Source of the DNA: an uncultured Gammaproteobacteria bacterium
Lineage (GTDB): Bacteria > Cyanobacteriota > Vampirovibrionia > LMEP-6097 > CAYGPN01
Length of the DNA stretch: 64,000 bases
Assembly (NCBI GenBank): GCA_964352085.1
Contig: CAYGPN010000009.1
Span: forward strand, 44,539-108,538
Direction of reading: 5' to 3'
Below are positions 1-64,000 of this stretch, piece after piece. The notes under the pieces were generated by a model that had not been told where the DNA came from, did no database searches, and was given only the letters and a program-made list of their open reading frames with translations. Numbering within the stretch: the stretch's first letter is position 1; the number at the start of each line of letters is the position of its first letter. A program made the position numbers and the translations under genes.

Positions 1-1430
1 TTCAGCTCTTTATTAGCAGCGCCCAAATCAAGCGCTACTTTAGCTTTCTCTTCAAGTTCCGTTTTTGCTTTTTCTAAATCAGCTTCAATAGCTTTTACTC
101 TTTTTTCAGAATCTGCTTTGAGTGTATTAAGATCTTGCAGCGCAGTAGCTACCTGCTTTTCGTATTTAGCCTTAATAGACTCTAAAGCTTTTTGGGCTTC
201 TTGAGCTTTAGTTTGCAGTTGTAGTTTCTGGCTATCAGTGCCTTTTTTTGCTGCTTGCTCAGCAAGAAGCAAAGTTTCTTCAGCTGCATCAACTTTCTCT
301 TTAGCCTCTTTTTCAGCAGCAGAAAGTTTTCCTTGAGCTTCAGCCAATCTTTCTACTATCTCTTGTTCTTGATTTTCTAAACCTACTATTTCTTCAAGCT
401 TAGAGCTTAAATCCTCTGTAGCTTTAGATAAAGCTGTTTTCTTTGCTCTAAGCTCTTTTTCTGCAATCTGGTTTGCAGACTGCAAAATTTCAGATCTTTT
501 AGTAGCTTCTGTAACTGTTCTAGAGAGCTTATCTAGAGTTTCTTTCTTCTCTACTAATTTTGCATCTAAGACTTCAGCTAGATTAGCTCCTGTAATTTTT
601 GCTGCTTTTGGAGAAAGAACATTTAGTGATTTTTGTAAATTCTTTAAGAAAGCACTTAATTTTTTAAAATGATCTGCTTCACGAGCTAAAGCTGCATTTA
701 GCTTTAATTCTTTGCGGCTGCCTGCCTGCAGAAAGAATGGCTCTATTTTTTCAAGATAAATTAAGGCATCAGAGACTAAAGCCTGCAGATTAGATCTATC
801 TCCCTCTTGATTGTTTAATCTGCTGACAGTGGAGTTTATCTTTTGCTTATCATTAACAGAGTGGCTTTCTGCTCTTAGTGTAAAGATTTTATCTAATATC
901 GTAAAAAGTCCAGCTAAAGCTTTTCTATGAACATCTTCATTTGCATTTACAAAAACCTGATCGCTAAGCCAAGATTTAGGGTCAAAATTTATTTTATCTA
1001 TTTCAGGAAATAGTGTCTGATAGTAGTCACTAAGCTTTTGACCGCCAAGCTCACGAATATCATTAACTCTTGCTTGAGTTTCATTAGCAATTTGCTGAGC
1101 CACTTGATCAAAAACACTTGTAGATTGTGGTAAAAATCCAGGTACAAAAGGGTCTTGTGTCTTTGGACTTTGTTTTGTCTTAACAGGCGCGCCCACCATT
1201 GCTAAAAGCGAACCCACAAAACCTTTCTTCTTAGCTTTTGGCTTCTTAGCGCTAGCGCCTTTAACTACAAAAACTTTTTGAACTATCTGTGATTGTTTAC
1301 GCTTCTCCCTAGCTTCTAAAAGCTCCTCTGGGCTTTGCCAATCCTCTTTTAATTCCTGCCATGCATCACGCTTAGCAGCATAATCTCTTGCACTTATCTT
1401 TGTATAACCTTGACCAAAACTAGAAACCAT
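1..1430 (-). CDS. Coiled-coil protein, 3' end truncated by the window edge (at least 476 aa). It is Lys/Glu/Ala-rich with an N-terminus MVSSFGQGYTKISARDYAAKRD.
   Basis: The reverse-strand ORF stays open from the ATG at 1430 down to position 1. A GGGAGGA RBS lies 5 nt upstream (1435-1441). It is absent from the ORF track because no stop codon falls inside the window. I checked the translated frame by hand at both ends. Confidence 0.55.
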   Translation of the reverse strand, partial: MVSSFGQGYTKISARDYAAKRDAWQELKEDWQSPEELLEAREKRKQSQIVQKVFVVKGASAKKPKAKKKGFVGSLLAMVGAPVKTKQSPKTQDPFVPGFLPQSTSVFDQVAQQIANETQARVNDIRELGGQKLSDYYQTLFPEIDKINFDPKSWLSDQVFVNANEDVHRKALAGLFTILDKIFTLRAESHSVNDKQKINSTVSRLNNQEGDRSNLQALVSDALIYLEKIEPFFLQAGSRKELKLNAALAREADHFKKLSAFLKNLQKSLNVLSPKAAKITGANLAEVLDAKLVEKKETLDKLSRTVTEATKRSEILQSANQIAEKELRAKKTALSKATEDLSSKLEEIVGLENQEQEIVERLAEAQGKLSAAEKEAKEKVDAAEETLLLAEQAAKKGTDSQKLQLQTKAQEAQKALESIKAKYEKQVATALQDLNTLKADSEKRVKAIEADLEKAKTELEEKAKVALDLGAANKEL

Positions 1431-1557
1431 CAATCCTCCCTAAAATCCACGCTCCTGTGCGCAAACACAACTAGATACTATAGTAATTTCAAAGTATTGG
1501 TAACTATCAAATACCCGTTTTTATAATCCTTTAAATAACAAGCTTTTCTTAGCTTTT

Positions 1558-2916
1558 CTAATCTTCTGTCTTTGAGCTCTCTGCATCATAGCCAAGCTCA
1601 GGTGGAAGAATCCTTACTGTTCGAACTCTTTGCTTATCATGCTTCTCTACATAAAGAGTATAGCCTTCATAATCAAGCTTATCACCACGTTTAGGATGTG
1701 GTCCCACTAAACCAAAAACAAAACCGCCTACAGTATCATAATGTTCGGATTCAAAATTTGAACCCACTTCATCATTAACATCTTCAAGAGTAACTAAACC
1801 ATCAATTATGAATTGTCCATTACTTAGTTCTATAACTGGTTCTAGCGAAGGTTCGTTTTCATCTTGAATCTCGCCGAAGATCTCCTCAACAATATCTTCA
1901 ATAGTTACTAAACCACTAGTCCCGCCAAATTCATCAATAAGAATCGCCATCTGCTTTTTCTTACGTTGAAGCTCTTTCATAAGATGAATACAAAGAGTAC
2001 CATCAGGAACAGTTATAGCTGTTTTAGCAAGTGTTTTAATTTTTAGACTATTTTTTCCTTCAGAGAAAGCAGCGAAAAGATCTTTGATAATTATATAGCC
2101 AGTTATATTATCAAGGCGCTCCTTATAAATCGGGTATCTAGAATAGCCAGCCTCGTGAACCTTGGGAATCGCTTGCTCTACAGTTAGAGTTTCATCAAGA
2201 CAGTACATATCAGTACGAGGCGTCATGATCTCTCTAGCAACAGTGTCATTAAACTCAAAGATGCTTTGAATCATCTCCTCTTCGTCCTGTTCTAGAATTC
2301 CTTCTTCTTGAGAAGTGCTCAATATACGTTTAATTTCATCTTCAGAGTGAGCCACTTCACCAATCACTGGATCTATTTTCACCATTTTCAAAATATTATT
2401 AGAAGTCTGATTTAAAAGCCAAACTGGAAACTGTAAAACACTCTGGATAGGGGAAATAAAATAAGCAAAACCTAAACTCACATCCTCAGGTTTAGCAAGA
2501 GCCATAGACTTAGGAACCACCTCGCCTAGAACCACATGCAGGCAAGTGATTAAGGATAAAGCAATAGTAATAGCAACTACATGAGGGTCAACCGGTAATG
2601 GTAAATGCTCCATCACAGGCTCAAGTAATAAAACAAATTTTGCTTCAGCGTAAGCACCCAAAATTAAACTAGCTACTGTAATTCCAATCTGACAAGTAGA
2701 AATGTAATCATTAATATGATCAAGCATTTTTCTTACTTGCTTTGCTTGAATAACGCTAATGCCATGATATTCAGGATCTTTGCCTTCAGCAATATCTTCA
2801 ATCTTAGTTTTTCTAACTCTAGCTAAAGCAAATTCAGTTGCAACAAAAGCGCCGTTGAGAACTATAAGAAAAGTTACAACTAATATAGGGACTAATACGG
2901 GACCAATGTCTTCCAT
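1558..2916 (-). CDS. CNNM/CorC-HlyC family membrane protein with a DUF21 TM region, a CBS pair and a CorC_HlyC C-terminal domain. Such proteins are usually annotated as hemolysin-family or Mg2+/Co2+ efflux proteins.
   Basis: N-terminal TM helices, a central CBS-like pair and a C-terminal transporter-associated domain; the architecture is typical of TlyC/CorC. Confidence 0.65.
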   Translation of the reverse strand: MEDIGPVLVPILVVTFLIVLNGAFVATEFALARVRKTKIEDIAEGKDPEYHGISVIQAKQVRKMLDHINDYISTCQIGITVASLILGAYAEAKFVLLLEPVMEHLPLPVDPHVVAITIALSLITCLHVVLGEVVPKSMALAKPEDVSLGFAYFISPIQSVLQFPVWLLNQTSNNILKMVKIDPVIGEVAHSEDEIKRILSTSQEEGILEQDEEEMIQSIFEFNDTVAREIMTPRTDMYCLDETLTVEQAIPKVHEAGYSRYPIYKERLDNITGYIIIKDLFAAFSEGKNSLKIKTLAKTAITVPDGTLCIHLMKELQRKKKQMAILIDEFGGTSGLVTIEDIVEEIFGEIQDENEPSLEPVIELSNGQFIIDGLVTLEDVNDEVGSNFESEHYDTVGGFVFGLVGPHPKRGDKLDYEGYTLYVEKHDKQRVRTVRILPPELGYDAESSKTED

Positions 2917-3101
2917 TTCTCTTTTAGAACATCAATATACCACGCTTTAGGCGTTTTCCACTAAACTAAAGAGCTCAAATCACTGGATATAACTAGAATA
3001 TTAGCCGATATACAAATTAAAGGCGCTTTCTGAGAGGCTAATAGCCTAAAAACATTAGTGATCTGAAAAAGCCTGAGGGCAAAACCTTCTAAGTAAGTCT
3101 C

Positions 3102-4085
3102 ATGAATAAAACACAGACTAAATCTCAAAGCCTAATAAGCAAAAATTTTCTAATTGCTTTAATTAGCATCGTCGCAATTTTTCTAATGCTTAAACTTGCT
3201 CTACCATCAGCTGCAGCTGATGGATCAGCAGAAGCTACATTAAACTCTGAGCTTTTATCAGCAGGTGCTGTGCATTCAGAAGGATTTTATCTACCGCGCG
3301 GACTTGAAATAAACGCTGAGTTAAGAACACCAATTGATACTCGCATTTCTCAAGTAGGCGATTTAATAACAGTTCAGACAATGACCGATCTTTTCCTTGG
3401 CGACTACAACGTTATACCAGCAAATAGTTTTCTACACGGACACATAAGTCGAATCAAAAAACCAGGCAAAATGTTTAAAAACTCAGATGCCGAAGTTAGT
3501 TTTGATCGTATTTCTATTAAAGGCGATGGCGTTAATCCATCTCGCAATGTTTTTATTAACGGCAAACTAAGTGTTAAAGAGTTTGGGTCAAAAAGCCACA
3601 ATGTAAACGATGGGCAGCTTTATAAATCTCGTGCTATGAAAGCTGCTGGAGCAGGGGCGCTTGTAGGCGGCGGAACTACTGGAGCTATTGCTGGCTTGAC
3701 TCATCTTTATGAAGGTTTTGGTACGTCTGGCATGATGGTTGCTAGAGCAGCGACTCTTTTTGGTGCTGGGCTTGGTGCTTTTGCAGGTGCTAGTTTAATT
3801 CAAAAAGATGATAAGCGACTGGATCCAGGCACTGAAGTACTTATAACTTTAGACGAGCCTAGTTTAGACGTTGGGGAAAATAGAAATTATGAAAATCACT
3901 ATTCAGTAGGTGCGCCTCTTAGAGCAGAGGGTGGCAAAACGACAGATAAAGTAATTGCAGCAAATGCTAATAGTGCTGAGGATATAGATAAAATTACAGC
4001 TGAAGTGATTAATGAATTAGAAGAAATTGATATTGGTGTAGCTTACGATAGATTTGGCGGTAAGCTACATGCTGAATCACTATAA
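3102..4085 (+). CDS. Hypothetical membrane-anchored protein with a glycine-zipper-like Gly/Ala-rich segment.
   Basis: An N-terminal TM/signal segment (FLIALISIVAIFLMLKLALPSAAA) and a glycine-zipper-like GAGALVGGGTTGAIAGL...GAGLGAFAGA region. No recognisable catalytic motif. Confidence 0.45.
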   Translation: MNKTQTKSQSLISKNFLIALISIVAIFLMLKLALPSAAADGSAEATLNSELLSAGAVHSEGFYLPRGLEINAELRTPIDTRISQVGDLITVQTMTDLFLGDYNVIPANSFLHGHISRIKKPGKMFKNSDAEVSFDRISIKGDGVNPSRNVFINGKLSVKEFGSKSHNVNDGQLYKSRAMKAAGAGALVGGGTTGAIAGLTHLYEGFGTSGMMVARAATLFGAGLGAFAGASLIQKDDKRLDPGTEVLITLDEPSLDVGENRNYENHYSVGAPLRAEGGKTTDKVIAANANSAEDIDKITAEVINELEEIDIGVAYDRFGGKLHAESL

Positions 4086-5333
4086 CCCATGGGGTCTGAC
4101 CCCATTTTGACCGCGGTAGCGATTATCAACTATGATATTCTTGTCTTCTCTATGGCGTTCTGTGTCTACATAATCAAAATGACCAGCGTCCATATTATAG
4201 AACCAGAGGTTAGGATACTGCACGCGATCAGGATCCTTCTCATTAATTTCCTTACTTAGATTATCTACCAAGTCTTTAGCATAATCATAAGAAGGAACGA
4301 AACCATCTTTACGTGCGCCAAAAAGAAAGAGCCCTGTACTAGGATCTTTATCCGCTTTTACCATTTCTAAAAGCCCAGAAAGATTTTTAGAATTTGCAAT
4401 ATCTCTTTCCTCACCTTCAAAAGCTTTTTCTATAATCCCACCAAAACGCCCTAGAACTCTTGTGCTCACAGGACCTAACATTTCTTTAAAGACATAATGT
4501 TCTTTAGGATTTTTAAGATCATCTATTAAATGTTTAATTGATCTAAGTGGTGTTGCTAGTTTTATAGAATGAAATTTTAGATCTTTAAACTTATCTTTGA
4601 TATCCAAAAGCGCTTGAGGACCAAAAAGTGTGCCTAAAGAACCTAAGAAAAGCTCTAAGTCACTGGTATCTTTGTACTGATTAATTAAATGGTACAAAGC
4701 AGCACTAATATCAGTAACTATAGTGCTAACACTAAGCTCTCGTCTGCCGCTCACATCATTATGCTCTTTACCTGGCGTTATAAATGCTACCCTCTTGCCT
4801 TCTTCAATAGCCATAGCTATTTTAGGCAAGTAACCCGTTGCGTTGAAACCACCACCTGGAACTATAATTTCAGTTCTTGGATTTTTCTTAAACTTAGTTT
4901 GATCCTTGGGCTCAAAAATAGCTATAGAAAGCCCTACTGATTTTTTGCCATCTGGAAAACCGTCATATTTATGCGAAAACTGCGCGCCATCTATCACTTT
5001 TACATTTGCAATATTTACAATCTTTGGTGATAAGACCACATCTTTGATTTTGAAGCGTTCAGAATTACCGTAGCCAACGTAATAGAGCAAACTATCAAGC
5101 GCACTTGCAAACCAATACTTTGGAGTGCGAATGATTTTTCTTAGACCATCAAATAAAATTCTTTGTCTAGCAGCTAATTTTGCTGTAGCTGGATCAAGAG
5201 GCTTCTGAACTTGAGTAGAGGATTGAGAGCTTGCTTGAAGCCCCTTAAAAACACGGTCTATATGTGGATGGCTATAGCCCTGCTGAAGACTAGCAGTGCC
5301 TCTTGCATTTAATGCTAGAGATCCTAAGGCCAT
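4080..5333 (-). CDS. Hypothetical protein, possibly an alpha/beta-hydrolase-like enzyme.
   Basis: A 417-aa ORF with good coding periodicity and a C-terminal DAGHFDY His-containing segment. No confident family assignment. Its 3' end overlaps the convergent upstream ORF by 6 bp. Confidence 0.4.
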   Translation of the reverse strand: MALGSLALNARGTASLQQGYSHPHIDRVFKGLQASSQSSTQVQKPLDPATAKLAARQRILFDGLRKIIRTPKYWFASALDSLLYYVGYGNSERFKIKDVVLSPKIVNIANVKVIDGAQFSHKYDGFPDGKKSVGLSIAIFEPKDQTKFKKNPRTEIIVPGGGFNATGYLPKIAMAIEEGKRVAFITPGKEHNDVSGRRELSVSTIVTDISAALYHLINQYKDTSDLELFLGSLGTLFGPQALLDIKDKFKDLKFHSIKLATPLRSIKHLIDDLKNPKEHYVFKEMLGPVSTRVLGRFGGIIEKAFEGEERDIANSKNLSGLLEMVKADKDPSTGLFLFGARKDGFVPSYDYAKDLVDNLSKEINEKDPDRVQYPNLWFYNMDAGHFDYVDTERHREDKNIIVDNRYRGQNGVRPHGL

Positions 5334-5415
5334 ATTTTTTAGTTAATCAAGGAATACAAGATCCCTCACAAGCTAAGTTCATTATACTATGGCGCTATCG
5401 CCAGGCCTAGGGTGC

Positions 5416-5456
5416 AAAAAAAAGACCAGGGCTAATAACCTTGGTCTTTTAATTTT
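5416..5456. terminator. Bidirectional hairpin terminator (agaccaggg-ctaataa-ccttggtct) flanked by an A-run and a T-run.
   Basis: 9-bp stem with A8 upstream and T-rich sequence downstream, lying between the FKBP gene end and the upstream gene's start. Confidence 0.5.
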
Positions 5457-5471
5457 AATTTAGAGAATTAA

Positions 5472-6113
5472 CTAGTTAATTCTTTGAGAAGAGTCTGGCT
5501 GTTTTTTAATTCCAGGGATAGGAGCTTTTCCTTCCTTGACAGCTTTAGCTTGAGCTCTAATTTTCTCTACTTCTTCTTTAGGTTGAATCTTAAGAACAGT
5601 TACATCATAAAGAAGATCTTTACCAGCTAAAGGGTGATTGTAATCAAGAGTAATTTCTTTATCTGTTACTTTAACTACTTTTACAGGAAGAGTAACAGGT
5701 TTGCCGTTAGCATCTCTCTGATTAGCTGTAATAAACTGACCAGGCTCTACATTTAGCTTGGTGAATCTCTCATCTTTAGGCACAGTAACTACTTTAGTCT
5801 CATCAACTTCACCATAAGCATCTTTAGCTTTCAGGCTAATTTTCTTTTTAGCGCCTTCAGCCATACCAGTGATTTTCTTTTCGAAAGCCGGCAAAATTTG
5901 ATTTGCACCAACTACGATATTTAAAGGATTTTTACCAACGTTAGAATCAAATGTCTCTTTAGAATCTTGATAAATTCCTGTGTATTCAAGAGAAACTAAA
6001 GCGCCTTCGCTAACTTTAGGACCCTTAGCGCAAGAAGCTAAAAAGATCGAAACAAGACAAAATGTACTAACCAACTTAATAATATTTTTCATCATAATAA
6101 TAATATTACCCAA
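5472..6113 (-). CDS. FKBP-type peptidyl-prolyl cis-trans isomerase, lipoprotein.
   Basis: Lipobox LASC, and an FKBP domain signature FDSNVGKNPL...ILPAFEKKITGMAEGAKKKISL...AYG. The true start is probably the internal MKNIIKL. Confidence 0.7.
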   Translation of the reverse strand: MGNIIIMMKNIIKLVSTFCLVSIFLASCAKGPKVSEGALVSLEYTGIYQDSKETFDSNVGKNPLNIVVGANQILPAFEKKITGMAEGAKKKISLKAKDAYGEVDETKVVTVPKDERFTKLNVEPGQFITANQRDANGKPVTLPVKVVKVTDKEITLDYNHPLAGKDLLYDVTVLKIQPKEEVEKIRAQAKAVKEGKAPIPGIKKQPDSSQRIN

Positions 6114-6179
6114 TTTTTTCTAGCTTTGCACATTATGCAAATCTAAATAAAGAGAAAGAATGAGTATAGCGAAATATTA

Positions 6180-7421
6180 TTAAATATTACCTTGCAAGCC
6201 AAAGCCAATGGTCCAGTTGCTATCAAGTGCGTTGCCTTGAGATGATGGTTTCGGCTGATCTACGTTGAAATCAAGATGAGCCACTGATGCTAAGTACTCG
6301 TTAAATCTATGCTTCCAAGTAGCAGAGATAAGGTTTCTTAAAATATGATCAGTATTATTACCAGCTTCAAAGAAAGAATCAAACATAGTCCAATGCGCGC
6401 CAATCATGTCTTTTCTACCAAGCATATAGAATGCACCAGCTGAAACAGTATTAATTGTAAATTCAGCTGTTTGGAAACTAGAGTTAAAAGTACCCCATCT
6501 AGCATAAGGAATAAAGTTTTTGTATTTTTGGATTAATGAACCATACCAAAGGTAACCATTACCATTATCATCAACCTGAAAAGCTTTAGCTCCACCAACT
6601 ATATAGCCAAAAACAATTTGACCAGGATTTTTATGACCCCAATTTTTCTTTAATTCATTAGAAAAAGACAGTGTCTGAGAGAAGCTTTCTAGCTTATGCG
6701 TGCTAATTGCACCTGTATAAGAAAATCTATCAAAGATAGTTTCGCCATCATTATCCTTTAAGCCAAAAGCAAAACCATAGCTTCCTGTATCAGTAGCACC
6801 AGGTCTATCAAAACCACGAGCTGCGTTCATGACATTAATAATAGGGTTTGTGTTAACAATAGAGCCCATATGAATCGCATCACCAATATCTAAAAAAGAA
6901 CTAGTATGAAATCTCTCACCAATATCAAAATTATCAGGTGTTATCTCATCTTTATCTAAAAAACGACGATTTGCAAATTTACCAAAAACAGCAAAGGCTT
7001 CATTATCTTTTGGAAGCTTCACATCATGTCTATAGAAAAGTTCTGGAAGATCTATAAGACCATCTTTGAAGACATTAACGTCCTCATCTAATATAGAAAA
7101 GCCTTCTACACGAGTGAGCAAGCGACCTTGGTTCTCGTAGTTTTTCCCTTCTCTATTTCTTACAATTCCGGTGTATAGCTGCGCTCGATAATCACCAGTT
7201 AATTTATACTCATCATCACCAGGTCTATTATTAAACCAAGTATTATAAAGCGCTCCATCAGCACGAAAATTGAAAACATCACTTAAATTATTCAATCGAA
7301 TACTACCATCATCTTGAATAATTGGTTCAACGCTTTCTTGTGTTCTGTCGATATTACCAATAGCGAATGCAGGCGCGCTAACGCTAAAAGCTAAAGCTGT
7401 AGATAAAAGGAAACGTTTCAA
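6180..7421 (-). CDS. Secreted hypothetical protein, possibly an outer-membrane protein.
   Basis: Signal peptide MKRFLLSTALAFSVSAPAFA. Rich in aromatic/Gly/Asn beta-strand-like segments, but the C-terminus (…QGNI) lacks the canonical terminal aromatic residue of OM beta-barrels. Confidence 0.4.
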   Translation of the reverse strand: MKRFLLSTALAFSVSAPAFAIGNIDRTQESVEPIIQDDGSIRLNNLSDVFNFRADGALYNTWFNNRPGDDEYKLTGDYRAQLYTGIVRNREGKNYENQGRLLTRVEGFSILDEDVNVFKDGLIDLPELFYRHDVKLPKDNEAFAVFGKFANRRFLDKDEITPDNFDIGERFHTSSFLDIGDAIHMGSIVNTNPIINVMNAARGFDRPGATDTGSYGFAFGLKDNDGETIFDRFSYTGAISTHKLESFSQTLSFSNELKKNWGHKNPGQIVFGYIVGGAKAFQVDDNGNGYLWYGSLIQKYKNFIPYARWGTFNSSFQTAEFTINTVSAGAFYMLGRKDMIGAHWTMFDSFFEAGNNTDHILRNLISATWKHRFNEYLASVAHLDFNVDQPKPSSQGNALDSNWTIGFGLQGNI

Positions 7422-7477
7422 AAAATAAGTACTCCAAAGTACATAATAACCTATATAAAGAATAAGCCTGATTGAAA

Positions 7478-8134
7478 TTAACCAATTGTATCTACTGGCT
7501 TATAACCACTTCTTTTAAGATAATCTTTTAGAATATGCTGCACGTAACTGCGCGTTTCTCCAAAAGGTGGAATGCCGCCATATTTTTGTACATTACGTGG
7601 TCCAGCATTATAAGCAGCTAATGCTTTGGGGATATTACCACCAAACATTTTGATCATTTTAGAAATATACTTAGCGCCACCTTTTATGTTCTGGTAAGGG
7701 TTCGCTGGATTAAAAACACCAAGCTCTTTAGCGGTCGCTGGCATAAGTTGCATTAAACCTACAGCGCCTCTATGACTTCTAGCACTAGGGTTAAATTTAG
7801 ATTCCTGTTTAATAATGCTTCGAAGCAAATCAGTGTCTACGCCTTCTTCTTTAGCAACTGTATCTATATATGCGCCAAAATCTTTAGGCAACTTACTCAA
7901 ATCATCTTGAACTTTATCAGTCGCTTTTGCTTGCTGAGTGGATTTGATTATATTTGAAGAAACAGTTTTAAAAACATTTGAAAACCCTGTTTGACCAGGC
8001 TGGCTAGCTGGTCGACTTGTTTTACTAGCACCATGAATCTTACTATCAAGACCATCTAGATAGTTATCTAGATATGCCATTCTCAAATTTACAGATGAAA
8101 AAGTCATCTTGCCCCCTGAAAAAGCTCCCCCCAT
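7478..8134 (-). CDS. Lytic transglycosylase with an SLT domain.
   Basis: SLT catalytic region IIKQESKFNPSARSHRGAVGLMQLMPATAKELG...AYNAGP. Confidence 0.65.
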   Translation of the reverse strand: MGGAFSGGKMTFSSVNLRMAYLDNYLDGLDSKIHGASKTSRPASQPGQTGFSNVFKTVSSNIIKSTQQAKATDKVQDDLSKLPKDFGAYIDTVAKEEGVDTDLLRSIIKQESKFNPSARSHRGAVGLMQLMPATAKELGVFNPANPYQNIKGGAKYISKMIKMFGGNIPKALAAYNAGPRNVQKYGGIPPFGETRSYVQHILKDYLKRSGYKPVDTIG

Positions 8135-8315
8135 TTGACTTGTTAGGTATTAGAGGAGCACCCACTTAATGTAAACTCACCAAAAGGTGCCGTTCTCTAG
8201 CTTTTATCCCAAAATCTATACTGTAATTACTAGTACAAACGCTGTATCTCTCTTATAGCCTGTATTTAAGGCTTTTTCTGGGCTTTTTTATAAGTAAATA
8301 TAGTAGAATTAAGGC

Positions 8316-8513
8316 ATGCTTCCATTTGGACTAGGAATTCCTGAAATTATAGTGATCTTAGTGATCGCACTTCTTATATTTGGACCTAAAAAGCTCCCTG
8401 AGCTTGGAAAAAGCCTAGGCAAAGGGCTTAATAGCTTTAAAAAAGGGCTTTCTGAAGCTGGAGATGAGCTTAAAACTGAGCTGAATAACGATTCTGAAAG
8501 TCCTAAAAACTAA
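8316..8513 (+). CDS. tatA: Twin-arginine translocase subunit TatA/E.
   Basis: [32 protein letters not shown] is the canonical TatA TM-hinge-amphipathic helix; 65 aa. Confidence 0.75.
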
Positions 8514-8565
8514 AACTGAGTCTTTTCATCTAGATCTTTTAAATTAGCTATCAAAACTTATTATC

Positions 8566-9240
8566 TTGAGCACTTATAAGTGCATACACGCAGGCTATAA
8601 AGCGGGGGAGCTTAAAATGACATCAATAAATAACGCTGCTGGCAGCGCTGATACGAACACGCCAAAAACACAAGTAGTAGATCCAGCAGAGGCACAAAGA
8701 CAAGCTGAAAATCAAAAAAAGCAAGAGGCTGCAAAAAAATTAATTAAACTAATTAAGACTGGACAATTAGGTTTCGAGGGCGCTGACCCACTTGGCTCAA
8801 GTTCAGTAAAACTTTTAATAGAAACTGATAACGACAATCTACTTAAATTTCAAAATATTCAAATTGATGCTGACCTTAGTGGCTCAAATATAGTTGAAGC
8901 TAATTTTAAGGGCGCAAATCTTGAAGATGCAAATTTAGAAGAAGTTAATGCAAATAATGCTGATTTTAGTGGCGCCAATCTTCAGGGCACTAATCTAGAT
9001 GAGGCTAAAGTGGCAGGAGCTAAATTTATAGGCGCAAATTTAAAAAACATTGATGCTGCCAATATCGAAATTCCAGGGGCTGATTTTAGTGATTGCGAAC
9101 TTGATGATTCAAACTTAAATGGAAGCAATCTCTCAAAAAGCTCATTTAGATTTGCTAGAGGAAGAAATATCAGACTCAATGATGCTAATTTATCAAATTC
9201 AGATTTAACAGGTATTGATCTTAAGTGGTCCAGGATCTAG
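8566..9240 (+). CDS. Pentapeptide-repeat protein, N-terminal fragment; the frame is disrupted at about 9225-9240.
   Basis: Long run of A(D/N)LxxxNLxxA pentapeptide repeats; terminates at 9240 while the repeat pattern continues in the +1 frame. Confidence 0.5.
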   Translation: MSTYKCIHAGYKAGELKMTSINNAAGSADTNTPKTQVVDPAEAQRQAENQKKQEAAKKLIKLIKTGQLGFEGADPLGSSSVKLLIETDNDNLLKFQNIQIDADLSGSNIVEANFKGANLEDANLEEVNANNADFSGANLQGTNLDEAKVAGAKFIGANLKNIDAANIEIPGADFSDCELDDSNLNGSNLSKSSFRFARGRNIRLNDANLSNSDLTGIDLKWSRI

Positions 9241-10444
9241 TTTACAACGCACAGATCTAAACAAATCAAAACTTAATGGAGCTAACTTTAAAGAAGCTGA
9301 TTTATCAAACACAGAGCTAAGTCATGTTGAAGCAAAAAGGTCAGACTTTAATAAAGCTAAGCTCAATAATGTAAATGCAGCAAAGATAGACTTAACTGAA
9401 GCTGAGCTAAATGAGGCTAGTTTAAAAAAGGCTAAATTAACTGATGCAAACCTAAGTAGAGCTGAGTTTAACAATGCAAATCTAAGTGAAGCCAGTCTAT
9501 ATAAAGCAAAGGCTCTAGCTGCAGAGTTTAATGGCGCAAATCTATTTAAAGCAAACTTAAATGACACAGATTTATCAGAAGCTGAATTTAAAGATGCTAA
9601 TATGCAAAATTCAAGCTTGAACAACAGCATTGTTGAAAATAGTGATTTTAGTGGCGCTAATCTTAGCAAGTCTCAACTATATAATTTGCAAAGTAAAAAA
9701 CCTGTGACTTTCAAAAGAGCAGGCTTATTCAATACTGAGATCGCTGTTAGTGAGACTTCTAAAGAAAGTGTCTTTGATATGAGAGGAGCTAATTTGGCAG
9801 GAGCAACTATTAACTTGGGTCCTAATAATCAAAGAATACACCTAGCCAAACTTGATGGTGCTTCACTTATAAACACTAACTTTGTACACAGACCATTAAA
9901 AGTTTCTCTCAATGGAGCTTACTTAAGAGCCAATAAAGCAAGCAAAGATGCATTAAGATCTCTAATCTCTATTGCTAAAGCAAATAAATCTTTAAGAGCT
10001 ACTCGCATAGTAGTAAAAGATCTAAATGATCCTGTTGCTTCAAGTACTGTAAATCTACCAAACGGTTTTAGCTTTAGTGAAACAGGCGCTATCCCTGTTT
10101 TAGAAACTGACTGGTCAGAGCTTAATCTTATGGGCACAGACTTTAGTGCAGCTGATAATGACGAGTTGATTTATCCACTCAATAACGCAATCGTTAAAGA
10201 CTCACTTTTAAGAAACGCTATTTTCAAAGGTATAAATTTAGCTGAAGCTTTAGACTTATCAAAAATGAGCTTTGCTCCAGATAGCTGGCAAGGAGCTGAT
10301 ATGCGCGGGGCTATCAATGTGCCAGAACAGTTTTTAGAACTTGGGATTATTCATGATGAAAGCACTAAATGGCGAAGGCAGGGTGGTAGCGACAGAGATC
10401 GCAGGCTTCGTGAGCGCGAAGGACATTCTGGTACCTTCCGCTAA
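9215..10444 (+). CDS. Pentapeptide-repeat protein, C-terminal part; probably the same gene as 8566-9240 after a frameshift.
   Basis: The track ORF begins at a TTG inside the end of the previous ORF. The pentapeptide repeat periodicity resumes immediately (TDLNKSKLNGANFKEADLSNTELS…). The C-terminal ~230 aa are non-repetitive. Confidence 0.5.
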   Translation: MILSGPGSSLQRTDLNKSKLNGANFKEADLSNTELSHVEAKRSDFNKAKLNNVNAAKIDLTEAELNEASLKKAKLTDANLSRAEFNNANLSEASLYKAKALAAEFNGANLFKANLNDTDLSEAEFKDANMQNSSLNNSIVENSDFSGANLSKSQLYNLQSKKPVTFKRAGLFNTEIAVSETSKESVFDMRGANLAGATINLGPNNQRIHLAKLDGASLINTNFVHRPLKVSLNGAYLRANKASKDALRSLISIAKANKSLRATRIVVKDLNDPVASSTVNLPNGFSFSETGAIPVLETDWSELNLMGTDFSAADNDELIYPLNNAIVKDSLLRNAIFKGINLAEALDLSKMSFAPDSWQGADMRGAINVPEQFLELGIIHDESTKWRRQGGSDRDRRLREREGHSGTFR

Positions 10445-10490
10445 TGGGGTCAGATCCGGACATCGGACATTTTAAGGAAAAACACTTAAA

Positions 10491-11252
10491 CTACTTTAAA
10501 GCCAAGGCCGCTTCATGCGCGTCATTCTCAAAGCTATCATCTAGCTCAGGAAGCTTTTTATAATCTGGGTACTTGCGTTCCATGGCTCTTAAAATTAGTT
10601 CGTCAGCTAAATGTGGGTTTTTAGGAAGCAAGCTTCCATGCAAATAAGTACCAATCACATTTTTATAAACAGCACCTTCTGTCTCGTCTAGATCATTATT
10701 ACCAAAGCCTTTATTGATAATTGCTAGAGCTGAAATATCTCTGCGTGCCGGCATGGTAAAGAGCGTGCGCCCTGAATGATTTTCAAAACCCACTAAAGTT
10801 TTTCCTTGGAGTCTATCTAATAAACATTCGGCAACTACATTACCAATAAGCCTAGGCTCTTCATCTTTAGGAGCCTTAGTATGCACATCAAGTATTCCTA
10901 AGCCAGGAATGTTTTTTCCTTCGCCAGTCTGATAAAACTCACCAAGCATTTGATAACCACCACAAATCGCAAGTAGCACAGCATTATCTTCAACTACAGC
11001 TTTTAATTCTTCTTTGCGTTTTTTTAAATCTTCAGCAACGCGCTCTTGCTGGGCATCTTGCCCGCCACCTATAAAAAAGATATCGCAGTCAGCAAATTTC
11101 TTATTTGGCTCATCAAGGTCAATATGATCTATCTGAAGATCAATATCACGCCACTCACAACGGCGACTAAGTGTAAGCACATTGCCCTGATCTCCATAAA
11201 TATTTAGGAGCTTTGGATAAAGGTATGCAAGTTTTAGTGAATAATCGCTCAC
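10491..11252 (-). CDS. gatD: GatD-type glutamine amidotransferase (CobB/CobQ-like GATase domain), the glutaminase partner of lipid II isoglutaminyl synthase MurT.
   Basis: Conserved blocks match staphylococcal GatD: CDIFFIGGGQD, ICGGYQMLG, GLGILD, GFENHSGRT, GNNDLDETEGAVYKNVIGTYLHGSLLPKN. Confidence 0.7.
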   Translation of the reverse strand: MSDYSLKLAYLYPKLLNIYGDQGNVLTLSRRCEWRDIDLQIDHIDLDEPNKKFADCDIFFIGGGQDAQQERVAEDLKKRKEELKAVVEDNAVLLAICGGYQMLGEFYQTGEGKNIPGLGILDVHTKAPKDEEPRLIGNVVAECLLDRLQGKTLVGFENHSGRTLFTMPARRDISALAIINKGFGNNDLDETEGAVYKNVIGTYLHGSLLPKNPHLADELILRAMERKYPDYKKLPELDDSFENDAHEAALALK

Positions 11253-11282
11253 TAAAGATAGTATAACCTTTCAAGCTCCCAT

Positions 11283-11618
11283 CTATTCCATGAAAAGATT
11301 TTTAAAAGTATCGTAGTTAGCATCAACTATATCTTCAGTTGCATAAAGTTCATTAAGATCCTTGCCTTCTTTATGAAGATCTCTAAGAGTGCTCACTAGA
11401 TTCTCTCTAATATCAGGAGAATTTTCTATAGTATCAAGCACATTTTCAAACTGAGCCTGCATTTCACCAAAACTCATATCAGCGTAGCTAGATAAAACGC
11501 TGTCATCTTTATCAGCTTCACTAATAAATTTCCTAGCTTTTTTGATTTTGCGTTTTTTAATTAAACTAGCAACAAAGCTATAAGCAAGAAGCTTATTTGC
11601 ATCTTCATGTGATCCCAT
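11283..11618 (-). CDS. Hypothetical 111-aa protein.
   Basis: ORF with coding periodicity, followed downstream by a hairpin terminator at 11742-11766. No motif recognised. Confidence 0.35.
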   Translation of the reverse strand: MGSHEDANKLLAYSFVASLIKKRKIKKARKFISEADKDDSVLSSYADMSFGEMQAQFENVLDTIENSPDIRENLVSTLRDLHKEGKDLNELYATEDIVDANYDTFKNLFME

Positions 11619-11741
11619 TTTTTACCCCACCTGAGTCTCAAACCCTGATATTAAAGTTATCGGTGACTTTCCCTATTAACTAGAGCTAATGTCTCTAGAT
11701 TTAATCTTTCCTTAGATCCCACTCAAATAAAGCAAAAGAAA

Positions 11742-11766
11742 AGCCAAGGACAATGTCCTTGGCTTA
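11742..11766. terminator. Hairpin terminator (aagccaaggaca-atg-tccttggctt).
   Basis: 11-bp near-perfect stem immediately downstream (minus-strand sense) of the FKBP gene at 11796-12314. Confidence 0.5.
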
Positions 11767-11795
11767 ATTAAATAGGTGTTTTCAGCTAATTTTGC

Positions 11796-12314
11796 TTAGT
11801 TTTTAGCTTTAACTTTTTTTGCTTTTTCGATCTTAACAAGCTCAATATCAAAGATCAAATCTTTGCCAGCAAGCATATGGTTAGCATCGATAAAAACTGA
11901 TTTTTCAGTAACTTTAACCACTTTAACTACAACAGCACCACCAGCAGTTTGCATAGTTAGCTTAGAGCCAAGTTCAGCTTCAACTCCTGCAGGAAGCTGA
12001 GTCTTAGGTATTTCAAAAACTTTTGTTTGATCGATTAGTCCATAAGCTTCAGCTGAAGGGATAGTTATAGTCTTTTTCTCTTTTTTAACCATGCCAATTA
12101 TTCCAGCATCAAAACCTTTTATCATTTGACCAGCACCAGCTGTAAAAGTAAGTGGGTCTTTGCCAACGTTAGAATCAAAAACTCTTCCATCTGCTAGTCT
12201 TCCAGTGTAAATAACTGAAACAGAATCGCCGCTCTCAACCAACTTTTTTGCCATAACAGGGGCAAGAGTAGTTAGCATTAGAGCAAGAACTAATAATTTT
12301 GTAATTTTATTCAT
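11796..12314 (-). CDS. FKBP-type peptidyl-prolyl cis-trans isomerase, secreted.
   Basis: Signal peptide, and an FKBP signature FDSNVGKDPLTFTAGAGQMIKGFDAGIIGM...AYG. Second FKBP paralog in the window. Confidence 0.7.
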   Translation of the reverse strand: MNKITKLLVLALMLTTLAPVMAKKLVESGDSVSVIYTGRLADGRVFDSNVGKDPLTFTAGAGQMIKGFDAGIIGMVKKEKKTITIPSAEAYGLIDQTKVFEIPKTQLPAGVEAELGSKLTMQTAGGAVVVKVVKVTEKSVFIDANHMLAGKDLIFDIELVKIEKAKKVKAKN

Positions 12315-12354
12315 AGCTAGTATTGTAGCAATAAATATACGGATTAACTATGAA

Positions 12355-14181
12355 TTAACGAATAACGCCAGCAATATCTGCAACGAATTCTCTAGATATA
12401 GAATCAAAACCAGTAGTATTAATGTATTCAACATTTACTGAATTGGTAGCTTGATTAAGAGTAAGTCTTAAATTAGCTTTTGTAATATCAACCGCCGCGC
12501 CATCAACTAGTGGTGTAGGAGCGCCTATACCAAAATCAACAGTATTGTTTACTAGATTAACTTTAAGCGGGCATGGAGCAAAGTTATTAAACTTAAGTTC
12601 TCTAGCATCTGCGCCAAAAGCAATAGTATGAACTCTGTTTGCTTGAACTGCATCATTCGGATCAATTGTAAACTTATCAGTATTTAAAAGACCTTGATTA
12701 AGAATCACTGAGCCATTAGTACCCATTGCTGTTAACTCGCCGTTATTGTTTGTGATGTTTATATTATTAGGAGGGTTATTTCCACTTGTATCAGAAATTG
12801 TAACGTTGTTAGTAGTCACGTTATTTCCAACTGGAGTAATAGGCTGACCATTAACAATTAGTGTTCCAGGAATAACAACTGTAGGTGCTGGTGGATTACC
12901 GTTTTGACCATCACTACCAAGAACAATTTGATTGTCAGCTGTCGTAGTAGCGCCTGCTCCAATCGCTGTAGAGTTGTCATTCGATGCCGTAGCGCCTGCT
13001 CCAACTGCTGTTGAGCCCGTGCCTGATGCTGTAGCTGCTGAGCCTAGTGCTGTAGAGTTAGTGCCTGACGCTGTTGCACCATTGCCACCTAAAAGAGTAC
13101 TTGTTAAACCAGTACCAGCTCCAACATTAACGCCAGCAACCGACAAAGTTGTTGCCACTGTTGCAGCGCCTGTTGTATCTAAAGTAGTTACTGTTGCAGC
13201 AGCTGGGTTAGTTCCACCAATAACGGTGTTATCGATAGTACCGCCATCAATGTCTGCTGTAGTTGCTGTAAGGCTTGCTGTATTGCTTGATGTTGATGTC
13301 AAAGCACCAGCATTAGTTGTAGTAGCTGTAAGTGTTGTGAAGCTAGCATTAGCTGGAGTGTTTGCACCAATTACAGAATTATCAATACTAACGCCAGTTA
13401 AAGAACCACCTGTGATTGCAACATTAGATGAAGAAATTCCACCAGTAAAAGATGCGCCTGTAATTGCGCCTGTTACAGCAAGGTTACCGCTTGCATTTAA
13501 AGTTTCAGCAACTATTAAAGAACCGTTTACTGTAGTTGTGTTTCCAGCTGTTCCAATTGAGTTTAAATTATCTGCTGTTGTGATGTTTGGCTGAAGAGCA
13601 GCTACAGAAAGGTCTGGAGTCGTTGTACCATTAGTTACTGTAATAGAAGCGTCAGCTGAAGCTACAGAAGTGACTGAACCTCCTCCTCCACCGCCGCCAG
13701 CGTTAGCTTGAAAACTAGGAGCACTAACACCATTAGAAGTAAGAATCTGACCAGCTGTTCCGGGACCCACTAAAACAGGAGCGCCAGTATTATCAAAAGC
13801 AATTATTTGACCAGCTTGAAGAATATTAGTAGCAAAGTCAACTGCTTCAATATTAGTTAAAGCGTTACCAGTACCATTTGCGTCAAATGAAATATTAGTT
13901 AAAGGACCTTGGAAAAGAAAAGGATTACCTTCAAAAGTAAGAACACCATTAGCAGTATCAATAGTACCTAAACCATCAGCAATTGCTGCATCAGGTAATT
14001 GAAATGCTGTAGCCGAAAAACCATCTGGCGCATTTGAATTATCAAGCGTTGTTCCACCTGGTCCAGCAATGTTTTGCTGAAGCGTTGCATTGGCTGGCGC
14101 TGATACTAAAGTCAGTGACAGTATTGTTGACAGCAGAAAGCCACCAAATTTCTTATTTTGATTCTTTTTCATAATATTCAT
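12355..14181 (-). CDS. Secreted fibre/adhesin-like protein with phage tail-fibre-type repeats (GGxIDNxxIG…FTTL) and YadA-head-like NSTAxG repeats.
   Basis: Likely start is MNIMKKNQNKK at 14181 (GGGGAAAGGA RBS), with a signal peptide ending …VSAPANA. The track ORF extends further upstream to 14304. Gly7 run; repeats ITGGSLTGVSIDNSVIGANTPANASFTTL and IDGGTIDNTVIGGTNPAAATVTTL; NSTALGSAATASGTGSTAVGAGATASNDNSTAIGAGA. Confidence 0.55.
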   Translation of the reverse strand: MNIMKKNQNKKFGGFLLSTILSLTLVSAPANATLQQNIAGPGGTTLDNSNAPDGFSATAFQLPDAAIADGLGTIDTANGVLTFEGNPFLFQGPLTNISFDANGTGNALTNIEAVDFATNILQAGQIIAFDNTGAPVLVGPGTAGQILTSNGVSAPSFQANAGGGGGGGSVTSVASADASITVTNGTTTPDLSVAALQPNITTADNLNSIGTAGNTTTVNGSLIVAETLNASGNLAVTGAITGASFTGGISSSNVAITGGSLTGVSIDNSVIGANTPANASFTTLTATTTNAGALTSTSSNTASLTATTADIDGGTIDNTVIGGTNPAAATVTTLDTTGAATVATTLSVAGVNVGAGTGLTSTLLGGNGATASGTNSTALGSAATASGTGSTAVGAGATASNDNSTAIGAGATTTADNQIVLGSDGQNGNPPAPTVVIPGTLIVNGQPITPVGNNVTTNNVTISDTSGNNPPNNINITNNNGELTAMGTNGSVILNQGLLNTDKFTIDPNDAVQANRVHTIAFGADARELKFNNFAPCPLKVNLVNNTVDFGIGAPTPLVDGAAVDITKANLRLTLNQATNSVNVEYINTTGFDSISREFVADIAGVIR

Positions 14182-14230
14182 TTTCCTTTCCCCGTTATTC
14201 ATTCGATTTCTCCCCCTCACATTTAACTGT

Positions 14231-15652
14231 CTATTGAAGGACCTCCGTGCTGTAAACAGCAACTGGTGATTGTGGTGTAAACACTCCTGGGAATGATTCA
14301 ACATTAACTAAATTAAGAACACCATTTGCTATAAAAACTCTAAGAAGCATATCTTGAACTAAAAGTGATGTTCCAAGAGATGTTGGAGCTGTATTTAAGT
14401 TTGTTACTTGAGCTGTTAGAGGCAATTTAACATTAACCGGATTTCCGTTAGTATCTAATCCAATGATTAATTGCTCGTTGTTTAAAAGAACACCATTAGT
14501 AATAGTGATTCTTCTAGCAATTGCATTTGCACCATTGATGTTATTCAATGGAGTATTGAAAGCAACTGGATTAGTGTTAAGTGCTAAAGATTGTGTTTCG
14601 TTGTTTGTAACTGGATTATTATTTCCACCACCAGCAATTACACAATCACCAACATCTAAAGTACCGTTCCCATTCTGATCAGTAATTCCAGGAGCATCAA
14701 AACAATTTGCACCAGCTGCACCAGGAGCGCCTGTACCACCACTAGGACCAGCAGGACCAGGAGTTCCAGCACCACCAGAACCGCCGCCGCCTGTTACTAA
14801 AAGTGTTAAAGCTGCTTCAGAATTACTAGTGTTACCAAAAACTTGATTTGTGTCTGTTGCAAAGTAAATTGTTCCAGGAGCTACAGTCGCCGGTCTTTGT
14901 GCTGCTGTACCTGAAAGGAAATTTGTGCCACCTGTTGGATTAACTATTTCATTTTGAACGTTAATTACTCTACCTCTTAGCTTACTTGTTGTATTTTTAC
15001 CAGTAGCCTTAAAGTGAATATCAAATCTAGATCCTTCATCAGTCATTCTTGGAACAACACCATTAAATTTTGAAGGCACCATAGCCATCATCAAATGGTT
15101 AGGAAGTTTTCTAGCTATCTCGATGATCTGCTCATCGTTAAAATTATTTGTAAGTGCTGGACCACTAACATCAGAAACTGAAAGGTTACCATCTGGGAAA
15201 AATGTACCTGTAAAGCGTTCAACTGTTTTTCCGTTTTCACCAAGTAGAGTGAATTCATATTGGTTGCCAGACTGTCTTAGCCCCTTGAGAAGACCTCTAA
15301 CAACAATGTTATTTTTCTTAGAAGCTTTTACTGAAAAATCACCAACATTAATTTTAGAACCGTCATCCAAAATTTCTTTTACTTCAACAACAGGAACACT
15401 ATTTTCTGGAAGTCTAAGATTTTTTGCTCTTCTGATAACAAACTTTACTTGAGCTTCATCAGTACCATTAGCCTTTACAATGTTGTCTCTACCAACAAAT
15501 TGAAGTAAAACTCTTTGATCGTCCGGCACGCCGTTATTAGTTTGTAAGCCTTGAATACCTAGATCGATTACTCTTCTTGCAGAAGCTGGGCTAATTGCTA
15601 GGCCTGCGATGAGCGTGAAACTTAGAATTATAGATTGGAACTTTTTAAACAT
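14231..15652 (-). CDS. Secreted protein with a collagen-like Gly-X-Y segment and one Cys-bracketed DxNGNG calcium-binding-like motif.
   Basis: Signal peptide MFKKFQSIILSFTLIAGLAISPASA; GGGGSGGAGTPGPAGPSGGTGAPGAAGA followed by CFDAPGITDQNGNGTLDVGDC. Confidence 0.55.
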   Translation of the reverse strand: MFKKFQSIILSFTLIAGLAISPASARRVIDLGIQGLQTNNGVPDDQRVLLQFVGRDNIVKANGTDEAQVKFVIRRAKNLRLPENSVPVVEVKEILDDGSKINVGDFSVKASKKNNIVVRGLLKGLRQSGNQYEFTLLGENGKTVERFTGTFFPDGNLSVSDVSGPALTNNFNDEQIIEIARKLPNHLMMAMVPSKFNGVVPRMTDEGSRFDIHFKATGKNTTSKLRGRVINVQNEIVNPTGGTNFLSGTAAQRPATVAPGTIYFATDTNQVFGNTSNSEAALTLLVTGGGGSGGAGTPGPAGPSGGTGAPGAAGANCFDAPGITDQNGNGTLDVGDCVIAGGGNNNPVTNNETQSLALNTNPVAFNTPLNNINGANAIARRITITNGVLLNNEQLIIGLDTNGNPVNVKLPLTAQVTNLNTAPTSLGTSLLVQDMLLRVFIANGVLNLVNVESFPGVFTPQSPVAVYSTEVLQ

Positions 15653-15862
15653 TTTTTAGTCATCTCCTGTTTTGTTGGCCAGAATTAATTATATGAAATC
15701 CTTATATACATTCTGTCCAAATAAGAATGATTCTCAATAGCCAATCCTAGCTTTTTCACGTATTACGTGTCAACTGTCTAAAGAGACTATCTTTTCAAAG
15801 CTAATAGCAGCCTATAGACTTGCTATAGACTTTTATATTTTATTCAAGATTAAAAGGCTTCT

Positions 15863-16912
15863 TTATTTACCAAAGACATCCCAACTAAAAGTTAGCGGTC
15901 CTGCAAAAACAGGGCTATATCCAGGCTGATTATCAGCCAATCTTTGTAAAACAAATCTATACTGACCGCCACCTAAATCTTCAACACCATAAAGAATATT
16001 TCCATTAGTGTTCGGTACTACTCCTAAAGTTGTTGTTGGGTCACCACCCGTAGCATTTTGGAAGCCAACATTTATAGATTTATTTGGGAAGTTAAACCTA
16101 AACTGCGGAGAGGTATTATCTGAGACAGCATACTCTAAAGTTTTACCTGCAAGCGCGCCAGCTGGAAACGACAAAGCTGTTGTAGTATTCACTTCTCTTA
16201 AAACTGGGTTGGTTGGGTCTGCTTCAGCTGGCATCACAAGCTCAACTGTTGCTATGTAGCGAGAACCAACTTGATCAAATGTAGCTGCTTCACCAGAGGC
16301 AGTTGCATCTCCAAGACCAGTAAGCTTATTAGAACCCATAACAATATTACCGCCCATAGTAAGTCCTGTTAAAGTACCCACGCTAGTTATATTTGGCTGA
16401 GCTGCTGTTTGAACAGTACCTGTTAAATCACCAATAAAGCTTGTTGCTGTAGCTGTGCCAGTCGTTACAAAATTTCCATCTGAATTAATTGCTCCTATAT
16501 TTAATTCACCAGCAGGTCCCCTTTGAGGAACAGTATTTGGTTGATTGGCAAATACACCAGTAGCTACAGCATTACCATTTACACTTAAAACACCAGATGT
16601 TGTGATATTTAAATTTGTTGTATTAATGTCTAAATTACCAGCAGCATTCTTAGAGAATGTAATAGGGTTTGCGCTATCTTCACCAATTTGTAAAAGTGGT
16701 TCAATCGGCACAATTGCATTTGGGTTACCAACTAAAACAAATCTTTTACCTGTTGAAACATCAGTGGTATCTTGCTCACCTGCTTTATAGAACTGAATGA
16801 AAGTAGCATGAGCTGGCATTGCAGTCATAAAGATTGCAAAAACAAATAATAAAGAAGCTAGAGCTCTAGCGAGTCCTTTTTTCATATTTAGTTTTTCTTC
16901 TCTTCTTATCAT
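15863..16912 (-). CDS. Secreted phage tail-fibre-like protein.
   Basis: Signal peptide …MPAHA. Motif GSNKLTGLGDATASGEAATFDQV matches the conserved tail-fibre collar motif (SNKxTxLxxGTxxxDAVNxxQL type). Thr/Gly/Asn-rich beta-rich sequence. Confidence 0.55.
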   Translation of the reverse strand: MIRREEKLNMKKGLARALASLLFVFAIFMTAMPAHATFIQFYKAGEQDTTDVSTGKRFVLVGNPNAIVPIEPLLQIGEDSANPITFSKNAAGNLDINTTNLNITTSGVLSVNGNAVATGVFANQPNTVPQRGPAGELNIGAINSDGNFVTTGTATATSFIGDLTGTVQTAAQPNITSVGTLTGLTMGGNIVMGSNKLTGLGDATASGEAATFDQVGSRYIATVELVMPAEADPTNPVLREVNTTTALSFPAGALAGKTLEYAVSDNTSPQFRFNFPNKSINVGFQNATGGDPTTTLGVVPNTNGNILYGVEDLGGGQYRFVLQRLADNQPGYSPVFAGPLTFSWDVFGK

Positions 16913-16922
16913 CCATTCAACC

Positions 16923-19025
16923 TTATGGTAAGTAACTTAAATTCAGGACATGTATGTAGAAACCTAAGCCTAAATCTAATCCTCTAAAGACAATCACATC
17001 TGAGCCTGTATCCTTATAGAAAGCCAAGCCCATATTAGTAAAGTTTGGCGCTGCAGAGCTTGCGTTACCAGCTGCAAAGACTGGCGAGCCTGTGTACTGG
17101 AAGCCTGTAATATCGCCTGTTCCATTAAAGAATATAGTCAAGTTTTGGAATGGCACAGTATTATCATTTATAACAACTCTTGTAACATTCACAGCGGCTA
17201 TCATCGGTGCTAGCGCTAATGTAGCTGGAGTATTTGCTCCTGTTGCAGGTATATTAACAATCTCAGTAGTTAAAGTAGTGTTTGATTCATTATTATCTGT
17301 TGGTCCTGAACAACCTGGATCTAATAAATCAACTAAAGTATCACCATCATTATCTAAAAGATCACTACACTGAGGACTAGACTCTGATGGGTCAGTAGGT
17401 CCACTACATCCCGGATCTACTAAATCAATAGCGCCATTACCATCATTATCAGCTCCATCCTGACACTGTTTAAATTCATTATCATTAGCATTTGCGCAGC
17501 CAGTATCAGCAGGGAAATCAACTAAACCATCAGCGTCATTATCAATACCATCCTGACATTGGTTTACAACATTAAATTCATTATTATCTGATGGTCCCGT
17601 GCAACCCGGATCAGCAGTATCTATTAAACCATCTCCATCATTATCTATTCCATCACTACATGCGGGATTCGGTGGCTCAAACTCAGAGTTGTCATTAGCA
17701 CTTGTACAACCATTATCAGCAGGAAAATCTATCAAACCATCTCCATCATTATCAGCACTATCGCTACATTCAGGCAGTGGATTAAACTCATCATTATCTG
17801 TAGCACTTGAGCATCCTGTATCAAGAGGAAAATCAATTAGGCCATCTCCATCATTATCAACAGTATCTTGGCAAGCAGGAAGAACAGAAGTACCAGGATC
17901 ACCTGCTGGTCCTGCTGGTCCTGCTGGTCCAGAAGCGCCACCTTGGCTCATTAACACATGCTCCCAAGAACCATCTGCTTCTAGTTTTCTACTAAAATAA
18001 ACATCGGTGTCTTGCCCTTGAGCGAAAATTGCAGCACTTAGAGCGCTAGTTCCTGTTAAAGAACTTGAACTTAAACTTGTGATCAATGGATCATCAAAAT
18101 TATCTGGACTTCCACCTCTACTAACAACAGTAATAAAACCATTACCTTCAGCAGTTGTTCTATAAATATCACGATCAAGTGGAGTACCAACTCCAAGTAT
18201 GCTTGTACCTTGAATTATTGTGCTGCCCTCTCCAGTGTTAACTACAAGCTTTCCTTTTTTCAAAGACTTGATTAACCTTTTTTTATTTGGAATGTCAAAG
18301 AAAACACCATCAGGATTTCTTGGGTTAATAGAAACACCAGGAGTCTTTGAAGTTCTCAGCATTAAGTTTGGATCGCGCCATAAACTATCTCTAAACTTTC
18401 TAAAAAGAGTGCTTTCTTCTGTCGTCATATCAGCAACAGTTGGCGGCAACTCAAGTTCACTAATCATTGGAACACTATCCTCTATTACTCTTTTTGCAGC
18501 CATAGCAGGGAGCTCAAATTTAAATTTCTCTCCTCTCTCTCCAATCAAATAAAGATTCATAGCTTCTTCTTGTTGATCGTAAGGAATCGGGATACGGAAA
18601 GTAACTCTTTTTGCAACAGGTCCATTTTTACCTTTATCTGCTTTTCTAATTGGAATCGGGAAAGTGACTTTAAATCTAAATTCTTCTTTTATCGAACCAT
18701 CAATTTGTGGCACAGGCTCGTAGCCCATCGCATTCACATAAGTTCTTGTCGTTGCATTTTCTGGACCTACTAAACCATTAAGGTCTACTTGAAGAGGGAC
18801 TACTGCTACATTGGTTGAACTAACAAAAGTTCTTTCAACATCTTTGCGTCGTAACTTAACTCGAGGCTGCGACAAAGAGCCAGTGTCATCACCATCAGAA
18901 GATTGAATGGTGACGAACCTCGAGGCCTTTGTTGCCGCAAAAACTTCTTCGCCAGTGAAAAAATTCACTAGACATATAATGATTAGTGCTGCAAGTATGC
19001 GGTGCACAAGTTTAGACATTGTCAC
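16923..19025 (-). CDS. Secreted 700-aa protein with a collagen-like GPAGPAGPAGDPG segment followed by seven Cys-bracketed CxDxxDNDGDGLIDFPxDxGC repeats resembling thrombospondin type-3 calcium-binding repeats.
   Basis: Signal/TM N-terminus. Repeats ACQDTVDNDGDGLIDFPLDTGC, ECSDSADNDGDGLIDFPADNGC, ACSDGIDNDGDGLIDTADPGC, QCQDGIDNDADGLVDFPADTGC, QCQDGADNDGNGAIDLVDPGC, QCSDLLDNDGDTLVDLLDPGC and more. First gene of the minus-strand cluster. Confidence 0.55.
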   Translation of the reverse strand: MTMSKLVHRILAALIIICLVNFFTGEEVFAATKASRFVTIQSSDGDDTGSLSQPRVKLRRKDVERTFVSSTNVAVVPLQVDLNGLVGPENATTRTYVNAMGYEPVPQIDGSIKEEFRFKVTFPIPIRKADKGKNGPVAKRVTFRIPIPYDQQEEAMNLYLIGERGEKFKFELPAMAAKRVIEDSVPMISELELPPTVADMTTEESTLFRKFRDSLWRDPNLMLRTSKTPGVSINPRNPDGVFFDIPNKKRLIKSLKKGKLVVNTGEGSTIIQGTSILGVGTPLDRDIYRTTAEGNGFITVVSRGGSPDNFDDPLITSLSSSSLTGTSALSAAIFAQGQDTDVYFSRKLEADGSWEHVLMSQGGASGPAGPAGPAGDPGTSVLPACQDTVDNDGDGLIDFPLDTGCSSATDNDEFNPLPECSDSADNDGDGLIDFPADNGCTSANDNSEFEPPNPACSDGIDNDGDGLIDTADPGCTGPSDNNEFNVVNQCQDGIDNDADGLVDFPADTGCANANDNEFKQCQDGADNDGNGAIDLVDPGCSGPTDPSESSPQCSDLLDNDGDTLVDLLDPGCSGPTDNNESNTTLTTEIVNIPATGANTPATLALAPMIAAVNVTRVVINDNTVPFQNLTIFFNGTGDITGFQYTGSPVFAAGNASSAAPNFTNMGLAFYKDTGSDVIVFRGLDLGLGFYIHVLNLSYLP

Positions 19026-19202
19026 TCCCCAATGTAGTTTTGCATATAGCTCCCTGCTAGTGCAAAATATTTATGCTAAAAGTATTTAACCTTTTACTTT
19101 TGACATAATGTATCACAATATTGTTAACTTAGAGTAATTAAATCAAAAAATAATTCATTTCTGATTAATCTATGAAATAATTACCCTGAGTATATTATTC
19201 CC

Positions 19203-19646
19203 ATGAATACTAGAAAGTTTAGCCTTTATATAGCCGGATTAATCTGGGCGCTTGTCGGCGTGAGAATAGGCATGAGGGCTGTAAACTGGCTCACACCCTA
19301 CTTCGATCCACCTAGCTGGCAGTTAATTTTCATCGTTTTATCAGTAATTGTAGGTATATTCAAGGCCAAGAAAGTACTTAGCAAGTCGGTCAAAAGAGGC
19401 ATAGAAAATTCAGATAGTCTAGATGATAGACCTCTCAACTATTTGATTGGCTGGCTTAAGCTCTATGGCCTACGTGGTGTAATTATAGTTTTATTGATGA
19501 TTGGGCTAGGATTTTTCTTGCGGGCCCTAAGATCTATGGGCTTTGATACTTACAATATCTTTGGATTTTTATATCTAGCGGTATCTTTTGGGTTAATAAT
19601 GGCATCAACCTTTTACTTCAAAGCAGCCGCTGAGCTTAAAGACTAG
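19203..19646 (+). CDS. Small hypothetical inner-membrane protein with 3-4 TM helices.
   Basis: Hydrophobic helices IAGLIWALVGVRIGM, LIFIVLSVIVGIF, VIIVLLMIGLGFFL, LYLAVSFGLIMA. Confidence 0.4.
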   Translation: MNTRKFSLYIAGLIWALVGVRIGMRAVNWLTPYFDPPSWQLIFIVLSVIVGIFKAKKVLSKSVKRGIENSDSLDDRPLNYLIGWLKLYGLRGVIIVLLMIGLGFFLRALRSMGFDTYNIFGFLYLAVSFGLIMASTFYFKAAAELKD

Positions 19647-19696
19647 AGAATAAGCTAGAATTATTTGCATACAACGTTACTACTACGGAGAAAACA

Positions 19697-20944
19697 ATGA
19701 ATAAATTTGATCACTACGATGAACTAATACTAGAAAGAAAAGAAAATACGCCCGAAGCTAAACAGATATCGAAGGGGATACTTATAGCAAAAAATTCAAG
19801 AGGGCTATATATAGATTTAAACAAAACTTTTGAAGGCTTTATATCAGCAAACGAATTGGGCAAGAAAAAACTGGACGAATACCAAATTGGTGAAAAATTT
19901 GATGTCTTTATTTGCGCAAACCAAAATCAGGATGGTGTATTCAGGCTCTCAATTAAAGAAATAGAGAAGCAAGCAAGCTGGGGTAAATTAGAAACACTAG
20001 AAGGGCAGAACTTAGAACTTAAGATAACTAAGATTGTTAAAAGCGGTGTTGAAGCGGAAATTATAATCACTGGACAAACAGGTTTTCTTCCTGGAAGATA
20101 CATAGATTCAAATCAAGAAGTTCTTCGCGGGAAGACTCAAAACGAATGGGTGGGAATAAATATTCCGGGAAGAATTCACGAGCTTGATAAAGAAAAAAGC
20201 AAAATAATTTTAAACAACAGAGTTATTTCTGAAGAGCAGCGCAGCGCACACGCAGAAGAAACTCTTAAAACTTTGACTGTTGGTCAAAGCATTGAAGGTG
20301 ATGTTGTTAGATGCACAGACTTTGGTGTCTTTGTTGATATCGGTGGTATTGATGCTCTTATACCAGCTTCAGAGCTTTCTTGGAGAAGGTTCAAAAAACC
20401 ATCAGATATTTTAAAACCTGGTGATAGAACTAAAGCTAAGATTTTTAGAGTTGATATTGAAAACAAAAAAGTTGGTTTGAGTATTAAGCAAGAAGAGCCT
20501 GATCCTTGGACTGCCCTTCCAGAAGAAGCTAAGATCGGAACTGAAATTACTGGAACAGTGGTGACTCACGCTGAGTTCGGCGCTTTCCTAGAAGTCTTTC
20601 CTGGTGTAGAAGCTTTGCTTCATAAATCTAATATTCCAGATGGAGTTCTTCCAGCAATTGGATCTGAGGTTAAAGCAGAAATTACAAACATTGAGCCTGC
20701 TAAAAAACGTATGGGAATTGCTTTAACAGTTACTGGAACTAAGCCAGAAGCAGTCACAGAAGAGGCTAAAGCAGTAGAAGTCAAGGAAGAAAACAGCTTA
20801 GCTGAAACTAAGCCGGAGACAGTTGAAACAAGCGCAACTGTTGAAGCAAAAGAAGAAATTAAAACAAAAGAAGCTCCAACTGAGAACAAAGGTGCTGAAG
20901 GAAATCCTGAATCTGAAACAAAGGAACTAGAACATGCAAAATAA
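19697..20944 (+). CDS. S1 RNA-binding-domain protein, resembling a shortened ribosomal protein S1 with four S1 domains and an acidic C-terminal tail.
   Basis: Repeated S1 signatures, e.g. GDVVRCTDFGVFVDIGGIDALIPASELSWRR and GTVVTHAEFGAFLEVFPGVEALLHKSNI. Confidence 0.6.
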   Translation: MNKFDHYDELILERKENTPEAKQISKGILIAKNSRGLYIDLNKTFEGFISANELGKKKLDEYQIGEKFDVFICANQNQDGVFRLSIKEIEKQASWGKLETLEGQNLELKITKIVKSGVEAEIIITGQTGFLPGRYIDSNQEVLRGKTQNEWVGINIPGRIHELDKEKSKIILNNRVISEEQRSAHAEETLKTLTVGQSIEGDVVRCTDFGVFVDIGGIDALIPASELSWRRFKKPSDILKPGDRTKAKIFRVDIENKKVGLSIKQEEPDPWTALPEEAKIGTEITGTVVTHAEFGAFLEVFPGVEALLHKSNIPDGVLPAIGSEVKAEITNIEPAKKRMGIALTVTGTKPEAVTEEAKAVEVKEENSLAETKPETVETSATVEAKEEIKTKEAPTENKGAEGNPESETKELEHAK

Positions 20945-21527
20945 AGAAAGTTTAGTTAAAGAAACTAAGAGCTTATTACAAACAGCTCAAAAAGAAGTTA
21001 CTAGAGAAATGAACTCTCAAAAAAGTTTTTTCTCAAAGCTTTTTAGTGGTAATGCTTTAGAAGCTCTTAAAACCGCTCAATCCAATATCGCTAAAGCTTT
21101 AAACAACCTAGAGTCTTTCAATGAAAGCGGCACTCAAGCTGAGCGCAAACTTCAAGCTAATCTTGGAGAAAGAGACACTAAGATTAAAAGCTTAGAAGAA
21201 GAGTTGACTGCAGCTAGAAACGACGCTAGTACTTTATCAGATAGAATTAAATTCCTAGAAAATCAGCAAGCTAAGCTTGAAGCTGAAAAAATAGAGCTCA
21301 AGGAAGAGGATCAGACTCCTTCTGCTCCTCTTCCTGAACAAGCCCCTGTTATTTCTAATGAAGAAGTTAAAAAACTAGAAGAAGAAAAAGAAAAACTTCA
21401 ATTTGAGAGAGCTGAAATAAATGATAAATATCAAAGCACTAAAAAAGACCTTAAAGATGCTCAAAACCTAGCTATTGAATTTAATAAAAGATTAGCTAGA
21501 TTAAAAACTGAAATTCTTGTTTCTTAA
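20934..21527 (+). CDS. Hypothetical coiled-coil protein.
   Basis: Heptad-rich Lys/Glu/Leu sequence. Overlaps the S1 gene end by 11 bp and abuts folB, which suggests an operon. Confidence 0.4.
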   Translation: MQNKESLVKETKSLLQTAQKEVTREMNSQKSFFSKLFSGNALEALKTAQSNIAKALNNLESFNESGTQAERKLQANLGERDTKIKSLEEELTAARNDASTLSDRIKFLENQQAKLEAEKIELKEEDQTPSAPLPEQAPVISNEEVKKLEEEKEKLQFERAEINDKYQSTKKDLKDAQNLAIEFNKRLARLKTEILVS

Positions 21528-21901
21528 TGCAGAAATCAGACACTATACATTTAAAAAACATCGAGTCTTTTTGCAGGCTCGGTGTTTTTGATATAGAAAG
21601 AGAAAAAGGTCAGATAATTAAAGTTGATTTAGATGTTGATCTGGATCTTAAAGCATCGGGTGATAGTGATGACTTAAAAGACACCGTGAACTATGCTGAT
21701 TTTTCTTTCAAGGTTCAAGAGATTGCAAAAGCAAAAGAATATTTCTTAGTAGAACATTTGGCTGAAGAAATCATTAAAGCCTTATTTTTATGTTCTGAAT
21801 TAATCAAAGCAATTAAAATTAAAGTACATAAACCAACAATAATCACAGAGGGCTTTTCAGGCGATGTCGCTATCACACTACATAGAAGCAGAGAAAACTA
21901 A
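21527..21901 (+). CDS. folB: Dihydroneopterin aldolase.
   Basis: 124 aa. The pattern matches FolB (GVFDIEREKGQ…SDDLKDTVNYADF…LVEHLAEEI…IKVHKPT). Confidence 0.65.
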   Translation: MQKSDTIHLKNIESFCRLGVFDIEREKGQIIKVDLDVDLDLKASGDSDDLKDTVNYADFSFKVQEIAKAKEYFLVEHLAEEIIKALFLCSELIKAIKIKVHKPTIITEGFSGDVAITLHRSREN

Positions 21902-23081
21902 AGACCTCTCAATCTTAAAAGAAATACTAGGAGCTGAAGATAGTTTCTTCTTTGAAACTATAAATGAAAATAGCAGTGAGATTAAAATCATAACCGCAGC
22001 CAAACCTATTCAGAAATTCAGATCTCTAGATGAGCTAGATGGTTTCATTAAAAACCATGGGGATAAATATAAAAACACCGATGCTGGGATGGCTGGATAT
22101 ATAAACTACGAGGGGGCTTTAGAATTTGCTTTTTATGAAAAAATTCATGAGCTAAATTTAAAACAAGAAGATCTCAAAAGCTTATTGATGCCTTATCAAG
22201 ACAAGGAAACAAAGTATAAAATAATCACTCCAGATAGTGATGAGTTTATTAACAATGTCAAAAAGGCACAAGAGTATATAAGTGAGGGGGATATTTATCA
22301 AGCTAATATAACTCGCAAGTTTTTAATTGAAAATCAAAAAGAACCTTTTCTAAACAAGCAAGCTAAAGCTAATTTCAAATCACAAAAAATAGGCTTGAAT
22401 ATTTACTCAAAGCTCCGCAAAGCTAATCCTGCACCTTATTGTGGCTATTTAAATTTTGAAGACTACGAAATTATTAGCAGCTCGCCAGAATCATTTTTAA
22501 AAATCTATTCAGAAGGATCTAAATTAAAAATATCAAGCTCACCAATTAAAGGTACCGCTGATTTAGAAAATAGAAACTTTCTTATCAATTCAAAAAAAGA
22601 TAAAGCTGAGCATATTATGATAGTTGATCTTGTTCGCAATGATCTGGGGCGCATTTGCAAAACTGGAAGCATTGAAGTGGGTGAAATGCTCGGTATTTAT
22701 CAATTCAAAAATCTTTTTCACTACATCTCAACAGTTTCTGGTGACTTAAAAGACAAGCTTAGTTTTAAAGAAATCTTTGAAGCTTGTTTTCCTGGTGGTT
22801 CTATAACCGGCGCACCAAAGATCCGAGCAATGGAAATCATAAAAGAATTAGAGCCAGTAGAGCGCGGTCCTTACACCGGCTCTATGGGTTATATGAAATA
22901 TAATGGCGAGCACTTAAAAGCTGAGTTTAATATCTTAATTCGAACTATTGTAATAAATAAAAAAAAGAACGAGGCTTCTTTTCACAGCGGTGGTGGTATC
23001 ACTGCATATTCTGACCCTAAACTTGAGCTTGAAGAGAGCAATTTAAAAGCAGAAAAGCTAATTGACGCTTTAAACACTTAG
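21864..23081 (+). CDS. pabB: Aminodeoxychorismate synthase component I / chorismate-binding enzyme.
   Basis: Chorismate-binding C-terminal signature …CFPGGSITGAPKIRAMEIIKELEPVERGPYTGSMGY…. Overlaps folB by 38 bp and sits in the folate context. Confidence 0.6.
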   Translation: MSLSHYIEAEKTKDLSILKEILGAEDSFFFETINENSSEIKIITAAKPIQKFRSLDELDGFIKNHGDKYKNTDAGMAGYINYEGALEFAFYEKIHELNLKQEDLKSLLMPYQDKETKYKIITPDSDEFINNVKKAQEYISEGDIYQANITRKFLIENQKEPFLNKQAKANFKSQKIGLNIYSKLRKANPAPYCGYLNFEDYEIISSSPESFLKIYSEGSKLKISSSPIKGTADLENRNFLINSKKDKAEHIMIVDLVRNDLGRICKTGSIEVGEMLGIYQFKNLFHYISTVSGDLKDKLSFKEIFEACFPGGSITGAPKIRAMEIIKELEPVERGPYTGSMGYMKYNGEHLKAEFNILIRTIVINKKKNEASFHSGGGITAYSDPKLELEESNLKAEKLIDALNT

Positions 23082-23120
23082 GTATTTACTTAAGTAGGCT
23101 GAAAATGATAAGCTCATTAA

Positions 23121-23741
23121 GTGCCAATGACAGATAGCAAAATTAAAAAAACAGCGCCTTTTATAAGCGACGACTTGTCTAAATCAAGGCCCTCTGAAGA
23201 AGAGCTAAAGGCTGCTATTAAAACAATCATTAAAGGCATCGGTGATGACCCCAACCGTGAAGGAGTGCTTGAAACTCCAGATAGAGTTCTTAGATCATAT
23301 AAAGAACTTTTTGCTGGCTACGAGCAAAATCCTAAAGAAATTTTATCTAAGACTTTTGAAAATGATGGTGGCTCACGAATGGTACTTTTAAAAGATATTG
23401 AGTTTTACTCAAGTTGCGAGCATCACATGATCCCTTTTACAGGCAAAGTGCATATTGGTTATTTCCCAACAAACAAAATAGTAGGGCTTTCTAAATTAGC
23501 TCGCTTAGTAGAATGCTTTGCTAGACGCCTGCAGGTGCAAGAGCGCCTCGTTAGTCAGATTGCTGATGCTATAGAAACTGAATTAAATGCTGAAGGTGTA
23601 GCGGTAGTAATTGAAGCTAAGCATTTTTGCATGTGCTCAAGAGGCGTTAACAAGCAAGATTCAGTGATGATCACATCAGCTATGCGCGGACACTTCCTTA
23701 AAGCTGAGCCTCGTAACGAGTTTTTGACGCTTATAAAATAA
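23121..23741 (+). CDS. folE: GTP cyclohydrolase I.
   Basis: Catalytic motif SSCEHHMIPFTGKVHIGYFP and the C-terminal segment typical of FolE. Confidence 0.8.
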   Translation: MPMTDSKIKKTAPFISDDLSKSRPSEEELKAAIKTIIKGIGDDPNREGVLETPDRVLRSYKELFAGYEQNPKEILSKTFENDGGSRMVLLKDIEFYSSCEHHMIPFTGKVHIGYFPTNKIVGLSKLARLVECFARRLQVQERLVSQIADAIETELNAEGVAVVIEAKHFCMCSRGVNKQDSVMITSAMRGHFLKAEPRNEFLTLIK

Positions 23742-23819
23742 ATTATTTTCTCTGCAAATACTTAATCAATCCAGCAAGCATTATAAAGCCAAATAAAAAG
23801 CCTTTAAATAAAGAAGCTA

Positions 23820-24503
23820 TCATTGATGCAAGCACACCTTAGTTGAAACCTCTCTGCCTAAATTTGGATGGATCAAACGATAGCCGTACTCATACTTAGC
23901 TTCATCAGCTGTGTAATTTAAAAGATTGAAGCTAGCTATTTTACCAAGAGGCGATTTATATTTATCAATATTATCAACGTTATTAGTTTTCTTTCTTACC
24001 TTCTCTAAAAGCTTTTCAGGGAAAGCATCTGGAGAAAGGTAAATCACACCGGTGCATCTACCATGAACATTTGACATCAAATCATCCATGCGAGGTATTT
24101 CTTCCTGCGCGCCAGGATGCAAGATGCGAGCTTTAACGAACTTATCTGTTGATGAATCTTTTAGATAAATATCAGTGATTGCATAATTATCTTTTTTAAC
24201 CCAGAAAGGATTTTTAATAGTTTTAATTTCTATTTTTTTTGTTCTTGCAATTGTAGACCACATTTCTTTTTGTAAATTATAAAGTCCATTTTGGTGAACT
24301 AGATAGAAAAAATCTCTAACTAAAAAAACTACAGTCGCGCGAACTAAATTATCAATTTCAGCATCACCTGCTTGAAAATCAATATTCATGCAAACCTGTT
24401 TAAGATCTTCTGGTTTCCAAGAGCGCGGCTCAAACAAAACATCTTCCATGCCCTGCAATTCTTCTATACGTTTTGATACTGTTATAGTCACTTCTTTCCT
24501 CAT
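23820..24503 (-). CDS. Hypothetical protein.
   Basis: 227-aa ORF with no recognisable motif. Confidence 0.35.
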   Translation of the reverse strand: MRKEVTITVSKRIEELQGMEDVLFEPRSWKPEDLKQVCMNIDFQAGDAEIDNLVRATVVFLVRDFFYLVHQNGLYNLQKEMWSTIARTKKIEIKTIKNPFWVKKDNYAITDIYLKDSSTDKFVKARILHPGAQEEIPRMDDLMSNVHGRCTGVIYLSPDAFPEKLLEKVRKKTNNVDNIDKYKSPLGKIASFNLLNYTADEAKYEYGYRLIHPNLGREVSTKVCLHQ

Positions 24504-24529
24504 ATCCTTAAGTGGATACCACCATTATA

Positions 24530-25363
24530 CTAGGCATTTACAGATCCCCAAAGGAATTTATCCCTTAAGATATTGTAGAAGCTAAGCTTCTTACCTTTAA
24601 GTCCAGCAAGTTTAAGTTTATAAGGTGACTTTTGCACAATAATTTTAGAGCCTGGTTTTAGTTCTATAAGTTCTTGACCATCAGCTTGCATAAAAAACTT
24701 AATCTCGTCGCGGCTATGAATAACTATTGTTTGATCATTAGAAATTACATGCGGGCGACTTGTTAAAGAGTGTGGTGCAATAGGTACTATTTGAAAAGCT
24801 TGAATGCCTGGATCCATAACTGCTCCTCCAGCACTAAGCGCGTAGGCTGTTGATCCTGTTGGCGTGCAAACTATAAGCCCATCAGATCTAAAACTAGAAA
24901 GAAGATCTTCGCCTACATAAAGATCTGTGTAAAGAAGATTTGCTAAGTGCGAGCGGTTAATAACTATATCGTTCAATGCATGAAACGATATATCTAGCTC
25001 AGGCAGATAACCCTGGAGCATATCACGATCTTCAATAATTATATTTTCGTGATTAATATATTCAGCTAATTCTTCAAGATCAATATCAGCAGATTCTGAC
25101 AGGAAGCCCAAATGTCCATGATTAATTCCCAGAATTGGGATCTCATACTTGCAAACATTTCTTGCTGTATTTAAAAAAGTACCATCCCCGCCAAAAACAA
25201 TAATTAAATCAGAATCACTATCTATAGGCTCCCAATCTTTTTCTTCTTTCCCGGTAGTTTGGATCCAAACTTTATATTTATCTTTAATAAGATCAGCAAG
25301 CTCATCGGCTCTTTCTTTGAGCTTCTCTTTGATTGGGTTATAAAGTATACCGATCTTTTTCAT
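24530..25363 (-). CDS. nadK: NAD+ kinase.
   Basis: GGDGTFL and NHGHLGFL motifs in the usual spacing. Confidence 0.7.
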   Translation of the reverse strand: MKKIGILYNPIKEKLKERADELADLIKDKYKVWIQTTGKEEKDWEPIDSDSDLIIVFGGDGTFLNTARNVCKYEIPILGINHGHLGFLSESADIDLEELAEYINHENIIIEDRDMLQGYLPELDISFHALNDIVINRSHLANLLYTDLYVGEDLLSSFRSDGLIVCTPTGSTAYALSAGGAVMDPGIQAFQIVPIAPHSLTSRPHVISNDQTIVIHSRDEIKFFMQADGQELIELKPGSKIIVQKSPYKLKLAGLKGKKLSFYNILRDKFLWGSVNA

Positions 25364-25375
25364 GCGCTTAGTTAA

Positions 25376-26533
25376 TTATAAAACAGTAGCTAGCCTAGAC
25401 CAATGGCTAGTTTGAACATTATCAGAAATTTGAAAGGCTTCTTCCTTATTACAAAGCAAATAAGCTTTGGAATCTGGCTTAAGCTTCACAAAAGCCTCTA
25501 AAGATTTTCCATATTCTTTTTTTGGTGTTGCTGTGAGTTTCACTTCTGTTGCTATCACTTGCCCTTTATACTCAATTATAAAATCAACCTCTAAACCATT
25601 ATTGTCTCTAAAAAAATATATGCTTGGTTTTTTTCCTTGATGGTTAAAGAACTTAACAAGCTCACTTAAAACCAATCCCTCAAAAAGAGCTCCAGACATT
25701 GGTCCTTTTTGTATTTGCTCTTCACTTGCGTGCCCTGTAAGATGGCTTACTATTCCTGGATCCAAGAAATATAATTTTTGAGATTTCACTATACGCTTAC
25801 CTAAATTATTATGGTATGGAGGCACCAGATAAATTAATTGGCTTTTTTCTAATAAGGCAATCCAAGACTGAACTGTTAATTTGCTTACACCAAGCTCTTT
25901 TGATAGAGAAGCAAAATTCAATTCCTGAGAACTTCTTAGAGCTATTAATTTTATAAACTGGTCATAAACTTTTATATGCTCTTTTTTTATATTTGCTCTT
26001 ATATCCTTATTTAAAATTGTGTCAATGTAAGAATCAAACCATAATGTTCTATCCATTTCTTTAATATTAGGTTCTGGATACAATCCTTTAAGTACGATTT
26101 TAGACCAAAGTGGCACTTCTTTTGAATACAATTCTTGAACAGAGAAAGGATTTAAAGATAGAACAGCCATGCGCCCAGCAAGGCTTTCATGAACATCAGC
26201 CATTAGGTTAAATTGCTGCGATCCAGTAAGAACAAAAGCTCCTTCTTTTTGCTCATTATCAACTTTCTTTTTTATATATGAAAGTAAGTCAGGGGCGTTT
26301 TGAATTTCATCTATAATAAGCGGGCATTCATTATATTTTAAAAACAAGTCGGGGTCTTCATTTGCTTGCCTGCGTGTTTCTATATCATCCAAGCTCACAT
26401 AGTTATATTCTGGCAATATCGCTTTTAAAAGCGTAGATTTGCCAGACTGCCTAGCACCAGTTAATAAAATCACTTTAAACTGAGCGATTGCTTTTTTGAG
26501 AATATTTGAAAGATCTCTCTTAAAATATGGCAC
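25376..26533 (-). CDS. AAA+ ATPase of the COG1373/DUF4143 type with a C-terminal PD-(D/E)xK-like segment (paralog 1).
   Basis: Walker A TGARQSGKST, Walker B LIIDEIQ, and C-terminal …GLEVDFIIEYKGQVIATEVK. Confidence 0.6.
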   Translation of the reverse strand: MPYFKRDLSNILKKAIAQFKVILLTGARQSGKSTLLKAILPEYNYVSLDDIETRRQANEDPDLFLKYNECPLIIDEIQNAPDLLSYIKKKVDNEQKEGAFVLTGSQQFNLMADVHESLAGRMAVLSLNPFSVQELYSKEVPLWSKIVLKGLYPEPNIKEMDRTLWFDSYIDTILNKDIRANIKKEHIKVYDQFIKLIALRSSQELNFASLSKELGVSKLTVQSWIALLEKSQLIYLVPPYHNNLGKRIVKSQKLYFLDPGIVSHLTGHASEEQIQKGPMSGALFEGLVLSELVKFFNHQGKKPSIYFFRDNNGLEVDFIIEYKGQVIATEVKLTATPKKEYGKSLEAFVKLKPDSKAYLLCNKEEAFQISDNVQTSHWSRLATVL

Positions 26534-26563
26534 AAATATATTATACCAAAGTTAAGTGCTACT

Positions 26564-26641
26564 TAACATACGTATGAATTTTAGCTATTTTTATGCCATA
26601 TTTCATACAAAAAGCAAGTCATGCTTAACATATGTATAAAT
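26564..26641 (-). promoter_or_regulatory. Two direct copies, about 60 bp apart, of TGCTTAACATAYGTATRAAT containing palindromic cores (CATACGTATG; ACATATGT), in the promoter region of AAA-ATPase paralog 1.
   Basis: gtgctacttaacatacgtatgaatt (26557-26581) and gtcatgcttaacatatgtataaatc (26619-26643). They lie between the tlyA stop codon and the AAA-ATPase gene start at 26533. Confidence 0.4.
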
Positions 26642-27417
26642 CAGTCTAGCCTAAAGTGAGCTAAAAACTCCACATTACCTTTAGCGCCTTTAATTGGTGA
26701 TTCTGTTAAAGCTAGCTTTTTATAACCCTGCTCTTCTATCTGGCTAATTACTCTTTCCACTATTTCATTACGAATCGTTTCGTCAGTGATCACACCTTTA
26801 AATTTATCAGCTATTTTTTTACCTGCTTCAAATTGAGGTTTAATCAGAAAAACGATATCTGTTTTATCATCAGCTAAAACAATCTTTAAATTTTCCAAGA
26901 TCTTTGTAATAGAAATAAAAGAAAGATCTGCAACAACCATATCAACTTGCTCATTATCAGGGAGCTTAAGCTCTTCTCTTTTTAAATCTTTTACATTTTT
27001 CCCTTCGATATTTAAAATGCGTTTATCATCTCTAATTTTATAAGCAAGCTGCCCTTTGCCTACATCTATTGCTATCACTCTTTTAGCGCCATTTTGAAGT
27101 GAGTAGTCAGTGAAGCCACCAGTCGATGCGCCCAAATCCAAAATCACTTTATCTTTAAAATCTAATTTAAAATCCTGATGAGCTTTTTCAAGCTTGTAAG
27201 CGCCTCTACTAACGTAAGGCATAGACTTATCCTGAACTTCTATTAGATTAGGGTTCTCTTCGAGTTTTTTTATACTCACTTGAGTGCCAGCTTTATTCTG
27301 CACTTGACCAGCTACTTTTACGTAATTAGACATAATTGCAGTGCGCGCCTTTTCGCGGCTATCATAATAGCCTTGCTCAAGAAGTATTTGATCTAGTCGT
27401 TTTTTAGACAAATTCAT
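26641..27417 (-). CDS. tlyA: TlyA family rRNA 2'-O-methyltransferase (hemolysin A-like) with an S4 domain.
   Basis: N-terminal S4-like KRLDQILLEQGYYDSREKARTAIM and an FtsJ-like SAM motif ILDLGASTGGFTDY. Confidence 0.7.
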   Translation of the reverse strand: MNLSKKRLDQILLEQGYYDSREKARTAIMSNYVKVAGQVQNKAGTQVSIKKLEENPNLIEVQDKSMPYVSRGAYKLEKAHQDFKLDFKDKVILDLGASTGGFTDYSLQNGAKRVIAIDVGKGQLAYKIRDDKRILNIEGKNVKDLKREELKLPDNEQVDMVVADLSFISITKILENLKIVLADDKTDIVFLIKPQFEAGKKIADKFKGVITDETIRNEIVERVISQIEEQGYKKLALTESPIKGAKGNVEFLAHFRLD

Positions 27418-27481
27418 TAAAAGTATAATGGAAATCCGCTATGATTAGCGAAGTGCGGCAAGAAAGCACGCGATTACAAGG

Positions 27482-28039
27482 ATGAGCCAAACTGCAGTGA
27501 AAAAATATACTTTAAATAAAGGCCTAAGTCTCTGGCTCACTGGATTATCAGGTTCTGGTAAATCTACTATAGCTTATGCTCTTTATAAAAAATTATCAGG
27601 ATCTATCTCACGTATTGAAGTGCTTGATGGAGATGCTATGCGCGAGCATATTAACAAGGGTCTAGGCTTTACTAAAGAAGACAGGCTCATTAACATCGAA
27701 CGTAACGCTTATATAGCCGGACTTTTATCAAAACATGGAATTTTAGTAATAGTTCCAGTAATAGCTCCTTACAAAGAAGCTAGAGCTAAAGCTCGTTCTC
27801 TGAGTGAAAATTTTGTTGAGGTTTTTGTAAAAGCTGATATAGAGACTGTTAAAGAAAGAGATGTTAAAGGTCTTTATAAAAAAGCTATAGCTGGTGAGAT
27901 AGAAAATTTCACTGGAATATCTGATCCTTATGAAGAACCAGAAAATCCTGAGATACTAATTAATACGGATAAATTATCTATTGAAGATTCTGTTCAAAAT
28001 ATTATTGATTATTTAATTGAAAATGACTATATAAGTTAG
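27482..28039 (+). CDS. cysC: Adenylyl-sulfate (APS) kinase.
   Basis: P-loop LWLTGLSGSGKSTIA and overall APS-kinase length and pattern. Confidence 0.7.
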   Translation: MSQTAVKKYTLNKGLSLWLTGLSGSGKSTIAYALYKKLSGSISRIEVLDGDAMREHINKGLGFTKEDRLINIERNAYIAGLLSKHGILVIVPVIAPYKEARAKARSLSENFVEVFVKADIETVKERDVKGLYKKAIAGEIENFTGISDPYEEPENPEILINTDKLSIEDSVQNIIDYLIENDYIS

Positions 28040-28078
28040 TCTATAAATTTCTAATTTAGCCTATTATATTTTTTTGAC

Positions 28079-28420
28079 AGTTTATCTACAGATAGATTGC
28101 TTCGCTTCACTCGCAATGACGGTTTCTAGCCTTTATATTCAAATAGTTGCGTCATTACCAATAATAAAAGCCTTAAGAATACTGTAGAAAACTGTTTATA
28201 ACTTGTAGAAAAGTCTACAGAGAAAGTAGATAAAAATAGGCTCTTTTTCTATTAAAAATCGAAACTGTTCATAACTTTAAAACTGTAGAAAGTTTTCTAC
28301 ATCAATTCTCTAATACAGAAGCCCTCTTTGGGACTTATCTACAAAAACTTATTAGCCTACTACTACTTTTAATATATATAATCTATTGTTCTAATAGTAA
28401 GTATAAATATAAAAATCTCA
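28079..28420. promoter_or_regulatory. Cluster of DnaA-box-like 9-mers (TTATCTACA / TTTTCTACA, both orientations) followed by an AT-rich stretch, lying upstream of dnaN. Candidate oriC.
   Basis: TTATCTACA at 28082 and 28337. TGTAGAAAA (the reverse complement of TTTTCTACA) at about 28185 and 28205. TTTTCTACA at about 28295. CTTTCTACA as a reverse complement at about 28284. AT-rich aatatatataatctattgttctaatagtaagtataaatataaaaat at 28370-28420. Confidence 0.45.
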
Positions 28421-28508
28421 CAATTGGAGATTGTGTAGAATAGAGAGTGTTAAGGAGATGGGTGTTTAAATAAACACTATCCACCTGCACTAAAGAAAGA
28501 GACGGTTT

Positions 28509-29627
28509 ATGAAATTAAAAGTTCCCAAGTCAACATTAGATAAAGCATTAAAAGCTGTATGTCGAGCTGTACCAAATAAGGGGATTCAGCCGATTCTAAA
28601 TAATATTCTTTTAGAAAACAGTAACGGTCATTTGCTTTTAAATGCAACAGATTTGGATTTTTACATTGAAGCTAAAATCCCATCAACAAATATTGATCCT
28701 GGACGTATTACTCTTTCAGCTAAAAAATTAGAAGAAATAGTGGCTAAGCTTGATGACGATGATGTATCTATTGACGTGAATATTGGTACCAATGAAGCAA
28801 AGCTAGAGTGTAATAGCGCTCATTTTGATTTGCTTGGTATTTCTGCTGAAGATTTTCCTGAATTCAAAAAACCAACATCAGAAAACTTTTTTTCAGTTGA
28901 AGCTAGTAAACTGGCTAGAGCTCTTAATCTTGTAAGTTTTTCAGCATCTAGATTTGATATCAATAATATCTTAGGTGGTGTTTATATGTGCATCACTGAC
29001 GGGGTTTTAGAGCTTGCAGCAACTGATGGTAATAGACTTTCTAGTTATGAGTTAAAGCTTGAAAATGCGCCTACTGAGCTTGAAGGTAAAGAAGTTGTTG
29101 TGCCTGTTAAAGTGATTGACGAGGTTAATAAAATTATCGAAAGCAGCGTGGATGAAAATGTAGAAATTGCATTTTTAAACTCACAGATTGTAATCAAGAC
29201 AGAAGATAGGTTTGTGGTTTCTAGACTCCTTGATGGCGTTTATCCTAAATACAAACAACTTATACCGAAAGAGAGTGATAAGATCGCTCAACTTGATCGT
29301 AAGGCTTTTTATAGCTCACTTGAAAGAGTTGCTGTGATGGCAAATGAAAGAACTAATTTAGTTAAACTTAGCTTTAATGAAAATCTACTTGATATTCAAT
29401 CTAGTAATTTAGATCTTGGTGGCGCTGAGGATAATATGGAAGTTGAGTATATGGGAGAGCCAATAGATATCTTCTTTAACGTTAAATATATGCTTGAGGC
29501 TATTAAAAATATAAATTCTGAGAAGATACAAATCGCTATGACTAAATCATTAAGCCCAGCAATTATTAAGCCAATTTCTGAAGATAAGTTTATTTACCTC
29601 ATAATGCCTGTTAAATCAAAGGCTTAG
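28509..29627 (+). CDS. dnaN: DNA polymerase III beta sliding clamp.
   Basis: 372 aa. N-terminus MKLKVPKSTLDKALKAVCRAVPNKGIQPILNNILLE, a three-domain length, and C-terminus …PAIIKPI…YLIMPVK, all typical of DnaN. Confidence 0.75.
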   Translation: MKLKVPKSTLDKALKAVCRAVPNKGIQPILNNILLENSNGHLLLNATDLDFYIEAKIPSTNIDPGRITLSAKKLEEIVAKLDDDDVSIDVNIGTNEAKLECNSAHFDLLGISAEDFPEFKKPTSENFFSVEASKLARALNLVSFSASRFDINNILGGVYMCITDGVLELAATDGNRLSSYELKLENAPTELEGKEVVVPVKVIDEVNKIIESSVDENVEIAFLNSQIVIKTEDRFVVSRLLDGVYPKYKQLIPKESDKIAQLDRKAFYSSLERVAVMANERTNLVKLSFNENLLDIQSSNLDLGGAEDNMEVEYMGEPIDIFFNVKYMLEAIKNINSEKIQIAMTKSLSPAIIKPISEDKFIYLIMPVKSKA

Positions 29628-29628
29628 G

Positions 29629-29766
29629 GTCATTACGAGCAATTTTATGTCATTGCGAGTAAAGCGAAGCAATCCCATGGATCACCACGTCGCCTTTGGC
29701 TCCTCGTGATGACATGCTAGCTGAACTCCTCGTGATGACATGCTAGCTGCGCTCCTCGCAATGACG
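29629..29766. repeat. Intergenic palindromic repeat element cluster, with modules gtcattgcgag / gcgaagcaatcc / atggatcaccacg / ctcgtgatgac.
   Basis: Directly visible; shares modules with the loci at 40280, 41526, 49419, 61240 and 63569. Confidence 0.8.
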
Positions 29767-29917
29767 AGTTAGAATATATATATTGTGGCTGAAGACATAG
29801 ATATCAAGATAAAAAAAATACTTGATGAGCTTTTTGCAGGATCAATAAGCGAGGAGACTAAGGATCTTCTTGTTCAAATAGTTAGTGATGAGGTCACGAA
29901 CTGATAACGGTAGCTAA

Positions 29918-31354
29918 ATGGTATTAAGTACTGTAGATATCAAAAAAGGAATAATAGATGTAGTAATCGATTTTCAGAGCAAAATCGATTACTACCAAGG
30001 CGAGTATGATGTCAAAAATAAAGAAGCCATTGAAATTTTAAGTGTAGCTAAAGAGATTAATAAGATCATAGATGCTCTTGATAGTGCTTCTTTAGCAGAT
30101 CTGGGGATTAAAGAGCCAAAGATTAATTCAAGTGAGTACGGAAAGTTAAAGCGTGTTTTAGACCTTAGTTTTAGGTATAAGACTGATTTAAATGCCATAG
30201 CAATGGATATAGGTGAGAAGCTTTCTTATTCAAATCAACTTTTGCATATAGGTGTTGATTATATCTACCAGAACTTAAGTGGTAAAAGATTTGAGAAAAT
30301 AGCAGTTGAGGAATTTAATAAAAGAGCCTCTGGTAAGAAAGAAGAGGACGTAGCTAGAAGACCTAAAAAACCAGTTGCACAAAGGGCTCAAAAGAAAAAG
30401 ACAGGTGGTTTTGCCAGGTTACTTTTCTTTTTTCTTTTAATTGGTGGTGGTTATTACGTTTATGACGCGATCTTTAATAATCATGCTACTCGCGTTAGTT
30501 CTTTAGTTAGAGAATATAGATCTGATAAAAAACTATCTGAAGTAGAGAGACCGGTTATAACTAAGACTTTAAAAATATCTGGCTCTCCATCGCTAGTAGG
30601 CTCGGTTTCTAAATGGCAAAGTAACTTTTTAGCTACTTATAAAGATCTGTCTGTTGAAACAAGTGTTATTGATAGTGGTTTAGCTATAGCAGAGCTTTTA
30701 GATGGCGATATTAATATTGCTGCAGCTTCAAGAATTCCTAATTTAGAAGAAAGAAGGAAATCACAAAAACTAGGAAGGTTACTTGCTGATCATAAAGTTG
30801 CCATGGATGCTGTTGCTGTCTTTGTTCACCCAAATAACCCTATTAATGAACTTTCTGTAGAAGATTTGAAAGAAATATTTACAGAGGGTGATAATGATTT
30901 TTGGAAAGATTTTGGCGGAGGTCTTAATTTAGTTAAAAAATACTCTCCATCACCGCAAAGTGGTACTTATGCTTTCTTTGGTGATAGAGTGATGTTTCAT
31001 GAAGAGTATGATGATGATGTTATTAAAATGATTGACGCTAATCAAATAATAGATCAGGTTGCTAAGGATCCTAATGCTATTGGTTTTGCTAGTGTTAGTA
31101 ACTCTATTGGTAAGAATGTAAAAATACTTGCTATAACAACATTTTTAAATGAAGATAGAGGGGTTTCTCCAGCAACTAAAGACGCTGATATTAATAGATC
31201 TGTAATTAAAAATGGCGAGTACCCACTTACTAGATATCTTTATCTGATTACTGCAGGTGAGCTTGATGATGCTTCAGCTAAGTTTATTGATTACTTTAGA
31301 AGCGCAGAGGGTCAAAGAGCTCTTGGTGATGTGGGTTTAGTTAGTATCTATTAA
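29918..31354 (+). CDS. Membrane-anchored protein with a C-terminal PstS-like (PBP type 2) phosphate-binding-protein domain.
   Basis: N-terminal cytoplasmic segment, TM helix LLFFFLLIGGGYYVY, then the PBP signature …VIDSGLAIAELLDGDINIAAASRIP… and …YSPSPQSGTYAFF…. Confidence 0.5.
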   Translation: MVLSTVDIKKGIIDVVIDFQSKIDYYQGEYDVKNKEAIEILSVAKEINKIIDALDSASLADLGIKEPKINSSEYGKLKRVLDLSFRYKTDLNAIAMDIGEKLSYSNQLLHIGVDYIYQNLSGKRFEKIAVEEFNKRASGKKEEDVARRPKKPVAQRAQKKKTGGFARLLFFFLLIGGGYYVYDAIFNNHATRVSSLVREYRSDKKLSEVERPVITKTLKISGSPSLVGSVSKWQSNFLATYKDLSVETSVIDSGLAIAELLDGDINIAAASRIPNLEERRKSQKLGRLLADHKVAMDAVAVFVHPNNPINELSVEDLKEIFTEGDNDFWKDFGGGLNLVKKYSPSPQSGTYAFFGDRVMFHEEYDDDVIKMIDANQIIDQVAKDPNAIGFASVSNSIGKNVKILAITTFLNEDRGVSPATKDADINRSVIKNGEYPLTRYLYLITAGELDDASAKFIDYFRSAEGQRALGDVGLVSIY

Positions 31355-31552
31355 TTTAACAGTAGCTAAAAGCATGGTCAATATAACTGCTTGAGAGCTG
31401 TGGACGACCAAGCTATGTAATTCTCTTATTAGTCTTTCAGAAATAGTGTTTTTTTATCTTTTTCTATTAAGTCGTATAGAAAATCCAAAGCTTCTTTAAG
31501 TGTGAGAGTATTGCCTTCTATGGCATTAGAGTTATCGTACCTCTTAAAGAAG

Positions 31553-32455
31553 TTACAACCCTTCTTTCCTAGCTTCCCTGAGCTCTTTTCTTGTTATGCC
31601 AGTTTGACTAAGATCTGGTGTGCCTTTTGCTCCCATTTTTATTAATCTAAGAATCAAGCCTCTAGGACCATAGGAATCTTCTATATTAAATTTACGAATG
31701 AGTTCAGGTCTAAAAAATCTGAATCTCCTCATGTTTGTTCTAAAATCACTAAGATCTAAGCCTTTTAATGAAAATTTCTTATCACTATTTATAACTTCCT
31801 TATAAACATCTTCTAAGTTTATCCCTAAGGAATCTAAATCAACACCTCGGCTTTTTAAGAACAATAGAACATGAAGATGTTCATTGTCTGCAGCAAATAT
31901 AGCTGCAAGATTATCATCTGCAGAGAAATCAACACCCGGCTTGCCATCAAGAAACTCAAGAACATGAAGTTGCCCATAGAATGCAGTAAATATAGCTGTT
32001 TGATTATCACGTGCAGAAAAATCAACACCCGGCTTGCCATCAAGGAACTTAAGAACATTAAGATGTCCACTCGGAGCCGCCAATCTAATTGCTTCATTAT
32101 CATTTGCAGCAGGGTCTGCACCAGCAGAAAAAGCAAGTTTTACTTCTTCAAGATTTCCTCTTTTTGAATGTTCTATAAGAGCATTATCCTTATCTTCCTG
32201 GCTCATATTAATATATGGATTCTCTAATTTTCTAGAAGTCTTATTAGTATTAGAATCATCAGGAGGATCACTAGGTGGTGGATTGGCAGATCCTGTTGCA
32301 GAATTGGGTATATGGTGATGCAGTTCTTTTTTATTTATCTCATTTGGTTCTTTGGAAGAATCTGAAAAATGCTTTATACCTCCACCTGAATTTGCTGCAC
32401 TTATTGGTGGCGCGAATCTTTGTTCTATTTGGGCTTGGTATACCTCTAGACCCAT
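31553..32455 (-). CDS. Ankyrin-repeat protein with a Pro-rich N-terminus.
   Basis: Tandem ~33-aa repeats …GADPAANDNEAIRLAAPSGHLNVLKFLDGKPGVDFSARDNQTAIFTAFYGQLHVLEFLDGKPGVDFSADDNLAAIFAADNEHLHVLLFL… matching the ankyrin consensus (xxGxxxLHxAAxxGHxxVVxxLLxxGA). Confidence 0.6.
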   Translation of the reverse strand: MGLEVYQAQIEQRFAPPISAANSGGGIKHFSDSSKEPNEINKKELHHHIPNSATGSANPPPSDPPDDSNTNKTSRKLENPYINMSQEDKDNALIEHSKRGNLEEVKLAFSAGADPAANDNEAIRLAAPSGHLNVLKFLDGKPGVDFSARDNQTAIFTAFYGQLHVLEFLDGKPGVDFSADDNLAAIFAADNEHLHVLLFLKSRGVDLDSLGINLEDVYKEVINSDKKFSLKGLDLSDFRTNMRRFRFFRPELIRKFNIEDSYGPRGLILRLIKMGAKGTPDLSQTGITRKELREARKEGL

Positions 32456-32582
32456 GGTTTAAGTATATACTGATCTTAAAGGCTTTATCTATAGCTGAAA
32501 ACCCTTATTTTAAAGATGATAGTCTCCTAATTAGCATGAATTTAGAGAATCTAATCTCCAAATTAAGGGTAAAATAGAGAAT

Positions 32583-33713
32583 ATGCATATAAACCGGGCT
32601 CTTAAAGTAGAGATAATCAGCAAGCTTAAAGATAGTAATAAAATAATCATCTTATATGGCCCCAGACAGATTGGTAAGACCACCCTGGCTAACAGGGTCA
32701 TTGAGGATCTTGGTTTTAGAACCTTAAGCATTAATGCTGATGAGCTTAAATATAATGAGATTCTTTCCAGTCGCGATTTAACTAAGCTCAAATCTTTAGT
32801 AAGCGGTTATGAATTGCTTTTTATAGATGAGGCACAAAGAATAAAAGATATAGGCATTAACCTAAAAATCCTTAAGGATAATTTAGCTGATTTGAAAATT
32901 ATAGTCACAGGTTCCTCAACTTTAGATTTAGCAAATGAACTAAAAGAACCTTTAACAGGAAGAACCTGGACCTATAATCTTTATCCAATATCTTTCCTTG
33001 AGTTGAAAGAGCATTTTAATGACTTTGAACTAAAAGAACAGCTAGAAGAGAAAATGATCTTCGGTCTTTACCCTGAGCTTTTTAGTATCGAAAACAGAGA
33101 AGAAAAAATTCAATATCTTGAAGAAATCAGCAGGTCTTATTTATATAAAGATGTCTTGGAGATTTCAAATATTAAGCATTCTTATAAGCTTAGAGATCTT
33201 CTTAAGTTGCTAGCTTTTCAGATAGGCTCAGAAGTCTCTCTCAATGAGCTTGGCAGACAATTAGATATGTCTAAAGAAACAGTAGCTAATTACATTAATC
33301 TTCTTGAGAAATCTTTTGTACTTTATAGATTGAGTGGTTTGAGCCGTAATCTTAGAAAAGAAGTCTCTAAAATGGATAAGATTTATTTTTATGATCTTGG
33401 TATAAGAAACATTCTTATAGATAATATGAAAGATCTTAAAGATAGAGATGATAAAGGAAAGCTTTTTGAGAATTTCTTAGTTATAGAACGTTTAAAACGA
33501 AATAAATACACAGCAAATTACTGTTCAGAGTATTTCTGGAGAATATATACTGGCGCTGAATTGGATTATGTAGAAGATAAAGATGGCAAATTTTCTGCTT
33601 ATGAATTTAAGTTTGCTAAAGAAAAAGCTAAAGTACCACAATCATGGCAAGAGGCTTATTCGGGTTCTTTTGAGCTTATTAATAAGGATAACTTCTTAGA
33701 ATTTATTCGCTAA
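32583..33713 (+). CDS. AAA+ ATPase of the COG1373/DUF4143 type with a C-terminal PD-(D/E)xK-like segment (paralog 2).
   Basis: Walker A YGPRQIGKTT, Walker B LLFIDEAQ, and C-terminal GAELDYVEDKDGKFSAYEFK. Confidence 0.6.
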   Translation: MHINRALKVEIISKLKDSNKIIILYGPRQIGKTTLANRVIEDLGFRTLSINADELKYNEILSSRDLTKLKSLVSGYELLFIDEAQRIKDIGINLKILKDNLADLKIIVTGSSTLDLANELKEPLTGRTWTYNLYPISFLELKEHFNDFELKEQLEEKMIFGLYPELFSIENREEKIQYLEEISRSYLYKDVLEISNIKHSYKLRDLLKLLAFQIGSEVSLNELGRQLDMSKETVANYINLLEKSFVLYRLSGLSRNLRKEVSKMDKIYFYDLGIRNILIDNMKDLKDRDDKGKLFENFLVIERLKRNKYTANYCSEYFWRIYTGAELDYVEDKDGKFSAYEFKFAKEKAKVPQSWQEAYSGSFELINKDNFLEFIR

Positions 33714-33726
33714 GGTGTCCAGAAAG

Positions 33727-34893
33727 CTACAAAAGACTTTCTATAGCCCATTTAGCTGTTTCTCTTAAAACTTTGTCTTCGTGATTAATATACTTTTCTA
33801 TAAGCGGCTTAGATTTTTCTGATCCTGAGTTAGCAGCAGTAATTATCGCGTTGCGTATCATACCCTTGCGCTTAGGTCTTGATAATGGTGTGCGGCAGAA
33901 TTTTTTATGAAAAATATCATCAGCTTCTTTTTCACTCAGTTTTCCGTGAATATGATCCATTTCTAAAATTTCAGGTAGGTAAAGCCAGTGTCCTAATCCA
34001 CTCTCAGGCTTAAATTCTTCCCATATATTACTCTCAGATTGTTTTTTATTATAGGGACAAATAGTCTGACATAAATCACAACCAAAGACCCACTCACCCA
34101 TATTTGGCATAAGATCTTTATCTATTAAAGATTTAGTTTCGATGTTTAAATAACTAATACATTTAGTGGCATCTATCTGGTGATCACCTACAAGTGCGTT
34201 AGTCGGGCAAATATCTTGGCAGCGAATGCAAGCCCCGCAAGTACCGCTTGCAGAGTATGATTCGCTTTCATCTGTATCAAAATCTATATCGGTAACTATT
34301 TCAGCAATAAAATTAAAACTACCTGTTTCTCTTGATATTAAAAGAGTGTTTTTGCCTTTAAAACCAAGACCAGCTTTTTTAGCATAAGATTTTTCCATTA
34401 AAGGTACTGAGTCAGTGAATACACGCGAGTTTTGAAATATATTAAATATCTCGTCTGGTTTTTCTAGATTTAACTCTTCACATTTTTTACTTATAAAATC
34501 TATATCGTTTAGCTTTTTAATGAGCTCTTTAAGTTTCTTTTTAATGACTTTATGATAATCAAGGCCAACAGCATAATTAGCTACCTTCCCGTGATCATTA
34601 GAGGGTCTAGGAGGAGCTTCACTATAATAACTAACAGTAAAGATGATGATAGTTTTAGCGCCCTCAAAGAGCTCATTAGCTCTAGCATTTATAGGCTCAT
34701 CTCTAAGCAGATAGCTCATCTCACCTGCATATCCCTTTTCTCTCCATTCTAGATATTTTTTTTCAGAATCAGGGAGTGGCTTAGCTCTAGTGATACGCAC
34801 ATCATTAAAACCCATATCAAGGGCAGCTTTTTTTAATAGAGATTTAGCTAGAGTTTTATTCAATCTAATCGAACATGCCAGAAACAGAACCAT
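33727..34893 (-). CDS. queG: Epoxyqueuosine reductase.
   Basis: Two 4Fe-4S ferredoxin motifs ([16 protein letters not shown]; [11 protein letters not shown]) and an overall QueG-like length. Confidence 0.7.
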
Positions 34894-35893
34894 CAGAATA
34901 AATTCTGCGAATCGCTTCAGCCAGGAATGGTGCTACTGATACTTGTTTAATTTTTTTAGATTGAACCCACATAGGAGCTAGTGGAATAGAGTTGGTAACA
35001 ATTAATTCCTTAATAGGAGAAGCTTCGATTCTATCGTAAGCAGGTCCAGAAAGTACTGGGTGAGTTGCAGCAGCAAAAACTTCTGTAGCCCCTTCTTTTA
35101 TAAGGAGTTCAGCTCCTTTGCACATAGTTCCTGCTGTATCGATGATGTCATCGATAAGGATTGCTGTCTTACCTTCAATATCACCAATAACATTCATAAC
35201 TTCTACAACATTTTGCTCACTGTGAACACGACGTTTATCTATGATTGCTATAGGTGCGTCTAATTTTTTAGCGTAAGCTCTAGCTCTAGCAACACCACCA
35301 ACATCAGGCGATACTACTACTAAATTTTCCATATTAATAAATCTTTTTATATAGTCAATTAAAACTGGAGCAGCATAAAGGTGATCAACTAAAATATCAA
35401 AAAATCCAACGATCTGTGCCGCGTGAAGATCAAGACAAACCACACGATCAGCGCCGGCATTTTCTAGCATTTTAGCAACAAGTTTACTTGTAATAGGCTC
35501 TCTGCCTGCGGCTTTTCTGTCTTGCCTAGCGTAGCCATAATAAGGAATAACAACATTAATTGTTTTAGCTGATGCGCGTTTTAAAGCATCTATGATAATC
35601 ATAGTTTCCATTAAATTTTCATTAACGGGCGCGTTAGTTGATTGCACTAAAAATATATCGTGTCCTCTAACACTCTCCTGGATTTGAACATAGAGTTCAC
35701 CATCAGAAAAAGGTTTGATCTTAATTTTGCCAACTTCCATTCCTAAACAAGTAGCAATTTCATTTGTCAGCATAGGATTAGATCTGCCTGTAAAAATTTT
35801 GACTTTTTTTCCAGAGTCACATTCTATGGGTTTTATATTCTCAGGTAGTCCGAGGGTTTCCACTTTTAATGCTTCCAATACTTGCTTATCCAT
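34865..35893 (-). CDS. prs: Ribose-phosphate pyrophosphokinase (PRPP synthetase).
   Basis: KIFTGRSNP…[10 protein letters not shown]…[10 protein letters not shown]-terminal domain and the PRPP-binding loop [12 protein letters not shown]. The track start may be too far upstream. Confidence 0.8.
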
Positions 35894-35996
35894 AATTAGT
35901 ATTGCATTATATCATTTAAGAGCTTTAAATTTTTAAGTTTTTCTAAAAAGCCTGATATAGCTTTATTGTGGAGCTTATTTGGCTATTCATTGATGC

Positions 35997-36872
35997 TTAA
36001 TCATTCGGTAAATTCCGAAATTTTGCTGGGCAGTCTTTTCTAAATTTTCCATTTAATGAAAGGTTTAAGAATAGTAGATCTCTATTAGTTTCATCTGCTT
36101 GCTTGCAGAGTTTTTTTCTTTTCTTTCCTTTTCTAAACTTCTTTTTATACTCAGCTTGAAAGACAGCCTTATTTTGCACAATAAAAGGATCTAGCAAATC
36201 ACATTCATTAAATTGCTCGCATTGCTCGTTAACGGCAAAATTAAAATCATCTACTAAATCAGGGATAAGCTCCAGAGCGTTTTTAAGCGCCACACTTAAA
36301 CCCCTGTTATGTGCTTCATTAGCAATCATTTTATTAAAGACTATTTGATCATCAGCCGTTAGAGGAAAACCTGAATTGTTTTGGTAAGCATCCACATTAT
36401 CAGGCTCAACAGCATTACAACCTTTGCTAACAGCAAGATCTAGTCTAGATTTGACATGATCTAGTGTACGGACATCTCTGATGTCTAACCAAAACTCATC
36501 TTTAAAACCAATTAAAGGGTTGCCTTGAATATCTTTAGGTATTTGATCAAAGTCTGCTCTAAAACTTTCAGCAGTCCCAGCACTAAAATAACAAAGGATA
36601 ATTTTATCTTCGCTTTGCAAAGATTGAAAAGTTTCAACATTATTATCTATAAGATCTATATCATAGACTTTTACGTTTTTATTTTTAAGCTTTCCTTTTA
36701 ATTGCCAGAGCCACGAAGTTCCAGGCACTATATTTAATTCTTTGCCTGGCTCAGTATCAAAGCCCCCGATCTTTTCTAGTTTGATTTTTGCCGAGCTTGG
36801 TGTGATTAATCCAGCAATTAAAACAGCTAGAAAAAGATTTTTAAACTCTACTAAGTTTAAGTTCATCACCAT
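35997..36872 (-). CDS. Putative glycoside hydrolase family 114 enzyme (PelA/Ega3-like endo-alpha-1,4-polygalactosaminidase, TIM barrel), secreted.
   Basis: Signal peptide, and GH114-like blocks VYDIDLIDN…IILCYFSAGTAESFRADF…FWLDIRD…SKGCNAVEPDNVDAY. Confidence 0.45.
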   Translation of the reverse strand: MVMNLNLVEFKNLFLAVLIAGLITPSSAKIKLEKIGGFDTEPGKELNIVPGTSWLWQLKGKLKNKNVKVYDIDLIDNNVETFQSLQSEDKIILCYFSAGTAESFRADFDQIPKDIQGNPLIGFKDEFWLDIRDVRTLDHVKSRLDLAVSKGCNAVEPDNVDAYQNNSGFPLTADDQIVFNKMIANEAHNRGLSVALKNALELIPDLVDDFNFAVNEQCEQFNECDLLDPFIVQNKAVFQAEYKKKFRKGKKRKKLCKQADETNRDLLFLNLSLNGKFRKDCPAKFRNLPND

Positions 36873-36897
36873 TATTATATTCCTTAAAAGTTAAGTC

Positions 36898-37110
36898 TTG
36901 ATAAAAGCCTTTATGGATAAGCTTTTTGAGGTTAGAATAATAGGCATGTGCCCTAATTGTATTAGCCAAGGTACCTGGATCTGGATCGGACCAATTTTAA
37001 TTTGTGTTGCCTTTGCTGCCTACGCTGGCTATTTCTTTTTTAAAGGAAAACAATCTGGCGAGTTCTCTGGTGATGAAGAAGAAGCGAAGTTTAGCGTTTT
37101 TGATGATTAA
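36898..37110 (+). CDS. Small hypothetical membrane protein with a CPNC-like Cys pair.
   Basis: 70 aa, MCPNCISQGTW then the TM helix IGPILICVAFAAYAGYFFF. Could be a spurious ORF. Confidence 0.3.
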   Translation: MIKAFMDKLFEVRIIGMCPNCISQGTWIWIGPILICVAFAAYAGYFFFKGKQSGEFSGDEEEAKFSVFDD

Positions 37111-37874
37111 CTAGAACTTCTTAAAACAACTATCCCGCTAGCATTTTTGCTTAGACTTAAAAGCTCTTCATCAATTACTTTCATATAGTTTTCTTTGGAA
37201 GAAGCGTTTCTTATGTAAGTTTTGCCATGTTTTTTAATAGCAATGCCCACATGAGAAACATCAAGCCCTGGCTTGCTTGTAAATAAGCCTATAAAATCTC
37301 CGCTTTGGATTCTAGAGAGAAGTTCTTTATTAATATCTTTACTTGGAATAAACCAGATCTTTCTTTTTTTGGCTTTTAAGCCTTTTATTAGACTTTGGTT
37401 TTTATTAAGCTCCTTAGTCCAGTACCTGCTTTTAGAGCCTCCAACTTCAATGCTGACATCTTTTATATAGCTTGTATTATTCTCTATCCAGTCAGTGAAA
37501 AAATGATTTCTGCTTTTAAACTTTACTTTGCCATCTTTATATCTTATGTTTTTAAGTGCATCTTTAAAGCCTTGGCTTTTACTAAGCTCTTCTTTCTCTA
37601 GATTTAAGCCAGCAATTTTTTCTGCTAGAACATAGTCTATAAAGGTATAACAATCCATTTCGTTTAGATTAATAAGCAGCTTCTCTTTTTTATCTCTAGA
37701 GCCAATTAAAGTATGAGCGTTATAAGGGCTGCCGATATATTTTTTAGAAAGCTCAGCTATTGAGTTTGCCTCAACTTCAAGGGTGCTTAAACTGAAAATG
37801 AAAGCTAAAAGAAGTGCTACTAAAAACCTTTTAGTTTTGAACTTTAAAGAGTTTCGCTGATGGCTTAAAATCAT
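37107..37874 (-). CDS. Secreted hypothetical protein, possibly a papain-fold Cys/His hydrolase (DUF1460-like).
   Basis: Signal peptide; candidate nucleophile context NEMDCYTFIDYVLA and downstream DVSHVGIAI. The family assignment is tentative. Confidence 0.35.
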   Translation of the reverse strand: MILSHQRNSLKFKTKRFLVALLLAFIFSLSTLEVEANSIAELSKKYIGSPYNAHTLIGSRDKKEKLLINLNEMDCYTFIDYVLAEKIAGLNLEKEELSKSQGFKDALKNIRYKDGKVKFKSRNHFFTDWIENNTSYIKDVSIEVGGSKSRYWTKELNKNQSLIKGLKAKKRKIWFIPSKDINKELLSRIQSGDFIGLFTSKPGLDVSHVGIAIKKHGKTYIRNASSKENYMKVIDEELLSLSKNASGIVVLRSSS

Positions 37875-37913
37875 TACTTTAAAGATAACAACTATTTAAT
37901 TAATCGCAAGTAT

Positions 37914-38879
37914 CTAAGAAAGATCAAGCAACATTGAAAGGTCTATATTGCTTGGCTTATTAGTTAAAGAGCCCACGGAAATTAAATCCACGCCAGCTTT
38001 AGCATAAGACTCGATACTATCAAGCGTGATGCCACCACTCGCCTCTATCTTTATATTTTTATTAATGCCGTACTTTTCTATTAGAATTTTAACTTCGCTA
38101 ATCGCCTTTTTGCAATCTTCAGGAGAGAAGTTATCAAGCATGATTACATCGACAGCTGCTTTAACAACAGGTTCTAGTTGCTCAAATTTTTCTACTTCAC
38201 ACTCTATCTTTGTATCTTTAGAAATTTCAGAAGAGAGAAGCTTCTCTCTAGTTTTGTTTATAAATGTTTCTAGGCAGAGCTTGTCGTCTTTCAGATTTTC
38301 TTTAGCTGCAAAAATAAGATGATTTTCTTTTATTAAAACCATATCGCTAAGGTTATAACGGTGATTAGAACCTCCCCCCTGAATCACTGCCTGTTTACCA
38401 AGCTCTCGCATGCCTGGCATAGTCTTTCTAGTATCTAGTAGTTTGACGGGGTAATCTTTTATTTTTTCTATAAATTTGCTTGTGTAAGTAGCTACTCCAG
38501 AAAGTCTTTGGAGAAAATTTAAAACAGTACGCTCAGCGCTTAGAAGAACATGAGCTGCGCCTTCAAGCTCAGCAATTGTATCTCCAGCTTTAAAAGCTTC
38601 ACCATCTTTATATAAAAACTGAATGCTCGATTTTTTAAAATTGAAGCGAGGTTCAATCTCTCTAGATAGAATCTCAGTGCATTCATCAAGGATTTCTTGA
38701 GCTAGCTTCGAGCAAGCCAATATCCCATCTTCTTTAGCGATGATCTTGCCTTTAGCCATAGTTTCAGGGTCTATTGAGAATCTGCAGGTGATATCACCAT
38801 TTGGTTCAAGGTCATTAAGAAGAGAGATCCTTATTAGCTCTTTGTTGCGGCTTATTGTTTTTGTGGGGTTTTTTAGCAT
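37914..38879 (-). CDS. nadC: Nicotinate-nucleotide pyrophosphorylase (quinolinate phosphoribosyltransferase) / ModD family.
   Basis: GGGSNHRYNLSDMVLIKENH and C-terminal EASGGITLDSI…GVDLISVGSLT motifs. Confidence 0.65.
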   Translation of the reverse strand: MLKNPTKTISRNKELIRISLLNDLEPNGDITCRFSIDPETMAKGKIIAKEDGILACSKLAQEILDECTEILSREIEPRFNFKKSSIQFLYKDGEAFKAGDTIAELEGAAHVLLSAERTVLNFLQRLSGVATYTSKFIEKIKDYPVKLLDTRKTMPGMRELGKQAVIQGGGSNHRYNLSDMVLIKENHLIFAAKENLKDDKLCLETFINKTREKLLSSEISKDTKIECEVEKFEQLEPVVKAAVDVIMLDNFSPEDCKKAISEVKILIEKYGINKNIKIEASGGITLDSIESYAKAGVDLISVGSLTNKPSNIDLSMLLDLS

Positions 38880-39017
38880 CAGAGTTAAGTAACACAGATT
38901 ATAGCTTATACTGATTAGTTTTTGCCTGCGCTTGCTAGTTCAAATCAAAGATTTTCAGGATATCCTTAAATAACTATTATGAACCTGTATTGCGAATATA
39001 TATTTCAGTTTCGCCCT

Positions 39018-39026
39018 TGCTATAAT
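39018..39026 (+). promoter_or_regulatory. Extended -10 element (TGcTATAAT) upstream of rplK.
   Basis: tgctataat lies 34 nt upstream of the rplK ATG. Confidence 0.3.
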
Positions 39027-39060
39027 ACCTATTCGTCTCCACAAGGGGCAGGTAATAAAA

Positions 39061-39495
39061 ATGGCAGCAAACGGAAAAAAAATATCAGGGTTCATTAATC
39101 TTCAGCTAGAAGCAGGAAAGGCCTCACCAGCGCCCCCAGTAGGCCCGGCACTTGGTCAACATGGTGTTAACATCATGGATTTTTGTAAAGCATACAATGA
39201 TGCGACAAAAGATAAAGCCGGATATATTATTCCAGTTGTAATCACCGTATATGAAGATCGTTCATTTACTTTTATTACAAAAGAGCCGCCAGCAGCTATT
39301 CTTATCAAAAAGAAAATCAAATTGGCTAAAGGTTCAGCAGTTCCTCATAAAGATAAAGTTGGAAACATTACTGACAAACAACTTGCTGAAGTTGCTGAAG
39401 CAAAAATGCCTGACTTAAATGCTAATGATATTGATGCAGCGAAAAAAATTATTGCTGGATCAGCGCGTAGCATGGGAGTTACAACTGTAGGCTAG
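39061..39495 (+). CDS. rplK: 50S ribosomal protein L11.
   Basis: [40 protein letters not shown] is the canonical bacterial L11 N-terminus. Confidence 0.85.
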
Positions 39496-39566
39496 TGCCA
39501 AGAGCACTTTTTATAATGGTTTGAAAATCAGATAAAGCACAAAATTATTTAACTAGGAAAAAAACA

Positions 39567-40274
39567 ATGGCGAAAGAAACTAAAAGACAAAAAGCAATTA
39601 AAGAACTAGCAACAGCTAATCAGGGCTCAAGTCCTGCTGAAGCAATTAAGACGCTAAAAGAATTTTGCAAAGGTCAAAAATTTGACCACACAATTGAGCT
39701 AGCTGTTCAACTTGGTATCGATACTAAAATGAGTGACCAGCAAGTTCGTTCATCTATTCCACTTCCGGCTGGAACTGGTAAAAAAGTTAGTATCGCTGTT
39801 ATCGCTAAAGGTGAGAAAGTTGCTGAAGCGAAAGAAGCTGGCGCTGAGTTTGTTGGTTTCGAAGATCTTATTAAGAAAATTGAAGGCGGATGGATGGACT
39901 TTGATGTTCTAGTTGTAACTCCTGATGCTATGGCTCAGGTTGGTAAACTTGGTAGAACTCTTGGACCTCGTGGTCTTATGCCTAACCCTAAAGATGGCAC
40001 AGTTACTATGGATATTAAAAAAGCTGTAACTGAGCTTCAAGCAGGTAAAGCGCAGGTTCGTGCTGAGAAAACAGGCTCTGTAGTTCATGTTCCTATCGGT
40101 AAAGCAAGCTTCTCTGAAGAAGACCTAGCTAAGAATTACTCTGCCGTTATGTCTGAAATCCAGAAGAATAAGCCAGCTTCAGCTAAAGGCACTTACCTGA
40201 AATCAGTAGCTCTTAGCAGCACTCATGGACCTGGGATTTCAATAGCTTCTGATAAAGCACTAGTTACCGCTTAA
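39567..40274 (+). CDS. rplA: 50S ribosomal protein L1.
   Basis: 235 aa, follows rplK. …VDVLVVTPDAMAQVGKLGRTLGPRGLMPNPKDGTVT… is the L1 signature. Confidence 0.85.
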   Translation: MAKETKRQKAIKELATANQGSSPAEAIKTLKEFCKGQKFDHTIELAVQLGIDTKMSDQQVRSSIPLPAGTGKKVSIAVIAKGEKVAEAKEAGAEFVGFEDLIKKIEGGWMDFDVLVVTPDAMAQVGKLGRTLGPRGLMPNPKDGTVTMDIKKAVTELQAGKAQVRAEKTGSVVHVPIGKASFSEEDLAKNYSAVMSEIQKNKPASAKGTYLKSVALSSTHGPGISIASDKALVTA

Positions 40275-40279
40275 TTCCC

Positions 40280-40340
40280 GTCATTGCGAGCCCGAAGGGT
40301 GAAGCAATCCATAGATCACCACGCTTCGCTCGTGATGACA
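40280..40340. repeat. Single copy of the ~60-bp palindromic repeat element (reverse orientation) between rplA and the phosphatase-like gene.
   Basis: gtcattgcgagcccgaagggtgaagcaatccatagatcaccacgcttcgctcgtgatgaca is the reverse complement of the unit at 41526-41736. Confidence 0.8.
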
Positions 40341-40456
40341 ATTATTTAATCCTTCTTATCTTGACTAAAATACCAAGTGTATTGCTATAATTCTTCGTGA
40401 AAGGCTGATTTAGCTCTTGAAAAAGCAAGTCAATACAATCTTGTCCTTCAAAAATA

Positions 40457-41524
40457 ATGGCAATTGGTGTAGCAAGTCAAATAAAACCCACGCCTCAAGT
40501 AATGGGGATGCAAGAGCTTCTTGCAAATCCTAACTTTGATTTTTCAAAAATTGATCCTGAGATTTTAAAATCTCTGCCTCCTTTAGATCCTGCGCAGCTT
40601 CATCAGTTTTCAAATTTAGATTTATCAGAAGCCTCATCATCAATTTCAAACACGGACTTAACAGGGAGGACAAAGTCTGAAGCTCTTAAAGATATAAATA
40701 TTGCACCTAAATCTCAGATACCGAAAGGGTCTGAGATTATTACTTTTGATTTAGATGAAACTCTTATCTCATGTAACAAACTTACTAACGCTATGAAGAA
40801 AGCCGGTCAGAAGCTCGGCTATAAACTTTATAAATCTAAAGAAGGTAGTGAGTTTTTTGTAAGACCTGGTGCTGAAGAGCTTCTTAAATGGATTAAAGAT
40901 CAAGGTTTTAAGATAGTAGTTTCAAGTCGTAATTTTGAAAAGTATGAAGATGATATTTTAGCAAGTTGTGGTTTGGGTCAGTATGTGGACTACACTACTG
41001 GACATATGGATTTAGTTGAGTCAGCTAAAGCTGCTGACAAAAAGAAATTTCCTAATCATCCTAATAATAAATTAGGAATACTTACTTGGTCAGGAAGAGT
41101 TACCCACTCTGTCTTTAAAGGAATTTTTAAAGATACTTTGTGGCGTGGTTTTAAGCACTATGTTTTAAGAGACCAAAATATCAAACCATATTTCCCTGTT
41201 GCAGCTTGGCGTAATAATAAATATCCACCGTATCTAAGCGGGTCTAGAGTTTTGATAGATAATCTTTATGAAGAAACTCTTATTAACAGTAAAGCTTCAG
41301 AAGATTGGGTTGCACTTAACCCTGGTGAATTCTATGGTGATAAAGAAGAGCCTAAGAATAAAGATGGCGAATATACTTGGGTGGCTAATATTAAAAAAGG
41401 TCTGAATATTCAGAAGAACCAAGGCTGGAAAGCCCTGTATGAACGTGAGTATCATAAAAAACCAATAGATGATAAGGTTCCACTTGCTGAGCAAGCTAAA
41501 GCCGAGCCTAAGATTAAAGTTTAA
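40457..41524 (+). CDS. HAD-superfamily phosphatase of the FCP1/NIF (NLI-interacting factor, CTD-phosphatase-like) type, with an N-terminal extension.
   Basis: Motif I ITFDLDETLIS (DxDxT with Leu-Asp-Glu-Thr-Leu as in FCP1-homology domains), then FFVRPGAEELLKWIKDQGFKIVVSSRN (motif II Ser/Thr region) and later Lys/Asp-containing segments. This domain type is mainly eukaryotic. Confidence 0.5.
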   Translation: MAIGVASQIKPTPQVMGMQELLANPNFDFSKIDPEILKSLPPLDPAQLHQFSNLDLSEASSSISNTDLTGRTKSEALKDINIAPKSQIPKGSEIITFDLDETLISCNKLTNAMKKAGQKLGYKLYKSKEGSEFFVRPGAEELLKWIKDQGFKIVVSSRNFEKYEDDILASCGLGQYVDYTTGHMDLVESAKAADKKKFPNHPNNKLGILTWSGRVTHSVFKGIFKDTLWRGFKHYVLRDQNIKPYFPVAAWRNNKYPPYLSGSRVLIDNLYEETLINSKASEDWVALNPGEFYGDKEEPKNKDGEYTWVANIKKGLNIQKNQGWKALYEREYHKKPIDDKVPLAEQAKAEPKIKV

Positions 41525-41525
41525 A

Positions 41526-41736
41526 GCCATCACGAGTGAAGCGTGGTGATCTATGGATTGCTTCACCCTTCGGGCTCGCAATGACAACCCGTCATCACGA
41601 GCGAAGCGTGGTGATCCATGGATTGCTTCACCCTTCGGGCTCGCAATGACAACCCGTCATCACGAGTGAAGCGTGGTGATCTATGGATTGCTTCACCCTT
41701 CGGGCTTGCAATGACGGGGCTATGCTCGCAATGACA
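41526..41736. repeat. Three tandem copies of the ~60-bp palindromic repeat unit (gtcatcacgagYgaagcgtggtgatcYatggattgcttcacccttcgggctYgcaatgac) separated by aacc.
   Basis: Directly visible. Each unit is an imperfect palindrome (gtcatcacgagcgaagcg … cgcttcgctcgtgatgac in the reverse-complement sense). Confidence 0.85.
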
Positions 41737-41737
41737 C

Positions 41738-43312
41738 TTAAAAAACTTCTAAAATAATCTGACTATCTATAAAACCACTATCAGTGTCTGTTGCAGTCAC
41801 AGTGATTTGAGCTCCTTCAGTTAAAAAGTCAGGAAATTCATCAAGGAAATCACTAAGAGGCGCAAATGTGGCAGTAATTTTTTTATATAATTTACGTTTG
41901 CCTATTTTAAAACTCTCTTTATTAAAGCTAATTAAATCCGGAGAGCTTGAGCTAAGACTTAGTCTCACTGTTTTCTTTTTAAATGGTTTAATTTTAGTAA
42001 ATTTAATTTTAGAAGTCACTTCATCAAAATCACCAACTAGAGTTGAGTTATTTACTGCTTTGCCGCTAGCTTTAAAACTTCTTTTAATTGCATCAGGGTC
42101 AGTACCTGGCATCCCACCATTAGTAGCACCACCCAAGTTAATAGTTGTTAGTTGTCCAGCATTAATAGTTATTTGCTGAGCGTTATTAAGAGCGTCTTCT
42201 AAGCTGACATCTAAAAGAGCCTCACCTGTTCCATTAAAAAATCCAGTAGTAAAAGAACTAGGATTTTTAGGTGGAGCTACAGGACCTACTGAAGATGCAC
42301 CTGTAAATTCGCTAAAGATTGGCTCAACTTTTAAAATATAGTTGCCAGGAGGCAAGCCTGGGATTATAAATTCAGCGTTTCCAGTTGTAAAGAGATCTAC
42401 AACGCTAGAAACAGCCAGAGCAGTGTTATCTACATTAAAAGCAATTACATTACCGCCAGTTAAAGCATTACTGTTAGAATCTCTAGCTTCGCCTCTAAGT
42501 GTTCCAAACTCTGTCATAAAATCAGTTTCGGCGTAAGCAGCTGGGGAAGAAACAGAAACAACATCATCTAGAAGTAGAGTGAAACCTGGATTTGCAAGAA
42601 TGGGAAACATGATTGGTATGTTTGATAAGTTCGAGGGTTGACCATTACGTCTTTTTAAAAACTCCTCTAAGAAAACTTGAGTGTGGTCTAAGCCAATTGC
42701 ATGTCCAAATTCGTGAAGAACAGTTGATTTAAAATTATTTGTATTTGTAACAGAAGTCTCACCAAAAAGATTAGATAAGGTAAAAAGAAAACCATTAAAA
42801 GCTGCTTGTGACTCGACTATTATTTCTGAACTTGGTGATATGAAAGTCGGTCCAGCAAAGCCAAGCACACTTGCCTTAGACCCTTGACCAAAGAAGCTTT
42901 CGAAGATCTCCCCATCATCATCAAAAACTATAGGTGTAAAACCTAAAGTACCATTAGGTGAAAGAATGGACTGGAAATTAGTTTCATTAATATCAGAGCT
43001 CAAAGTACCTTGATTTAGAAAATTGATTTTAGAAGTTTCCACATTATTCCAAGTAGCTAGAATATCGTTTGTAAGCATTTGCGGGTTGACAAGGTCGCCT
43101 AAAGGACCTTGATCGTTTCTATAAAGTACATTAACAACTGTGCCGCTGCTTGGGAAAGTGGGATAGAACTTTTGAGAGTCTGAACAATTTGAACCTCCAT
43201 TTGGGCAGGCTGCTAAAAGTCCAGCAGCTTTTGCTTCGCTCACAAAATTAGCAAAGGACAAAACAAATATAAGGAAAGCTAAAAATCTTAGCGATAAGGG
43301 CTTGAGGAGCAT
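41738..43312 (-). CDS. Secreted zinc metalloprotease of the metzincin type (HExxHxxGxxH plus Met-turn).
   Basis: Signal peptide; HEFGHAIGLDHTQ and a downstream IMFPIL Met-turn. Paralogous to 43322-44533. Confidence 0.6.
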   Translation of the reverse strand: MLLKPLSLRFLAFLIFVLSFANFVSEAKAAGLLAACPNGGSNCSDSQKFYPTFPSSGTVVNVLYRNDQGPLGDLVNPQMLTNDILATWNNVETSKINFLNQGTLSSDINETNFQSILSPNGTLGFTPIVFDDDGEIFESFFGQGSKASVLGFAGPTFISPSSEIIVESQAAFNGFLFTLSNLFGETSVTNTNNFKSTVLHEFGHAIGLDHTQVFLEEFLKRRNGQPSNLSNIPIMFPILANPGFTLLLDDVVSVSSPAAYAETDFMTEFGTLRGEARDSNSNALTGGNVIAFNVDNTALAVSSVVDLFTTGNAEFIIPGLPPGNYILKVEPIFSEFTGASSVGPVAPPKNPSSFTTGFFNGTGEALLDVSLEDALNNAQQITINAGQLTTINLGGATNGGMPGTDPDAIKRSFKASGKAVNNSTLVGDFDEVTSKIKFTKIKPFKKKTVRLSLSSSSPDLISFNKESFKIGKRKLYKKITATFAPLSDFLDEFPDFLTEGAQITVTATDTDSGFIDSQIILEVF

Positions 43313-43321
43313 AGTTATATT

Positions 43322-44533
43322 TTAGTTTAATGAGGAGAGGTCTAGGGTCCCAACTTTGGTTTTTTTACCAGCCGTTACTGTTATTAATCCACTTTCGCTG
43401 ATCTGATTAACAGCGCTGGTAACTAGAGTGCTAGCTGCTAGGAAAGGACTCCCTGAACCAGCAAAATAACCACCTTGAAGACTAGTATTTGGTGAGTAAA
43501 TCCCAACAGAAGAAGCTCCAGTGAAAGTTGAACCAATTGGTTGAAATCTTAATATAACTTGAGTTGATCCATTAACAGGGAAAGGTATGCTAAATGATCC
43601 AGTGCCTTTACCTTTAGTGTCAGATGGTACAGAGACGGTTTTGTTTGTTGGATCGTTAATATCATACGCAGTAACTACAAAGCCAGTAACTGCTTTGCCT
43701 GCATTTTGAATCTTTCCAACAATTTTTCCGTAGCCAGCTTTAAAAGCGGTTTTATTTTTATAGGCATCAGAAACAGCAGCTTTGTCATCTTCTTTAAGGC
43801 TAGGGCTTTGATTTAGAAAGCTAAATAGCGTAGGGAACATTACAGAGACATTTCCAGGGTTACTGCCTTCCTCACCAGTTTTAAAGTTTCCATCAAAGTT
43901 CTGGGTATGATCTATACCAAAAGAATGACCAACTTCATGAGTAATAGTTAGATCTGCTCCATTTTTGATAGTCTGCAGGCTAGAACCTGGGTTATTAGCT
44001 GTTGTAAAGAAATTACCATTAACAATTAATCTAGAGTTATTAATTTTTTTAGAGCTAGGTATAACAAAAAGAGGACCACCAAGACCAAGTACAGTATTTT
44101 CACCACCTTGACCAAAAATTGAGTTTATCGCGTCACCCGAATTATCTATGATTGCAACACTGCCACTTTTAGTTTTATTAAAAGTATTAAGAACATCATT
44201 TAAATTATCAAACTGAAGTGCTGAGCTTGAGAGCGTTAATTTAAATTTTGATCCAGGCACATTTGCCCACCTGCTAAATGCGTTTTGTACTAACTGTCTT
44301 GCACCAGCAATATCACCAATGCTATCAGCTCCACCTTGAAATATACCAAGCTTGTATGTGGTCTTAGGTTTTTTGCCTTTGTATTTAAAGAATAGGTTTT
44401 TTTTAGGTACGCAATTAGATGAACCATCTTTGCATCTGCCTATTAAACTTGCGCTATAAGCTGCATTATCGAGAAGCAGTGCAAAAATAACTGCTAATGA
44501 AAGTGTTAGTAAAGCTGATTTTCTAAGTTTCAT
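43322..44533 (-). CDS. Secreted zinc metalloprotease of the metzincin type; tandem paralog.
   Basis: Signal peptide; HEVGHSFGIDHTQ and VMFPTL. Shares the blocks VLGLGGPLF, NGNFFT and TFTGASSVG with its neighbour. Confidence 0.6.
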   Translation of the reverse strand: MKLRKSALLTLSLAVIFALLLDNAAYSASLIGRCKDGSSNCVPKKNLFFKYKGKKPKTTYKLGIFQGGADSIGDIAGARQLVQNAFSRWANVPGSKFKLTLSSSALQFDNLNDVLNTFNKTKSGSVAIIDNSGDAINSIFGQGGENTVLGLGGPLFVIPSSKKINNSRLIVNGNFFTTANNPGSSLQTIKNGADLTITHEVGHSFGIDHTQNFDGNFKTGEEGSNPGNVSVMFPTLFSFLNQSPSLKEDDKAAVSDAYKNKTAFKAGYGKIVGKIQNAGKAVTGFVVTAYDINDPTNKTVSVPSDTKGKGTGSFSIPFPVNGSTQVILRFQPIGSTFTGASSVGIYSPNTSLQGGYFAGSGSPFLAASTLVTSAVNQISESGLITVTAGKKTKVGTLDLSSLN

Positions 44534-45032
44534 TATTTGTTTCTTGAATTTTTTTTGGAATTAATCTGGATTTGGCATTGCCATAGCTCATCCTTAATAT
44601 ATATTCCCTTCCTGTAATAGAGTCTTGGATTTCTATATGCCTTCCAAAGCCTAGCTTAATGTCTTTGATGATAAGCCTTTCAGTGAGTTTGTCGCCTTTG
44701 TTATAGGCTACAGGGATGATAAACATATCGCCAGCTCTTAGGCTGTTTGATCTAGCTATAGCTGCTTTAACTGTGCCTTGTGATCTGAAAATAGATTTTA
44801 CGTAAAATTCTGTTTCTTCGGGCATTATGCTCTTATCTACTAAAGTGTAATAAACAGGTTTTGTATTTGTAGTTTCTTCTTCGATTTTTTCTTCACTAGC
44901 TTTTTTCTCTTCAACTTGTTTTTCTTCAAGTTTTTGAGCAGCTTCTTCTTTTATTTCTTCTGCAAAAGCAAAAGTGCTCGCATTAAATACGATTAAAAAA
45001 CTTATTAAAAGAAGTGCTGATTTCTTCATCAC
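44523..45032 (-). CDS. Small secreted Glu/Lys-rich protein, co-oriented immediately upstream of the protease pair.
   Basis: Signal peptide MMKKSALLLISFLIVFNASTFAFA, an acidic linker and a C-terminal ~90-aa domain. Overlaps the next gene by 11 bp. Confidence 0.4.
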   Translation of the reverse strand: MMKKSALLLISFLIVFNASTFAFAEEIKEEAAQKLEEKQVEEKKASEEKIEEETTNTKPVYYTLVDKSIMPEETEFYVKSIFRSQGTVKAAIARSNSLRAGDMFIIPVAYNKGDKLTERLIIKDIKLGFGRHIEIQDSITGREYILRMSYGNAKSRLIPKKIQETNNET

Positions 45033-45063
45033 CAGATTCAGTATAGCAAGCTCTCACTTTTGC

Positions 45064-46890
45064 CTAACAAAGCCAAATTTGAGCGCTATTTTCTAAATCT
45101 CTATCTCCTTGGTTTAAAGGTAGTGTAAAGAAGAATTTACTACCTTTTCCTTCTTCGCTTTCACACCAAATTTGACCGCCATGAGCATTAAGGATCTCTT
45201 TGCAGATAGAAAGCCCTAAACCTGTGCCGCCTATACTTCTGGTGTCACTATTATCTATTCTGAAGAATCTATCAAAAATAGAATTTTGCATATTTTCTGG
45301 AATACCAATACCTTCATCAGCAACACAAATAAAGATGTCATTGCGATTTGCTTCAATGGAGCAACGTATCGTAGTACCCTCTTCTGAATACTTAATAGCG
45401 TTACTAAATAAATTGCTGAATACTCTATTTAAAGCTTCAGGATCAGCGAAGCTTGGAGGAAGTTCTTTAGATTTAATCCATTTAATTTCATGCTTTTGTT
45501 TTTGGCTACCTAGCTGCGCCCAAGCATTTTCAGCAATCCAATCAATTTCAATTTCTTCAAACTGTCCAAGAGGAATTTTACCTGTAGCCTCAATTCTAGA
45601 TAAGTCTAAGAAATCTTGGATAAGGTTGGACAGTCTATGAGAGGCTGTGTGGATTTCTTGAATATAAGTTTGGCTTGTTTCTTTAGCGTAATCTCTATGT
45701 AAAAGTAATTCACTAAAACCAAGAATATTTGCCATTGGTGTTCTTAGCTCATGAGAAACTGTGCTCATTAACTGAGACTTCAGTCTATCTAGTTCTAAAA
45801 GTTTTTCATTACTTTGCTTAAGATCGTTTATTAATTGTGCTTGGCTTATGCAAATAGAAACCTGGTCTCTAATTATTTCTAGAAGCTTGATATCGTCTTT
45901 GCTCCAAATACGGTGATAGTCTTTCTGGCTAAGACCAAGCATCCCACAGACTTTGCCCTTCATTTTAATAGGTAGGTAGATAAAGCTTTTTACATCTAGT
46001 TTTTTGTAGACTTGGTAAAGCTCTTCAGATTTAGGTTTGAGCTCTTTTTCAATATCATTAATAATGATGTAACCTTCACTTAATGATCTCTCAATTACAT
46101 CAAGACCAAGATCTAGTGGTCCTGTTAGCCCTAAAACCTTTTTTAAGCCAGGGGCTGTATACTCGGCTTGAATGATCCAGCTCTCTCTAGCGATACCAGC
46201 AAAGAAAGACCTGCTGCAGTTCATGATCTTCCCAAGCTTTTTAACAACAGTAGTAATGATAGTGTCTATGTCTTGAGTTTTATTTATCTCATAGAAAAGT
46301 TTGTTTACTTGCAGGCTTTTTTCTGCGTTAGATTTAACTTGGTAAAATCTTTCTGAGTTTTCAATAGCGTTAGCTAGTTGTTTGGTGATTTCTTCGATTG
46401 CTGTTTTAGCAGCATCTACACCATCAAGACTTTTAACCCCAATGTTTAAAGTGCCTAAAGTATTTTTAGTATTTGTGCTAATAATTGGAAAGATTACTCG
46501 ATGGCCAATTCCTTGCTCTAATAAAAGTGCTGATTCCTTGTAATCCATTTGAGAAAGATCATCTGTGATTATTGCTTTGTTTTTGATACATTTGCTATAA
46601 GCAGTATTTTCATAAGAAGAATTTACAAATTCTTGGTAGTGAGATTTAAATTCCTCTAATTTTTTATCTTTAGTTTTATCGTTATTTGTTGAGTGGCTTG
46701 AAAAAGCTTTTAGGTTTATTGTTTTTCTTTTTTCTTGGTCAGAAAGAACTATGCTAACGATTATGACGTCTTCGTCGAAGAAATCTATTATCGTGTCACA
46801 AGCAATCTGAAGGATCTCGTCTATATTGAGAGTCGCTGAGATAGGTTGTAATAACCCATTTACTTTTTGTTTTTCGGGAGCAGTCACCAT
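45064..46890 (-). CDS. Cytoplasmic sensor histidine kinase with GAF domains.
   Basis: H-box STVSHELRTPMANILGFSELL and the HATPase G-boxes DEGIGIP…GGTGLGLSICKEIL. No TM segments, and no adjacent response regulator. Confidence 0.7.
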   Translation of the reverse strand: MVTAPEKQKVNGLLQPISATLNIDEILQIACDTIIDFFDEDVIIVSIVLSDQEKRKTINLKAFSSHSTNNDKTKDKKLEEFKSHYQEFVNSSYENTAYSKCIKNKAIITDDLSQMDYKESALLLEQGIGHRVIFPIISTNTKNTLGTLNIGVKSLDGVDAAKTAIEEITKQLANAIENSERFYQVKSNAEKSLQVNKLFYEINKTQDIDTIITTVVKKLGKIMNCSRSFFAGIARESWIIQAEYTAPGLKKVLGLTGPLDLGLDVIERSLSEGYIIINDIEKELKPKSEELYQVYKKLDVKSFIYLPIKMKGKVCGMLGLSQKDYHRIWSKDDIKLLEIIRDQVSICISQAQLINDLKQSNEKLLELDRLKSQLMSTVSHELRTPMANILGFSELLLHRDYAKETSQTYIQEIHTASHRLSNLIQDFLDLSRIEATGKIPLGQFEEIEIDWIAENAWAQLGSQKQKHEIKWIKSKELPPSFADPEALNRVFSNLFSNAIKYSEEGTTIRCSIEANRNDIFICVADEGIGIPENMQNSIFDRFFRIDNSDTRSIGGTGLGLSICKEILNAHGGQIWCESEEGKGSKFFFTLPLNQGDRDLENSAQIWLC

Positions 46891-46973
46891 TTATTTTATT
46901 CCACTTTTATTTTGGCGTCTTTACGCATTTGCGCTTGCCGTGGACCTTCCTATATCTTACAATTACTAAAGTT

Positions 46974-48518
46974 ATGGGTATACCTGATATTTCAATTATT
47001 TCGCAAGTTTTATTGCCTGAGTTTTTTATAGTGCTCGGAATTTTGTTGGCTCTTCTTTTTAGTGCTATTGGCAAACACAAATATGTTTGGCTAAGTTCAA
47101 TGCTGGCATTAGCATTTGCGCTCTTGCAACTCGTAACAGTTCAACTGCCAGCTACTTTTAGTCATGCTCAAGAAGCAACAGGCCCTATAAACATTATTTT
47201 TGATAGTTTTGTTTTTGATACGCTATCAGTTTTCTTTAGAATACTTATTTATGCTGTTACTTTGCTAATTTGCTTAGCTTCATCTAAATACATGTCAACA
47301 GTAGAAAGCCCGGGTGAGTACTATAGTATTCTTCTAACAGCAGCGCTTGGCGGTTCTTTTTTAACTGGTGCTAATGATTTTCTAGTATTGTTTGTTGCAA
47401 TTGAAACTCTTGGTTTAAGTTCTATTCTTTTAGCTTCTTACGCTAGAAAGAGTAATAATTCTAATGAAGCAGGTATTAAATATCTCTTTACTTCAGCTGT
47501 GGCAACTTCGATGCTTTTGCTAGCAATCTCATTTGTATATGGCTTAACTGGTGCAACAAACTTTGTTGAAGCAAATAGTACTTTATCTAGTTTAAGTTCA
47601 GCAGGTTTTATTTCTAATCCTTTGATTGCTTTAATTTCTGTTTTATTTATTGGTGCTGTGGGTTTCAAGCTTTCAGCAGCTCCTTTTCACAACTGGGCTC
47701 CAGATGTTTATAGCGGAGCGCCAACTACAACCACACTATTCTTATCTGTTGTTTCTAAGGTAGCGGCTTTTGGTTTAGCTATTAGATTATTTACTTCAGT
47801 ATTCCAATCTGACATCTTCTCAGCTTTAATAGCAGCAGCGGCAGTGATTTCTATTGTTGTTGGAAATTATATCGGTGTGGTGCAGATTTTAAATAGAGCA
47901 TCAGTGAAAAGACTTTTAGCTTATTCTTCTATTGCGCAAGCTGGTTATCTAATGATTGGCTTAGCTGTTGCTAGTGAGCAGAGTCTTAGTGCTCTAGTCT
48001 TTTATCTAACTGTTTATGCTGTAATGAATACAGGCGCTTTTCTTGCGATGATTTATTTTGAGCAAGAAGCTCAAACAGATGAGATTTATGAGCTTTCTGG
48101 TCTTGTTCAGAAAAAACCATTAACAACAGCAGTCTTCTCTCTATGCTTGATTAATCTAGCTGGCTTACCTTTTATACCAGCTGGTTTTATAGGTAAGTTT
48201 TTCTTATTCTCCTCAGCTTACAGTTCAAGCCTTTGGTTTGGTAAATGGATCGCCGTTATAGGTTTGCTTGGTTCAGTGGTTGCTCTTTTCTTCTACTTAT
48301 ATCTAGTAAAAATTATGATTGTAGATTCTCCTTCAACATCAGTTAGAGCTTTAACTTCAACTACTGCTGATAACCGTAGTTTTGTTGCGGTTCTAGAAGA
48401 CAATGCGATTCAAACAGCTATTATTCTTAGCTTTGCTGCTTTGATTTATATTGGCGTTTTTAACACTGACTTTTTTACAAGAATGGCAGCGTCTGTAGTT
48501 AGTGGAATCGGCGTTTAA
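46974..48518 (+). CDS. NuoN/MrpD/NuoM-family proton-translocating antiporter-like membrane subunit. It stands alone.
   Basis: About 14 TM helices and an NDH/Mrp antiporter-type sequence (…AAPFHNWAPDVYSGAPT…). I placed the start at ATG 46974; the track ORF begins at an upstream TTG (46929). Confidence 0.6.
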   Translation: MGIPDISIISQVLLPEFFIVLGILLALLFSAIGKHKYVWLSSMLALAFALLQLVTVQLPATFSHAQEATGPINIIFDSFVFDTLSVFFRILIYAVTLLICLASSKYMSTVESPGEYYSILLTAALGGSFLTGANDFLVLFVAIETLGLSSILLASYARKSNNSNEAGIKYLFTSAVATSMLLLAISFVYGLTGATNFVEANSTLSSLSSAGFISNPLIALISVLFIGAVGFKLSAAPFHNWAPDVYSGAPTTTTLFLSVVSKVAAFGLAIRLFTSVFQSDIFSALIAAAAVISIVVGNYIGVVQILNRASVKRLLAYSSIAQAGYLMIGLAVASEQSLSALVFYLTVYAVMNTGAFLAMIYFEQEAQTDEIYELSGLVQKKPLTTAVFSLCLINLAGLPFIPAGFIGKFFLFSSAYSSSLWFGKWIAVIGLLGSVVALFFYLYLVKIMIVDSPSTSVRALTSTTADNRSFVAVLEDNAIQTAIILSFAALIYIGVFNTDFFTRMAASVVSGIGV

Positions 48519-48543
48519 TTCTTAAAGGACAAGTAAATTATTT

Positions 48544-49416
48544 ATGCACTTAGAATTACCAAAAGAAAAAGTATCTTCTAAGGTGCAGACTATTATTAAA
48601 GTGATTCTAGGATTTAATATCCTGGTTTTTCTAATGAAACTTTATATTGGAATAACAGCCCAATCACTTAGTATTCTTGGTGATGCTGCTCATTCCGGTG
48701 TTGATAGTTTAAATAATGTTTTGGGTTTAGCTATGGTCTATATAGCATCGCAGCCTCCTGATAGAGAACATCCTTATGGTCATGAGAAATTTGAGACACT
48801 GGGTGCTATAGCAATTGTTGCTTTTTTAGGTGTTGCATCTTTTGAGTTGATTGAAAAATCAATTATGAGATTTTTGCATCCAGCGGAGCTTCCTATTATT
48901 GATAAAACGACTATCATCTTTTTATTAATTACTTTAGTTATTAATATCTTTGTTTGGCTTTATGAGAAAAATGCTGGGCATAAATATAACTCAGAGTTTT
49001 TAAAGGCAGATGCTGAGCATACTTTTTCTGATATTTTAATTACACTTTCTATTCTTGCAAGTACTTACTTTATTCTTAAAGGCTATTATTTTTTAGATCC
49101 TCTTCTTGGGATATTAATTGCATTTATCATTTTAAGAAGCGCTTTTGAGATTGCTCAAAGAACAGTGCCAATTTTAGTGGATGAGTTTTGGATTGATCCT
49201 GAAGAGCTTGAAAAGATAGCGATGTCCGTTAACAAGGTGGCTGAATGTGAGGATATTAAATCTAGAAAAAGTCATTTAGATGGTTTTATAGAAATGACAG
49301 TGAAGTTCAGGACTGATTCTTTGGTTGAAGCTCATAAGCTTAGTCATGAAATAGAACATAAAATCCATGAGAAACACGGTGATTGTCTGGTTACTATTCA
49401 TATAGAGCCTGTTTAG
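48544..49416 (+). CDS. Cation diffusion facilitator family transporter.
   Basis: HSGVDSLNN…PPDREHPYGHEKFE signature, six TM helices and a C-terminal cytoplasmic domain. Confidence 0.7.
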   Translation: MHLELPKEKVSSKVQTIIKVILGFNILVFLMKLYIGITAQSLSILGDAAHSGVDSLNNVLGLAMVYIASQPPDREHPYGHEKFETLGAIAIVAFLGVASFELIEKSIMRFLHPAELPIIDKTTIIFLLITLVINIFVWLYEKNAGHKYNSEFLKADAEHTFSDILITLSILASTYFILKGYYFLDPLLGILIAFIILRSAFEIAQRTVPILVDEFWIDPEELEKIAMSVNKVAECEDIKSRKSHLDGFIEMTVKFRTDSLVEAHKLSHEIEHKIHEKHGDCLVTIHIEPV

Positions 49417-49418
49417 TT

Positions 49419-49540
49419 GTCATTGCGAGCACGGAATTGTCATTGCGAGCAGAGCGAAGCAATCCATGGATCACCACGTCGCCTTTGGCTTCTCGTGATG
49501 ACAATGCGTCATTGCGAGCAGAGCGAAGCAATCCAGCGAG
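49419..49540. repeat. Two copies of a palindromic repeat element variant (gtcattgcgagcagagcgaagcaatcc…).
   Basis: Directly visible; same modules as the other loci. The ORF-track ORF at 49383-49586 is a translation artefact of this repeat. Confidence 0.8.
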
Positions 49541-49664
49541 GGTATTTACCCATTTGTTAAGGAGAATGTTCAAAATTCTTTTATAATTGGTAATACGGGT
49601 ATTGCTAAAATTTTATATGAAAGCTTAGTCTAGAAAAGCCTTTTAGCTAAGCGGGGAAAGAAAA

Positions 49665-51161
49665 TTGATAATAAGAAATAACAGATTAGCACCATTTTTA
49701 CTAGCGCCAGTTTTAGCAGCGGGCTGCGTCTCGCCAGCTGAAAGAATAAAAGAGCGTGACAAAATAGCGGCTGTTGAAGGTCACAGTGCTTTAGATAAAT
49801 TTAGAGACTCTTATTATAAAGCAGCTGATGAATTCTATGACGAAGTTGTAAAAACTTACGTGCTTCTTTTGCAAGACAATACAGAGAAAGCAGAAAAATT
49901 TAGAGAAATTTATCGATTAGATGATTTAAATAAATTAGATATTCCTGAGACTAAAAAGATAAGAGAGTACTTTCAAAAGAAAGGAGATACAACTTTCATC
50001 ACTAAGTTGATTCTTTCAGCAAGAGCAACAGTGCCTCTAATAGATGCTGAATATAATGTTGCGATTAATAGTGATTCAAGTACTAGTAGACTAAGAGAAC
50101 TTAAAAGAGACTGGTACGATGCTTCAGCTAATTTTCTTCTTCTCTTGCAGAGCAAGTTTAAGCGTATAGCTTTTGATAATAAGGAAGTAGATGAAGCTGG
50201 GAGATTTGGTGGATATACTGCTAAAAAGAAAATTGATATTGGTGTTTTTGGTGATGTGATTGGCACTAAAGGTTACGCAAGAAATGAAATGCAAAAAGCC
50301 ATAAAGACTTTGGAAGATAATGGTTTTCCTAGAAATGAGAATAGAGCTTTAAAATCTATAGTGCATAGTCTTCAAGGTTTAACAGCAAGTAGTTATTTAA
50401 GTGAAAAAGGATTATTAAATGTCATTCAAGGACTTAAACAAGCTTTTCCTAATGTGTTTCTAAGTGCGGCTAAATTATTTGCGACTGGTCCTTCAAAAGC
50501 GAAAGTTAAAGGTCCTAGTCTTGCAGACTTGAAAAGAAAGTCAGGTGAAGAGGCAGCGAAAAGAGCTGAGGCAGCAGATGCAGCGAAAAGTGCAGAGCCA
50601 AAGAAGGGTGCTGCTAAGGCAAAGAAAGCTACAAGAGCAGAAGGCTTGCCAGTAGCGAGAGTTTCTAGTGGTAAAAAAGTTAATGAAGCTAATAGTGAGC
50701 CGAAGCCAGTGATTAAAAAAGAACCTGTGCCTCTAAAACCAGAACTTGTAGCAAAACCGAAGTCCGAAGCTAAAGAAGCAGTTGCAGTAATCAAAGCAGA
50801 AAAGCCAAAACCTTACTTGAGAGAAATAAAAGGCGTGAAGGAGTTTACTGCTGAGCAGATTGCTGGCTATAGGGAAACTAAACCAGGAGCTTATAACTAC
50901 TACACTAAGCTTGCTGAGAGGATTAACGAAGAAGCTACTCCTCTAAAAATAATATTTAAAGATAGCAAGCATGAGCATGATGTCATAATCTCAGAAACTG
51001 ACCTTAAAGCGCTTAAGCAAAAAGCAGATGGCTTTTATAATGGCCCTAAAAAACTTATGAATCTTCGTGTGTTAGTGGGCAATGACGGAAGTGTTTATTC
51101 AATTCCCACAGCTCAAATTCAGAAATTAATCTCAGGGGGAGAAAATAATGACAGTAACTAA
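49665..51161 (+). CDS. Putative lipoprotein with a histone-H1-like Ala/Lys-rich C-terminal region.
   Basis: Lipobox LAAGC; AKRAEAADAAKSAEPKKGAAKAKKATRAEG segment. No enzymatic motif. Confidence 0.45.
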   Translation: MIIRNNRLAPFLLAPVLAAGCVSPAERIKERDKIAAVEGHSALDKFRDSYYKAADEFYDEVVKTYVLLLQDNTEKAEKFREIYRLDDLNKLDIPETKKIREYFQKKGDTTFITKLILSARATVPLIDAEYNVAINSDSSTSRLRELKRDWYDASANFLLLLQSKFKRIAFDNKEVDEAGRFGGYTAKKKIDIGVFGDVIGTKGYARNEMQKAIKTLEDNGFPRNENRALKSIVHSLQGLTASSYLSEKGLLNVIQGLKQAFPNVFLSAAKLFATGPSKAKVKGPSLADLKRKSGEEAAKRAEAADAAKSAEPKKGAAKAKKATRAEGLPVARVSSGKKVNEANSEPKPVIKKEPVPLKPELVAKPKSEAKEAVAVIKAEKPKPYLREIKGVKEFTAEQIAGYRETKPGAYNYYTKLAERINEEATPLKIIFKDSKHEHDVIISETDLKALKQKADGFYNGPKKLMNLRVLVGNDGSVYSIPTAQIQKLISGGENNDSN

Positions 51162-54100
51162 TAATAGTGGACTTAATCTAGGCGTAGGTTTGAGCGGGCA
51201 AGCTGGTGGAAATCAGCATAGCCCTAAGGATAAATTATTAGCTTTTATTGATAGTAATCTTCCTGGTGGTGAGCTTGCTAAGGCAAGAACAGAGAAACTT
51301 ATAGAAGCTATTCAAGCTAGAGACCCAGATGTAAAAATTCCTATTGCTAAAAAACATATAGAAGCCTTTCTTAATAGCAATATTAAGACTTTATACCTTG
51401 ATGGAATAAAGGGGCAGGTTGCTGGCGCAGATGCATCTGCAATAAAAGAAGAAAATATGGAGCAAGTTGAAGCTGGCGTGAATAAAATCTGGGAGAATTT
51501 TATAAGCACTAATTTTCCTTTTGTAAATGAGCCTGCTTCAGCTGTGGTTGAACCAGTAGAGCAAACTGCAGTTAAGCCAGAGCCTCTAGCTCCAGCTCAA
51601 GAAGCTGCAACTCAAAGAGAAGCTAGTGAGCCTGCTAGGCAAGTAGCTGAGACTTTTAATATGGCTTTAGCAACTGACGAAGAAAAGATTAATCATTTTG
51701 CAAAGAAAATTCAAATATTTTTGATTAAAAAGCACTTTACTTTTATCCAAAAGGAAAGCACAAGTGATGAAGATTTTACAAATAACTTGCCTGAAATGGT
51801 TGCAGAAGCTGTAAAAGCTAATATGGGTAGAATTGTCCCTGTCATGAAAGCTCTAAAGATTCCGGAAGAAGATATTGCAGCACTTGAGGTTAGGTTAGAG
51901 CATTATTTTACAACTGCTTATACTGCACTTGCAAAGACTGATCCTGAAGCTAGAAGGCTATTACTAGAAAATAAGAATTTTATCTATGAAGTCTTAGGTA
52001 CTTTAGAGTTATTAGAAAGTTTCGAGACGAAGCTTCCTGAAATTCTTGCTTATGATCCTGCAAGTATTGAAGAAGTTTTAGCTGAAGCTGAAGTTTCTAA
52101 TCCTTCGTTTGGCACATATGAGCCTTTAGTTTTAATGGATGACACTAGCGTATTAAATGAGCCAGAAGATAGCGATCTTCAAGCTCAAGCAGATGCAACA
52201 GCAGCAGTTGCTGAATTAGTTTCGCTTGAAGAAAGTCCTGTTGCTGAGCCAGAGTTTCCAGCAGCGCCTGTTGCACCTGCCCAAAGTACTCATTCTTGGC
52301 TTGATAATATAACCTCTACAGCTGTATCTAGAAACTCTAGAAGTAATCCAGCTACTGATCTTGAAGAACCTCAAAGTTTACCTTTCCCTTTAGCTAGAAA
52401 TCCTGAGTTTGATCCTGAGCCGTCACAAGTAGCTCCACGTATAAGTGTAGACACCTTTTATGAACCTGTTCCTAATAATATTCATGAAGCTGCTCCAGGA
52501 AGTGGAAGGCATCGTATTCCAGTTCTAGATGTTTCTGTTGAAGACGAAAAGACCCCTAAATCTCCTAGTGACACTGATCTAGCTATTAAAGTTCCAAGTG
52601 ATGATGAAATTGCTGCTGTTGCTACTGAAGAAGAGATTCCTCTTGAAGATTATGAAGCAGGTTTTGATGATCCAGAAGATGGATCAGAATTGAATATTTT
52701 CAATGCAGAAGGCAACCCTTCAGAAAGTATAACTAGATCTTCTATAAAAATAGAAAATCCTCATGCAATTCCATTAGCACCACTTCCTAGCCCTCAAGCA
52801 CTACCACCACTGCCGCCAATGCCTAGTTTTGCAGTTCCAAGTGTTGTTGAAGAACCTACATCACCACCATTAGCTAGCCCTGCGGCAATTCCAGTGGCAC
52901 CTACTGCTCAAAGTCCTCTTATTGAAGAGCCGTCTCAGCCAGTTAATCCAATTGCTGCTATCCATGCGGCTAGACCTTCACTAGCTATTGATTTTGATGA
53001 TCCAGTTGAAGCTAATACCACTCCTGTTTTTAATGATGATGATGCGCCTATTAAGCCACTTAAAAAAAGACGAGCTGGTCTTTGGTTAACAGGACTTGGT
53101 TTAACGGGTGCTGGAATCGCAGCTACCGTTTTCGGTCTCAGCGAAAGAGCTAAAACTAAAAAAGAAGGACCTAAAAAACTATTAAATAACGGTTCTGATA
53201 CTGATCCTAAAAAAGGAATGCATGTATCTGTAAAAGATCCTAAGGCTAAAAATCCTGTGGGTCTAGAGACAACTGATTTTCCAGAGACAAAACCGAAAGT
53301 TGACGTGATTAAGCCTAAAACTGATAAACCTGATTTTAATCCAGATGAGTTTGAAGCGGAGCTTGAAAGCAAAAAGCTCACGAAAGAAGAGTTAAAGAAA
53401 TTAAACCCTATTTTAGGAAATTTAAAAAAGCTGATTCCAATTCTAGGTGGACTTTATAAGGCTCATCCAGAACATTTCTCAAACTTTGATATAGATGTAG
53501 CTAATAATGCTGCTAAAGCTTATGAAGCTCTAGAGAAATCCGTAGAGTCTGGCAAAAAAGCTGGGCAGCTTGATGAAGCTAACAAGCTCGAGCAAGCTAT
53601 GGGTGCTGTAATACTTAGTGTTAGACGAAAAGTTGTTGCTGCACAAGAGAAAGCTACACGTGATGCAAAAATTAAAGCTGCTCAAAAATCTAGAGAAGCT
53701 CAAATTGAAAAAGTTCAACGAGAAGCTGAAGCAGCGAAGTCTGCAGAAAAAACTGCTAAAGGTCCAGATAAAGCTAAAGCAAAAGCGAAGACTAGAGCAT
53801 CTTTAACTAGGCTTGACTTTATTAAGAAGATTAATGAAGCTTTGAAGAATGAAGAAGCTCAACGTGGGTCTGCTTCTTTTAAAGCTATTGAAAAGATATA
53901 TATCCCTGATGCAAGTGTTTTTGAGGGTTTGAGAGCTTTAGATGATGGTAAAGATCCAAGAATAACACTTATTACTACGACTGACTCTGCAAGAGAGAAA
54001 ATCTTAGTTGCTGGTGTTGTGACTATGAAGTTAGGCAAGGCTAATTTTAAAGATACTAAGACAGCAGCAGACAATCCTTATAATGATAAGGTTGGAGGCT

Positions 54101-54648
54101 TTCTTTCAATACCACAAAGTGAGATTAAAAAATTAGGTTATGTAGAGAAAAGTGAATTTAAAGGATTTTTGAAGAACCCAGAAAACTTTGTTCAGGCATT
54201 GTTTGGTGTTAGAGCTGAGAAAAGTGCTGATGCTGCAGTTCCTGAGCGCAGAACTGAAAAAGCAGGTCCTGGTGATATCAAACCTAGTAAAAAAGCAGAT
54301 TTAACTAGCTATGCTGCATCTAATCCAAGCATTGCTTTTAAAACTGTATTTGAAGAAGATCTTAGTCTTGAAGATATCTTTGATGGTGGCGCTAAAGTTA
54401 GGATGACTTTCACTTCTGATAAGCAAACACCAAAGGTTATAAGAGCTAAGAGTTATGATCTTGTGATTCAAAATGATCTAAGCTTTAGTAATTCTAGAGG
54501 TGAGTTCTTTATTGATGGCGAAGATGCTGTAGGTATTCAAGGTGATTATTTCTTTGCTTATGATCCTAAAACTAAGCAAGTTTATAAGCTGAAGATGATT
54601 AACGTGAAGAACACTGAGACACTTCAAGAGTCAGTAAGAGTTAAATAA
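51148..54648 (+). CDS. Giant (1166-aa) single-pass membrane protein. The N-terminal half is acidic and Pro-rich (PLPSPQALPPLPPMPS); the C-terminal half is Lys-rich coiled coil followed by a globular part.
   Basis: One central TM helix GLWLTGLGLTGAGIAATVFGL; the start overlaps the preceding gene by 14 bp. No known domain recognised. Confidence 0.5.
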   Translation: MTVTNNSGLNLGVGLSGQAGGNQHSPKDKLLAFIDSNLPGGELAKARTEKLIEAIQARDPDVKIPIAKKHIEAFLNSNIKTLYLDGIKGQVAGADASAIKEENMEQVEAGVNKIWENFISTNFPFVNEPASAVVEPVEQTAVKPEPLAPAQEAATQREASEPARQVAETFNMALATDEEKINHFAKKIQIFLIKKHFTFIQKESTSDEDFTNNLPEMVAEAVKANMGRIVPVMKALKIPEEDIAALEVRLEHYFTTAYTALAKTDPEARRLLLENKNFIYEVLGTLELLESFETKLPEILAYDPASIEEVLAEAEVSNPSFGTYEPLVLMDDTSVLNEPEDSDLQAQADATAAVAELVSLEESPVAEPEFPAAPVAPAQSTHSWLDNITSTAVSRNSRSNPATDLEEPQSLPFPLARNPEFDPEPSQVAPRISVDTFYEPVPNNIHEAAPGSGRHRIPVLDVSVEDEKTPKSPSDTDLAIKVPSDDEIAAVATEEEIPLEDYEAGFDDPEDGSELNIFNAEGNPSESITRSSIKIENPHAIPLAPLPSPQALPPLPPMPSFAVPSVVEEPTSPPLASPAAIPVAPTAQSPLIEEPSQPVNPIAAIHAARPSLAIDFDDPVEANTTPVFNDDDAPIKPLKKRRAGLWLTGLGLTGAGIAATVFGLSERAKTKKEGPKKLLNNGSDTDPKKGMHVSVKDPKAKNPVGLETTDFPETKPKVDVIKPKTDKPDFNPDEFEAELESKKLTKEELKKLNPILGNLKKLIPILGGLYKAHPEHFSNFDIDVANNAAKAYEALEKSVESGKKAGQLDEANKLEQAMGAVILSVRRKVVAAQEKATRDAKIKAAQKSREAQIEKVQREAEAAKSAEKTAKGPDKAKAKAKTRASLTRLDFIKKINEALKNEEAQRGSASFKAIEKIYIPDASVFEGLRALDDGKDPRITLITTTDSAREKILVAGVVTMKLGKANFKDTKTAADNPYNDKVGGFLSIPQSEIKKLGYVEKSEFKGFLKNPENFVQALFGVRAEKSADAAVPERRTEKAGPGDIKPSKKADLTSYAASNPSIAFKTVFEEDLSLEDIFDGGAKVRMTFTSDKQTPKVIRAKSYDLVIQNDLSFSNSRGEFFIDGEDAVGIQGDYFFAYDPKTKQVYKLKMINVKNTETLQESVRVK

Positions 54649-54750
54649 GAGCTTAAGATATAGCTGAAAACCCTCGGTTTTAAGGGGTTTTTGACTATTT
54701 TTATCAAATTATATATAGCCCTTTCTTTTTATTAAAGGAGAGAGGGATAA

Positions 54751-56502
54751 ATGATTATTGCAGCTATAAAACAGCCTATAAATTTAGATAAATTGCTTAA
54801 AACAAAAGCAGCAGATAAGGCCGAGAAAAAAGATAATTGCCCTTTAGGTGAAGATACTTTTTTATGTCAGGATATTGATCCAGCTAGACCTACTCCAGTT
54901 AAAAAACAAACTATTACTAATCCTGGATCTAAAAATCCTGGACTTTATTTTCTTTATAAAAAGAAAGCTGGTGGTGGCGTAGATATAGTTCCAGTTCAGA
55001 AAATTGCTGATGGCACGTCTACACAAACTTATTATAGAGAACTTGGTTCAAATAAACTTAAGTGTGAAGCTTTTGATTCAAAAATAAAGGTCTTTGATAT
55101 AGCAAATTTCCCTGGAGTTTTAGGCATTAGGTTTAAAGATGGAAGCTACAAAGAGTTTAAGCCAGGTGATATTAAAGCTAAGGGAGCAGATTATGAGCTG
55201 ACCTTAAGAGAATCAGGAAGTACTTTTAAGCATAAATTATCTGATATTAAAACCATAAAGAAAGTTTTTTATGGTTATAAAGTCTTTCAGGAAAGATATC
55301 TAAAGCTAGCTACTGTTAATGGTGATATGAAAGCTAAGAAGCTTTATTCATTAAGAATGAAAGATGGTTCTATAGTTATTGCTAAATCAGAAAAGGTTAA
55401 TAATAAGCTTGTTGGATTAAAAGATATTACAAATAATAATGTAATAGAGACAGGGAAAATTAATTTCTATAAAGATATCTGGTTCCCTAGTACAGGAGAG
55501 CAATTAAACGTTACTAGAAAAACAGATGGCAAAGTTTTTACAGGCTTAGTATCTAATAAAAGTGCTGCTAAAGTAGCAAGTATTTATGTAAATGACACTA
55601 AGGGTACTATCACTACTATTCCTTATGATCAAATTACTAAGATAGAGCGCGCTGATAAACCTAAAGATGAAGCTAAAAAAGAACTTCCTAAAGCTAAAGC
55701 TTTAGCTTTAGGGCTTCTTAAACTTAAACATGGTCAAGTGTATACAGGCTTATTTAGAGAATATAAAGGCACAGTTTATCTTGCTGCTCATGAGACTATG
55801 AAAGTTTGGACTACTTCTAAAGCGAATTCTAATGACCTAACGGCTTTGAAAGTTGATGAGGCTTATACAGTTGATGAAAAAACTTATAATGAGCTAAAAG
55901 CCAAGCTTGATAATCACATTAATATGGAGACTGCTAAAGAAAAAGCTGCAGAGAAAAAAGCTAACTTAGTGAGAATTGAAAAGATAAAACAAGCTGTAAG
56001 TTTAGAAAGAGCAAAAGGTTTTAGCCTTTATAAAAAAGGCGACAAGCTGGTAGCAGGAAGATATATCGTCAAAAGAATTACTAAAGATGGGGAATTAGCT
56101 AAAGCTTATGAAGTAGTTAGTAATGATGGTAAATTAACTAAGAAATACGAAGTTACTGCTAGTGGCTCTAAGAGAGCAAGTGGCAGATTCTCTATGATTA
56201 CTCGCACAGGTAATACTTTCCTTTATAAAGAAGTCGATCCTAAGACTGCATCTTTAGGATTAGCTAAAAGAAAAGAGCTAAAAGCATTTCTTGCTAAGGG
56301 CTTTAAAAGATATTCTAAAACTATGACTTTTGTAAATGGTCAGAAATACACAGTTAAACTTTTCTCTTCCAGGGGAGAGAATGATATTGTAACTATTGCT
56401 GAAGCTGGAGTTTTAAAATATCTAAATTCTAAAACTAAGAAGCTGCATGTTCTAAAGATGGAGCGCCCGTCTCAGTTGATCCTGATCAAAAAATCACCTT
56501 AA
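54751..56502 (+). CDS. Hypothetical 583-aa protein with internally repeated ~60-aa modules.
   Basis: Repeated GxKxxxGxYxVxxxTxDGxxxKxYEV-like modules; no signal peptide. Confidence 0.45.
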   Translation: MIIAAIKQPINLDKLLKTKAADKAEKKDNCPLGEDTFLCQDIDPARPTPVKKQTITNPGSKNPGLYFLYKKKAGGGVDIVPVQKIADGTSTQTYYRELGSNKLKCEAFDSKIKVFDIANFPGVLGIRFKDGSYKEFKPGDIKAKGADYELTLRESGSTFKHKLSDIKTIKKVFYGYKVFQERYLKLATVNGDMKAKKLYSLRMKDGSIVIAKSEKVNNKLVGLKDITNNNVIETGKINFYKDIWFPSTGEQLNVTRKTDGKVFTGLVSNKSAAKVASIYVNDTKGTITTIPYDQITKIERADKPKDEAKKELPKAKALALGLLKLKHGQVYTGLFREYKGTVYLAAHETMKVWTTSKANSNDLTALKVDEAYTVDEKTYNELKAKLDNHINMETAKEKAAEKKANLVRIEKIKQAVSLERAKGFSLYKKGDKLVAGRYIVKRITKDGELAKAYEVVSNDGKLTKKYEVTASGSKRASGRFSMITRTGNTFLYKEVDPKTASLGLAKRKELKAFLAKGFKRYSKTMTFVNGQKYTVKLFSSRGENDIVTIAEAGVLKYLNSKTKKLHVLKMERPSQLILIKKSP

Positions 56503-56526
56503 TCTCTATATGATATTATTAGCCTT

Positions 56527-57075
56527 ATGCAAATCAAGGCAAAAATACTCCCTATAGCCAGTTCCAACATAGATACAGACCAAATAATTCCAGCTAGATA
56601 CCTTACTGGGATCTCTAAAGAAGGTTTGGGGCAGTATCTTTTAGAAGATGTGCCTAATAGCCCTATTAATGATGAGAAGTATAAAGGCGCTAAAGCGATA
56701 GTAACTTTAGAGAATTTTGGATGTGGTTCATCTAGAGAGCATGCTGTTTGGGCGATTATGGATCGTGGTTTTCAGGCTGTAATAGCTGTGAGTTTTGCTC
56801 GTATCTTTGAAGAGAATTGCTATAACAACGGTCTTGTGCCAGTGAAGTTAGAGGCGAAATATGTAGAAGAAATTTTAAAAGACGTTCAGGGAGAAGCTGA
56901 ACTAGAGATTGATGTAATTAATCAAACGCTTAAATACCAAGCTGGCAAAGATATTCGTGAGCTTAAATTTGATCTTGATCCACTTAAAAAAGAATTTATT
57001 TTAAAGGGTGGCTTTATGAAGTTTCTAGAAGCTAAAGTGCCTGATATTAAAAAATGGGAAGCTACTGCTAAGTAG
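56527..57075 (+). CDS. leuD: 3-isopropylmalate / homoaconitate-type dehydratase small subunit (archaeal-type short LeuD).
   Basis: 182 aa; GCGSSREHA and IIARSFARIF-like blocks of the aconitase swivel domain. Confidence 0.65.
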   Translation: MQIKAKILPIASSNIDTDQIIPARYLTGISKEGLGQYLLEDVPNSPINDEKYKGAKAIVTLENFGCGSSREHAVWAIMDRGFQAVIAVSFARIFEENCYNNGLVPVKLEAKYVEEILKDVQGEAELEIDVINQTLKYQAGKDIRELKFDLDPLKKEFILKGGFMKFLEAKVPDIKKWEATAK

Positions 57076-57077
57076 TT

Positions 57078-58517
57078 TTAGTTTTTAAGCGAATTTAAAA
57101 TCTCAAAGAAATTAGGGAAGGAAGTCTTCACAAATTCTGTTTTATGAATTTCTATAGGCTTAGTAGAATGTAAAGCTGCTATCGCTGCGCTCATAGCTAT
57201 TCTATGATCTCCATGACTATCGAAGATGATCTTTTCATCAGTCACTTTAGCCATATCATTTTCGTAGCCAGAGTTTGGCTCAAAAGGCTTTCCATTTCTG
57301 CCTTCTATAATCATCCCGTCAGGTTTCTCTTCTACATTAACTCCAAGAGCTAGAAGAAGATTAACAGTGGTTTTGATGCGATCTGATTCTTTTACTCGCA
57401 GTTCTTCAGCATCTTTAATAATAGTAGTGCCATCAGCTTGCGCAGCTAAAACCGCGATGATAGGAATCTCATCAATAAGACTAGGGATAAGCTCTTTACT
57501 AATAGTAGTAGCTTTAATTTCTGAATCTTTAGCAACTATGTCAGCCACTGGCTCGCCAGCTTCTACTCTTTTATTACCAAGGCGATACCTGACTTGCATT
57601 TTGTCAAAGACTTTTAGAATTCCAGTGCGCGTTGGGTTAATCCCAGTTTCTATAAGAGTTAATTCGGCTTTAGGTAAGATCGCTGCAGCTACCATAAAAA
57701 ATGCGGCACTAGAAATGTCACTAGGAACTCTAAAGTTCTGCCCTTTAAGCTCTTCTTTAAGTGTTTTAATGGATACGCAAAATCTGCTTCCTTCTTTGTA
57801 GACACTAAGATCAGCGCCAAAGGCTTTAAGCATAAGCTCGCTATGATTTCTTGATAGCTCAGGCTCAGTAACAGTTGTTGTGCCTTCAGCGTTTAGCCCT
57901 GCTAGCATAAGGCAGGATTTTACTTGGGCTGAGGCGATTGAAGAGTCATAGTTAAAGCCAGCGAGCTTTAATTCTCTATTAGTAAAATTACTGAGATTTC
58001 CATTCTCGCCTTTATTAATTATTAAAGGAGCAAAATTATCTTCTCTAGCTTCTATATTTGCGCCCATTTTTTTAAGTGGCTCAACCACTCTTTTCATAGG
58101 TCTTTGACTTAAATACTCATCACCAGTTAGCACTGTCTCAAAAGGCAAGCCCGCAAATAATCCAGATAAAAGTCTAATTGATGTGCCGGAGTTTCCCAGA
58201 TAAATTTCTTTATCAGGTTTTTTCAGTGCGCTAAAACCTTCACCATGAATAATAAGCTGCTTAGGTCTTTGGTCTTTACTAAGGTTTGCGTAGCTAGGAG
58301 GAAGATTTTCTATTTCTTTTTCTTCGGTCTTTACTCCCATCGCCTCAAAAGCAGCTTTAGTGCAGAGGCAATCTTCAGATGCTAAATAGTTATTCACTAC
58401 TGTCTTGCCTTTAGCAATTGAGCCAAAGATAATAGATCTATGCGTTATAGATTTATCGCCAGGGACTTTAATCTCTTTGCGAACTTCCTTGCTGATTGCT
58501 CCTACAGTTTCTTTCAT
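57078..58517 (-). CDS. aroA: 3-phosphoshikimate 1-carboxyvinyltransferase (EPSP synthase).
   Basis: KVPGDKSITHRS…LGNSGTSIRLL and C-terminal …DHRIAMS… motifs. Confidence 0.8.
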   Translation of the reverse strand: MKETVGAISKEVRKEIKVPGDKSITHRSIIFGSIAKGKTVVNNYLASEDCLCTKAAFEAMGVKTEEKEIENLPPSYANLSKDQRPKQLIIHGEGFSALKKPDKEIYLGNSGTSIRLLSGLFAGLPFETVLTGDEYLSQRPMKRVVEPLKKMGANIEAREDNFAPLIINKGENGNLSNFTNRELKLAGFNYDSSIASAQVKSCLMLAGLNAEGTTTVTEPELSRNHSELMLKAFGADLSVYKEGSRFCVSIKTLKEELKGQNFRVPSDISSAAFFMVAAAILPKAELTLIETGINPTRTGILKVFDKMQVRYRLGNKRVEAGEPVADIVAKDSEIKATTISKELIPSLIDEIPIIAVLAAQADGTTIIKDAEELRVKESDRIKTTVNLLLALGVNVEEKPDGMIIEGRNGKPFEPNSGYENDMAKVTDEKIIFDSHGDHRIAMSAAIAALHSTKPIEIHKTEFVKTSFPNFFEILNSLKN

Positions 58518-58611
58518 GTTTTAAGTTATTCTAGTTAATACTATATCAAGCCAGCCCTCTTAAAAGAGAGCCAAAAATAAGGGTTTTTTGTGTATAAAAA
58601 GCAAAATATCA

Positions 58612-58651
58612 GATAATATGATGTTTTTGGCATCATATTATCGGGTATAAT
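58612..58651 (+). promoter_or_regulatory. Perfect 12-bp inverted repeat (gataatatgatg-N7-catcatattatc) overlapping a TATAAT -10 box upstream of AAA-ATPase paralog 3. Candidate operator.
   Basis: Directly visible at 58612-58642; tataat at 58646-58651; gene start at 58663. Confidence 0.45.
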
Positions 58652-58662
58652 GATTTTAGGCT

Positions 58663-59877
58663 ATGAAATCAATAAAAAGAGAAATTAACCAAGATATTTT
58701 AAAATATCTTGGAAACGATCAAATACTGCTTTTAATTGGTGCAAGGCAGGTAGGTAAGACTACAATTCTGAGGCAGATCAAGACTCATCTAGAAGTTCAA
58801 AGCTTGCAGACTCATTTTATTAATTTAGAAGATCCAGAGTACTTAGCATTAATAAATGAATCACCTAAAAATCTTTTTAAAATATTGTCTATAAATCTAG
58901 AAAGTAAATCTTATATTTTTATAGACGAGATTCAGTATCTAGATAATCCTAGTAATTTTTTGAAATATTTTTATGATGAATACGGCGAGAAAATGAAGCT
59001 TATAGTTTCAGGTTCTTCTGCCTTTTATATAGACTCAAAATTTCAAGATTCGTTAGCTGGAAGAAAAAAGATCTTTTATGTGCGCAACTTGTCATTTAGT
59101 GAATTTCTATTATTTAAAGACCAAGAAGCATTATCTAAAAAAAGCTATATCTCTTTAAGTCTTAAAGAGAAAGACATAGTGCAGCGTGCTTTTGAGGAGT
59201 ATCTTGTCTATGGAGGCTATCCTAGAGTGGCTCTAAGCTCTGATCTTGAAGAGAAAAAAGAGATTTTAAGAGAGCTTGCTTACTCATATATTAAAAAAGA
59301 TATTTTTGAATCAAAAATTAAAGATGATAAGTCTTTTTATGCTTTGATGAGAATTCTGGCTGACCAAGTAGGCTCACTAGTTAATTCAAATGAACTGGCG
59401 TCTACCCTAGCTATTTCCAAGTCTAGTGTTGATAACTATCTAAATATCTTGCAGAAATCTTTTCATATATTTTTAGTGAAACCTTTTAGTAAAAACATAC
59501 GTAAAGAGCTTACTAAAATGCCTAAAGTCTATTTTGCTGATATGGGCTTGAGGAATTTTCTGGTGCGCGACTTTGAGCCATATGCTCTTAGAAGTGATAA
59601 AGGAGAGCTTTTAGAGAATATAGTTTTTAGGAAACTTTTAGATACTAATCATCATGAGGATATTATGTTTTGGAGAACTGCTGAAAAGCAAGAGCTAGAC
59701 TTTGTCTTGCAGGATAAAGCTGCAATTGAAGTTAAGGCTAATCCAGAAAAGTTTAATGTCAAAAAATACCAAAAATTTATAGAAGTTTATCCGGAAAAAG
59801 AGCTTAGTTTGGTTTCTTATGATTACAAAGGCTCTGCAGACTTTCCGGTTAAATATAAAGATGTTTTAGAGCTTTAA
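58663..59877 (+). CDS. AAA+ ATPase of the COG1373/DUF4143 type with a C-terminal PD-(D/E)xK-like segment (paralog 3).
   Basis: Walker A IGARQVGKTT, Walker B IFIDEIQ, and C-terminal QELDFVLQDKAAIEVK. Confidence 0.6.
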   Translation: MKSIKREINQDILKYLGNDQILLLIGARQVGKTTILRQIKTHLEVQSLQTHFINLEDPEYLALINESPKNLFKILSINLESKSYIFIDEIQYLDNPSNFLKYFYDEYGEKMKLIVSGSSAFYIDSKFQDSLAGRKKIFYVRNLSFSEFLLFKDQEALSKKSYISLSLKEKDIVQRAFEEYLVYGGYPRVALSSDLEEKKEILRELAYSYIKKDIFESKIKDDKSFYALMRILADQVGSLVNSNELASTLAISKSSVDNYLNILQKSFHIFLVKPFSKNIRKELTKMPKVYFADMGLRNFLVRDFEPYALRSDKGELLENIVFRKLLDTNHHEDIMFWRTAEKQELDFVLQDKAAIEVKANPEKFNVKKYQKFIEVYPEKELSLVSYDYKGSADFPVKYKDVLEL

Positions 59878-61214
59878 AGACTATTAGCGCTAGTAATCTT
59901 GCCTTTAATCGCTGAAGCAGCTACAGTAGCTGGGCTTGCTAAATGAGCTCTAGATCCTGTACCCATACGTCCAGGGAAATTGCGGTTTGTTGATGACACG
60001 CATCTGTTTTTAGGAGCAACTACTCCCATGCTCATTCCTAGGCATGGCCCGCAACTAGCATGCGTCCAAAGCGCGCCAGCATCTTGGAAAATATCATGCA
60101 AACCTTCTTTCTCTGCTTGCCTTTTAACAGCCTGAGAGCCTGGAGTTATGATAGTTGGCACAGCTACTTTCTTTCCTTTTAAAATATCAGCAGCAATTCT
60201 CAAATCAGAAATTCGAGCGTTTGTGCAGCTACCTATAAAAGCTTGGTCAATTTCTAAATCACCAACTTTATCACCAATTTTAAGTCCCATATAATCTAGA
60301 GATTTGTTTTCAGCATCTTTAGGAATAGTGCCTGTCGTAGAGACAGTCTCACCAGGATTTGTGCCCCAAGTAATTTGAGGCTCGAGTTTAGAAATATCTA
60401 GTTCAACAACCTCATCATAACTAGCATCAGCATCGGCTTTAAACTGTGACCATTTTTCTTTTAATTTTTCAAACTCAGCAGGGTCTTTTGGAAGCATCTC
60501 TTTACCTTTAAGGTATTCAAAAGTCACTTCGTCAGCTTCTATCATCCCGCTTGTAGCGCCAGCTTCAATAGCCATATTACAGATAGTCATGCGCTCTTCC
60601 ATATCAAGATCTTTAATAGCATCACCAGTGTATTCAAGCACGCAGCCAGTCCCACCTTTAAAAGTTACTTTATTAATGATCGCTAGAATGATATCTTTAG
60701 CGTAAACACCAGGCTTTCTTTTACCAGTAACATTGATTTTCATTACCTTAGGTTTTTTAAGAAGCAAGCACTGAGATAACATCGCACCAGCATTAGCAGT
60801 AGTTCCAATTCCTAAAGCAAAACATGCAAAGGCACCATTAGTGCAAGTATGACTATCACCGCAACAAAGAGTCATGCCTGGCTGCACGTAACCGCGTTCA
60901 GGAGCAACGATATGACAAATACCATTTTCACCAATATCAAAATGTCTAATGCCATGTTTTTTAGACCACTTTCTTAAAAGCTCTGCTTGAATAGCTGTAG
61001 CGGTATCTTTAGCTGGAGCCACGTGATCATTAATAGCTAGTATGCGATCTGGCTCGTAAATCTTACCGCCAAACTCTTCATCAATTTGAATAGCGCCTTG
61101 TGGAGTTGTGATTTCATGAGCCACGATGCGATCCATGAAAATTAAATAGTTGCCGCCCTCAAGCTCTTCAACTACATGTGCGTTCCATACTTTTTCAAAT
61201 AATGACTGTCCCAT
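59874..61214 (-). CDS. leuC: 3-isopropylmalate / homoaconitate-type dehydratase large subunit (archaeal-type LeuC, aconitase family).
   Basis: Aconitase-family Fe-S ligands GSCTNARISDL and ASCGPCLG; about 420-450 aa, the archaeal-type size. Confidence 0.7.
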   Translation of the reverse strand: MGQSLFEKVWNAHVVEELEGGNYLIFMDRIVAHEITTPQGAIQIDEEFGGKIYEPDRILAINDHVAPAKDTATAIQAELLRKWSKKHGIRHFDIGENGICHIVAPERGYVQPGMTLCCGDSHTCTNGAFACFALGIGTTANAGAMLSQCLLLKKPKVMKINVTGKRKPGVYAKDIILAIINKVTFKGGTGCVLEYTGDAIKDLDMEERMTICNMAIEAGATSGMIEADEVTFEYLKGKEMLPKDPAEFEKLKEKWSQFKADADASYDEVVELDISKLEPQITWGTNPGETVSTTGTIPKDAENKSLDYMGLKIGDKVGDLEIDQAFIGSCTNARISDLRIAADILKGKKVAVPTIITPGSQAVKRQAEKEGLHDIFQDAGALWTHASCGPCLGMSMGVVAPKNRCVSSTNRNFPGRMGTGSRAHLASPATVAASAIKGKITSANSL

Positions 61215-61239
61215 ATCTGTTCTATATTAGCATTTAGCT

Positions 61240-61267
61240 GGATTGCTTCGCTTTACTCGCAATGACA
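61240..61267. repeat. Partial copy of the palindromic repeat element (ggattgcttcgctttactcgcaatgaca).
   Basis: Matches the 3' half of the unit; lies between leuC and the chaperonin gene. Confidence 0.7.
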
Positions 61268-61270
61268 GGC

Positions 61271-62851
61271 TTAAACATTTCTAGCTTGCAGCACTGTATT
61301 AATTTTTAAGATTTGACAAGCAATCTCTGAAGCGATTTTAAAAGCATTAATCTTTACCTCTAAAGGATCTAATATCCCAGCTTCAAGTAAATTTATAATT
61401 CCGCCAGTCTCTAGGTCATAGCCAGCCACTGATTTATTAGCTTTTAGACTGATGTTTTGTCCATTTAAAATAGTTTCGAGCATTAGCTCTGAATCAAAAC
61501 CAGCGTTCTCTACTATCTGATTGAACAAAGCAGCAAGGCTGTGTTTCACAATTTCCATTCCAGCTATTACGTCTTCTTGGTATAACTTTTCTTTATTAGA
61601 TTTCGCTATTAATTTATCTAATGGTCTGATTGCATTAAGCTCAGCAATGCCTTCACCCAGCACAAAACCAGATCTGTAAGCAGCTTGCATAGCTTTCGCT
61701 GCGTCAATAGCTATGCGTTCTTTTTCATTAGCTAAAACAGATGTTTCTGCTGAAATTAAAACTGTTGGTAGGTAAAATTTATCGCCCTCTATGCTAATTC
61801 CACCAAGCTCAGCTTCTAGATTTAATTTTTTAATTTTACCGCTTAGTTTTTTTACTGCTTCAGCTGATGTTATATTAAAAAGATTTTGCCTAGTTAGCAT
61901 TTTAGTCCCTGAGCATAGTGCTATAGCTTTTAAATCTTGTTTTTGTATTTGAGTTAAAACAAAAATGCCTTCTTTTACAAAATACTCTTCGATATTTTGG
62001 TACATAGAAGCATCTACAAAAACCGCTTTGACTCCAGCTTTAGCAATAGTCTTAGCTGTTTCTCTTATTACTTGAATGTTGTTTGAAAATTTCTTAACGC
62101 CCTCATCAGTTGTTACTGACTCCGGTGGAACTGCTTCAGGCTCAAAAGCACCCTCAATTACCAAAACAGAAATATCTTTAAAGGTTTTATAGTCATAATT
62201 AAAATGACTTTTCTTTTTAACGAATAATCCATCTATGATTTTAGTTTCATGACCCGGGTAAGCTTTAATCAAAGTAGAAAAATCAAAACTTTTATCTATA
62301 AAAAAGTCTTCACCGTGTTTTTTGTTTTTCTTTAATAGCTTGGATGCTGCATTGATGACAGTTTCAGCTATCTTTTTTTCATTCCTTGCTGAAATAAGAG
62401 TGAGTGCTAGAAGATTTTCATCATCTATGCCCTCTATTTTTTGTGCTTGTTTTTTCAAATCATCTAAAACGCTTTTAAGCCCAAGTTCAATACCTCTAAT
62501 GAGTCTAGTAGCTGAAATCCCTGATCTAATTCTGTAAAGTGCTTCAGTTAATAATGCATCAGTTAGAATCGTTGCTGTAGTAGTGCCATCACCTACTTTA
62601 GATTCTTGAGCCTTCGCTACTTCTATAGCTAATTTAGCAGCAGGGTGACTAAGTTCTATTTTAGAAAGAATCTCAACACCATCATTTGTGCAAGAATAAT
62701 CGCCGTATTGATCAACTAGCATAACGTCTAAACCCTTAGGACCAACAGTTCCGCGAATTGTTGCAGCTAAAGATTGAATTGCAGCGATATTAGAACTAAG
62801 AATTTCTATATAGCTATTTTGGATATTTTCGCTTCTTTTGTTATTTTCCAT
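61271..62851 (-). CDS. Group II chaperonin (thermosome/CCT-like Cpn60), not GroEL.
   Basis: [13 protein letters not shown] (compare thermosome TLGPKGMDKMLVD), …[44 protein letters not shown]… (compare …[43 protein letters not shown]…). Confidence 0.75.
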   Translation of the reverse strand: [526 protein letters not shown]

Positions 62852-63013
62852 CTTTTATATATAAGTATAAAACTTGGCTGGCTTTTCTTGCCGCTTATCT
62901 ATTATTTACACAGTTTTAGGGCTTTTTAAGCATTTTTGATTTTTTTAAAGGTCTTAACTAGAGCTTAACCATGCCTTGATATAAAACATTAGACGGTAAA
63001 ACGGAGAAAAATC

Positions 63014-63508
63014 ATGGGAAGAAGCATAACAGCAAGTCAGAGTCAATTAACCAAGCTAAAAAGTCTTGAGCAATCAGCCCAAGAGAAGATAGATTCTTTA
63101 GGTGCTGGAGTTCAAAGCGCGGCAGATAAGCAGGCCTTAAATATAGAACTAGGTAGATTATCTCAAATTCGTGGTCAAATCTCGTCAGTAAATGCTGAAA
63201 TCAGATCAACTGAAGGTACTGATACTGATAAAAAAGACGCTAAAAAGCAGTCTGAAATTAAAGACGATGTAAAAGCTGAAGATAGTAAGCATGTTTCAAA
63301 AACTGAAAGTTCATCAAAGAGTGGTGGTTCTAAAGGTCTAAGCTATTTAGATCCAGCACCAGAAGCTAAAGACACCAAGAACATCGGTGCTTATGGTCAG
63401 TCTAATACTCAAAGCTCGCCAGCAGCTGATACTAAAAATGCTGATGCAGCTAAAAGTGATTCTGCGAAAGGTAAAACAGATACTTCTAATAAGAGCAAAA
63501 ATAAGTAA
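63014..63508 (+). CDS. Hypothetical Ser/Lys/Asp-rich low-complexity protein.
   Basis: 164-aa ORF followed by a strong rho-independent terminator. Confidence 0.4.
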   Translation: MGRSITASQSQLTKLKSLEQSAQEKIDSLGAGVQSAADKQALNIELGRLSQIRGQISSVNAEIRSTEGTDTDKKDAKKQSEIKDDVKAEDSKHVSKTESSSKSGGSKGLSYLDPAPEAKDTKNIGAYGQSNTQSSPAADTKNADAAKSDSAKGKTDTSNKSKNK

Positions 63509-63534
63509 ACAAGTATAGGAAAGTGAGGTTCATA

Positions 63535-63563
63535 AAGATCGGGTGAAAACCCGATCTTTTTTT
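63535..63563 (+). terminator. Rho-independent terminator (aaagatcggg-tgaaaa-cccgatcttt plus a T7 run).
   Basis: Perfect 10-bp stem, 6-nt loop and a T-run, directly after the stop of the 63014-63508 ORF. Confidence 0.7.
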
Positions 63564-63568
63564 GCGTT

Positions 63569-63753
63569 GTCATCACGAGCGAAGTGTGTTGTCATCACGA
63601 GCGAAGCGTGTTGTCATCACGAGCGAAGCGTGTCGTCATCACGAGCGAAGCGTGTCGTCATCACGAGCGAAGCGTGGTGATCCCATGGATTGCTTCGCCA
63701 GTAGGCTCGCAATGACAGCTAGGCTCGCAATGACAGCTAGGCCCGCAATGACA
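63569..63753. repeat. Tandem array of five 22-bp units (tYgtcatcacgagcgaagYgtg), one palindromic core, then three units of ctaggcYcgcaatgaca. It is a repeat-element variant with no spacers.
   Basis: Directly visible. The unit is half of the palindromic element found elsewhere. Confidence 0.85.
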
Positions 63754-63799
63754 TTTTCTTAACTTCGGCTTAACCAAGGCTTTGTAAACTAGCTAAGTA

Positions 63800-64000
63800 A
63801 TGAGTTCAACATCGGCTGGAGGAAATAATGCAAGCACAAGCGCACAAATGCGCCAAGCGATGCTGCGTAATACCCAGATTAAGCAGGCCGCAACAGAAGA
63901 AAAACCGGCTCAGAAAAAAGTAGATAAGAAAAAGTCTTTAAAAGCTGAAAAGCAAGAAATAATAAAACAAAATTCAATAGCAAGAGAAGGCGTGGATCGT
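63800..64000 (+). CDS. Start of a Lys-rich hypothetical protein, truncated by the window end.
   Basis: ATG at 63800 (MSSTSAGGNNASTSAQMRQAMLRNTQIKQAATEEKPAQKK…) stays open to the window end. An alternative ATG lies at 63828. Confidence 0.3.
   Translation, partial: MSSTSAGGNNASTSAQMRQAMLRNTQIKQAATEEKPAQKKVDKKKSLKAEKQEIIKQNSIAREGVDR

Follow-up and report, generated by a model that had tools for sequence, protein, structure and literature searches.

The spacer between cysC and dnaN as a candidate replication origin

In the 64,000-nucleotide stretch of DNA analysed here (the window), the beta sliding clamp gene dnaN (28509–29627, plus strand; Pfam DNA_pol3_beta domains 1–3) is transcribed away from a 469-bp spacer (28040–28508) whose left-hand neighbour is cysC rather than dnaA. 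A sequence-only reading had proposed a candidate replication origin upstream of dnaN, and the locus raises the question of whether replication could begin in this spacer, away from the gene for the initiator. An excess of DnaA boxes, DnaA-trios, an AT-rich tract and a conserved layout all bear the proposal out. From these sequence features we consider it highly likely that the cysC–dnaN spacer is oriC, or at least the unwinding module, of a Caenarcaniphilales-like bacterium (class Vampirovibrionia/Melainabacteria). To our knowledge, no origin has previously been described in this lineage.

The left neighbour encodes adenylylsulfate kinase (cysC, 27482–28039, plus strand; Pfam APS_kinase, 9e-56), and the spacer has a G+C content of 29% in a window of ~36% overall. 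Rfam and tRNA scans of the window gave no match. The closest homologues of the window's DnaN are 54–77% identical to it, and more distant ones are named Candidatus Caenarcaniphilales, Melainabacteria, Vampirovibrio or 'Cyanobacteria bacterium'; the NCBI taxonomy places Caenarcaniphilales as an order within Melainabacteria, class Vampirovibriophyceae. A genome-contig scan with a single DnaN protein as query gave no match, whereas an alignment-based DnaN query against species-representative genomes succeeded and returned 59 dnaN loci, most of them titled Caenarcanales, Vampirovibrionales, Obscuribacterales or Melainabacteria. Some MAG records with Vampirovibrionia-type dnaN loci bear the titles of unrelated taxa and are probably mislabelled, including 'uncultured Gammaproteobacteria' (L012–L014, L018, L021, L023, L026, L054 and L067), Oculatellaceae or Coleofasciculaceae (L041, L051) and 'Proteobacteria' (L049, L035).

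Two further features of the neighbourhood were observed. An AAA_14/DUF4143 ATPase is represented by at least four paralogues scattered about the origin region (25376–26533, minus strand; 32583–33713 and 58660–59877, plus strand; and 13384–14541 in L071), and copies near dnaN also occur in relatives (L005). Between dnaN and a PBP-like gene, relatives have a tiny called ORF of 34–41 amino acids (L005, 6124–6228; L006, 4540–4665; L007, 11143–11259; L008, 11144–11257); the same gap in the window (29628–29917) holds a copy of a dispersed repeat.

Predicted DnaA boxes are concentrated in the spacer

Five of the eight exact matches to TTWTCTACA in the 64 kb fall within the spacer, at 28082 (+), 28183 (−), 28204 (−), 28293 (+) and 28335 (+). 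They are accompanied by three sites with one mismatch, TTATCTACT at 28225 (−), CTTTCTACA at 28284 (−) and TATTCTACA at 28434 (−), and by the two-mismatch site AAGTCTACA at 28211 (+). The earlier count of seven or more boxes in both orientations within ~270 bp stands if one mismatch is allowed (seven in 28082–28343), but not for exact matches. Similarly, the description of the motif as one mismatch from the consensus is correct for TTATCTACA relative to TTATCCACA, but not for the commoner form, TTTTCTACA, which is two mismatches from TTATCCACA and one from the cyanobacterial TTTTCCACA.

From left to right, the cluster opens with a predicted distal DnaA box, TTATCTACA, at 28082–28090 (plus strand, exact match). 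An array of three leftward boxes with a start-to-start spacing of 21 bp follows on the minus strand (28183–28233), comprising TTTTCTACA at 28183–28191 and 28204–28212 and TTATCTACT at 28225–28233, and enclosing the weak plus-strand box AAGTCTACA (28211–28219) and the minus-strand variant TTATAAACA (28193–28201). Next come TTATGAACA at 28266–28274 (minus strand), which belongs to a secondary motif class, TTWTRAACA, and a back-to-back pair, TGTAGAAAG|TTTTCTACA, at 28284–28301, in which CTTTCTACA occupies the minus strand (28284–28292) and TTTTCTACA the plus strand (28293–28301). The last predicted box, an exact TTATCTACA at 28335–28343 (plus strand), faces the DnaA-trios described below and is near-invariant in an alignment of relatives. 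Sites of the secondary class, usually GTTTTGAACA, co-occur with TCTACA boxes and lie in the window at 27991–27999, 28193–28201 and 28266–28274, all on the minus strand. In relatives, TTTTGAACA co-occurs with TTTTCTACA and is the site nearest the trios in L016, L023, L025 and L028; this class may represent low-affinity DnaA boxes.

The enrichment is pronounced. When the spacer itself was dinucleotide-shuffled, none of 5000 shuffles reached the observed five exact and eight one-mismatch sites (shuffle means of 0.03 exact sites and 0.75 sites at one mismatch or fewer). Eight of the window's 40 TCTACA cores fall within the spacer, and box density is 17 per kb there versus 1.3 per kb in the rest of the window. 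The density is thus ~13 times the background, whereas the sequence-only reading had named a density no higher than background as evidence against an origin. For nine loci taken together, the enrichment is 11.5-fold. Elsewhere in the window, no 469-bp stretch retains a cluster with an intact TCTACA core; the apparent clusters are AT-rich near-misses that lose it.

The spacer also contains a copy of a dispersed repeat (28095–28122, plus strand; core GATTGCTTCGCTTYACTCGCAATGAC, 28097–28122) between the first box and the remaining boxes. The earlier mention of a partial palindromic repeat inside the region was accurate, as the ~26-nt core is present with two further copies in the window, at 29647–29672 (minus strand), just past the dnaN stop codon, and at 61243–61268 (plus strand). 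Its ends are short and self-complementary. The repeat was absent from the spacers of relatives and from L073, being found only in loci of the same genome, and we do not count it among the origin elements. This copy and the 29% G+C of the spacer are what might suggest a chance cluster in AT-rich DNA or the remnant of a mobile element. With no shuffle reaching the observed counts, a layout conserved across an order, and a repeat that is genome-specific and lies outside the conserved elements, we regard that explanation as effectively refuted.

The back-to-back pair bears on a different reading, in which the sites are operators and a different transcription factor binds the palindrome TGTAGAAAG/TTTTCTACA as a dimer. 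The pair is a near-perfect inverted repeat (28284–28301) and is conserved. Most copies, however, stand alone as half-sites, facing either way and unevenly spaced, and the logo of 103 box sites is asymmetric (aAGTTT-TCTACA; the 3' flank is not conserved), as expected of a DnaA box bound by a monomer. The motif is also one letter off the cyanobacterial DnaA box, and in Obscuribacterales it lies between dnaA and dnaN, exactly where Firmicute controls have TTATCCACA. We therefore consider a dimeric factor very improbable, and treat the sites as predicted DnaA boxes hereafter.

DnaA-trios and the least stable duplex of the window follow the last box

Downstream of the box at 28335–28343, a 13-nt spacer, AAAACTTATTAGC (28344–28356, plus strand), leads to a run of DnaA-trios, CTA CTA CTA CTT TTA ATA (28357–28374, plus strand; 3'-GAT GAT GAT GAA AAT TAT-5' on the bottom strand), which the sequence-only reading did not mention. 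The trios start 13 nt past the last box and directly before an AT-rich tract, the predicted DNA unwinding element (28367–28416). The ~50-bp stretch of nearly pure A/T noted earlier before dnaN corresponds to this tract, which is 90% A+T and constitutes the least stable 50-mer duplex in the 64 kb (dG −45.7 versus a mean of −61.6, sd 4.3; 3.7 sd below the mean). Another AT-rich segment, the 80-mer at 27996–28075, was considered as an unwinding site and rejected, since the first box faces away from it and it has no adjoining trios.

In a published survey of such modules, 13 bp was the commonest distance between box and trios, and at least three trios were required (PMC8287927). The 13 nt found here fit the 0–16 bp range, relatives having 12–15, and at least three consecutive 3'-NAN-5' trios (consensus GAT) are present at 28357–28374. 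On the correct strand, the box precedes the trios in the 5'-to-3' direction, the top strand reading TTATCTACA ... CTACTACTA, as checked against the supplement of PMC8287927 and the Firmicute controls L065 and L066. A tandem second box with a 4-bp GC-rich cluster, which occurs in 57% of predicted cases and is not obligatory, is absent: AAAACTTATTAGC contains no box-like 9-mer, and its last bases, TAGC, are 50% G+C. Both elements occur in L008, L017 and L019, where a tandem second box is followed by a 4-bp G+C-containing spacer (AGCC or GCAC), for example TTTTCTACA-TTTCTACA-AGCC.

The elements themselves, with their order, spacing, orientation, statistical excess and conservation, are shown by the sequences; DnaA binding, unwinding and firing at the spacer are proposed by analogy. 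As in B. subtilis, each asymmetric 9-mer of the form TTWTCTACA would be bound by domain IV of DnaA. The distal boxes (28082; 28183/28204/28225; 28284/28293) would concentrate DnaA locally and supply it to the proximal box at 28335, from which an oligomer of ATP-DnaA may extend, 13 nt downstream, onto the 3'-GAT-5' trios of one strand (28357–28374). By stretching this strand, the oligomer would open the adjoining 50-bp, 90% A+T tract (28367–28416), where the helicase would be loaded, and forks would depart both ways with dnaN on the leading strand.

Between the tract and dnaN, a palindrome, CACAAT-N5-ATTGTG, is followed by a −10-like TAGAAT at 28436–28441 (28419–28441 in all, plus strand, read from the sequence), and this is a probable dnaN promoter or operator region. 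A consensus promoter/terminator scan did not call a promoter at 28419–28441 and was uninformative. Relatives have TGTGTACAAT at the equivalent place. The palindrome with a −10-like TAGAAT or TACAAT between unwinding element and dnaN has equivalents in L004, L006, L010 and L011, and a TGTGTAC motif in the same interval is conserved even in relatives with 50% G+C. Since the one-mismatch site at 28434–28442 overlaps the −10-like TAGAAT, which is TACAAT in relatives, it probably belongs to the promoter and is not a DnaA box.

The position of the cluster just upstream of this probable promoter would also suit a DnaA-binding region outside the origin, serving only to control dnaN transcription or to titrate DnaA, with replication firing elsewhere, for instance beside dnaA. 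DnaA does bind boxes outside oriC to control transcription (PMC7198777). Regulation alone, however, would not call for correctly oriented trios 13 nt from a box, nor for the least stable duplex in the 64 kb immediately behind them, and we judge a purely regulatory role unlikely.

GC skew near the spacer

The sequence-only reading had held that a GC-skew minimum far from this position would count against an origin. The cumulative G−C minimum of the window lies at 27378, adjacent to the site (~0.7–1 kb away), which also speaks against the purely regulatory role, although the signal is weak and the breakpoint is poorly resolved in 64 kb. With gene orientation controlled, the genes of either strand had a higher top-strand skew to the right of the site (p = 0.04 for plus-strand genes, 0.02 for minus-strand genes). 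Local skew mostly tracks gene orientation, with a replication component of ~0.02 compared to a coding-strand component of ~0.10. As fitting a breakpoint improved the residual by only ~11%, and a break near 12 kb was almost as good in one model, we regard the skew as weak support.

The box-trio layout is conserved in relatives

The cysC–dnaN gene order is kept in relatives L004–L009, and the relatives retaining cysC beside dnaN have DnaN proteins 75, 70, 64, 61 and 58% identical to that of the window. Across relatives with 56–75% DnaN identity the spacers have diverged, and the islands that persist are the boxes, the trios and the AT tract: several TTWTCTACA boxes, a rightward proximal box, and CTACTAYTACT followed by an AT-rich tract. 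In an alignment of six genomes (DnaN 58–100% identical), near-invariance is limited to the boxes, the trios and the dnaN start, and CTACTAYTACT is invariant save at its single Y position.

Within the back-to-back pair, the right-hand box is near-invariant in the six genomes, varying only at box position 3 in L006, while L007 and L008 have lost the left-hand box, which the other four retain, and the flanks of the pair are unconserved. The three-box array with 21-bp spacing is also found in L004 (4733, 4754 and 4775), and L006 has two boxes 21 bp apart (3075 and 3096). The pattern of box, spacer and trios occurs once per locus, upstream of dnaN and on the dnaN strand; besides this, the window and L007 each have one chance match with two CTAs. 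The same pattern was found again in further Caenarcaniphilales loci.

The location of dnaA

The absence of dnaA and the presence of cysC upstream of dnaN, both claimed from the sequence alone, were confirmed by the Pfam assignment of cysC and by searches for DnaA. Pfam scans of the window's 49 ORFs of at least 150 amino acids detected no Bac_DnaA domain, and tblastn with E. coli DnaA found no match in the window, while the same search gave dnaA in five control loci. Neither was dnaA present in the 10 kb beyond the left end of the window; the contig ends just past its right end. A six-frame search with the regular expression RDH[ST]T[VI] had no match, this pattern being invalid for the clade, whose DnaA reads RKHTSA. 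The DnaA of Caenarcaniphilales was not found through Obscuribacterales-seeded protein searches, a representative library, cluster names or 10-kb extensions. These searches gave the named DnaAs of three other orders and two candidates from AT-rich genomes, P0274 (T433) and P0277 (K433), neither of which is assignable to Caenarcaniphilales. We infer DnaA dependence from the conservation of the boxes, as the bacterium's own dnaA was not found in the window or the 10 kb to its left; some cyanobacteria replicate without DnaA, from multiple origins (PMC7198777).

The broken dnaA–dnaN pairing pointed out earlier is no anomaly, since dnaA and dnaN are normally apart in cyanobacteria and the origin of S. 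elongatus has been mapped by experiment to the vicinity of dnaN (PMC7198777). Among 66 tabulated loci, dnaA is directly upstream of dnaN only in two Obscuribacterales, one mislabelled MAG of 62% G+C and two Firmicute controls. In the Obscuribacterales (L052, 4502–5983; L053), boxes with T at position 6 (T6 boxes) and trios lie inside the dnaA–dnaN spacer, which suggests how the arrangement in the window arose. As Obscuribacterales keep the order dnaA–oriC–dnaN and Caenarcaniphilales and Vampirovibrionales do not, the split falls within the class. In the simplest history compatible with these gene orders, the origin would have stayed with dnaN and dnaA would have relocated. The locus may thereby trace the departure of dnaA from the origin, adjacent in Obscuribacterales and gone in Caenarcaniphilales and Vampirovibrionales. 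The dnaA–oriC–dnaN order, listed for L052, L053 and L049, appears to be ancestral.

The AT-rich relative L073 (35% G+C) has a classical yidC-rnpA-rpmH | dnaA arrangement (4649–6401) without dnaN downstream. Such an rpmH–dnaA region could in principle host the origin, as a purely regulatory role for the dnaN-proximal cluster would have it. The rpmH–dnaA spacer and the spacer downstream of dnaA in L073 nevertheless contained no exact TTWTCTACA and no cluster, the only site being one degenerate TCTTCTACA.

A class-wide box variant and residue 433 of DnaA

At least one TTWTCTACA lies upstream of dnaN in 50 of 64 Vampirovibrionia-type loci, whereas TTWTCCACA occurs in one (L054, a single site); Firmicute controls show the reverse pattern, with three to four TTWTCCACA sites. 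TCCACA is absent from the cysC–dnaN spacer, so that the cyanobacterial species box TTTTCCACA is not found there. None of the top-ranked matches of a literature search for TTTTCTACA treats this sequence as a DnaA box.

The Obscuribacterales query retrieved DnaA proteins of which almost all have R-K-H-T-S-A-L-Y in place of the R-D-H-T-T-V-L-H of E. coli. Alignment to the structure of E. coli domain IV (1J1V) identified these changes as D433K and H439Y, with R399, P423, H434 and T435 retained; all six positions (R399, P423, D433, H434, T435 and H439) make base-specific contacts (PMC2533591), and the Asp-His pair at 433–434 is highly conserved (PMC5043019). R-K-H-T was found in DnaA clusters named Obscuribacterales, Vampirovibrionales and Candidatus Adamsella, and K433 together with Y439 in clusters named Vampirovibrio/Vampirovibrionales and Candidatus Adamsella. 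D433 is kept in ~106 of the 128 readable sequences among the 150 best representatives, and the DnaA of the 35% G+C lineage L073 has T433 (RTHSSAIY). In the alignment, M. tuberculosis DnaA also carries Y at position 439, yet its box keeps the CCACA core (YWRTCCACA; PMC5043019). Because H439Y is shared with a species that retains CCACA, we infer that residue 433 is the candidate for the change from C to T.

These observations lead us to favour, by a narrow margin, the idea that the whole class Vampirovibrionia has re-specified initiator–origin recognition, with the box TTTTCTACA (T6 in place of the near-invariant C) co-varying with D433K. The T6 box and D433K would then provide a natural, testable case of initiator–site co-evolution. 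Origins with T6 boxes would score too low in prediction tools that rely on TTATCCACA or TTTTCCACA.

Comparison with known origins

The basal unwinding system (BUS) of B. subtilis oriC is said to reside in incC and to consist of DnaA-boxes 6 and 7, a GC cluster, DnaA-trios and an AT-rich region ahead of dnaN (Richardson 2016 and 2019; Pelliciari 2021). The B. subtilis sequence is TTATCCACA-AATCCACA-GGCC-CTACTATTAC, which the published data set writes as 3'-AATAGGTGT TTAGGTGT CCGG GATGATAATGAA-5' (PMC8287927). The window agrees with it in order, strand and direction, from the rightward box through a short spacer (13 nt here, 12 there) and at least three GAT trios to the AT tract and dnaN; distal boxes in either orientation are a further likeness to incC (PMC6669920). 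Since orientation, spacing and trio sequence all agree, the module matches a basal unwinding system. It differs from that of B. subtilis in that dnaA is not upstream, the box is TTWTCTACA rather than TTATCCACA, and there is no recognisable tandem second box or clear GC cluster. The dnaA–dnaN spacers of the Firmicute controls have the same layout (TTATCCACA-GCCCC-CTATTACTACTAC in L066; CTTATCCAC-TTATCAACA-GCCC-CTACTACTATTAC in L065).

The origin of S. elongatus PCC 7942, like the candidate described here, lies beside dnaN with dnaA elsewhere (PMC7198777). Its module reads TTTTCCACA-TTTTCCACA-GCCC-CTACTACTACTG, or 3'-AAAAGGTGT AAAAGGTGT CGGG GATGATGATGAC-5' in the published data set (PMC8287927). 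The spacer is 13 in both, and the trios are near-identical (GAT GAT GAT GAC in S. elongatus and GAT GAT GAT GAA in the window). The S. elongatus origin has been experimentally mapped, is DnaA-dependent and uses TTTTCCACA boxes, whereas the boxes here, and across Vampirovibrionia, are TTTTCTACA and DnaA dependence is putative. The box-trio unwinding module would extend to the sister class of the cyanobacteria, which is non-photosynthetic.

Epsilonproteobacterial origins offer a precedent for a box that has shifted by one letter throughout a clade, along with changes at the N-terminal end of helix 5 in DnaA (PMC5043019). Epsilonproteobacteria have a fixed T at position 5, while the shift seen here is at position 6 with the residue change D433K, and is known from sequence alone.

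E. coli oriC likewise combines a cluster of 9-mer boxes with an AT-rich unwinding element apart from dnaA. The BUS score of E. coli is weak and its architecture rearranged (PMC8287927), in contrast to the canonical layout of the window. GATC sites, moreover, are not clustered in the window, with one in the 700 bp upstream of dnaN versus 4.0 per kb elsewhere. Vampirovibrio-type relatives of ~50% G+C have 16–23 GATC sites in the corresponding 700 bp (23–33 per kb, against 2.5–3.9 per kb in the flanks); such regions were seen in L010, L011, L038, L042, L047, L048, L055 and L068, while the window's lineage is without this clustering. These GATC-rich putative origins resemble the Dam/SeqA-controlled oriC of E. 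coli, yet lie outside Gammaproteobacteria, and in L010 and L011 an N6_N4_Mtase gene is located ~6 kb downstream of dnaN.

Placed among these systems, the cysC–dnaN spacer is very probably an ordinary chromosomal origin, which would give this genome its coordinate zero, the orientation of its replichores and a reference for growth-rate estimates from metagenome read depth. It would combine a canonical unwinding module of the kind present in B. subtilis and S. elongatus with a class-wide, one-letter variant of the DnaA box, plausibly matched by a change in the initiator.

Follow-up and report, generated by a model that had tools for sequence, protein, structure and literature searches.

A divergent HAD-superfamily phosphatase gene downstream of rplA in a probable Melainabacterium, and the REP-like doublets that flank it

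The open reading frame that follows rplA in the 64-kb stretch of DNA analysed here (the window) is probably a functional, long-resident phosphatase gene of the HAD superfamily, and the REP doublets on its two sides are best explained as separate from it. A first-pass annotation had described the gene as eukaryote-like, encoding a kind of protein known in bacteria mainly as secreted effectors, and had read the flanking repeats as the mark of a horizontally acquired cassette or a MITE-flanked mobilisable unit. The picture of an effector cassette from a eukaryote, moved about by MITEs, does not stand. Our results point to a small, unannotated family of bacterial HAD phosphatases whose closest relatives appear to be the FCP1/SCP enzymes.

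Setting and inheritance of the phosphatase gene

The 355-aa ORF (40457-41524, plus strand) is a real gene, and its position after rplA was confirmed, as was the sequence ITFDLDETLIS at residues 95-105 (Table 1). The gap between the end of rplA and the start of the ORF is 182 nt. rplJ and rplL are indeed missing after rplA: E. coli L10 and L7/L12, used as tblastn queries, detected no homologue within the 64-kb window (best E=1.9). No paralogue of the phosphatase was found in the window either. Rfam gave no match for the whole window at gathering level or for 38800-41900 in E-value mode, and thus neither an L1/L10 leader nor a known RNA matching the repeats is indicated; the tRNA scan found none, which argues against a tRNA-linked island. 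The convergent metalloprotease-like neighbour carries the motif HEFGHAIGLDH and has a hydrophobic, signal-peptide-like N-terminus.

Table 1. Coordinates of the features around the phosphatase gene (positions in the window)
Feature	Position	Strand	Remarks
rplK (ribosomal protein L11)	39061-39495	+	Pfam Ribosomal_L11_N 3e-30, Ribosomal_L11 1.8e-24
rplA (ribosomal protein L1)	39567-40274	+	Pfam Ribosomal_L1 8.5e-66
Single REP doublet	40277-40339	+	begins 3 nt past the rplA stop codon; ~60 nt
Promoter-like element, TTGACT - 19 nt - TGcTATAAT (extended -10)	40361-40391	+	read from sequence
N-terminal extension, residues 1-88	40457-40720	+	polar, without hydrophobic core, predicted disordered
HAD phosphatase domain with family-specific insertions	40721-41524	+	
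HAD motif I codons (ITFDLDETLIS)	40739-40771	+	sequence and translation
Array of three REP doublets and an extra half module	41528-41735	-	60 nt each, 5-nt AACCC spacers
Convergent neighbour, 524-aa metalloprotease-like protein	41738-43312	-	weak Pfam Peptidase_M10 and CarboxypepD_reg matches

In five further genomes the phosphatase gene adjoins the same convergent metalloprotease-like gene. The syntenic phosphatase orthologues are 65% (L001), 54% (L013), 50% (L009), 44% (L014) and 28% (L005) identical to the window protein, and the metalloprotease-like neighbour at the syntenic position in these contigs shows 32-50% identity in tblastn. As in the window, rplA is the upstream neighbour in two of the five, L001 and L005, one of which is a Ca. 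Caenarcanales (Melainabacteria) MAG; the window copy of rplA is 69% identical to the former and 66% to the latter. Since rplA is not followed by rplJ/rplL in these two contigs, the break between rplK-rplA and rplJ-rplL predates the genome. The phosphatase of L005 is a fast-evolving orthologue, with 28% identity as compared to 66% for rplA. The 65% identity to L001 falls among the values for the neighbouring genes (40-77%). From the submitters' MAG labels, the rplA identity and the three-gene synteny, the host is most likely a low-GC bacterium, a Melainabacterium of the Caenarcanales type.

The repeat motif GTCATYRCGAG was absent from the contigs L001, L005, L009, L013 and L014, and the convergent pair of genes in L001 and in L013 overlaps, with no repeat present. 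Only in L012, a near-identical strain (97% identical), does a syntenic contig carry repeats, with the upstream one at the matching place. This contig ends before the position of the metalloprotease-like gene, which is almost certainly kept there too. The box TGTATTGCTA(T/C)(A)AT also precedes the L001 and L013 orthologues but is not kept in L009. The phosphatase gene appears to have an extended -10 promoter of its own, predicted from the TTGACT-N19-TATAAT site; our promoter scan did not list it because only spacers of 16-18 nt were allowed.

These observations bear on the possibility that a eukaryote-derived gene of FCP1/SCP type was acquired horizontally as a repeat-mobilised cassette and displaced rplJ-rplL. 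The absence of the two genes after rplA would suit such an event, as would the inverted flanking copies, 97-98% complementary to each other, and the fact that NIF is the best specific Pfam family. We regard it as very improbable. Comparison of the rplKAJL region among relatives places the gene (28-65% identity) at the same locus in five genomes on contigs that lack the motif, which contradicts the claim of a cassette or mobilisable unit, and the operon break after rplA, seen in L001 and L005 as well, is older than this genome. Composition also argues against acquisition: the gene has 35.6% GC (window 36.2+/-2.6) and 24.4% GC3 (window 24.7+/-4.0), and with a codon-usage rank of 10 out of 52 it does not stand out from the window. 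We conclude that the gene has long resided in this bacterial lineage, passed on vertically, and is neither eukaryote-derived nor mobile.

Repeats beside the gene and across the window

The repeats had been described as one reverse copy upstream and three forward copies downstream of the gene, and this arrangement proved right, with coordinates accurate to about 3 nt. The upstream doublet is composed of module A, CGTC-ATTGCGAG...GCAAT-CCA, and an inverted module B ending ...CTCGTGAT-GAC; with its tags facing outwards, the doublet is a head-to-head heterodimer, and a single long hairpin is predicted as its fold (RNA dG -26.9 kcal/mol, z -4.67, plus strand). Downstream, 2.9 tandem copies (period 65 nt, 95% matches) form an array at 41528-41715/41722, which together with a further half copy to 41735 fills the gap between the convergent stop codons (41524 and 41738). 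The array has the orientation of the transcript of the minus-strand gene, and its RNA fold has a dG of -30.0 on the minus strand vs -24.4 on the plus strand. A CRISPR-like array was considered for this segment and rejected on account of the 65-nt period and the constant spacers of only 5 nt. Over stretches of 58-63 nt the arms on the two sides of the gene are 97-98% complementary to each other.

The same elements recur elsewhere. A 29-nt repeat core occurs four times (0.00 expected), and the 11-nt motif GTCATYRCGAG is found 25 times in the 64-kb window against 0.07 expected. The 25 occurrences fall at 7 of the 53 intergenic regions, all at gene 3' ends, and none is in the 10 divergent intergenic regions. 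At four sites a stop codon lies 2-4 nt ahead of the start of the repeat units or 2-3 nt past their end. A second array of doublets and half modules lies at 63566-63753. The modules take the forms cCGTC-AT-TGC...GCA-AT-CCA and cCGTC-AT-CAC...GTG-AT-CCA/CTA, with TGTC and GGTC variants at other sites. Single modules have five perfect pairs (ATTGC/GCAAT or ATCAC/GTGAT) around interiors of ~12 nt, and it is the whole doublet that gives the stable fold. String queries with the repeat sequences against the literature returned unrelated papers only, mostly eukaryotic gene-expression studies.

With repeats this frequent, bracketing of the phosphatase gene is not beyond chance. Two genes, the phosphatase gene and dnaN, are flanked on both sides as compared to 0.79 expected (P(>=1)=0.59), and the repeat-gene-repeat segment shares as flanking sequence only CTTAA, which overlaps both stop codons; no target-site duplication was found around the whole unit. 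All this weighs against a mobilised cassette. The repeats are genome-wide CGTC-tagged hairpin doublets of the REP/REPIN type and not part of the gene; because they are such ordinary elements, the gene is not a cassette. Presumably a single copy landed after rplA, and an array did so in the gap between the convergent genes' stop codons. Read from their sequence, the REP copies would probably serve, if at all, as RNA hairpins at 3' ends. It should be kept in mind that REP elements of this kind can look like the inverted repeats of a cassette and that short-read assemblies break at these points.

Family placement and predicted activity of the protein

Our searches support a very divergent phosphatase of the HAD superfamily, with the NIF/FCP1-homology family as the nearest specific one. 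Pfam NIF (PF03031) reaches 29.1 bits, above its gathering score of 21.8, and matches all 22 family members tested (best E 2.5e-11). To this extent the earlier FCP1/NIF-type label holds. It does not hold for the full domain, the match being limited to the N-terminal half (profile positions 3-72 of 160) and the NCBIfam Dullard-like model TIGR02251 failing with 20.6 bits vs a cut-off of 139.15; for the window protein NCBIfam gave nothing above its model cut-offs. Alignment by hhalign with a canonical NIF protein covers 90 columns, from motif I to just past motif II. The generic Pfam Hydrolase model passes its gathering score with 30.1 bits, and HAD_2, HAD-IIIC and MDP-1 give 22.1, 32.0 and 25.4 bits. 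At the sequence level the subfamily placement is not clear-cut, as a PDB profile search puts HAD-IA proteins resembling phosphoglycolate phosphatase first (E 1.3e-4) and contains no SCP or FCP entry.

When 1.84 billion proteins were searched, only 62 cluster representatives were retrieved at E<=1e-3. The best matches all belong to the small family itself, whose members came from bacterial metagenome sequences only. Canonical, eukaryote-looking NIF proteins appear first at E ~1e-4 to 1e-5 with the family profile, and no close eukaryotic homologue was found by sequence and family-profile searches including the 1.84 billion proteins. The supposed eukaryotic affinity of the gene is not borne out by these results, which count further against the acquired cassette.

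The HAD motifs I-IV occur in the expected order: motif I is D98-L-D100-E-T102, motif II S157/S158, motif III K255 and motif IV D268-N269. T102, K255 and D268 are invariant among 22 family sequences; at least 90% of them retain F97, D98, L99, D100, E101 and L103, and D268 is followed by N or D across the family. In the AF2 model (mean pLDDT 80.7, block means of 72-97 across the domain) motif I lies at the end of strand 94-98 and S157/S158 follow strand 152-156, and the model shows a Rossmannoid HAD fold. Its top PDB matches in Foldseek are TIM50, SCP2/3/1, Fcp1 and CTDNEP1. The segment from motif I to helix alpha-1 is ~33 residues long in the model. In SCP1 structures a three-stranded beta insertion after motif I forms the substrate groove; in our model this place is taken by a helix (111-119) and two strands (124-126, 132-135), similar in size to the SCP1 insertion and different in make-up. 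The spacing from S157 to K255 is ~97 residues, so that ~95 extra residues, with a 29-residue helix among them, occupy the C2-cap position in the model. So large an insertion there could shut off the active site, which would suit small substrates better. A helical C-terminal extension (W..LY.REY...P) is conserved in the family.

The gene product is predicted to be a Mg2+-dependent phosphomonoesterase of the HAD superfamily. If it works as all HAD phosphatases do, Asp98 would act as nucleophile and Asp100 as general acid/base. In core fold and in the motif I-II region the protein is closest to the FCP1/SCP/Dullard (NIF) branch, but it belongs to a small family of its own, known from bacterial metagenome sequences only. 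As to the substrate, a phosphoprotein or phosphopeptide is ranked first as the most likely candidate, at somewhat less than an even chance.

A small phospho-metabolite as substrate is a possibility of real, if lesser, weight. According to this explanation the protein would be an ordinary small-molecule phosphatase acting on a sugar phosphate, nucleotide or similar compound, the insertions being a cap and the likeness to FCP1/SCP reflecting a shared minimal HAD core. The generic HAD scores that equal that of NIF are consistent with it, as are the phosphoglycolate phosphatases at the top of the PDB profile search, the ~95 residues at the C2-cap position and one family member that exceeds the Pfam threshold for class B acid phosphatases. 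Structure searches, however, put C0-type enzymes that act on proteins or peptides at the top, the ~33 residues from motif I to alpha-1 are too few for a helical C1 cap, and neither fast evolution nor a disordered extension of 90 aa is expected of a metabolic enzyme.

The family comes in two architectures: some members, about half, bear a Sec signal peptide, and others a disordered N-terminal extension. Sec signals in about half of the members suit periplasmic nutrient phosphatases more readily than protein phosphatases. In the window protein a Sec-type signal peptide is absent, since the highest 10-residue Kyte-Doolittle mean is just 1.01. The proposed secreted effector finds no indication of export here. 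The branch of the family to which the window protein belongs carries a fast-evolving N-terminal extension of ~90 residues, predicted to be disordered, in place of a signal peptide, and the protein itself would act in the cytoplasm. Over residues 1-90 the pLDDT is 36-76 in 10-residue blocks; the extension varies in length among homologues, and differences from the 97%-identical strain L012 mostly fall within it. About 26 family members share a conserved short start (MAIGVAS, MGLGVVD, MGLVVGN etc.) followed by a 50-110 aa region rich in S/T/N/Q/A/P. An N-myristoylation motif was considered for the MG... starts and rejected, as most members fail at position 6.

Export by a route other than Sec is unlikely. 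The protein would then be an effector-type protein phosphatase acting on a prey, host or competitor cell, with the N-terminal tip and extension as the signal. The conserved tip and S/T/N/Q/A/P-rich region in place of a hydrophobic signal are compatible with this, and so are the concentration of strain differences in the N-terminal region, the fast evolution (28% identity vs 66% for rplA), the Sec export of the sister branch and the action of the nearest structural relatives on proteins. No secretion-system genes were seen beside the phosphatase gene, though, disordered N-terminal regions are common in cytoplasmic regulators too, and the N-myristoylation-type pattern is inconsistent across members. 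Slightly less probable still is the wider proposal that the whole branch lacking signal peptides, with its genes beside rplA and a secreted metalloprotease gene, consists of non-Sec-exported, fast-evolving FCP/SCP-like phosphatases acting on phosphoproteins of other cells and specific to Caenarcanales-like Melainabacteria. If true, bacteria would have evolved among themselves an effector family that uses the CTD-phosphatase fold, with no transfer from eukaryotes. Our literature search on bacterial NIF effectors and Melainabacteria effectors found nothing relevant. The cytoplasmic, vertically inherited phosphatase that we prefer belongs to a family that could help to relate the CTD-phosphatase fold to bacterial HADs.

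Comparison with known phosphatases and REP elements

The capless phosphatases of the MDP-1 and HAD-IIIC type (TIGR01685, TIGR01681) differ from the window protein, which does not reach their curated cut-offs and carries additional insertions along with the N-terminal extension. With FCP1/NIF proteins (SCP1-3, Fcp1, CTDNEP1/Dullard, UBLCP1, TIM50) it shares motif I of the DLDETL type, an RPG..ELL...(S/T) stretch running into motif II, the adjacent D-N of motif IV (VLIDN) and a small insert after motif I that is not a helical bundle. Unlike in that group, sequence alignment is confined to the N-terminal half, a ~95-residue insertion separates motifs II and III and a conserved C-terminal extension is present; moreover, the family is tiny, known from bacterial metagenomes only and in about half of its members equipped with Sec signal peptides, and partner domains of the BRCT, ubiquitin-like or transmembrane kind are lacking.

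As for the repeats, the original survey describes CGTC REPs as tagged at the end with CGTC (or TGTC), with a stem that starts with AT and measures 8-9 bp, a 4-5 nt loop and a 3-nt tail of the CCA type (PMC3733652). They are mostly head-to-head dimers near 3' ends in co-directional and convergent regions, with no dedicated flanking transposase like the RAYT of GTAG REPs, and grouped elements are called rare (PMC3733652). The window modules deviate from this description in having ~5 perfect pairs and ~12-nt interiors, and in the tandem arrays of doublets and half modules at 41528-41735 and 63566-63753. They agree with it in the CGTC/TGTC tag, the stem beginning A-T, T-A, the CCA tail and the location a few nt from stop codons in co-directional and convergent regions. 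As in CGTC REPs and REPIN doublets, the tags are outside in all full doublets, which are heterodimers with a 1-3 nt spacer, and a doublet can fold as one large hairpin. The five phyla for which that survey reports CGTC repeats do not include Cyanobacteria or Melainabacteria (PMC3733652, Di Nocera et al. 2013), and the window thus adds clear CGTC-type REP doublets from a probable Melainabacterium, a group that the survey does not list.

Locus and conservation of the HAD gene

The 355-aa ORF with the motif ITFDLDETLIS (residues 95–105) described in the first-pass annotation is present in the sequence and its translation. It is an intact, conserved gene whose catalytic residues are preserved. Downstream of it the strand switches and the next genes lie on the opposite strand. 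The upstream rplK–rplA pair is isolated: a divergent nadC replaces secE–nusG, and rplJ–rplL are missing downstream. No rplJ or rplL homologues were found anywhere in the 64-kb window, and a search of Rfam for L1 or L10 leaders around rplK–rplA gave no match. A promoter-like sequence with an extended −10 (TTGACT-N19-TGcTATAAT) is located between the upstream repeat and the HAD start codon, and its box TGTATTGCTA(T/C)(A)AT is retained upstream of the orthologues in the related contigs L001 and L013. The HAD gene is probably transcribed on its own.

Features of the window discussed in the text
Feature	Position (strand)	Description
Repetitive ORFs	8566–10444, 12355–19025, 31553–32455	
DNA repeats	8866–9664	
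Repeat before dnaN	28090–28137	
dnaN	28509–29627	
Repeat after dnaN	29629–29765	inverted relative to the copy before dnaN
rplK	39061–39495	Pfam-confirmed; upstream of HAD gene
rplA	39567–40274	Pfam-confirmed; upstream of HAD gene
Upstream repeat	40277–40339	one 60–63-nt copy
Putative promoter	40361–40391	extended −10
HAD gene	40457–41524 (+)	355 aa
Conserved start and extension	40457–40720	N-terminus of HAD protein
Downstream array	41528–41722, extra half copy to 41735	opposite orientation; 2.9 copies, 65-nt period
524-aa gene	41738–43312 (−)	metalloprotease-like, convergent
Second metalloprotease-like gene	43322–44533 (−)	paralogue of 524-aa gene
Terminator and half-REP arrays	63540–63753	
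Half-REP array 1	63566–63676	22 nt ×5
Half-REP array 2	63702–63753	18 nt ×3

The gene had been proposed to be a horizontally acquired cassette. This proposal fails. In GC content (35.6%; GC3 24.4%) the gene is typical of the window, as it is in codon usage (rank 10 of 52, 1 being most typical), and relatives carry it at the equivalent position without the repeat motif, which the first-pass annotation itself had named as a refutation. Specifically, in L001 rplA is followed by an extra 342-aa ORF and then by HAD (65% identical). The downstream block is as in the window (two metalloprotease-like genes, a ~170-aa gene, a GAF histidine kinase, an antiporter subunit and a CDF transporter), except that ilvD is inserted after the two metalloprotease genes (L001 6094–7794). 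Genes shared by the window and L001 are 40–77% identical. L009 (HAD 50% identical) retains the downstream block, while L013 (54%) and L014 (44%) retain the convergent metalloprotease-like gene. L005, from a Ca. Caenarcanales MAG, has the order of the window: rplA (66%), HAD (28%), then the metalloprotease-like gene (32%). The convergent gene is kept beside HAD in five further genomes at 32–50% identity, and a functional link between the two genes is possible.

The repeat motif is absent from contigs L001, L005, L009, L013 and L014. Moreover, in L001 and L013 the convergent genes overlap where the window has a 213-nt repeat array. Repeats at the HAD locus are shared only with the 97%-identical strain L012, at identical positions, and the L012 contig ends inside them. 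Because syntenic relatives keep the gene without the repeat motif, the HAD gene is older than the repeats. In L001 and L005, too, rplA is not followed by rplJ–rplL, so the split between rplKA and rplJL is likewise ancestral.

The extra ORF of L001 (1018–2046), absent from the window, has no Pfam match. Both metalloprotease-like proteins carry HExxHxxGxxH, weak Peptidase_M10/Reprolysin/CarboxypepD_reg matches and hydrophobic, signal-peptide-like N-termini. Elsewhere in the window there are repetitive ORFs. The DNA repeats at the first of these have a spacing that resembles pentapeptide-repeat coding. Large minus-strand ORFs have internal repeats of 42 nt and 93–105 nt and GPAGPG collagen-like stretches, and one repetitive ORF has a 93-nt tandem repeat.

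Family and possible function of the HAD protein

In Pfam, two profiles exceed their gathering scores, the generic HAD profile Hydrolase at 30.1 bits and NIF at 29.1 bits. NIF is the most consistent specific family, matched by 22 of 22 aligned family members, and its match in the HAD protein is limited to profile positions 3–72 of 160. No NCBIfam model is above its cut-off (HAD-IIIC 32.0 versus 35.75, MDP-1 25.4 versus 53.75, Dullard-like domain 20.6 versus 139.15). The earlier FCP1/NIF-type call is thus partly right, upheld by gathering score and by all members, but only for half of the profile and not at the Dullard-like model. With hhalign, only the motif I–II half aligns to a canonical NIF protein (probability 93.6%).

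The AlphaFold2 model, which rests on a 22-sequence alignment, is confident for residues 90–355 and of low confidence for residues 1–88. Best Foldseek matches in the PDB are TIM50, SCP2/3/1, Fcp1 and CTDNEP1 (E ~1e-4); a sequence-profile search of the PDB returned generic HAD-IA proteins only (E 1.3e-4). T102, K255 and D268 never vary in the 22 family sequences; D98 and D100 are found in 90% or more of them. Motifs II and III are ~97 residues apart, including a 29-residue helix, and the C-terminal extension is conserved in the family. Sequence and model together identify the protein as a HAD phosphatase. Among known enzymes those of the FCP1/SCP/Dullard group are closest to it, and it belongs to a distinct family that differs from the standard NIF domain.

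Homologues in 5.8 billion proteins number 5 by single-sequence and 21 by profile search. When 1.84 billion cluster representatives were searched exhaustively with the profile, 62 had E ≤ 1e-3, of which 35 reached E ≤ 1e-10. Canonical, eukaryotic-looking NIF proteins (89–136 bits to Pfam NIF) appear only in the weak tail, so the gap to eukaryotic FCP1/SCP is wide and the suggested eukaryote-like origin finds no support. Among species-representative genomes the family occurs in MAGs whose labels read Melainabacteria or Ca. Caenarcanales, and in one labelled Gammaproteobacteria; two family loci derive from an unclassified bin.

There are two architectures. Roughly 21 members carry a Sec-type signal peptide, usually directly before motif I, and ~26 lack a hydrophobic segment. 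The window protein, without signal peptide, is among the latter, in which a brief conserved start is followed by a polar extension, with motif I at residues 52–113. The start is M-[GAV]-[ILV]-x-[VLA] (for example MAIGVAS, MGLGVVD, MVLGLFNK, MGLGNIFNK), and the 50–110 aa that follow are polar, disordered and fast-evolving. Eight of the ~26 (P0006, P0028, P0032, P0036, P0041, P0043, P0045, P0048) end in -AA (LAA, VAA, KAA, IAA), resembling the C-terminus of the ssrA degradation tag; the window protein ends KIKV. P0044 (2825 aa), which scores 116 bits with Pfam NIF, has seven separate stretches that match the family profile and appears to be a multi-HAD-domain protein. At metagenome loci L002 and L010 the signal-peptide-type gene faces flgH in convergent orientation, and a ROK kinase and comEC come next.

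The HAD protein would be a cytoplasmic, Mg2+-dependent aspartyl-phosphate phosphatase. We lean tentatively to a phosphoprotein or phosphopeptide substrate, because its closest structural matches are protein-directed, little is inserted after motif I, the orthologue diverges quickly, and the protein itself has a disordered extension. A small-molecule phosphatase with a cap comes close behind in likelihood. It seems very improbable that the signal-less branch is an effector-type protein phosphatase exported by a non-Sec route and arisen within bacteria.

Repeats at gene ends

The repeats lie where first described, as a single copy upstream of the HAD gene and an opposite-orientation array downstream. 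Their arms are 97–98% complementary, and the 29-nt core occurs 4 times versus 0.00 expected, which is not chance. GTCATYRCGAG is found 25 times in the window (0.07 expected), at seven sites, all intergenic; none of the 10 divergent intergenic regions contains one. At four sites a unit starts 2–4 nt after or stops 2–3 nt before a stop codon; the genes concerned are dnaN, rplA, HAD, the convergent 524-aa gene and the CDF transporter gene.

The full unit consists of two related, inverted modules with the CGTC tags outermost (cCGTC-ATTGCGAG...GCAAT-CCA and the complement of cCGTC-ATCACGAG...GTGAT-CCA). The doublet folds as a single hairpin. Its RNA dG is −26.9 to −30.0 kcal/mol for the strand in which C–A mismatches become G–U pairs and −24.4 to −24.7 kcal/mol for the other. 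Upstream of the HAD gene the more stably folding strand is sense to rplA; downstream it is sense to the 524-aa gene on the minus strand. The arrangement around the HAD gene is inverted because each element is oriented relative to a gene whose 3' end it adjoins. Note that dnaN, a housekeeping gene, is likewise bracketed by inverted copies, which serves as an internal control against the cassette reading. Bracketing of genes by repeats is expected (permutation test: 0.79 genes, P(≥1) = 0.59). With dnaN so bracketed and the HAD loci of the five syntenic relatives free of the repeat motif, the idea of a MITE-mobilised unit is unsupported.

The repeats are probably selfish or neutral REP-type insertions that may act as 3'-end RNA hairpins. 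We rejected classical terminators, as no clear T-runs follow the hairpins. Near the end of the window a classical terminator hairpin (GATCGGGTGAAAACCCGATC plus seven T) is followed by tandem half-REP arrays, which suggests that half modules amplify independently. In short-read assemblies of this or a near-identical strain (L007, L008, L012), contigs end exactly inside REP copies, both behind rplA and on either flank of the HAD gene, from which it follows that such repeats are numerous across the genome. In other MAGs, REP-type copies also directly follow distant family members (L002 8750–8803, CCGTCATTGCGAGCGCAGCGAAGCAATCC; L006 1690–1865).

According to their published description, CGTC-tagged REPs have a tag that is at times TGTC, stems beginning AT and CCA tails, and are mostly head-to-head dimers at most 20 bp from ORF 3' ends (PMC3733652). 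The single-module stems in the window are shorter than the 8–9 bp described there. In tag, stem start, tail, dimer orientation and 3'-end position the window repeats match these elements (PMC3733652), and they are classed here as REP elements of known type.

Follow-up and report, generated by a model that had tools for sequence, protein, structure and literature searches.

Paired palindromic units of the CGTC-tagged REP type at seven intergenic loci of a Melainabacteria-type bacterium

The stretch of DNA analysed here (64 kb, hereafter the window) has a GC content of 36%, and no tRNAs were found in it. The encoded DnaN is nearest to proteins named Caenarcaniphilales, Cyanobacteria MAG and Vampirovibrio, and the host is therefore taken to be a Melainabacteria-type (Caenarcaniphilales-like) bacterium. 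Short palindromic repeats occupy seven intergenic loci in the part from 28 to 64 kb; these adjoin the genes for APS kinase, DnaN, a HAD/NIF phosphatase, a cation-efflux protein and a Cpn60/TCP1-type chaperonin, the gene rplA, and an intrinsic terminator. An initial annotation had described a repeat family of about 60 bp at these seven loci; all were found to be present, and the 60-mer has four matches with at most three mismatches in the window against none in 100 shuffles. A unit-by-unit parse, which takes in a head with one mismatch at 41685-41715, gives 17 complete units of two types (10 X and 7 Y) and 11 head-only fragments over the seven loci, against a chance expectation of none, laid out as follows.

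28094..28121, minus strand: single complete X unit with a CGTC tag and the outer stem ATTGC:GCAAT, in the gap between the APS kinase gene and dnaN
29628..29766: cluster downstream of dnaN, starting 1 nt past the dnaN stop codon
29629-29639, plus strand: head-only fragment of the dnaN cluster
29649-29675, plus strand, and 29679-29713, minus strand: X unit joined to a Y unit in the dnaN cluster
29729-29739 and 29755-29765, minus strand: two head-only repeats of the dnaN cluster with a 26-bp period
40279..40340: compact heterodimer 5 nt past the rplA stop, with X at 40280-40310 (plus strand) and Y at 40313-40339 (minus strand)
41526..41585: array copy 1, with Y at 41526-41552 (plus strand, tag degenerated to AGCC) and X at 41555-41585 (minus strand)
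41591..41650: array copy 2, the reference 60-mer, with Y at 41591-41617 (plus strand) and X at 41620-41650 (minus strand)
41656..41736: array copy 3, with Y at 41656-41682 (plus strand) and X at 41685-41715 (minus strand, head CTTGCAATGAC)
41725-41735, minus strand: extra head-only X fragment of array copy 3, CTCGCAATGAC
49418..49534: cation-efflux cluster, starting 2 nt past the stop of the cation-efflux gene
49419-49429, plus strand: head-only fragment of the cation-efflux cluster
49439-49465, plus strand, and 49468-49502, minus strand: X unit joined to a Y unit in the cation-efflux cluster
49508-49534, plus strand: single X unit of the cation-efflux cluster
61240..61267, minus strand: single X unit, 3 nt past the stop of the Cpn60/TCP1-type chaperonin gene
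63566..63753: mixed array directly after the intrinsic terminator hairpin at 63534-63559
First part of the 63566 array: four head-only Y repeats with a 22-bp period
63657-63683, plus strand, and 63687-63716, minus strand: Y/X dimer of the 63566 array
Last part of the 63566 array: two head-only X repeats with an 18-bp period

The three tandem copies proposed at 41526-41736 are borne out by Tandem Repeats Finder, which reports 2.9 copies of a 65-bp period at 41528-41715 (95% matches, score 355), together with arrays of 26 bp x2.5 at 29700-29765, 22 bp x5 at 63566-63676 and 18 bp x2.9 at 63702-63753. Copy 1 of the 65-bp array begins 1 nt past the stop of the phosphatase gene (stop codon 41522-41524), and copy 3 ends 1 nt short of the stop of the convergent gene at 41738-43312. 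The statement that all copies directly follow stop codons or lie in short gaps is correct for five loci, which start 1-5 nt past a stop, and fails for the other two: the 28094 unit lies 55 nt past the stop of the APS kinase gene in a gap of 469 bp, where it adjoins the edge of a probable oriC, and the 63566 array follows a terminator. The 28094 copy, first listed as a partial one at 28095-28120, is in fact a complete single unit (28094-28120). Six of the occupied gaps separate unidirectional genes and one convergent genes, with none of the nine divergent gaps occupied. The 11-mer GTCATYRCGAG has 25 exact matches in the window, all inside the seven loci and none at 1-27 kb, and no elements were found in 34 kb comprising the window's first 27 kb and 7 kb beyond its left end (Logan contig L371); the distribution is patchy.

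The 60-bp "unit" of the initial annotation consists of two different hairpin units of 27-35 nt, placed tail to tail with their tags outward, in other words a head-to-head heterodimer. Its reading as four modules does not hold, since modules 1 and 4 are a single 11-mer in two orientations, and modules 2 and 3 are the 3' arms and tails of the two unit types. From 5' to 3', a unit reads (C/T)GTC, AT-NN-C, GAG, a mini-hairpin, GNN, G-N'N'-AT and CC(A), so that an unpaired (C/T)GTC tag and a CC(A) tail flank a 5-bp outer helix (A-T-N-N-C : G-N'-N'-A-T). The outer helix encloses an internal loop that is conserved and rich in purines (5' side GA; 3' side GAA, GTG or GCG), followed by an inner helix of 2-5 bp topped by a three-base loop, usually GNA. 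The X unit is GTCATTGCGAG-(inner)-GAAGCAATCC, with the outer stem ATTGC:GCAAT, and the Y unit is GTCATCACGAG-(inner)-GTGGTGATCC, with ATCAC:GTGAT; in the outer helix they differ at two base pairs, each change being compensated. Between the arms sits a small hairpin whose length varies (CGNAGC, CCGAAGGC, GCCCGTAGGGC, GCACTAAGTGC), and Bradyrhizobium has a version of 43-52 nt. Every window unit terminates in the ATGAC motif. The tags of the 28 window heads are TGTC (17), CGTC (9), GGTC (1) and AGCC (1), and the tails are CCA, CCC or CTA. In 758 units from other genomes, position -1 of the tag is C in 62-69% and T in 25-31%. Each Y unit in the window is partnered with an X unit, giving seven tags-outward heterodimers with 2-3-nt spacers and three single X units, while no tags-inward dimer occurs there.

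Several units are identical at sites far apart: the X 27-mers at 29649 and 61240, the Y 27-mers at 41591 and 63657, and the X 31-mers at 40280, 41555 and 41620. That copies occur in both orientations, as first described, is confirmed by the inverted 60-mer match at 40280-40339, which has one mismatch against the reference 60-mer at 41591-41650, and by the presence of units on both strands. Such repeats might in principle stem from misassembly or from purely local replication slippage, since short-read contigs do break at them and several loci hold tandem arrays. One contig (L367; 1,246 bp, recovered from 6 samples) has both ends inside repeats, as is expected of multi-copy DNA. Two independent Logan assemblies from other runs (L001 and L002) nevertheless reproduce the cluster downstream of dnaN head for head, the identical window units lie up to 32 kb apart in both orientations, and the same units turn up in public contigs that are unrelated and number in the hundreds. 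As an account of the entire family this explanation is already refuted, and its residual probability is negligible.

The proposed structure is supported by covariation, which is seen in the outer and the inner helix over hundreds of copies drawn from many phyla. For the outer helix, dinucleotide counts were restricted to units that had not been selected by the scan patterns; they give 204 complementary cases (TG:CA 173, CG:CG 14, CA:TG 9, GG:CC 6, CC:GG 1 and TC:GA 1) and about 20 non-complementary ones. The structure ...(((((..(((((...)))))...))))).. was then counted on 77 distinct 33-nt units, in which 87.9% of cells pair and six of the ten pairs vary on both sides. Cells changed on both sides number 125, compared with 38.5 in shuffles, a value reached by none of 500 shuffles, and partners slid out of register pair in only 17-63% of cells. 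The stem opens with A-T and T-A in all 77 of these units and in all 17 complete window units, a regularity partly built in by an extraction pattern that demanded AT before CC. Of 637 units, 474 have an A after the CC. In its most frequent form, GGAGC-GAA-GCGAC, the inner helix contains tandem G.A/A.G pairs where other copies pair Watson-Crick; such tandem pairs occupy about a quarter of the inner-helix cells, and the loop is GNA in 58 of 77 units. On the complementary strand, the equivalents are C.T mismatches and TNC loops, and for this reason the tag strand is taken to be the well-folding one. The mini-hairpin d(GCGAAGC) and related hairpins with GNA loops are unusually stable as DNA.

Folding of the 60-bp reference, a check that the initial annotation had proposed, gives a predicted -12.2 kcal/mol as DNA and -22.9 kcal/mol as RNA, and the doublets reach -22.9 and -27.2 kcal/mol as RNA (z = -2.5 and -4.4). 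These RNA folds could be taken to mean that the elements are retained as 3'-UTR hairpins which shield mRNA from 3' exonucleases or damp read-through, a role that has been proposed for the REPs of E. coli. Location is also in keeping with such a role, with five of seven loci starting 1-5 nt past a stop and every occupied gap unidirectional or convergent, and Di Nocera et al. argue likewise from location in the text of their survey of CGTC repeats (PMC3733652). The details of the units fit it less well. Inner-helix mismatches (14 G.T against 9 A.C) display no clear RNA-type asymmetry, only one unit of each doublet can be transcribed in the well-folding tag-strand sense, and one array stands behind a genuine terminator, where little transcript should arrive. 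Head-only tandem fragments lack a hairpin altogether, Rfam offers no match, and, as described below, relatives do without the elements at every orthologous site examined. We consider an RNA role unlikely. The two tag strands of a doublet sit on opposite DNA strands, which would fit a role at the DNA level better than one in mRNA, each DNA strand then presenting one good hairpin.

A more specific suggestion of the initial annotation, that the repeats act as terminators, finds little in its favour beyond the occurrence of GC-rich hairpins at gene ends in a 36% GC genome. A T-tract follows none of the elements, and the terminator scan passes over all of them, although it does call the hairpin at 63534-63559 just upstream of the last array. 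That the family represents repetitive intrinsic (Rho-independent) terminators is accordingly highly improbable. Rfam at gathering score identified no family in the window, nor at the element in 16 element-bearing loci, where the sole match was to RNase P elsewhere in L088; at E values up to 10, the array returned only chance-level matches (E about 1-10).

Related contigs provide a view of the same loci in element-free form. The relatives L363-L366 and L368-L370 encode proteins 60-77% identical to those of the window in the same gene order (APS kinase, dnaN, PBP-like; rplA, phosphatase, peptidase; chaperonin, aconitase-family), and about 78 kb of their sequence contains no heads. Downstream of dnaN, L363 has tccTA directly followed by AGTTAGAATATATATATTGTGG, whereas the window has gctTA, 140 bp, and then AGTTAGAATATATATATTGTGG; on a longer reading, ...tccTA runs straight into AGTTAGAATATATATATTGTGGCTGAAGA in L363, and in the window ...gctTA is separated from AGTTAGAATATATATATTGTGGCTGAAGA by an insert extending from GGGTCATTACGAG to CAATGACG. 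The site therefore reads as a precise 140-bp insertion relative to L363, in which the third base of the stop codon comes from the insert. In L366, the phosphatase and peptidase genes overlap by 8 nt with no repeat between them, and in the window they stand 213 bp apart with the gap made up entirely of repeat. Similarly, the unit at 28094 was not found in the orthologous gap of L363-L365, no repeat lies downstream of the cation-efflux orthologue in L366, and neither L370 nor the orthologous gap of L369 has the X unit of the chaperonin site. At the position of the 63566 array, L369 carries a different palindromic element.

These sites show that the units were inserted in the window's lineage after its split from the element-free relatives, and it is reasonably likely that insertion took place by transposition-like events. 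The window displays a lineage-specific and fairly recent burst of CGTC-tagged REPs, and the near-identical copies at unlinked sites, together with a clean empty site in a relative, argue for mobility of the family after the lineages diverged. Under the simplest alignment there is no target duplication at the dnaN site, an absence that rests on one alignment because only one clean empty site was found. None was seen at the chaperonin site, and flanks in other genomes have no direct repeats, the palindrome often being extended instead. Duplications of TTAG or TTAA at two loci were considered and rejected, as they can be read only if extra indels are assumed.

The gene ends next to the elements share a feature. 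Among genes with a tag at most 5 nt from the stop, five of six end in G-Y-T followed by TAA or TAG, compared with one of 47 other genes in the window, so that five of the six GYT-stop gene ends of the window are occupied; Fisher's test gives about 1e-5 for a pattern that was picked after looking. The last Val or Ala codon is ancestral, being present for rplA and the efflux gene in L366 and for the chaperonin in L370, and was therefore not brought in by the element. A simple DNA target is disfavoured by the 19 other non-coding GYTTAR sites in the window, all of which are empty. In the element-free 27 kb, no gene has a GYT-stop ending. The flanks of 758 units from other genomes lack such a site and yielded no general target motif apart from pyrimidine richness beside the tag.

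The elements are not confined to the window, and units proved abundant in scans of genomes, viruses and metagenomes. Of the two ways in which the initial annotation said that its reading could fail, confinement to this window and an assembly artefact, the first is excluded by these scans and the second by the dnaN-downstream cluster of L001 and L002. A scan with GTCATTGCGAG-N3-10-GAAGCAATCC, one genome per species, returned at least 120 matches. Those listed include Bradyrhizobium, sphingomonads, Legionellales, Coxiellaceae, Rickettsiales (genomes L033, L088, L113 and L114), Bacteroidota and Helicobacter rodentium, as well as Zixibacteria, Chloroflexota, Fibrobacter, Parcubacteria, a Bacillota MAG, Thermoanaerobaculia, Calothrix and a Melainabacteria MAG. 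Also among the matches listed are IMG/VR viral contigs for the X pattern and metagenomes for the Y pattern, and at least three viral contigs have units interposed among genes for portal, major head, terminase, head-closure and tail-fibre proteins. In PLSDB, a BLAST search with the consensus doublet matched megaplasmids of Novosphingobium and Methylosinus only, nothing being annotated beneath the matches, and full-text searches of the literature with 11-mers and 12-mers returned only unrelated primers.

Paired units occur in other genomes as well. A forward head is followed by a reverse head 62-170 bp further on in 83 cases, most often at 78-85 bp, an arrangement equal to the tags-outward doublet except that its spacer is longer. 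The fetched loci gave 155 parsed tags-outward dimers, of which 108 are X/X and 34 X/Y, and none of the 41 dimers containing a Y unit is Y/Y. Within the parsed dimers, spacers of 2-3 nt are restricted to the window, and most other genomes have 19-25 nt.

The initial annotation compared the family with REP, Correia and RPE-type elements. The first of these likenesses stands, as does a relation to RPE-4/6/7 through the ATGAC end. Correia elements are defined by terminal repeats plus a duplication, and because no such structure was found here they make a poor comparison. Nor do the window elements show the combination of terminal inverted repeats and a fixed-length target-site duplication that characterises MITEs of classical insertion sequences. 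The BIMEs of E. coli are mosaics of Y- and Z-type palindromic units that alternate in orientation and cluster at gene ends. The window elements resemble them in having two unit types in alternating orientation, clustered at gene ends, but their sequence is unrelated and BIMEs have GTAG tags. For the Rickettsia repeats, which were compared by description, ATGAC is given as the hallmark of RPE-4/6/7 in the Rickettsia japonica paper; this terminal motif is common to the window units, and Rickettsiales carry the X unit. Rickettsia RPEs are, however, 95-136 bp long and often in frame within genes, whereas the window doublet measures 60 bp and is always intergenic. With the REPIN/RAYT system, i.e., the GTAG REPs of Pseudomonas and enterobacteria (Bertels and Rainey 2011, PMC3116915), the elements share inverted hairpin doublets, a foot tetranucleotide, intergenic dispersal, and singlets and clusters as derivatives. 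They differ in the tag, which is CGTC or TGTC rather than GTAG (GTRG), and in the absence of a RAYT from the window.

The closest correspondence is with the CGTC repeats described by Di Nocera, De Gregorio and Rocco 2013 (BMC Genomics 14:522, PMC3733652), whose text divides REPs into GTAG- and CGTC-tagged superfamilies. According to their descriptions, CGTC repeats have a terminal CGTC, often TGTC or CCTC, a CCA tail, stems of 8-9 bp that open with complementary A-T residues, and loops of 4-5 nt; they mostly form tags-outward dimers, often heterodimers, with tags-inward dimers rare, lie near 3' gene ends and, unlike GTAG REPs, do not flank a transposase. The window units share the CGTC or TGTC tag, the A-T/T-A stem opening, the CC(A) tail, the tags-outward (hetero)dimers, the position at 3' gene ends in unidirectional or convergent gaps, and the lack of a transposase in the window. 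Several differences are evident besides the spacer length. The stem is interrupted (5 bp, a GA/GNN internal loop, 2-5 bp and a three-base loop); the Melainabacteria-type host falls outside the five phyla listed in the text as hosts, mainly Alphaproteobacteria, with cyanobacteria given there for GTAG repeats only; and clusters, called rare in that text, occur at four of the seven window loci. Judged by those text descriptions, the window elements are members of the CGTC superfamily with a variant stem and in a new host group, and the interrupted stem marks them as a variant subtype. The identification as CGTC-tagged REP elements is thus very probable.

To judge from the peptide VIAGLDPAIH listed in the same paper (PMC3733652), the CGTC-3 unit of R. 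palustris appears to agree with the outer part CGTC-ATTGC...GCAAT-CCA, and the string ATTGCGAG was not found in its supplements. Di Nocera et al. assign Neisseria dRS3 and Rickettsia RPE-6 to CGTC-1 and Rickettsia RPE-4 to CGTC-4, and they note that bulged units may have escaped the search and that the loops of Bradyrhizobium CGTC-1 vary (PMC3733652).

We regard the window elements, with good though not complete confidence, as CGTC-tagged REPs in the sense of short, non-coding, selfish palindromic DNA. Consistent with the initial annotation, which saw no RAYT-like transposase, a Pfam scan of the 54 window ORFs identified no transposase family, RAYT included, and no RAYT (Y1 transposase, PF01797) is present in the 64-kb window or 7 kb beyond it. 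An all-against-all BLASTP comparison of 3,916 ORFs from 120 loci likewise detected no specific recurrent neighbour gene family, only generic families and spurious ORFs spanning repeats. Ten genes tightly bracketed by outward heads were considered as possible autonomous copies and rejected, there being no transposase among them; they encode ATP-grasp, permease, IPP transferase, phage capsid and phage DUF6712 proteins and unknowns.

By analogy with the RAYT/IS200-type HUH transposases that act on GTAG REPs and REPINs, and with IS200/IS605, a trans-acting enzyme might read the hairpin and its four-base tag on single-stranded DNA and copy the doublet. No transposase having been found with the units, the proposal of a trans-acting HUH enzyme rests on that analogy, and we hold it tentatively, as somewhat doubtful. 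Tandem arrays, both of whole doublets and of heads alone, would arise later by local slippage or by abortive cleavage and joining, and any effect on neighbouring mRNAs would probably be a by-product. Heterodimers would avoid a long perfect palindrome, an idea put forward in the text of Di Nocera et al., who also state that enterobacterial GTAG-3 dimers always pair units with different loops (PMC3733652); the absence of Y/Y among the 41 Y-containing dimers fits it.

It might also be asked whether the units serve mainly as docking sites for other mobile DNA or for host proteins, their spread being secondary. Examples would be the targeting of REPs or Neisseria dRS3 by IS110/IS1111-type elements and by filamentous phages, and the binding of gyrase and IHF at E. 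coli BIMEs. In favour are the presence of units in phage genomes, the insertion of IS1111 into a Coxiella GTAG REP, the membership of dRS3 in the CGTC superfamily, and the gyrase targeting of E. coli REPs cited in the text of PMC3733652. Against this, no IS, integrase or prophage end lies beside any of the seven loci, and docking leaves the multiplication of the units themselves unexplained, so that this explanation seems very unlikely. Also quite unlikely is a CGTC subtype that actively spreads across phyla by means of an unrecognised non-RAYT enzyme, maybe carried by phages and maybe, in this lineage, homing to GYT-stop gene ends. If this were so, the long-missing enzyme that mobilises CGTC repeats could conveniently be sought by elimination in the small Caenarcaniphilales genome. 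The preferred reading is still that of selfish CGTC-tagged REPs.

In conclusion, CGTC REPs were left in 2013 as orphans that are widespread and similar in structure to the REPs mobilised by RAYTs, with no enzyme linked to them, and the text of Di Nocera et al. raises the prospect that they might be heading for extinction (PMC3733652). The present data point to a burst in a lineage of a phylum-level group absent from the hosts listed in that text. The 27-nt unit itself occurs in Parcubacteria, Chloroflexota, Fibrobacterota, Zixibacteria, Campylobacterota, Bacillota, cyanobacteria and Melainabacteria, a host range that reaches far past the five phyla published for CGTC repeats. Units placed between phage structural genes offer a possible route for this spread. 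Current understanding is not overturned by these findings, and the open question of the enzyme that mobilises CGTC repeats is sharpened rather than answered. For annotation, it is relevant that assemblies from short reads break at the units, which also give rise to spurious small ORFs.

In the window, five of the six genes with an element tag no more than 5 nt downstream end in G-Y-T followed by TAA or TAG, versus one of the 47 other genes (Fisher ~1e-5 for the enrichment of a pattern that was picked post hoc). The five tagged gene ends are:

29622-29627, dnaN
40269-40274, rplA
41519-41524, HAD/NIF phosphatase
49411-49416, cation-efflux gene
61271-61276, chaperonin

The G-Y-T final codon is ancestral where element-free relatives allow a comparison (rplA, the efflux gene and the chaperonin). 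In the window, 19 other non-coding GYTTAR sites carry no element. Two of the genes adjoining repeats are:

61271-62851, minus strand, chaperonin of the Cpn60/TCP1 family
40457-41524, plus strand, HAD/NIF-like (CTD-phosphatase-like) gene

The closest relatives of the chaperonin are just 60% identical and some farther matches are labeled "archaeal chaperonin"; the protein may thus far be described as a possible bacterial chaperonin of group II-like type. The HAD/NIF-like gene lies immediately 3' of rplK-rplA with repeats flanking it on both sides, and a search of 5.8 billion proteins returned just five homologues at E <1e-20.

The gap upstream of dnaN contains recurring TGTAGAAAA/TTTTCTACA boxes (window 28130-28500), arranged in part as follows:

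28176-28212, tandem boxes (TRF)
28183 and 28286, inverted box pair

Similar boxes are kept in three relatives (L363-L365), and this interval is probably a replication origin with DnaA boxes. The lone REP unit at 28094 lies on the border of this interval.

In the relative contig L369 (~5230-5310), the place that the array at 63566-63753 has in the window, behind a conserved terminator, is taken by another, distinct palindrome of ~75 bp (CTGGGGTCAGACCAGATTAAGAAA...TTTCTTAATCTGGTCTGACCCCAG). The core GGGGTCAGAYC has three matches in the window, versus 0.3 expected, and occurs at or beside two convergent gene junctions (4091-4103 and 10446-10456). Other repeat-bearing or repeated genes in the window are:

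8566-10444, plus strand, two adjacent pentapeptide-repeat ORFs, element-free left part
12355-14304, minus strand, adhesin-like ORF with YadA head repeats and a 42-bp tandem repeat (12947-13074), element-free left part
31553-32455, minus strand, ankyrin-repeat ORF with a 93-bp tandem repeat (31836-32109; 2.6 copies, ~80% identity)
25376-26533 (minus), 32583-33713 (plus) and 58663-59877 (plus), paralogous AAA_14 + DUF4143 ATPase genes

The ATPase family is also multi-copy in the element-free contigs L364, L369, and L371, and therefore does not track the CGTC repeats.

Phages are carriers of CGTC units, which in three IMG/VR viral contigs lie between portal, major head, terminase, head-closure, and tail-fiber genes:

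L149, 8244-10612
L177, 2397-10251
L231, 542-2462

L177 holds 11 unit heads in 10.4 kb. Phages could transfer CGTC units from host to host.

Follow-up and report, generated by a model that had tools for sequence, protein, structure and literature searches.

Among described bacterial systems, those closest to the locus analysed here belong to the cell envelope. TolA and TonB have their membrane anchor at the N terminus, and the spacer of TonB (Glu-Pro/Lys-Pro) lies in the periplasm. FimV and HubP are large bitopic docking platforms with an N-terminal periplasmic LysM part and a C-terminal acidic part, and LpoA and LpoB use a lipid anchor and an extended low-complexity linker to place a globular part across the periplasm. 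Orphan accessory genes of genomic hotspots offer a further comparison; thinly sampled lineages commonly have orphan genes. The cell biology of Melainabacteria, a non-photosynthetic lineage sister to cyanobacteria, has hardly been explored.

We analysed three co-directional genes in a window (the whole stretch of DNA, 64,000 nucleotides) from this lineage. They encode a predicted lipoprotein (P0001), a probable bitopic membrane protein (P0002) and a very basic soluble protein (P0003). None of the known families and systems fits the trio, which does not in itself demonstrate a new mechanism. The best explanation, held tentatively at a probability of about 0.4, is an orphan trio inserted in a variable slot of an uncultured Melainabacteria (Vampirovibrionia, Caenarcaniphilales-like) genome and forming an envelope scaffold.

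Three long genes with native codon use

The coordinates and lengths given for the three open reading frames (ORFs) in an earlier, sequence-only reading of this stretch were borne out: gene 1 (49665..51161, + strand; P0001, 498 aa), gene 2 (51148..54648, +; P0002, 1166 aa) and gene 3 (54751..56502, +; P0003, 583 aa, lacking both a signal peptide and a hydrophobic segment). All three are certainly real coding genes: ORFs of this length exceed by far anything expected by chance, and the codon usage of each is native and specific to the frame. At a stop probability of 0.069 per codon, the log10 probabilities of meeting no stop were −15.5, −18.1 and −36.3 for the three ORFs, and stop-free stretches in 30 shuffled windows reached at most 188 aa. 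GC3 of the trio was 0.19–0.24 (background 0.244 ± 0.027). The synonymous-codon log-likelihood was −0.87 to −0.97, compared with −0.966 ± 0.038 for the background and −1.13 to −1.53 for the other frames, which puts the trio's codon bias towards the favourable end of what the background shows. The DNA has a GC content of 36%, and all three ORFs are intact.

Ribosome-binding sites precede each of the three starts. Gene 1 begins with a TTG codon preceded by GGGGAAAG, a GGGGGAG Shine–Dalgarno sequence sits 7 nt 5′ of the gene 2 ATG, and gene 3 has a site of its own, AAAGGAGAG. The 14-bp overlap described for genes 1 and 2 is real (51148..51161, +), running from the gene 2 ATG at 51148 to the end of the gene 1 stop codon at 51161. 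Overlap and GGGGGAG site together fit translational coupling of the two genes, as had been suggested. At 49582..49587 (+), about 77 nt before gene 1 begins, the sequence reads TATAAT, a perfect hexamer that may serve as a −10 element but has no good −35 and was not reported as a complete promoter by a consensus scan. A weak terminator-like hairpin (54665..54705, +; AAAACCC...GGGGUUUUU, then a U-rich tract) separates genes 2 and 3; it is of modest significance (−13.6 kcal/mol, z −1.9) and likewise missing from the output of the consensus scan. With this hairpin before it and a ribosome-binding site of its own, gene 3 may be uncoupled from genes 1 and 2 and need not share their function.

The trio consists of orphan genes

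The three are genuine orphan genes without detectable relatives. With whole proteins as queries, Pfam, NCBIfam, PHROGs and PADLOC returned only inconsistent sub-threshold noise (bPH_5, E = 0.023; LRR_Zer-1, E = 0.011). Ten domain-sized fragments searched against Pfam at E ≤ 10 gave no recurring family, and sequence searches of the PDB gave no match. No catalytic domain of any kind was matched in the trio. These searches agree with the original impression that none of the proteins has a recognisable domain; extensive searching likewise brought up no housekeeping complex with clear homology to them. Searched exhaustively with HMMER against 1.84 billion representative proteins, P0002 recovered only itself, and P0001, P0002 and P0003 each did the same when 5.8 billion clusters were queried by word index. 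JGI metagenome scans with P0001 and P0003 found no relative. The 90% clusters of all three proteins are singletons whose contigs all come from one run series, and all available copies of the trio are identical. Structure prediction, proposed at the outset as a check, yielded no usable fold: AlphaFold2 single-sequence models of P0002 and P0003 were too poor to use (mean pLDDT 38 and 34).

We also compared the three proteins with one another. We considered whether all three have an AK-rich linker in common and whether the motif [ST]IPxx[QE]IxK[LI] recurs among them; both ideas are unproven, the statistics being marginal. Domain-pair Smith–Waterman comparisons with shuffles gave P = 0.04–0.09 per pair, hhalign between the proteins gave P ≥ 0.014, and the best three-way window was non-significant (31 of 150 shuffles scored as high). 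For residues 241–498 of P0001 against residues 746–1010 of P0002, local shuffles gave P = 0.012–0.026, a similarity that is marginal and composition-driven.

The insertion lies in a variable slot between a CDF gene and leuD

The slot is bordered on the left by a conserved cation-diffusion-facilitator (CDF) transporter gene (48544..49416, +) and on the right by leuD, encoding the 3-isopropylmalate dehydratase small subunit (56527..57075, +). Genes near the trio also include aroA and nuoN. We compared the leuD loci of 35 Melainabacteria genomes using tblastn and phmmer at E ≤ 10. The upstream order (metalloprotease-like genes, a 169-aa gene, a GAF kinase, nuoN and the CDF gene) is kept in 11–12 of the 35 loci, and 12 syntenic relatives have the CDF gene next to leuD, 34 bp to 2.85 kb away. 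None of the 35 loci holds a relative of the trio by either method, and the orthologous three-gene modules envisaged earlier were likewise absent from them. The nearest sampled relatives are distant, with conserved proteins only 55–68% identical.

What the slot contains differs by relative: HTH-Fic, FHA, an HNH endonuclease, a PIN+Arc toxin–antitoxin pair and unknown proteins. On this synteny, the trio is a lineage-restricted insertion of 7.1 kb into a variable CDF–leuD slot, since each relative carries different cargo there, with the two border genes 34 bp to 2.9 kb apart. The cargo in relatives is of selfish or conflict type, which favours a function other than an envelope scaffold.

Directly upstream of gene 1 are REP/MITE-like intergenic repeats (49417..49535, +), comprising two perfect copies of GTCATTGCGAGCAGAGCGAAGCAATCC and a partial third that enclose a hairpin. 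Further copies, both intergenic, occur at 29649–29675 (+) and 61240–61266 (−), and the repeat is missing from the relatives' fetched loci. Rfam gave no match.

The strongest rival reading follows from this setting, which was out of view of the sequence-only reading. The trio could be conflict-related or mobile cargo, either the remnant of a prophage or island or a membrane exclusion or defence module in a hotspot; its envelope proteins would then modify the cell surface or protect it from phages or competitors. The contents of the slot in relatives point that way, as do the adjoining repeats and the combination of orphan status with singleton clusters, which is typical of fast-turnover accessory genes. 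However, PADLOC at E ≤ 1 gave zero matches for all three proteins, and PHROGs gave only sub-threshold noise and no viral family homology. IMG/VR scans with all three proteins and tblastn searches of GenBank phages and of plasmids found no relative. No integrase, transposase or tRNA gene and no convincing flanking direct or inverted repeats were found at the trio, the codon use is fully native, and the three proteins contain no nuclease, NTPase or other effector-like domain. Taken together, we regard this reading as unlikely.

Predicted features of the three proteins

By pattern inspection, the N terminus of P0001 (MIIRNNRLAPFLLAPVLAAG followed by Cys) matches a lipoprotein signal. The signal peptide and lipobox (aa 1–21) comprise Arg4 and Arg7, a 12-residue h-region and L-A-A-G-C ending in Cys21, and so include the basic n-region, hydrophobic h-region and lipobox Cys within the first 15–35 residues that define generic bacterial lipoprotein signals. 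P0001 is thus a predicted lipoprotein, as first proposed, with lipid modification and signal peptidase II cleavage also predicted. A domain (aa 22–284) follows, then an Ala/Lys/Pro-rich linker (aa 285–392; nt 50517–50840; 21% K, 19% A, 9% P) and a C-terminal region (aa 393–498). The AK-rich segment noted earlier therefore exists, but it is an internal linker with about 105 aa beyond it and not a tail, and its 'histone-H1-like' label reflects compositional resemblance only. More plausibly, the stretch is an extended spacer in an exported lipoprotein.

P0002 has a single central hydrophobic segment, as anticipated: the Gly-rich GLWLTGLGLTGAGIAATVFGL (aa 644–664; 53077..53139, +), flanked by KKRR and RAKTKK, is the only one in the protein. 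We consider it a probable and not a certain transmembrane helix because its Kyte–Doolittle 19-residue maximum is only 1.43, a marginal value. N-terminal to it, a low-confidence model, read for secondary structure only, gives helical regions at aa 26–122 and 161–311, followed by an acidic Pro-rich segment for which no regular structure is predicted (aa 313–640, net charge −44). Residues 1–640 have a net charge of −60 and a pI of 4.4 and lack a signal peptide. The N-terminal half was thus rightly described as acidic and Pro-rich (about 16% Pro). It most likely faces the cytoplasm because it has no signal peptide and precedes the only hydrophobic segment. This orientation is read only from the missing N-terminal signal peptide, GLWLTGLGLTGAGIAATVFGL being marginal and having basic residues on both sides. 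C-terminal to it come a Lys-rich stretch (aa 666–731), a helical basic region (aa 732–1019) that includes an AK-rich segment (aa 826–880) and, in a low-confidence model, a beta-rich C terminus (around aa 1096–1149). Of the coiled-coil, Lys-rich C-terminal half described earlier, the basic character stands, while its helical nature (a long helix at aa 808–869) appears only in the low-confidence model.

P0003 has a net charge of +51, opposite to the −60 of P0002 residues 1–640, and a pI of 9.8. In a low-confidence model the chain forms mainly beta-hairpins, plus a single long helix near aa 376–415. The internal repetition ascribed to this protein was undetectable at the sequence level: the best internal match spans 28 aa (BLAST E = 0.014; hhalign P = 0.11).

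A tentative envelope scaffold

Composition and topology rules weakly suggest how an envelope scaffold could be built. Genes 1 and 2 would be translated as a coupled pair whose products cooperate in the cell envelope. P0001 would be lipid-anchored in the periplasm, its Ala/Lys/Pro-rich linker keeping the small C-terminal region off the membrane. P0002 would sit in the inner membrane by one helix, with aa 666–1166 (basic, helical and beta) in the periplasm beside P0001 and the 640-aa acidic half in the cytoplasm, where two helical regions would be joined to a Pro-rich spacer of about 330 aa. P0003, with no export signal and its strong positive charge, would be the likeliest cytoplasmic partner of the acidic arm. 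Assembled in this way, the trio would act as a transmembrane scaffold or tether between a cytoplasmic partner and the periplasm or outer envelope, and not as an enzyme.

A bolder form of this proposal is a long shot: that the trio is a self-contained transmembrane apparatus of a kind not seen before, restricted to one deep-branching lineage of Melainabacteria. In it, a lipoprotein, a basic partner rich in beta structure and a bitopic scaffold with a 330-aa acidic poly-Pro arm, all from families found nowhere else in current sequence space, would serve lineage-specific envelope functions or cell–cell or host interaction.

Alternatively, a known envelope-spanning system (TolA/TonB-, FimV/HubP-, ZipA- or LpoB-like) might have diverged beyond detection. 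The anchor, long Pro-rich or Ala/Lys-rich spacers and small terminal domain recall such tethers, and the distance of the sampled relatives is compatible with divergence. However, neither TolA_C, TonB_2-like nor TonB_C domains were matched in Pfam or NCBIfam by whole proteins or C-terminal fragments at E ≤ 10, and ZipA_C was likewise unmatched, even by fragments at that threshold. A LysM domain or C-terminal FimV motif found no match in these two databases, nor did P0001 resemble the Lpo families there. The P0002 anchor is central and not N-terminal, and the exhaustive search with P0002 revealed no intermediates. A housekeeping system would be expected to be conserved in relatives, yet their locus holds no counterpart. 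We therefore judge such an origin very unlikely.

The Pro-rich motif PLPSPQALPPLPPMPS (aa 545–560; 52780..52827, +) is present in P0002 as reported, inside the acidic Pro-rich segment. It had led to the suggestion of a eukaryote-like ligand, and the trio could on that basis be an effector module, at the surface or secreted, with PPLPP/PxxP motifs that bind eukaryotic SH3/WW-type domains; some Vampirovibrionia do prey on eukaryotic algae. But the region around the motif is strongly acidic with about 16–22% Pro, a content at which short PxxP strings are expected by chance, and acidic Pro-rich spacers are common in bacterial envelope proteins. Because it is most likely cytoplasmic, the Pro-rich stretch cannot meet SH3/WW domains, barring an unknown export route. 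No secretion-system genes lie near the trio, whose neighbours are housekeeping genes, and eukaryote-like domains were not found in the proteins. This reading is highly improbable. Of the earlier 'surface or effector module', 'surface' is possible for genes 1 and 2, while 'effector' is unsupported.

That the ORFs are non-functional, decaying or never expressed is scarcely credible: purifying selection cannot be computed with no homologues and identical copies, but 498, 1166 and 583 codons stand intact in DNA of 36% GC, with good ribosome-binding sites and a native, frame-specific codon bias that lies to the favourable side of the background.

Significance

If functional, the three proteins would each represent a new family, with P0002 reaching 1166 aa. 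We rate the trio as an orphan cluster of modest interest. The CDF–leuD slot is clearly defined and usable for studying accessory-gene turnover in Melainabacteria.

Comparison with known systems

The envelope-scaffold reading draws on several likenesses. As in TolA and TonB, P0002 would have one membrane anchor and small terminal domains, and a partnership with a lipoprotein is conceivable. Its Ala/Lys/Glu-rich helical segment (aa 826–880) and the P0001 linker resemble TolA domain II, and its Pro-rich stretch resembles the TonB spacer. Unlike TolA and TonB, however, P0002 has its anchor in the centre, and unlike that of TonB, its Pro-rich spacer is acidic, N-terminal to the anchor and presumably cytoplasmic. 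The trio has no adjacent tolQR, exbBD or tolQRA–tolB–pal genes, its neighbours being the CDF gene, leuD, aroA and nuoN, and the cluster, unlike theirs, is not conserved in relatives. P0002 is similar to FimV and HubP in being large and bitopic, with one very acidic, low-complexity half that is presumed cytoplasmic, but the order of its parts is reversed. P0001 shares with LpoA and LpoB the predicted lipid anchor and the extended linker, but has about 260 aa directly after the anchor and the linker only thereafter. With orphan hotspot accessory genes, finally, the trio has in common the lack of homologues, the variable slot and the small dispersed repeats alongside; it differs from them in its unusual length (up to 1166 aa), its fully native codon use and its coherent envelope-protein features, where such genes are short hypothetical ORFs.

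Three real genes with host-like codon usage

The three co-directional ORFs described in the sequence-only reading proved exact in coordinates and length, all on the + strand: gene 1 (49665-51161; P0001, 498 aa, TTG start), gene 2 (51148-54648; P0002, 1166 aa, ATG start) and gene 3 (54751-56502; P0003, 583 aa). At the base composition of the window, stop codons should occur once per 14-15 codons (0.069 per codon), and the chance of the trio's stop-free stretches is 10^-15.5, 10^-18.1 and 10^-36.3; shuffling the 64-kb window 30 times gave no such stretch longer than 188 aa. Codon usage was host-like and frame-specific. GC at the third codon position was 0.19-0.24 (0.244 ± 0.027 in 28 other window genes), and synonymous-codon log-likelihood was -0.87 to -0.97 against a background of -0.966 ± 0.038, with the other two frames at -1.13 to -1.53. 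Ribosome-binding sites precede the TTG of gene 1 (GGGGAAAG) and the start of gene 3 (AAAGGAGAG), and that of gene 2 (GGGGGAG) lies 7 nt before its ATG, within the 3' end of gene 1. These are real genes. Genes 1 and 2 overlap by 14 bp, as had been claimed, and are arranged for translational coupling; gene 3 may be a separate transcription unit, since the spacer that separates it from gene 2 holds a terminator-like hairpin of modest strength with a U-rich tract after it.

A small dispersed repeat, GTCATTGCGAGCAGAGCGAAGCAATCC, has copies directly upstream of gene 1 (49417-49535; two perfect copies and a partial third, enclosing a hairpin) and recurs in two more intergenic regions of the window (29649-29675, +; 61240-61266, -). 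Its REP/MITE-like consensus, GTCATTGCGAG[C/T]A[G/A]AGCGAAGCAATCC, is intergenic only and did not turn up in the loci fetched from related Melainabacteria.

Orphan proteins with envelope features

P0001 is a predicted lipoprotein, because its N-terminus (MIIRNNRLAPFLLAPVLAAG/C) has a basic n-region, a hydrophobic core 12 residues long and a lipobox whose cysteine is Cys21. By sequence it qualifies as a bacterial lipoprotein precursor, which is a class and not a family. The region at aa 22-284 is followed by an Ala/Lys/Pro-rich stretch (aa 285-392; 21% K, 19% A, 9% P). This stretch had been taken for a histone-H1-like AK-rich tail; it exists, but as an internal linker with a further 105 aa beyond it.

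Inspection of P0002 found no N-terminal signal peptide. The acidic, Pro-rich N-terminal half, central hydrophobic segment and Pro-rich motif attributed to it could all be located. Its one hydrophobic, Gly-rich segment (aa 644-664, between KKRR and RAKTKK) is a probable transmembrane helix, only probable because it is marginally hydrophobic, with a Kyte-Doolittle maximum of 1.43 over 19 residues. The 640 residues on the N-terminal side of this segment have a net charge of -60 (pI 4.4); among them are about 330 with a composition of 16% Pro and 18% Asp+Glu, and PLPSPQALPPLPPMPS is found at aa 545-560. The 500 residues on its C-terminal side are basic (net +16, pI 9.3). P0003, in which a sequence scan found neither signal peptide nor hydrophobic segment, is very basic (net +51, pI 9.8). 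AlphaFold2 single-sequence models (mean pLDDT 38 for P0002 and 34 for P0003) are unusable as structures and give a rough, low-confidence outline of secondary structure: in P0002, predicted helices in aa 26-122 and 161-311, no regular structure from aa 312 to 731, further helices in aa 732-1019 (one of them at 808-869) and predicted strands in aa 1096-1149; in P0003, predicted beta-hairpins for the most part, plus a helix at aa 376-415. The internal repetition ascribed to P0003 was not borne out, the best internal match spanning only 28 aa (E = 0.014, BLAST; P = 0.11, hhalign).

By eye, an Ala/Lys-rich stretch is common to P0001 (EAADAAKSAE) and P0002 (EAEAAKSAE), and a [ST]IPxx[QE]IxK[LI] motif recurs in all three proteins. 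Domain-by-domain Smith-Waterman comparisons against shuffles gave p = 0.04-0.09 (about 0.012-0.026 for P0001 241-498 versus P0002 746-1010 with local composition preserved), the best hhalign P was 0.014, and the best three-way window, low-complexity K/E/A/P, was equalled or exceeded in 31 of 150 shuffles. Paralogy is thus possible but unproven, none of these tests lending it clear support.

As the sequence-only reading had it, no domain is recognisable: whole-protein searches of Pfam, NCBIfam, PHROGs and PADLOC gave scattered sub-threshold noise only, as did ten domain-sized fragments against Pfam, and comparison with PDB sequences gave nothing or noise. Among 5.8 billion protein clusters searched by word index, each protein matched itself alone, and each is a singleton 90% cluster; P0002, run through HMMER exhaustively against 1.84 billion representatives, likewise found only itself, and scans of JGI metagenomes, IMG/VR, GenBank phages and plasmids were empty. 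All contigs bearing the trio come from one run series (ERR3534977-95), with identical sequences. The proteins fall in no known family, which reflects the lack of any match for a lineage that is thinly sampled and does not demonstrate a new mechanism.

A variable slot between a CDF-transporter gene and leuD

The trio lies between a CDF-transporter gene (48544-49416, +) and leuD (56527-57075, +). The best relatives of this leuD (62-68% identity) come from MAGs that bear the label Melainabacteria, Vampirovibrionia or Caenarcanales; in 12 of them a CDF-transporter gene is directly upstream of leuD, at a gap of 34 bp to 2.85 kb. The wider upstream order (two metalloprotease-like genes, a 169-aa gene, a GAF histidine kinase, nuoN and CDF) is shared by 11-12 of 35 leuD loci from Melainabacteria genomes (L numbers). 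Neither tblastn nor phmmer at E ≤ 10 matched the trio to these loci, and orthologous three-gene modules, sought in related loci and protein collections, were not found.

Relatives carry other cargo in the slot: an HTH-Fic protein (L033, 8879-9925), an FHA-domain protein with an unknown protein (L035, 8150-9990), an HNH endonuclease (L021, 9299-9994), a PIN+Arc toxin-antitoxin pair (L026, 9303-9997) and unknown proteins, among them a recurring family of about 355-378 aa (L017, 7591-8724; L022, 8896-9978; L027, 116-1198; L029, 3853-5067). Because slot content differs among relatives and the trio is missing there, the trio is a lineage-specific block of 7.1 kb in a variable accessory slot, and the PIN+Arc, HTH-Fic, HNH and FHA cargo makes this slot, in this clade, a hotspot for genes of the selfish or conflict type. 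These occupants suggest that the trio could itself be conflict or mobile cargo, which we consider unlikely. The region yielded neither a tRNA gene nor an Rfam match, and no direct or inverted repeats flank it convincingly; besides the trio, no ORF between the CDF gene and leuD could encode an integrase or transposase, and the remaining neighbours are housekeeping genes (aroA, leuC, groEL, ribosomal protein L1).

The recurring family, without a match in Pfam, has a shorter copy in L019 (9457-9945) and possibly another in L028 (7348-8487). It conserves the motifs NQGPGLG...ERR.ALAL and HEEA..(I/V)D.LV.L....P.Q(I/V)K(S/A), the latter perhaps resembling a PD-(D/E)xK-type nuclease signature.

In the window, leuD and leuC (59874-61214, -) are split onto opposite strands and separated by aroA and by an AAA_14/DUF4143 ATPase gene (58663-59877, +), the latter inserted between aroA and leuC. 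In another group of Melainabacteria loci (L003, L008, L009, L013, L016) a 445-446-aa ORF is immediately upstream of leuD, and window leuC matches this ORF by tblastn in 10 loci; the leuCD operon therefore appears broken in the clade with CDF upstream of leuD. A gene similar to the ATPase gene occurs in only 4 of the 35 related loci, at varying positions; the ATPase gene may thus also be mobile or accessory. Tandem metalloprotease-like genes (41738-43312 and 43322-44533, both -) weakly match matrixin/reprolysin-type zinc metalloproteases (E = 2e-6 to 4e-4, mostly under Pfam thresholds) and are conserved in the 11 syntenic relatives, though identity there is only about 37%.

Among the GenBank titles of L006, L018, L023, L028, L033 and L035, several MAGs from study SRP150892 are called 'uncultured Gammaproteobacteria'. 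Their leuD is 63-68% identical to that of the window, and four of them (L018, L023, L028, L033), together with L035, have nuoN-CDF-leuD synteny as in Melainabacteria; the labels are probably wrong.

A tentative transmembrane scaffold

P0002 is most likely N-in/C-out, since translocation of 640 N-terminal residues that lack a signal peptide is improbable. This orientation would place its basic helical/beta half in the periplasm alongside P0001, and its acidic Pro-rich arm (-60) in the cytoplasm alongside P0003, whose charge (+51) is complementary. As no catalytic domain occurs anywhere in the trio, a structural transmembrane scaffold or tether is the simplest reading. We give this explanation, description and mechanism together, a probability of about 0.4. 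Its descriptive part (orphan genes that are real and look native, placed in a variable slot, with a lipoprotein-type precursor, one probable anchor and a coupling arrangement) is very likely correct; the mechanism is doubtful.

A known envelope system diverged past recognition is improbable. Clear homology to a known housekeeping complex was looked for and not found, and the tested family features are absent. The sequence-only reading described the locus largely correctly, internal repeats aside, and saw in it a candidate surface or effector module; a eukaryote-directed effector is unsupported and very improbable, its Pro-rich motif probably facing the cytoplasm and PxxP strings being expected by chance in a segment with 16-22% Pro. 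Non-functional ORFs are hardly credible given the stop-free stretches.

Orphan clusters are expected in poorly sampled phyla; gene length, coherent envelope features and a well-defined variable slot make the trio a reasonable, non-urgent target. TolA/TonB, FimV/HubP and LpoA/B were tried as possible memberships and each testable defining feature failed; profile searches of the trio detected no C-terminal domain models of TolA/TonB-type families, LysM or FimV motif. Compared with these systems, the trio has its anchor in the wrong position and the wrong gene neighbourhood, and its cluster is not kept in relatives; what recalls them is its layout of anchor, spacer and terminal domain.
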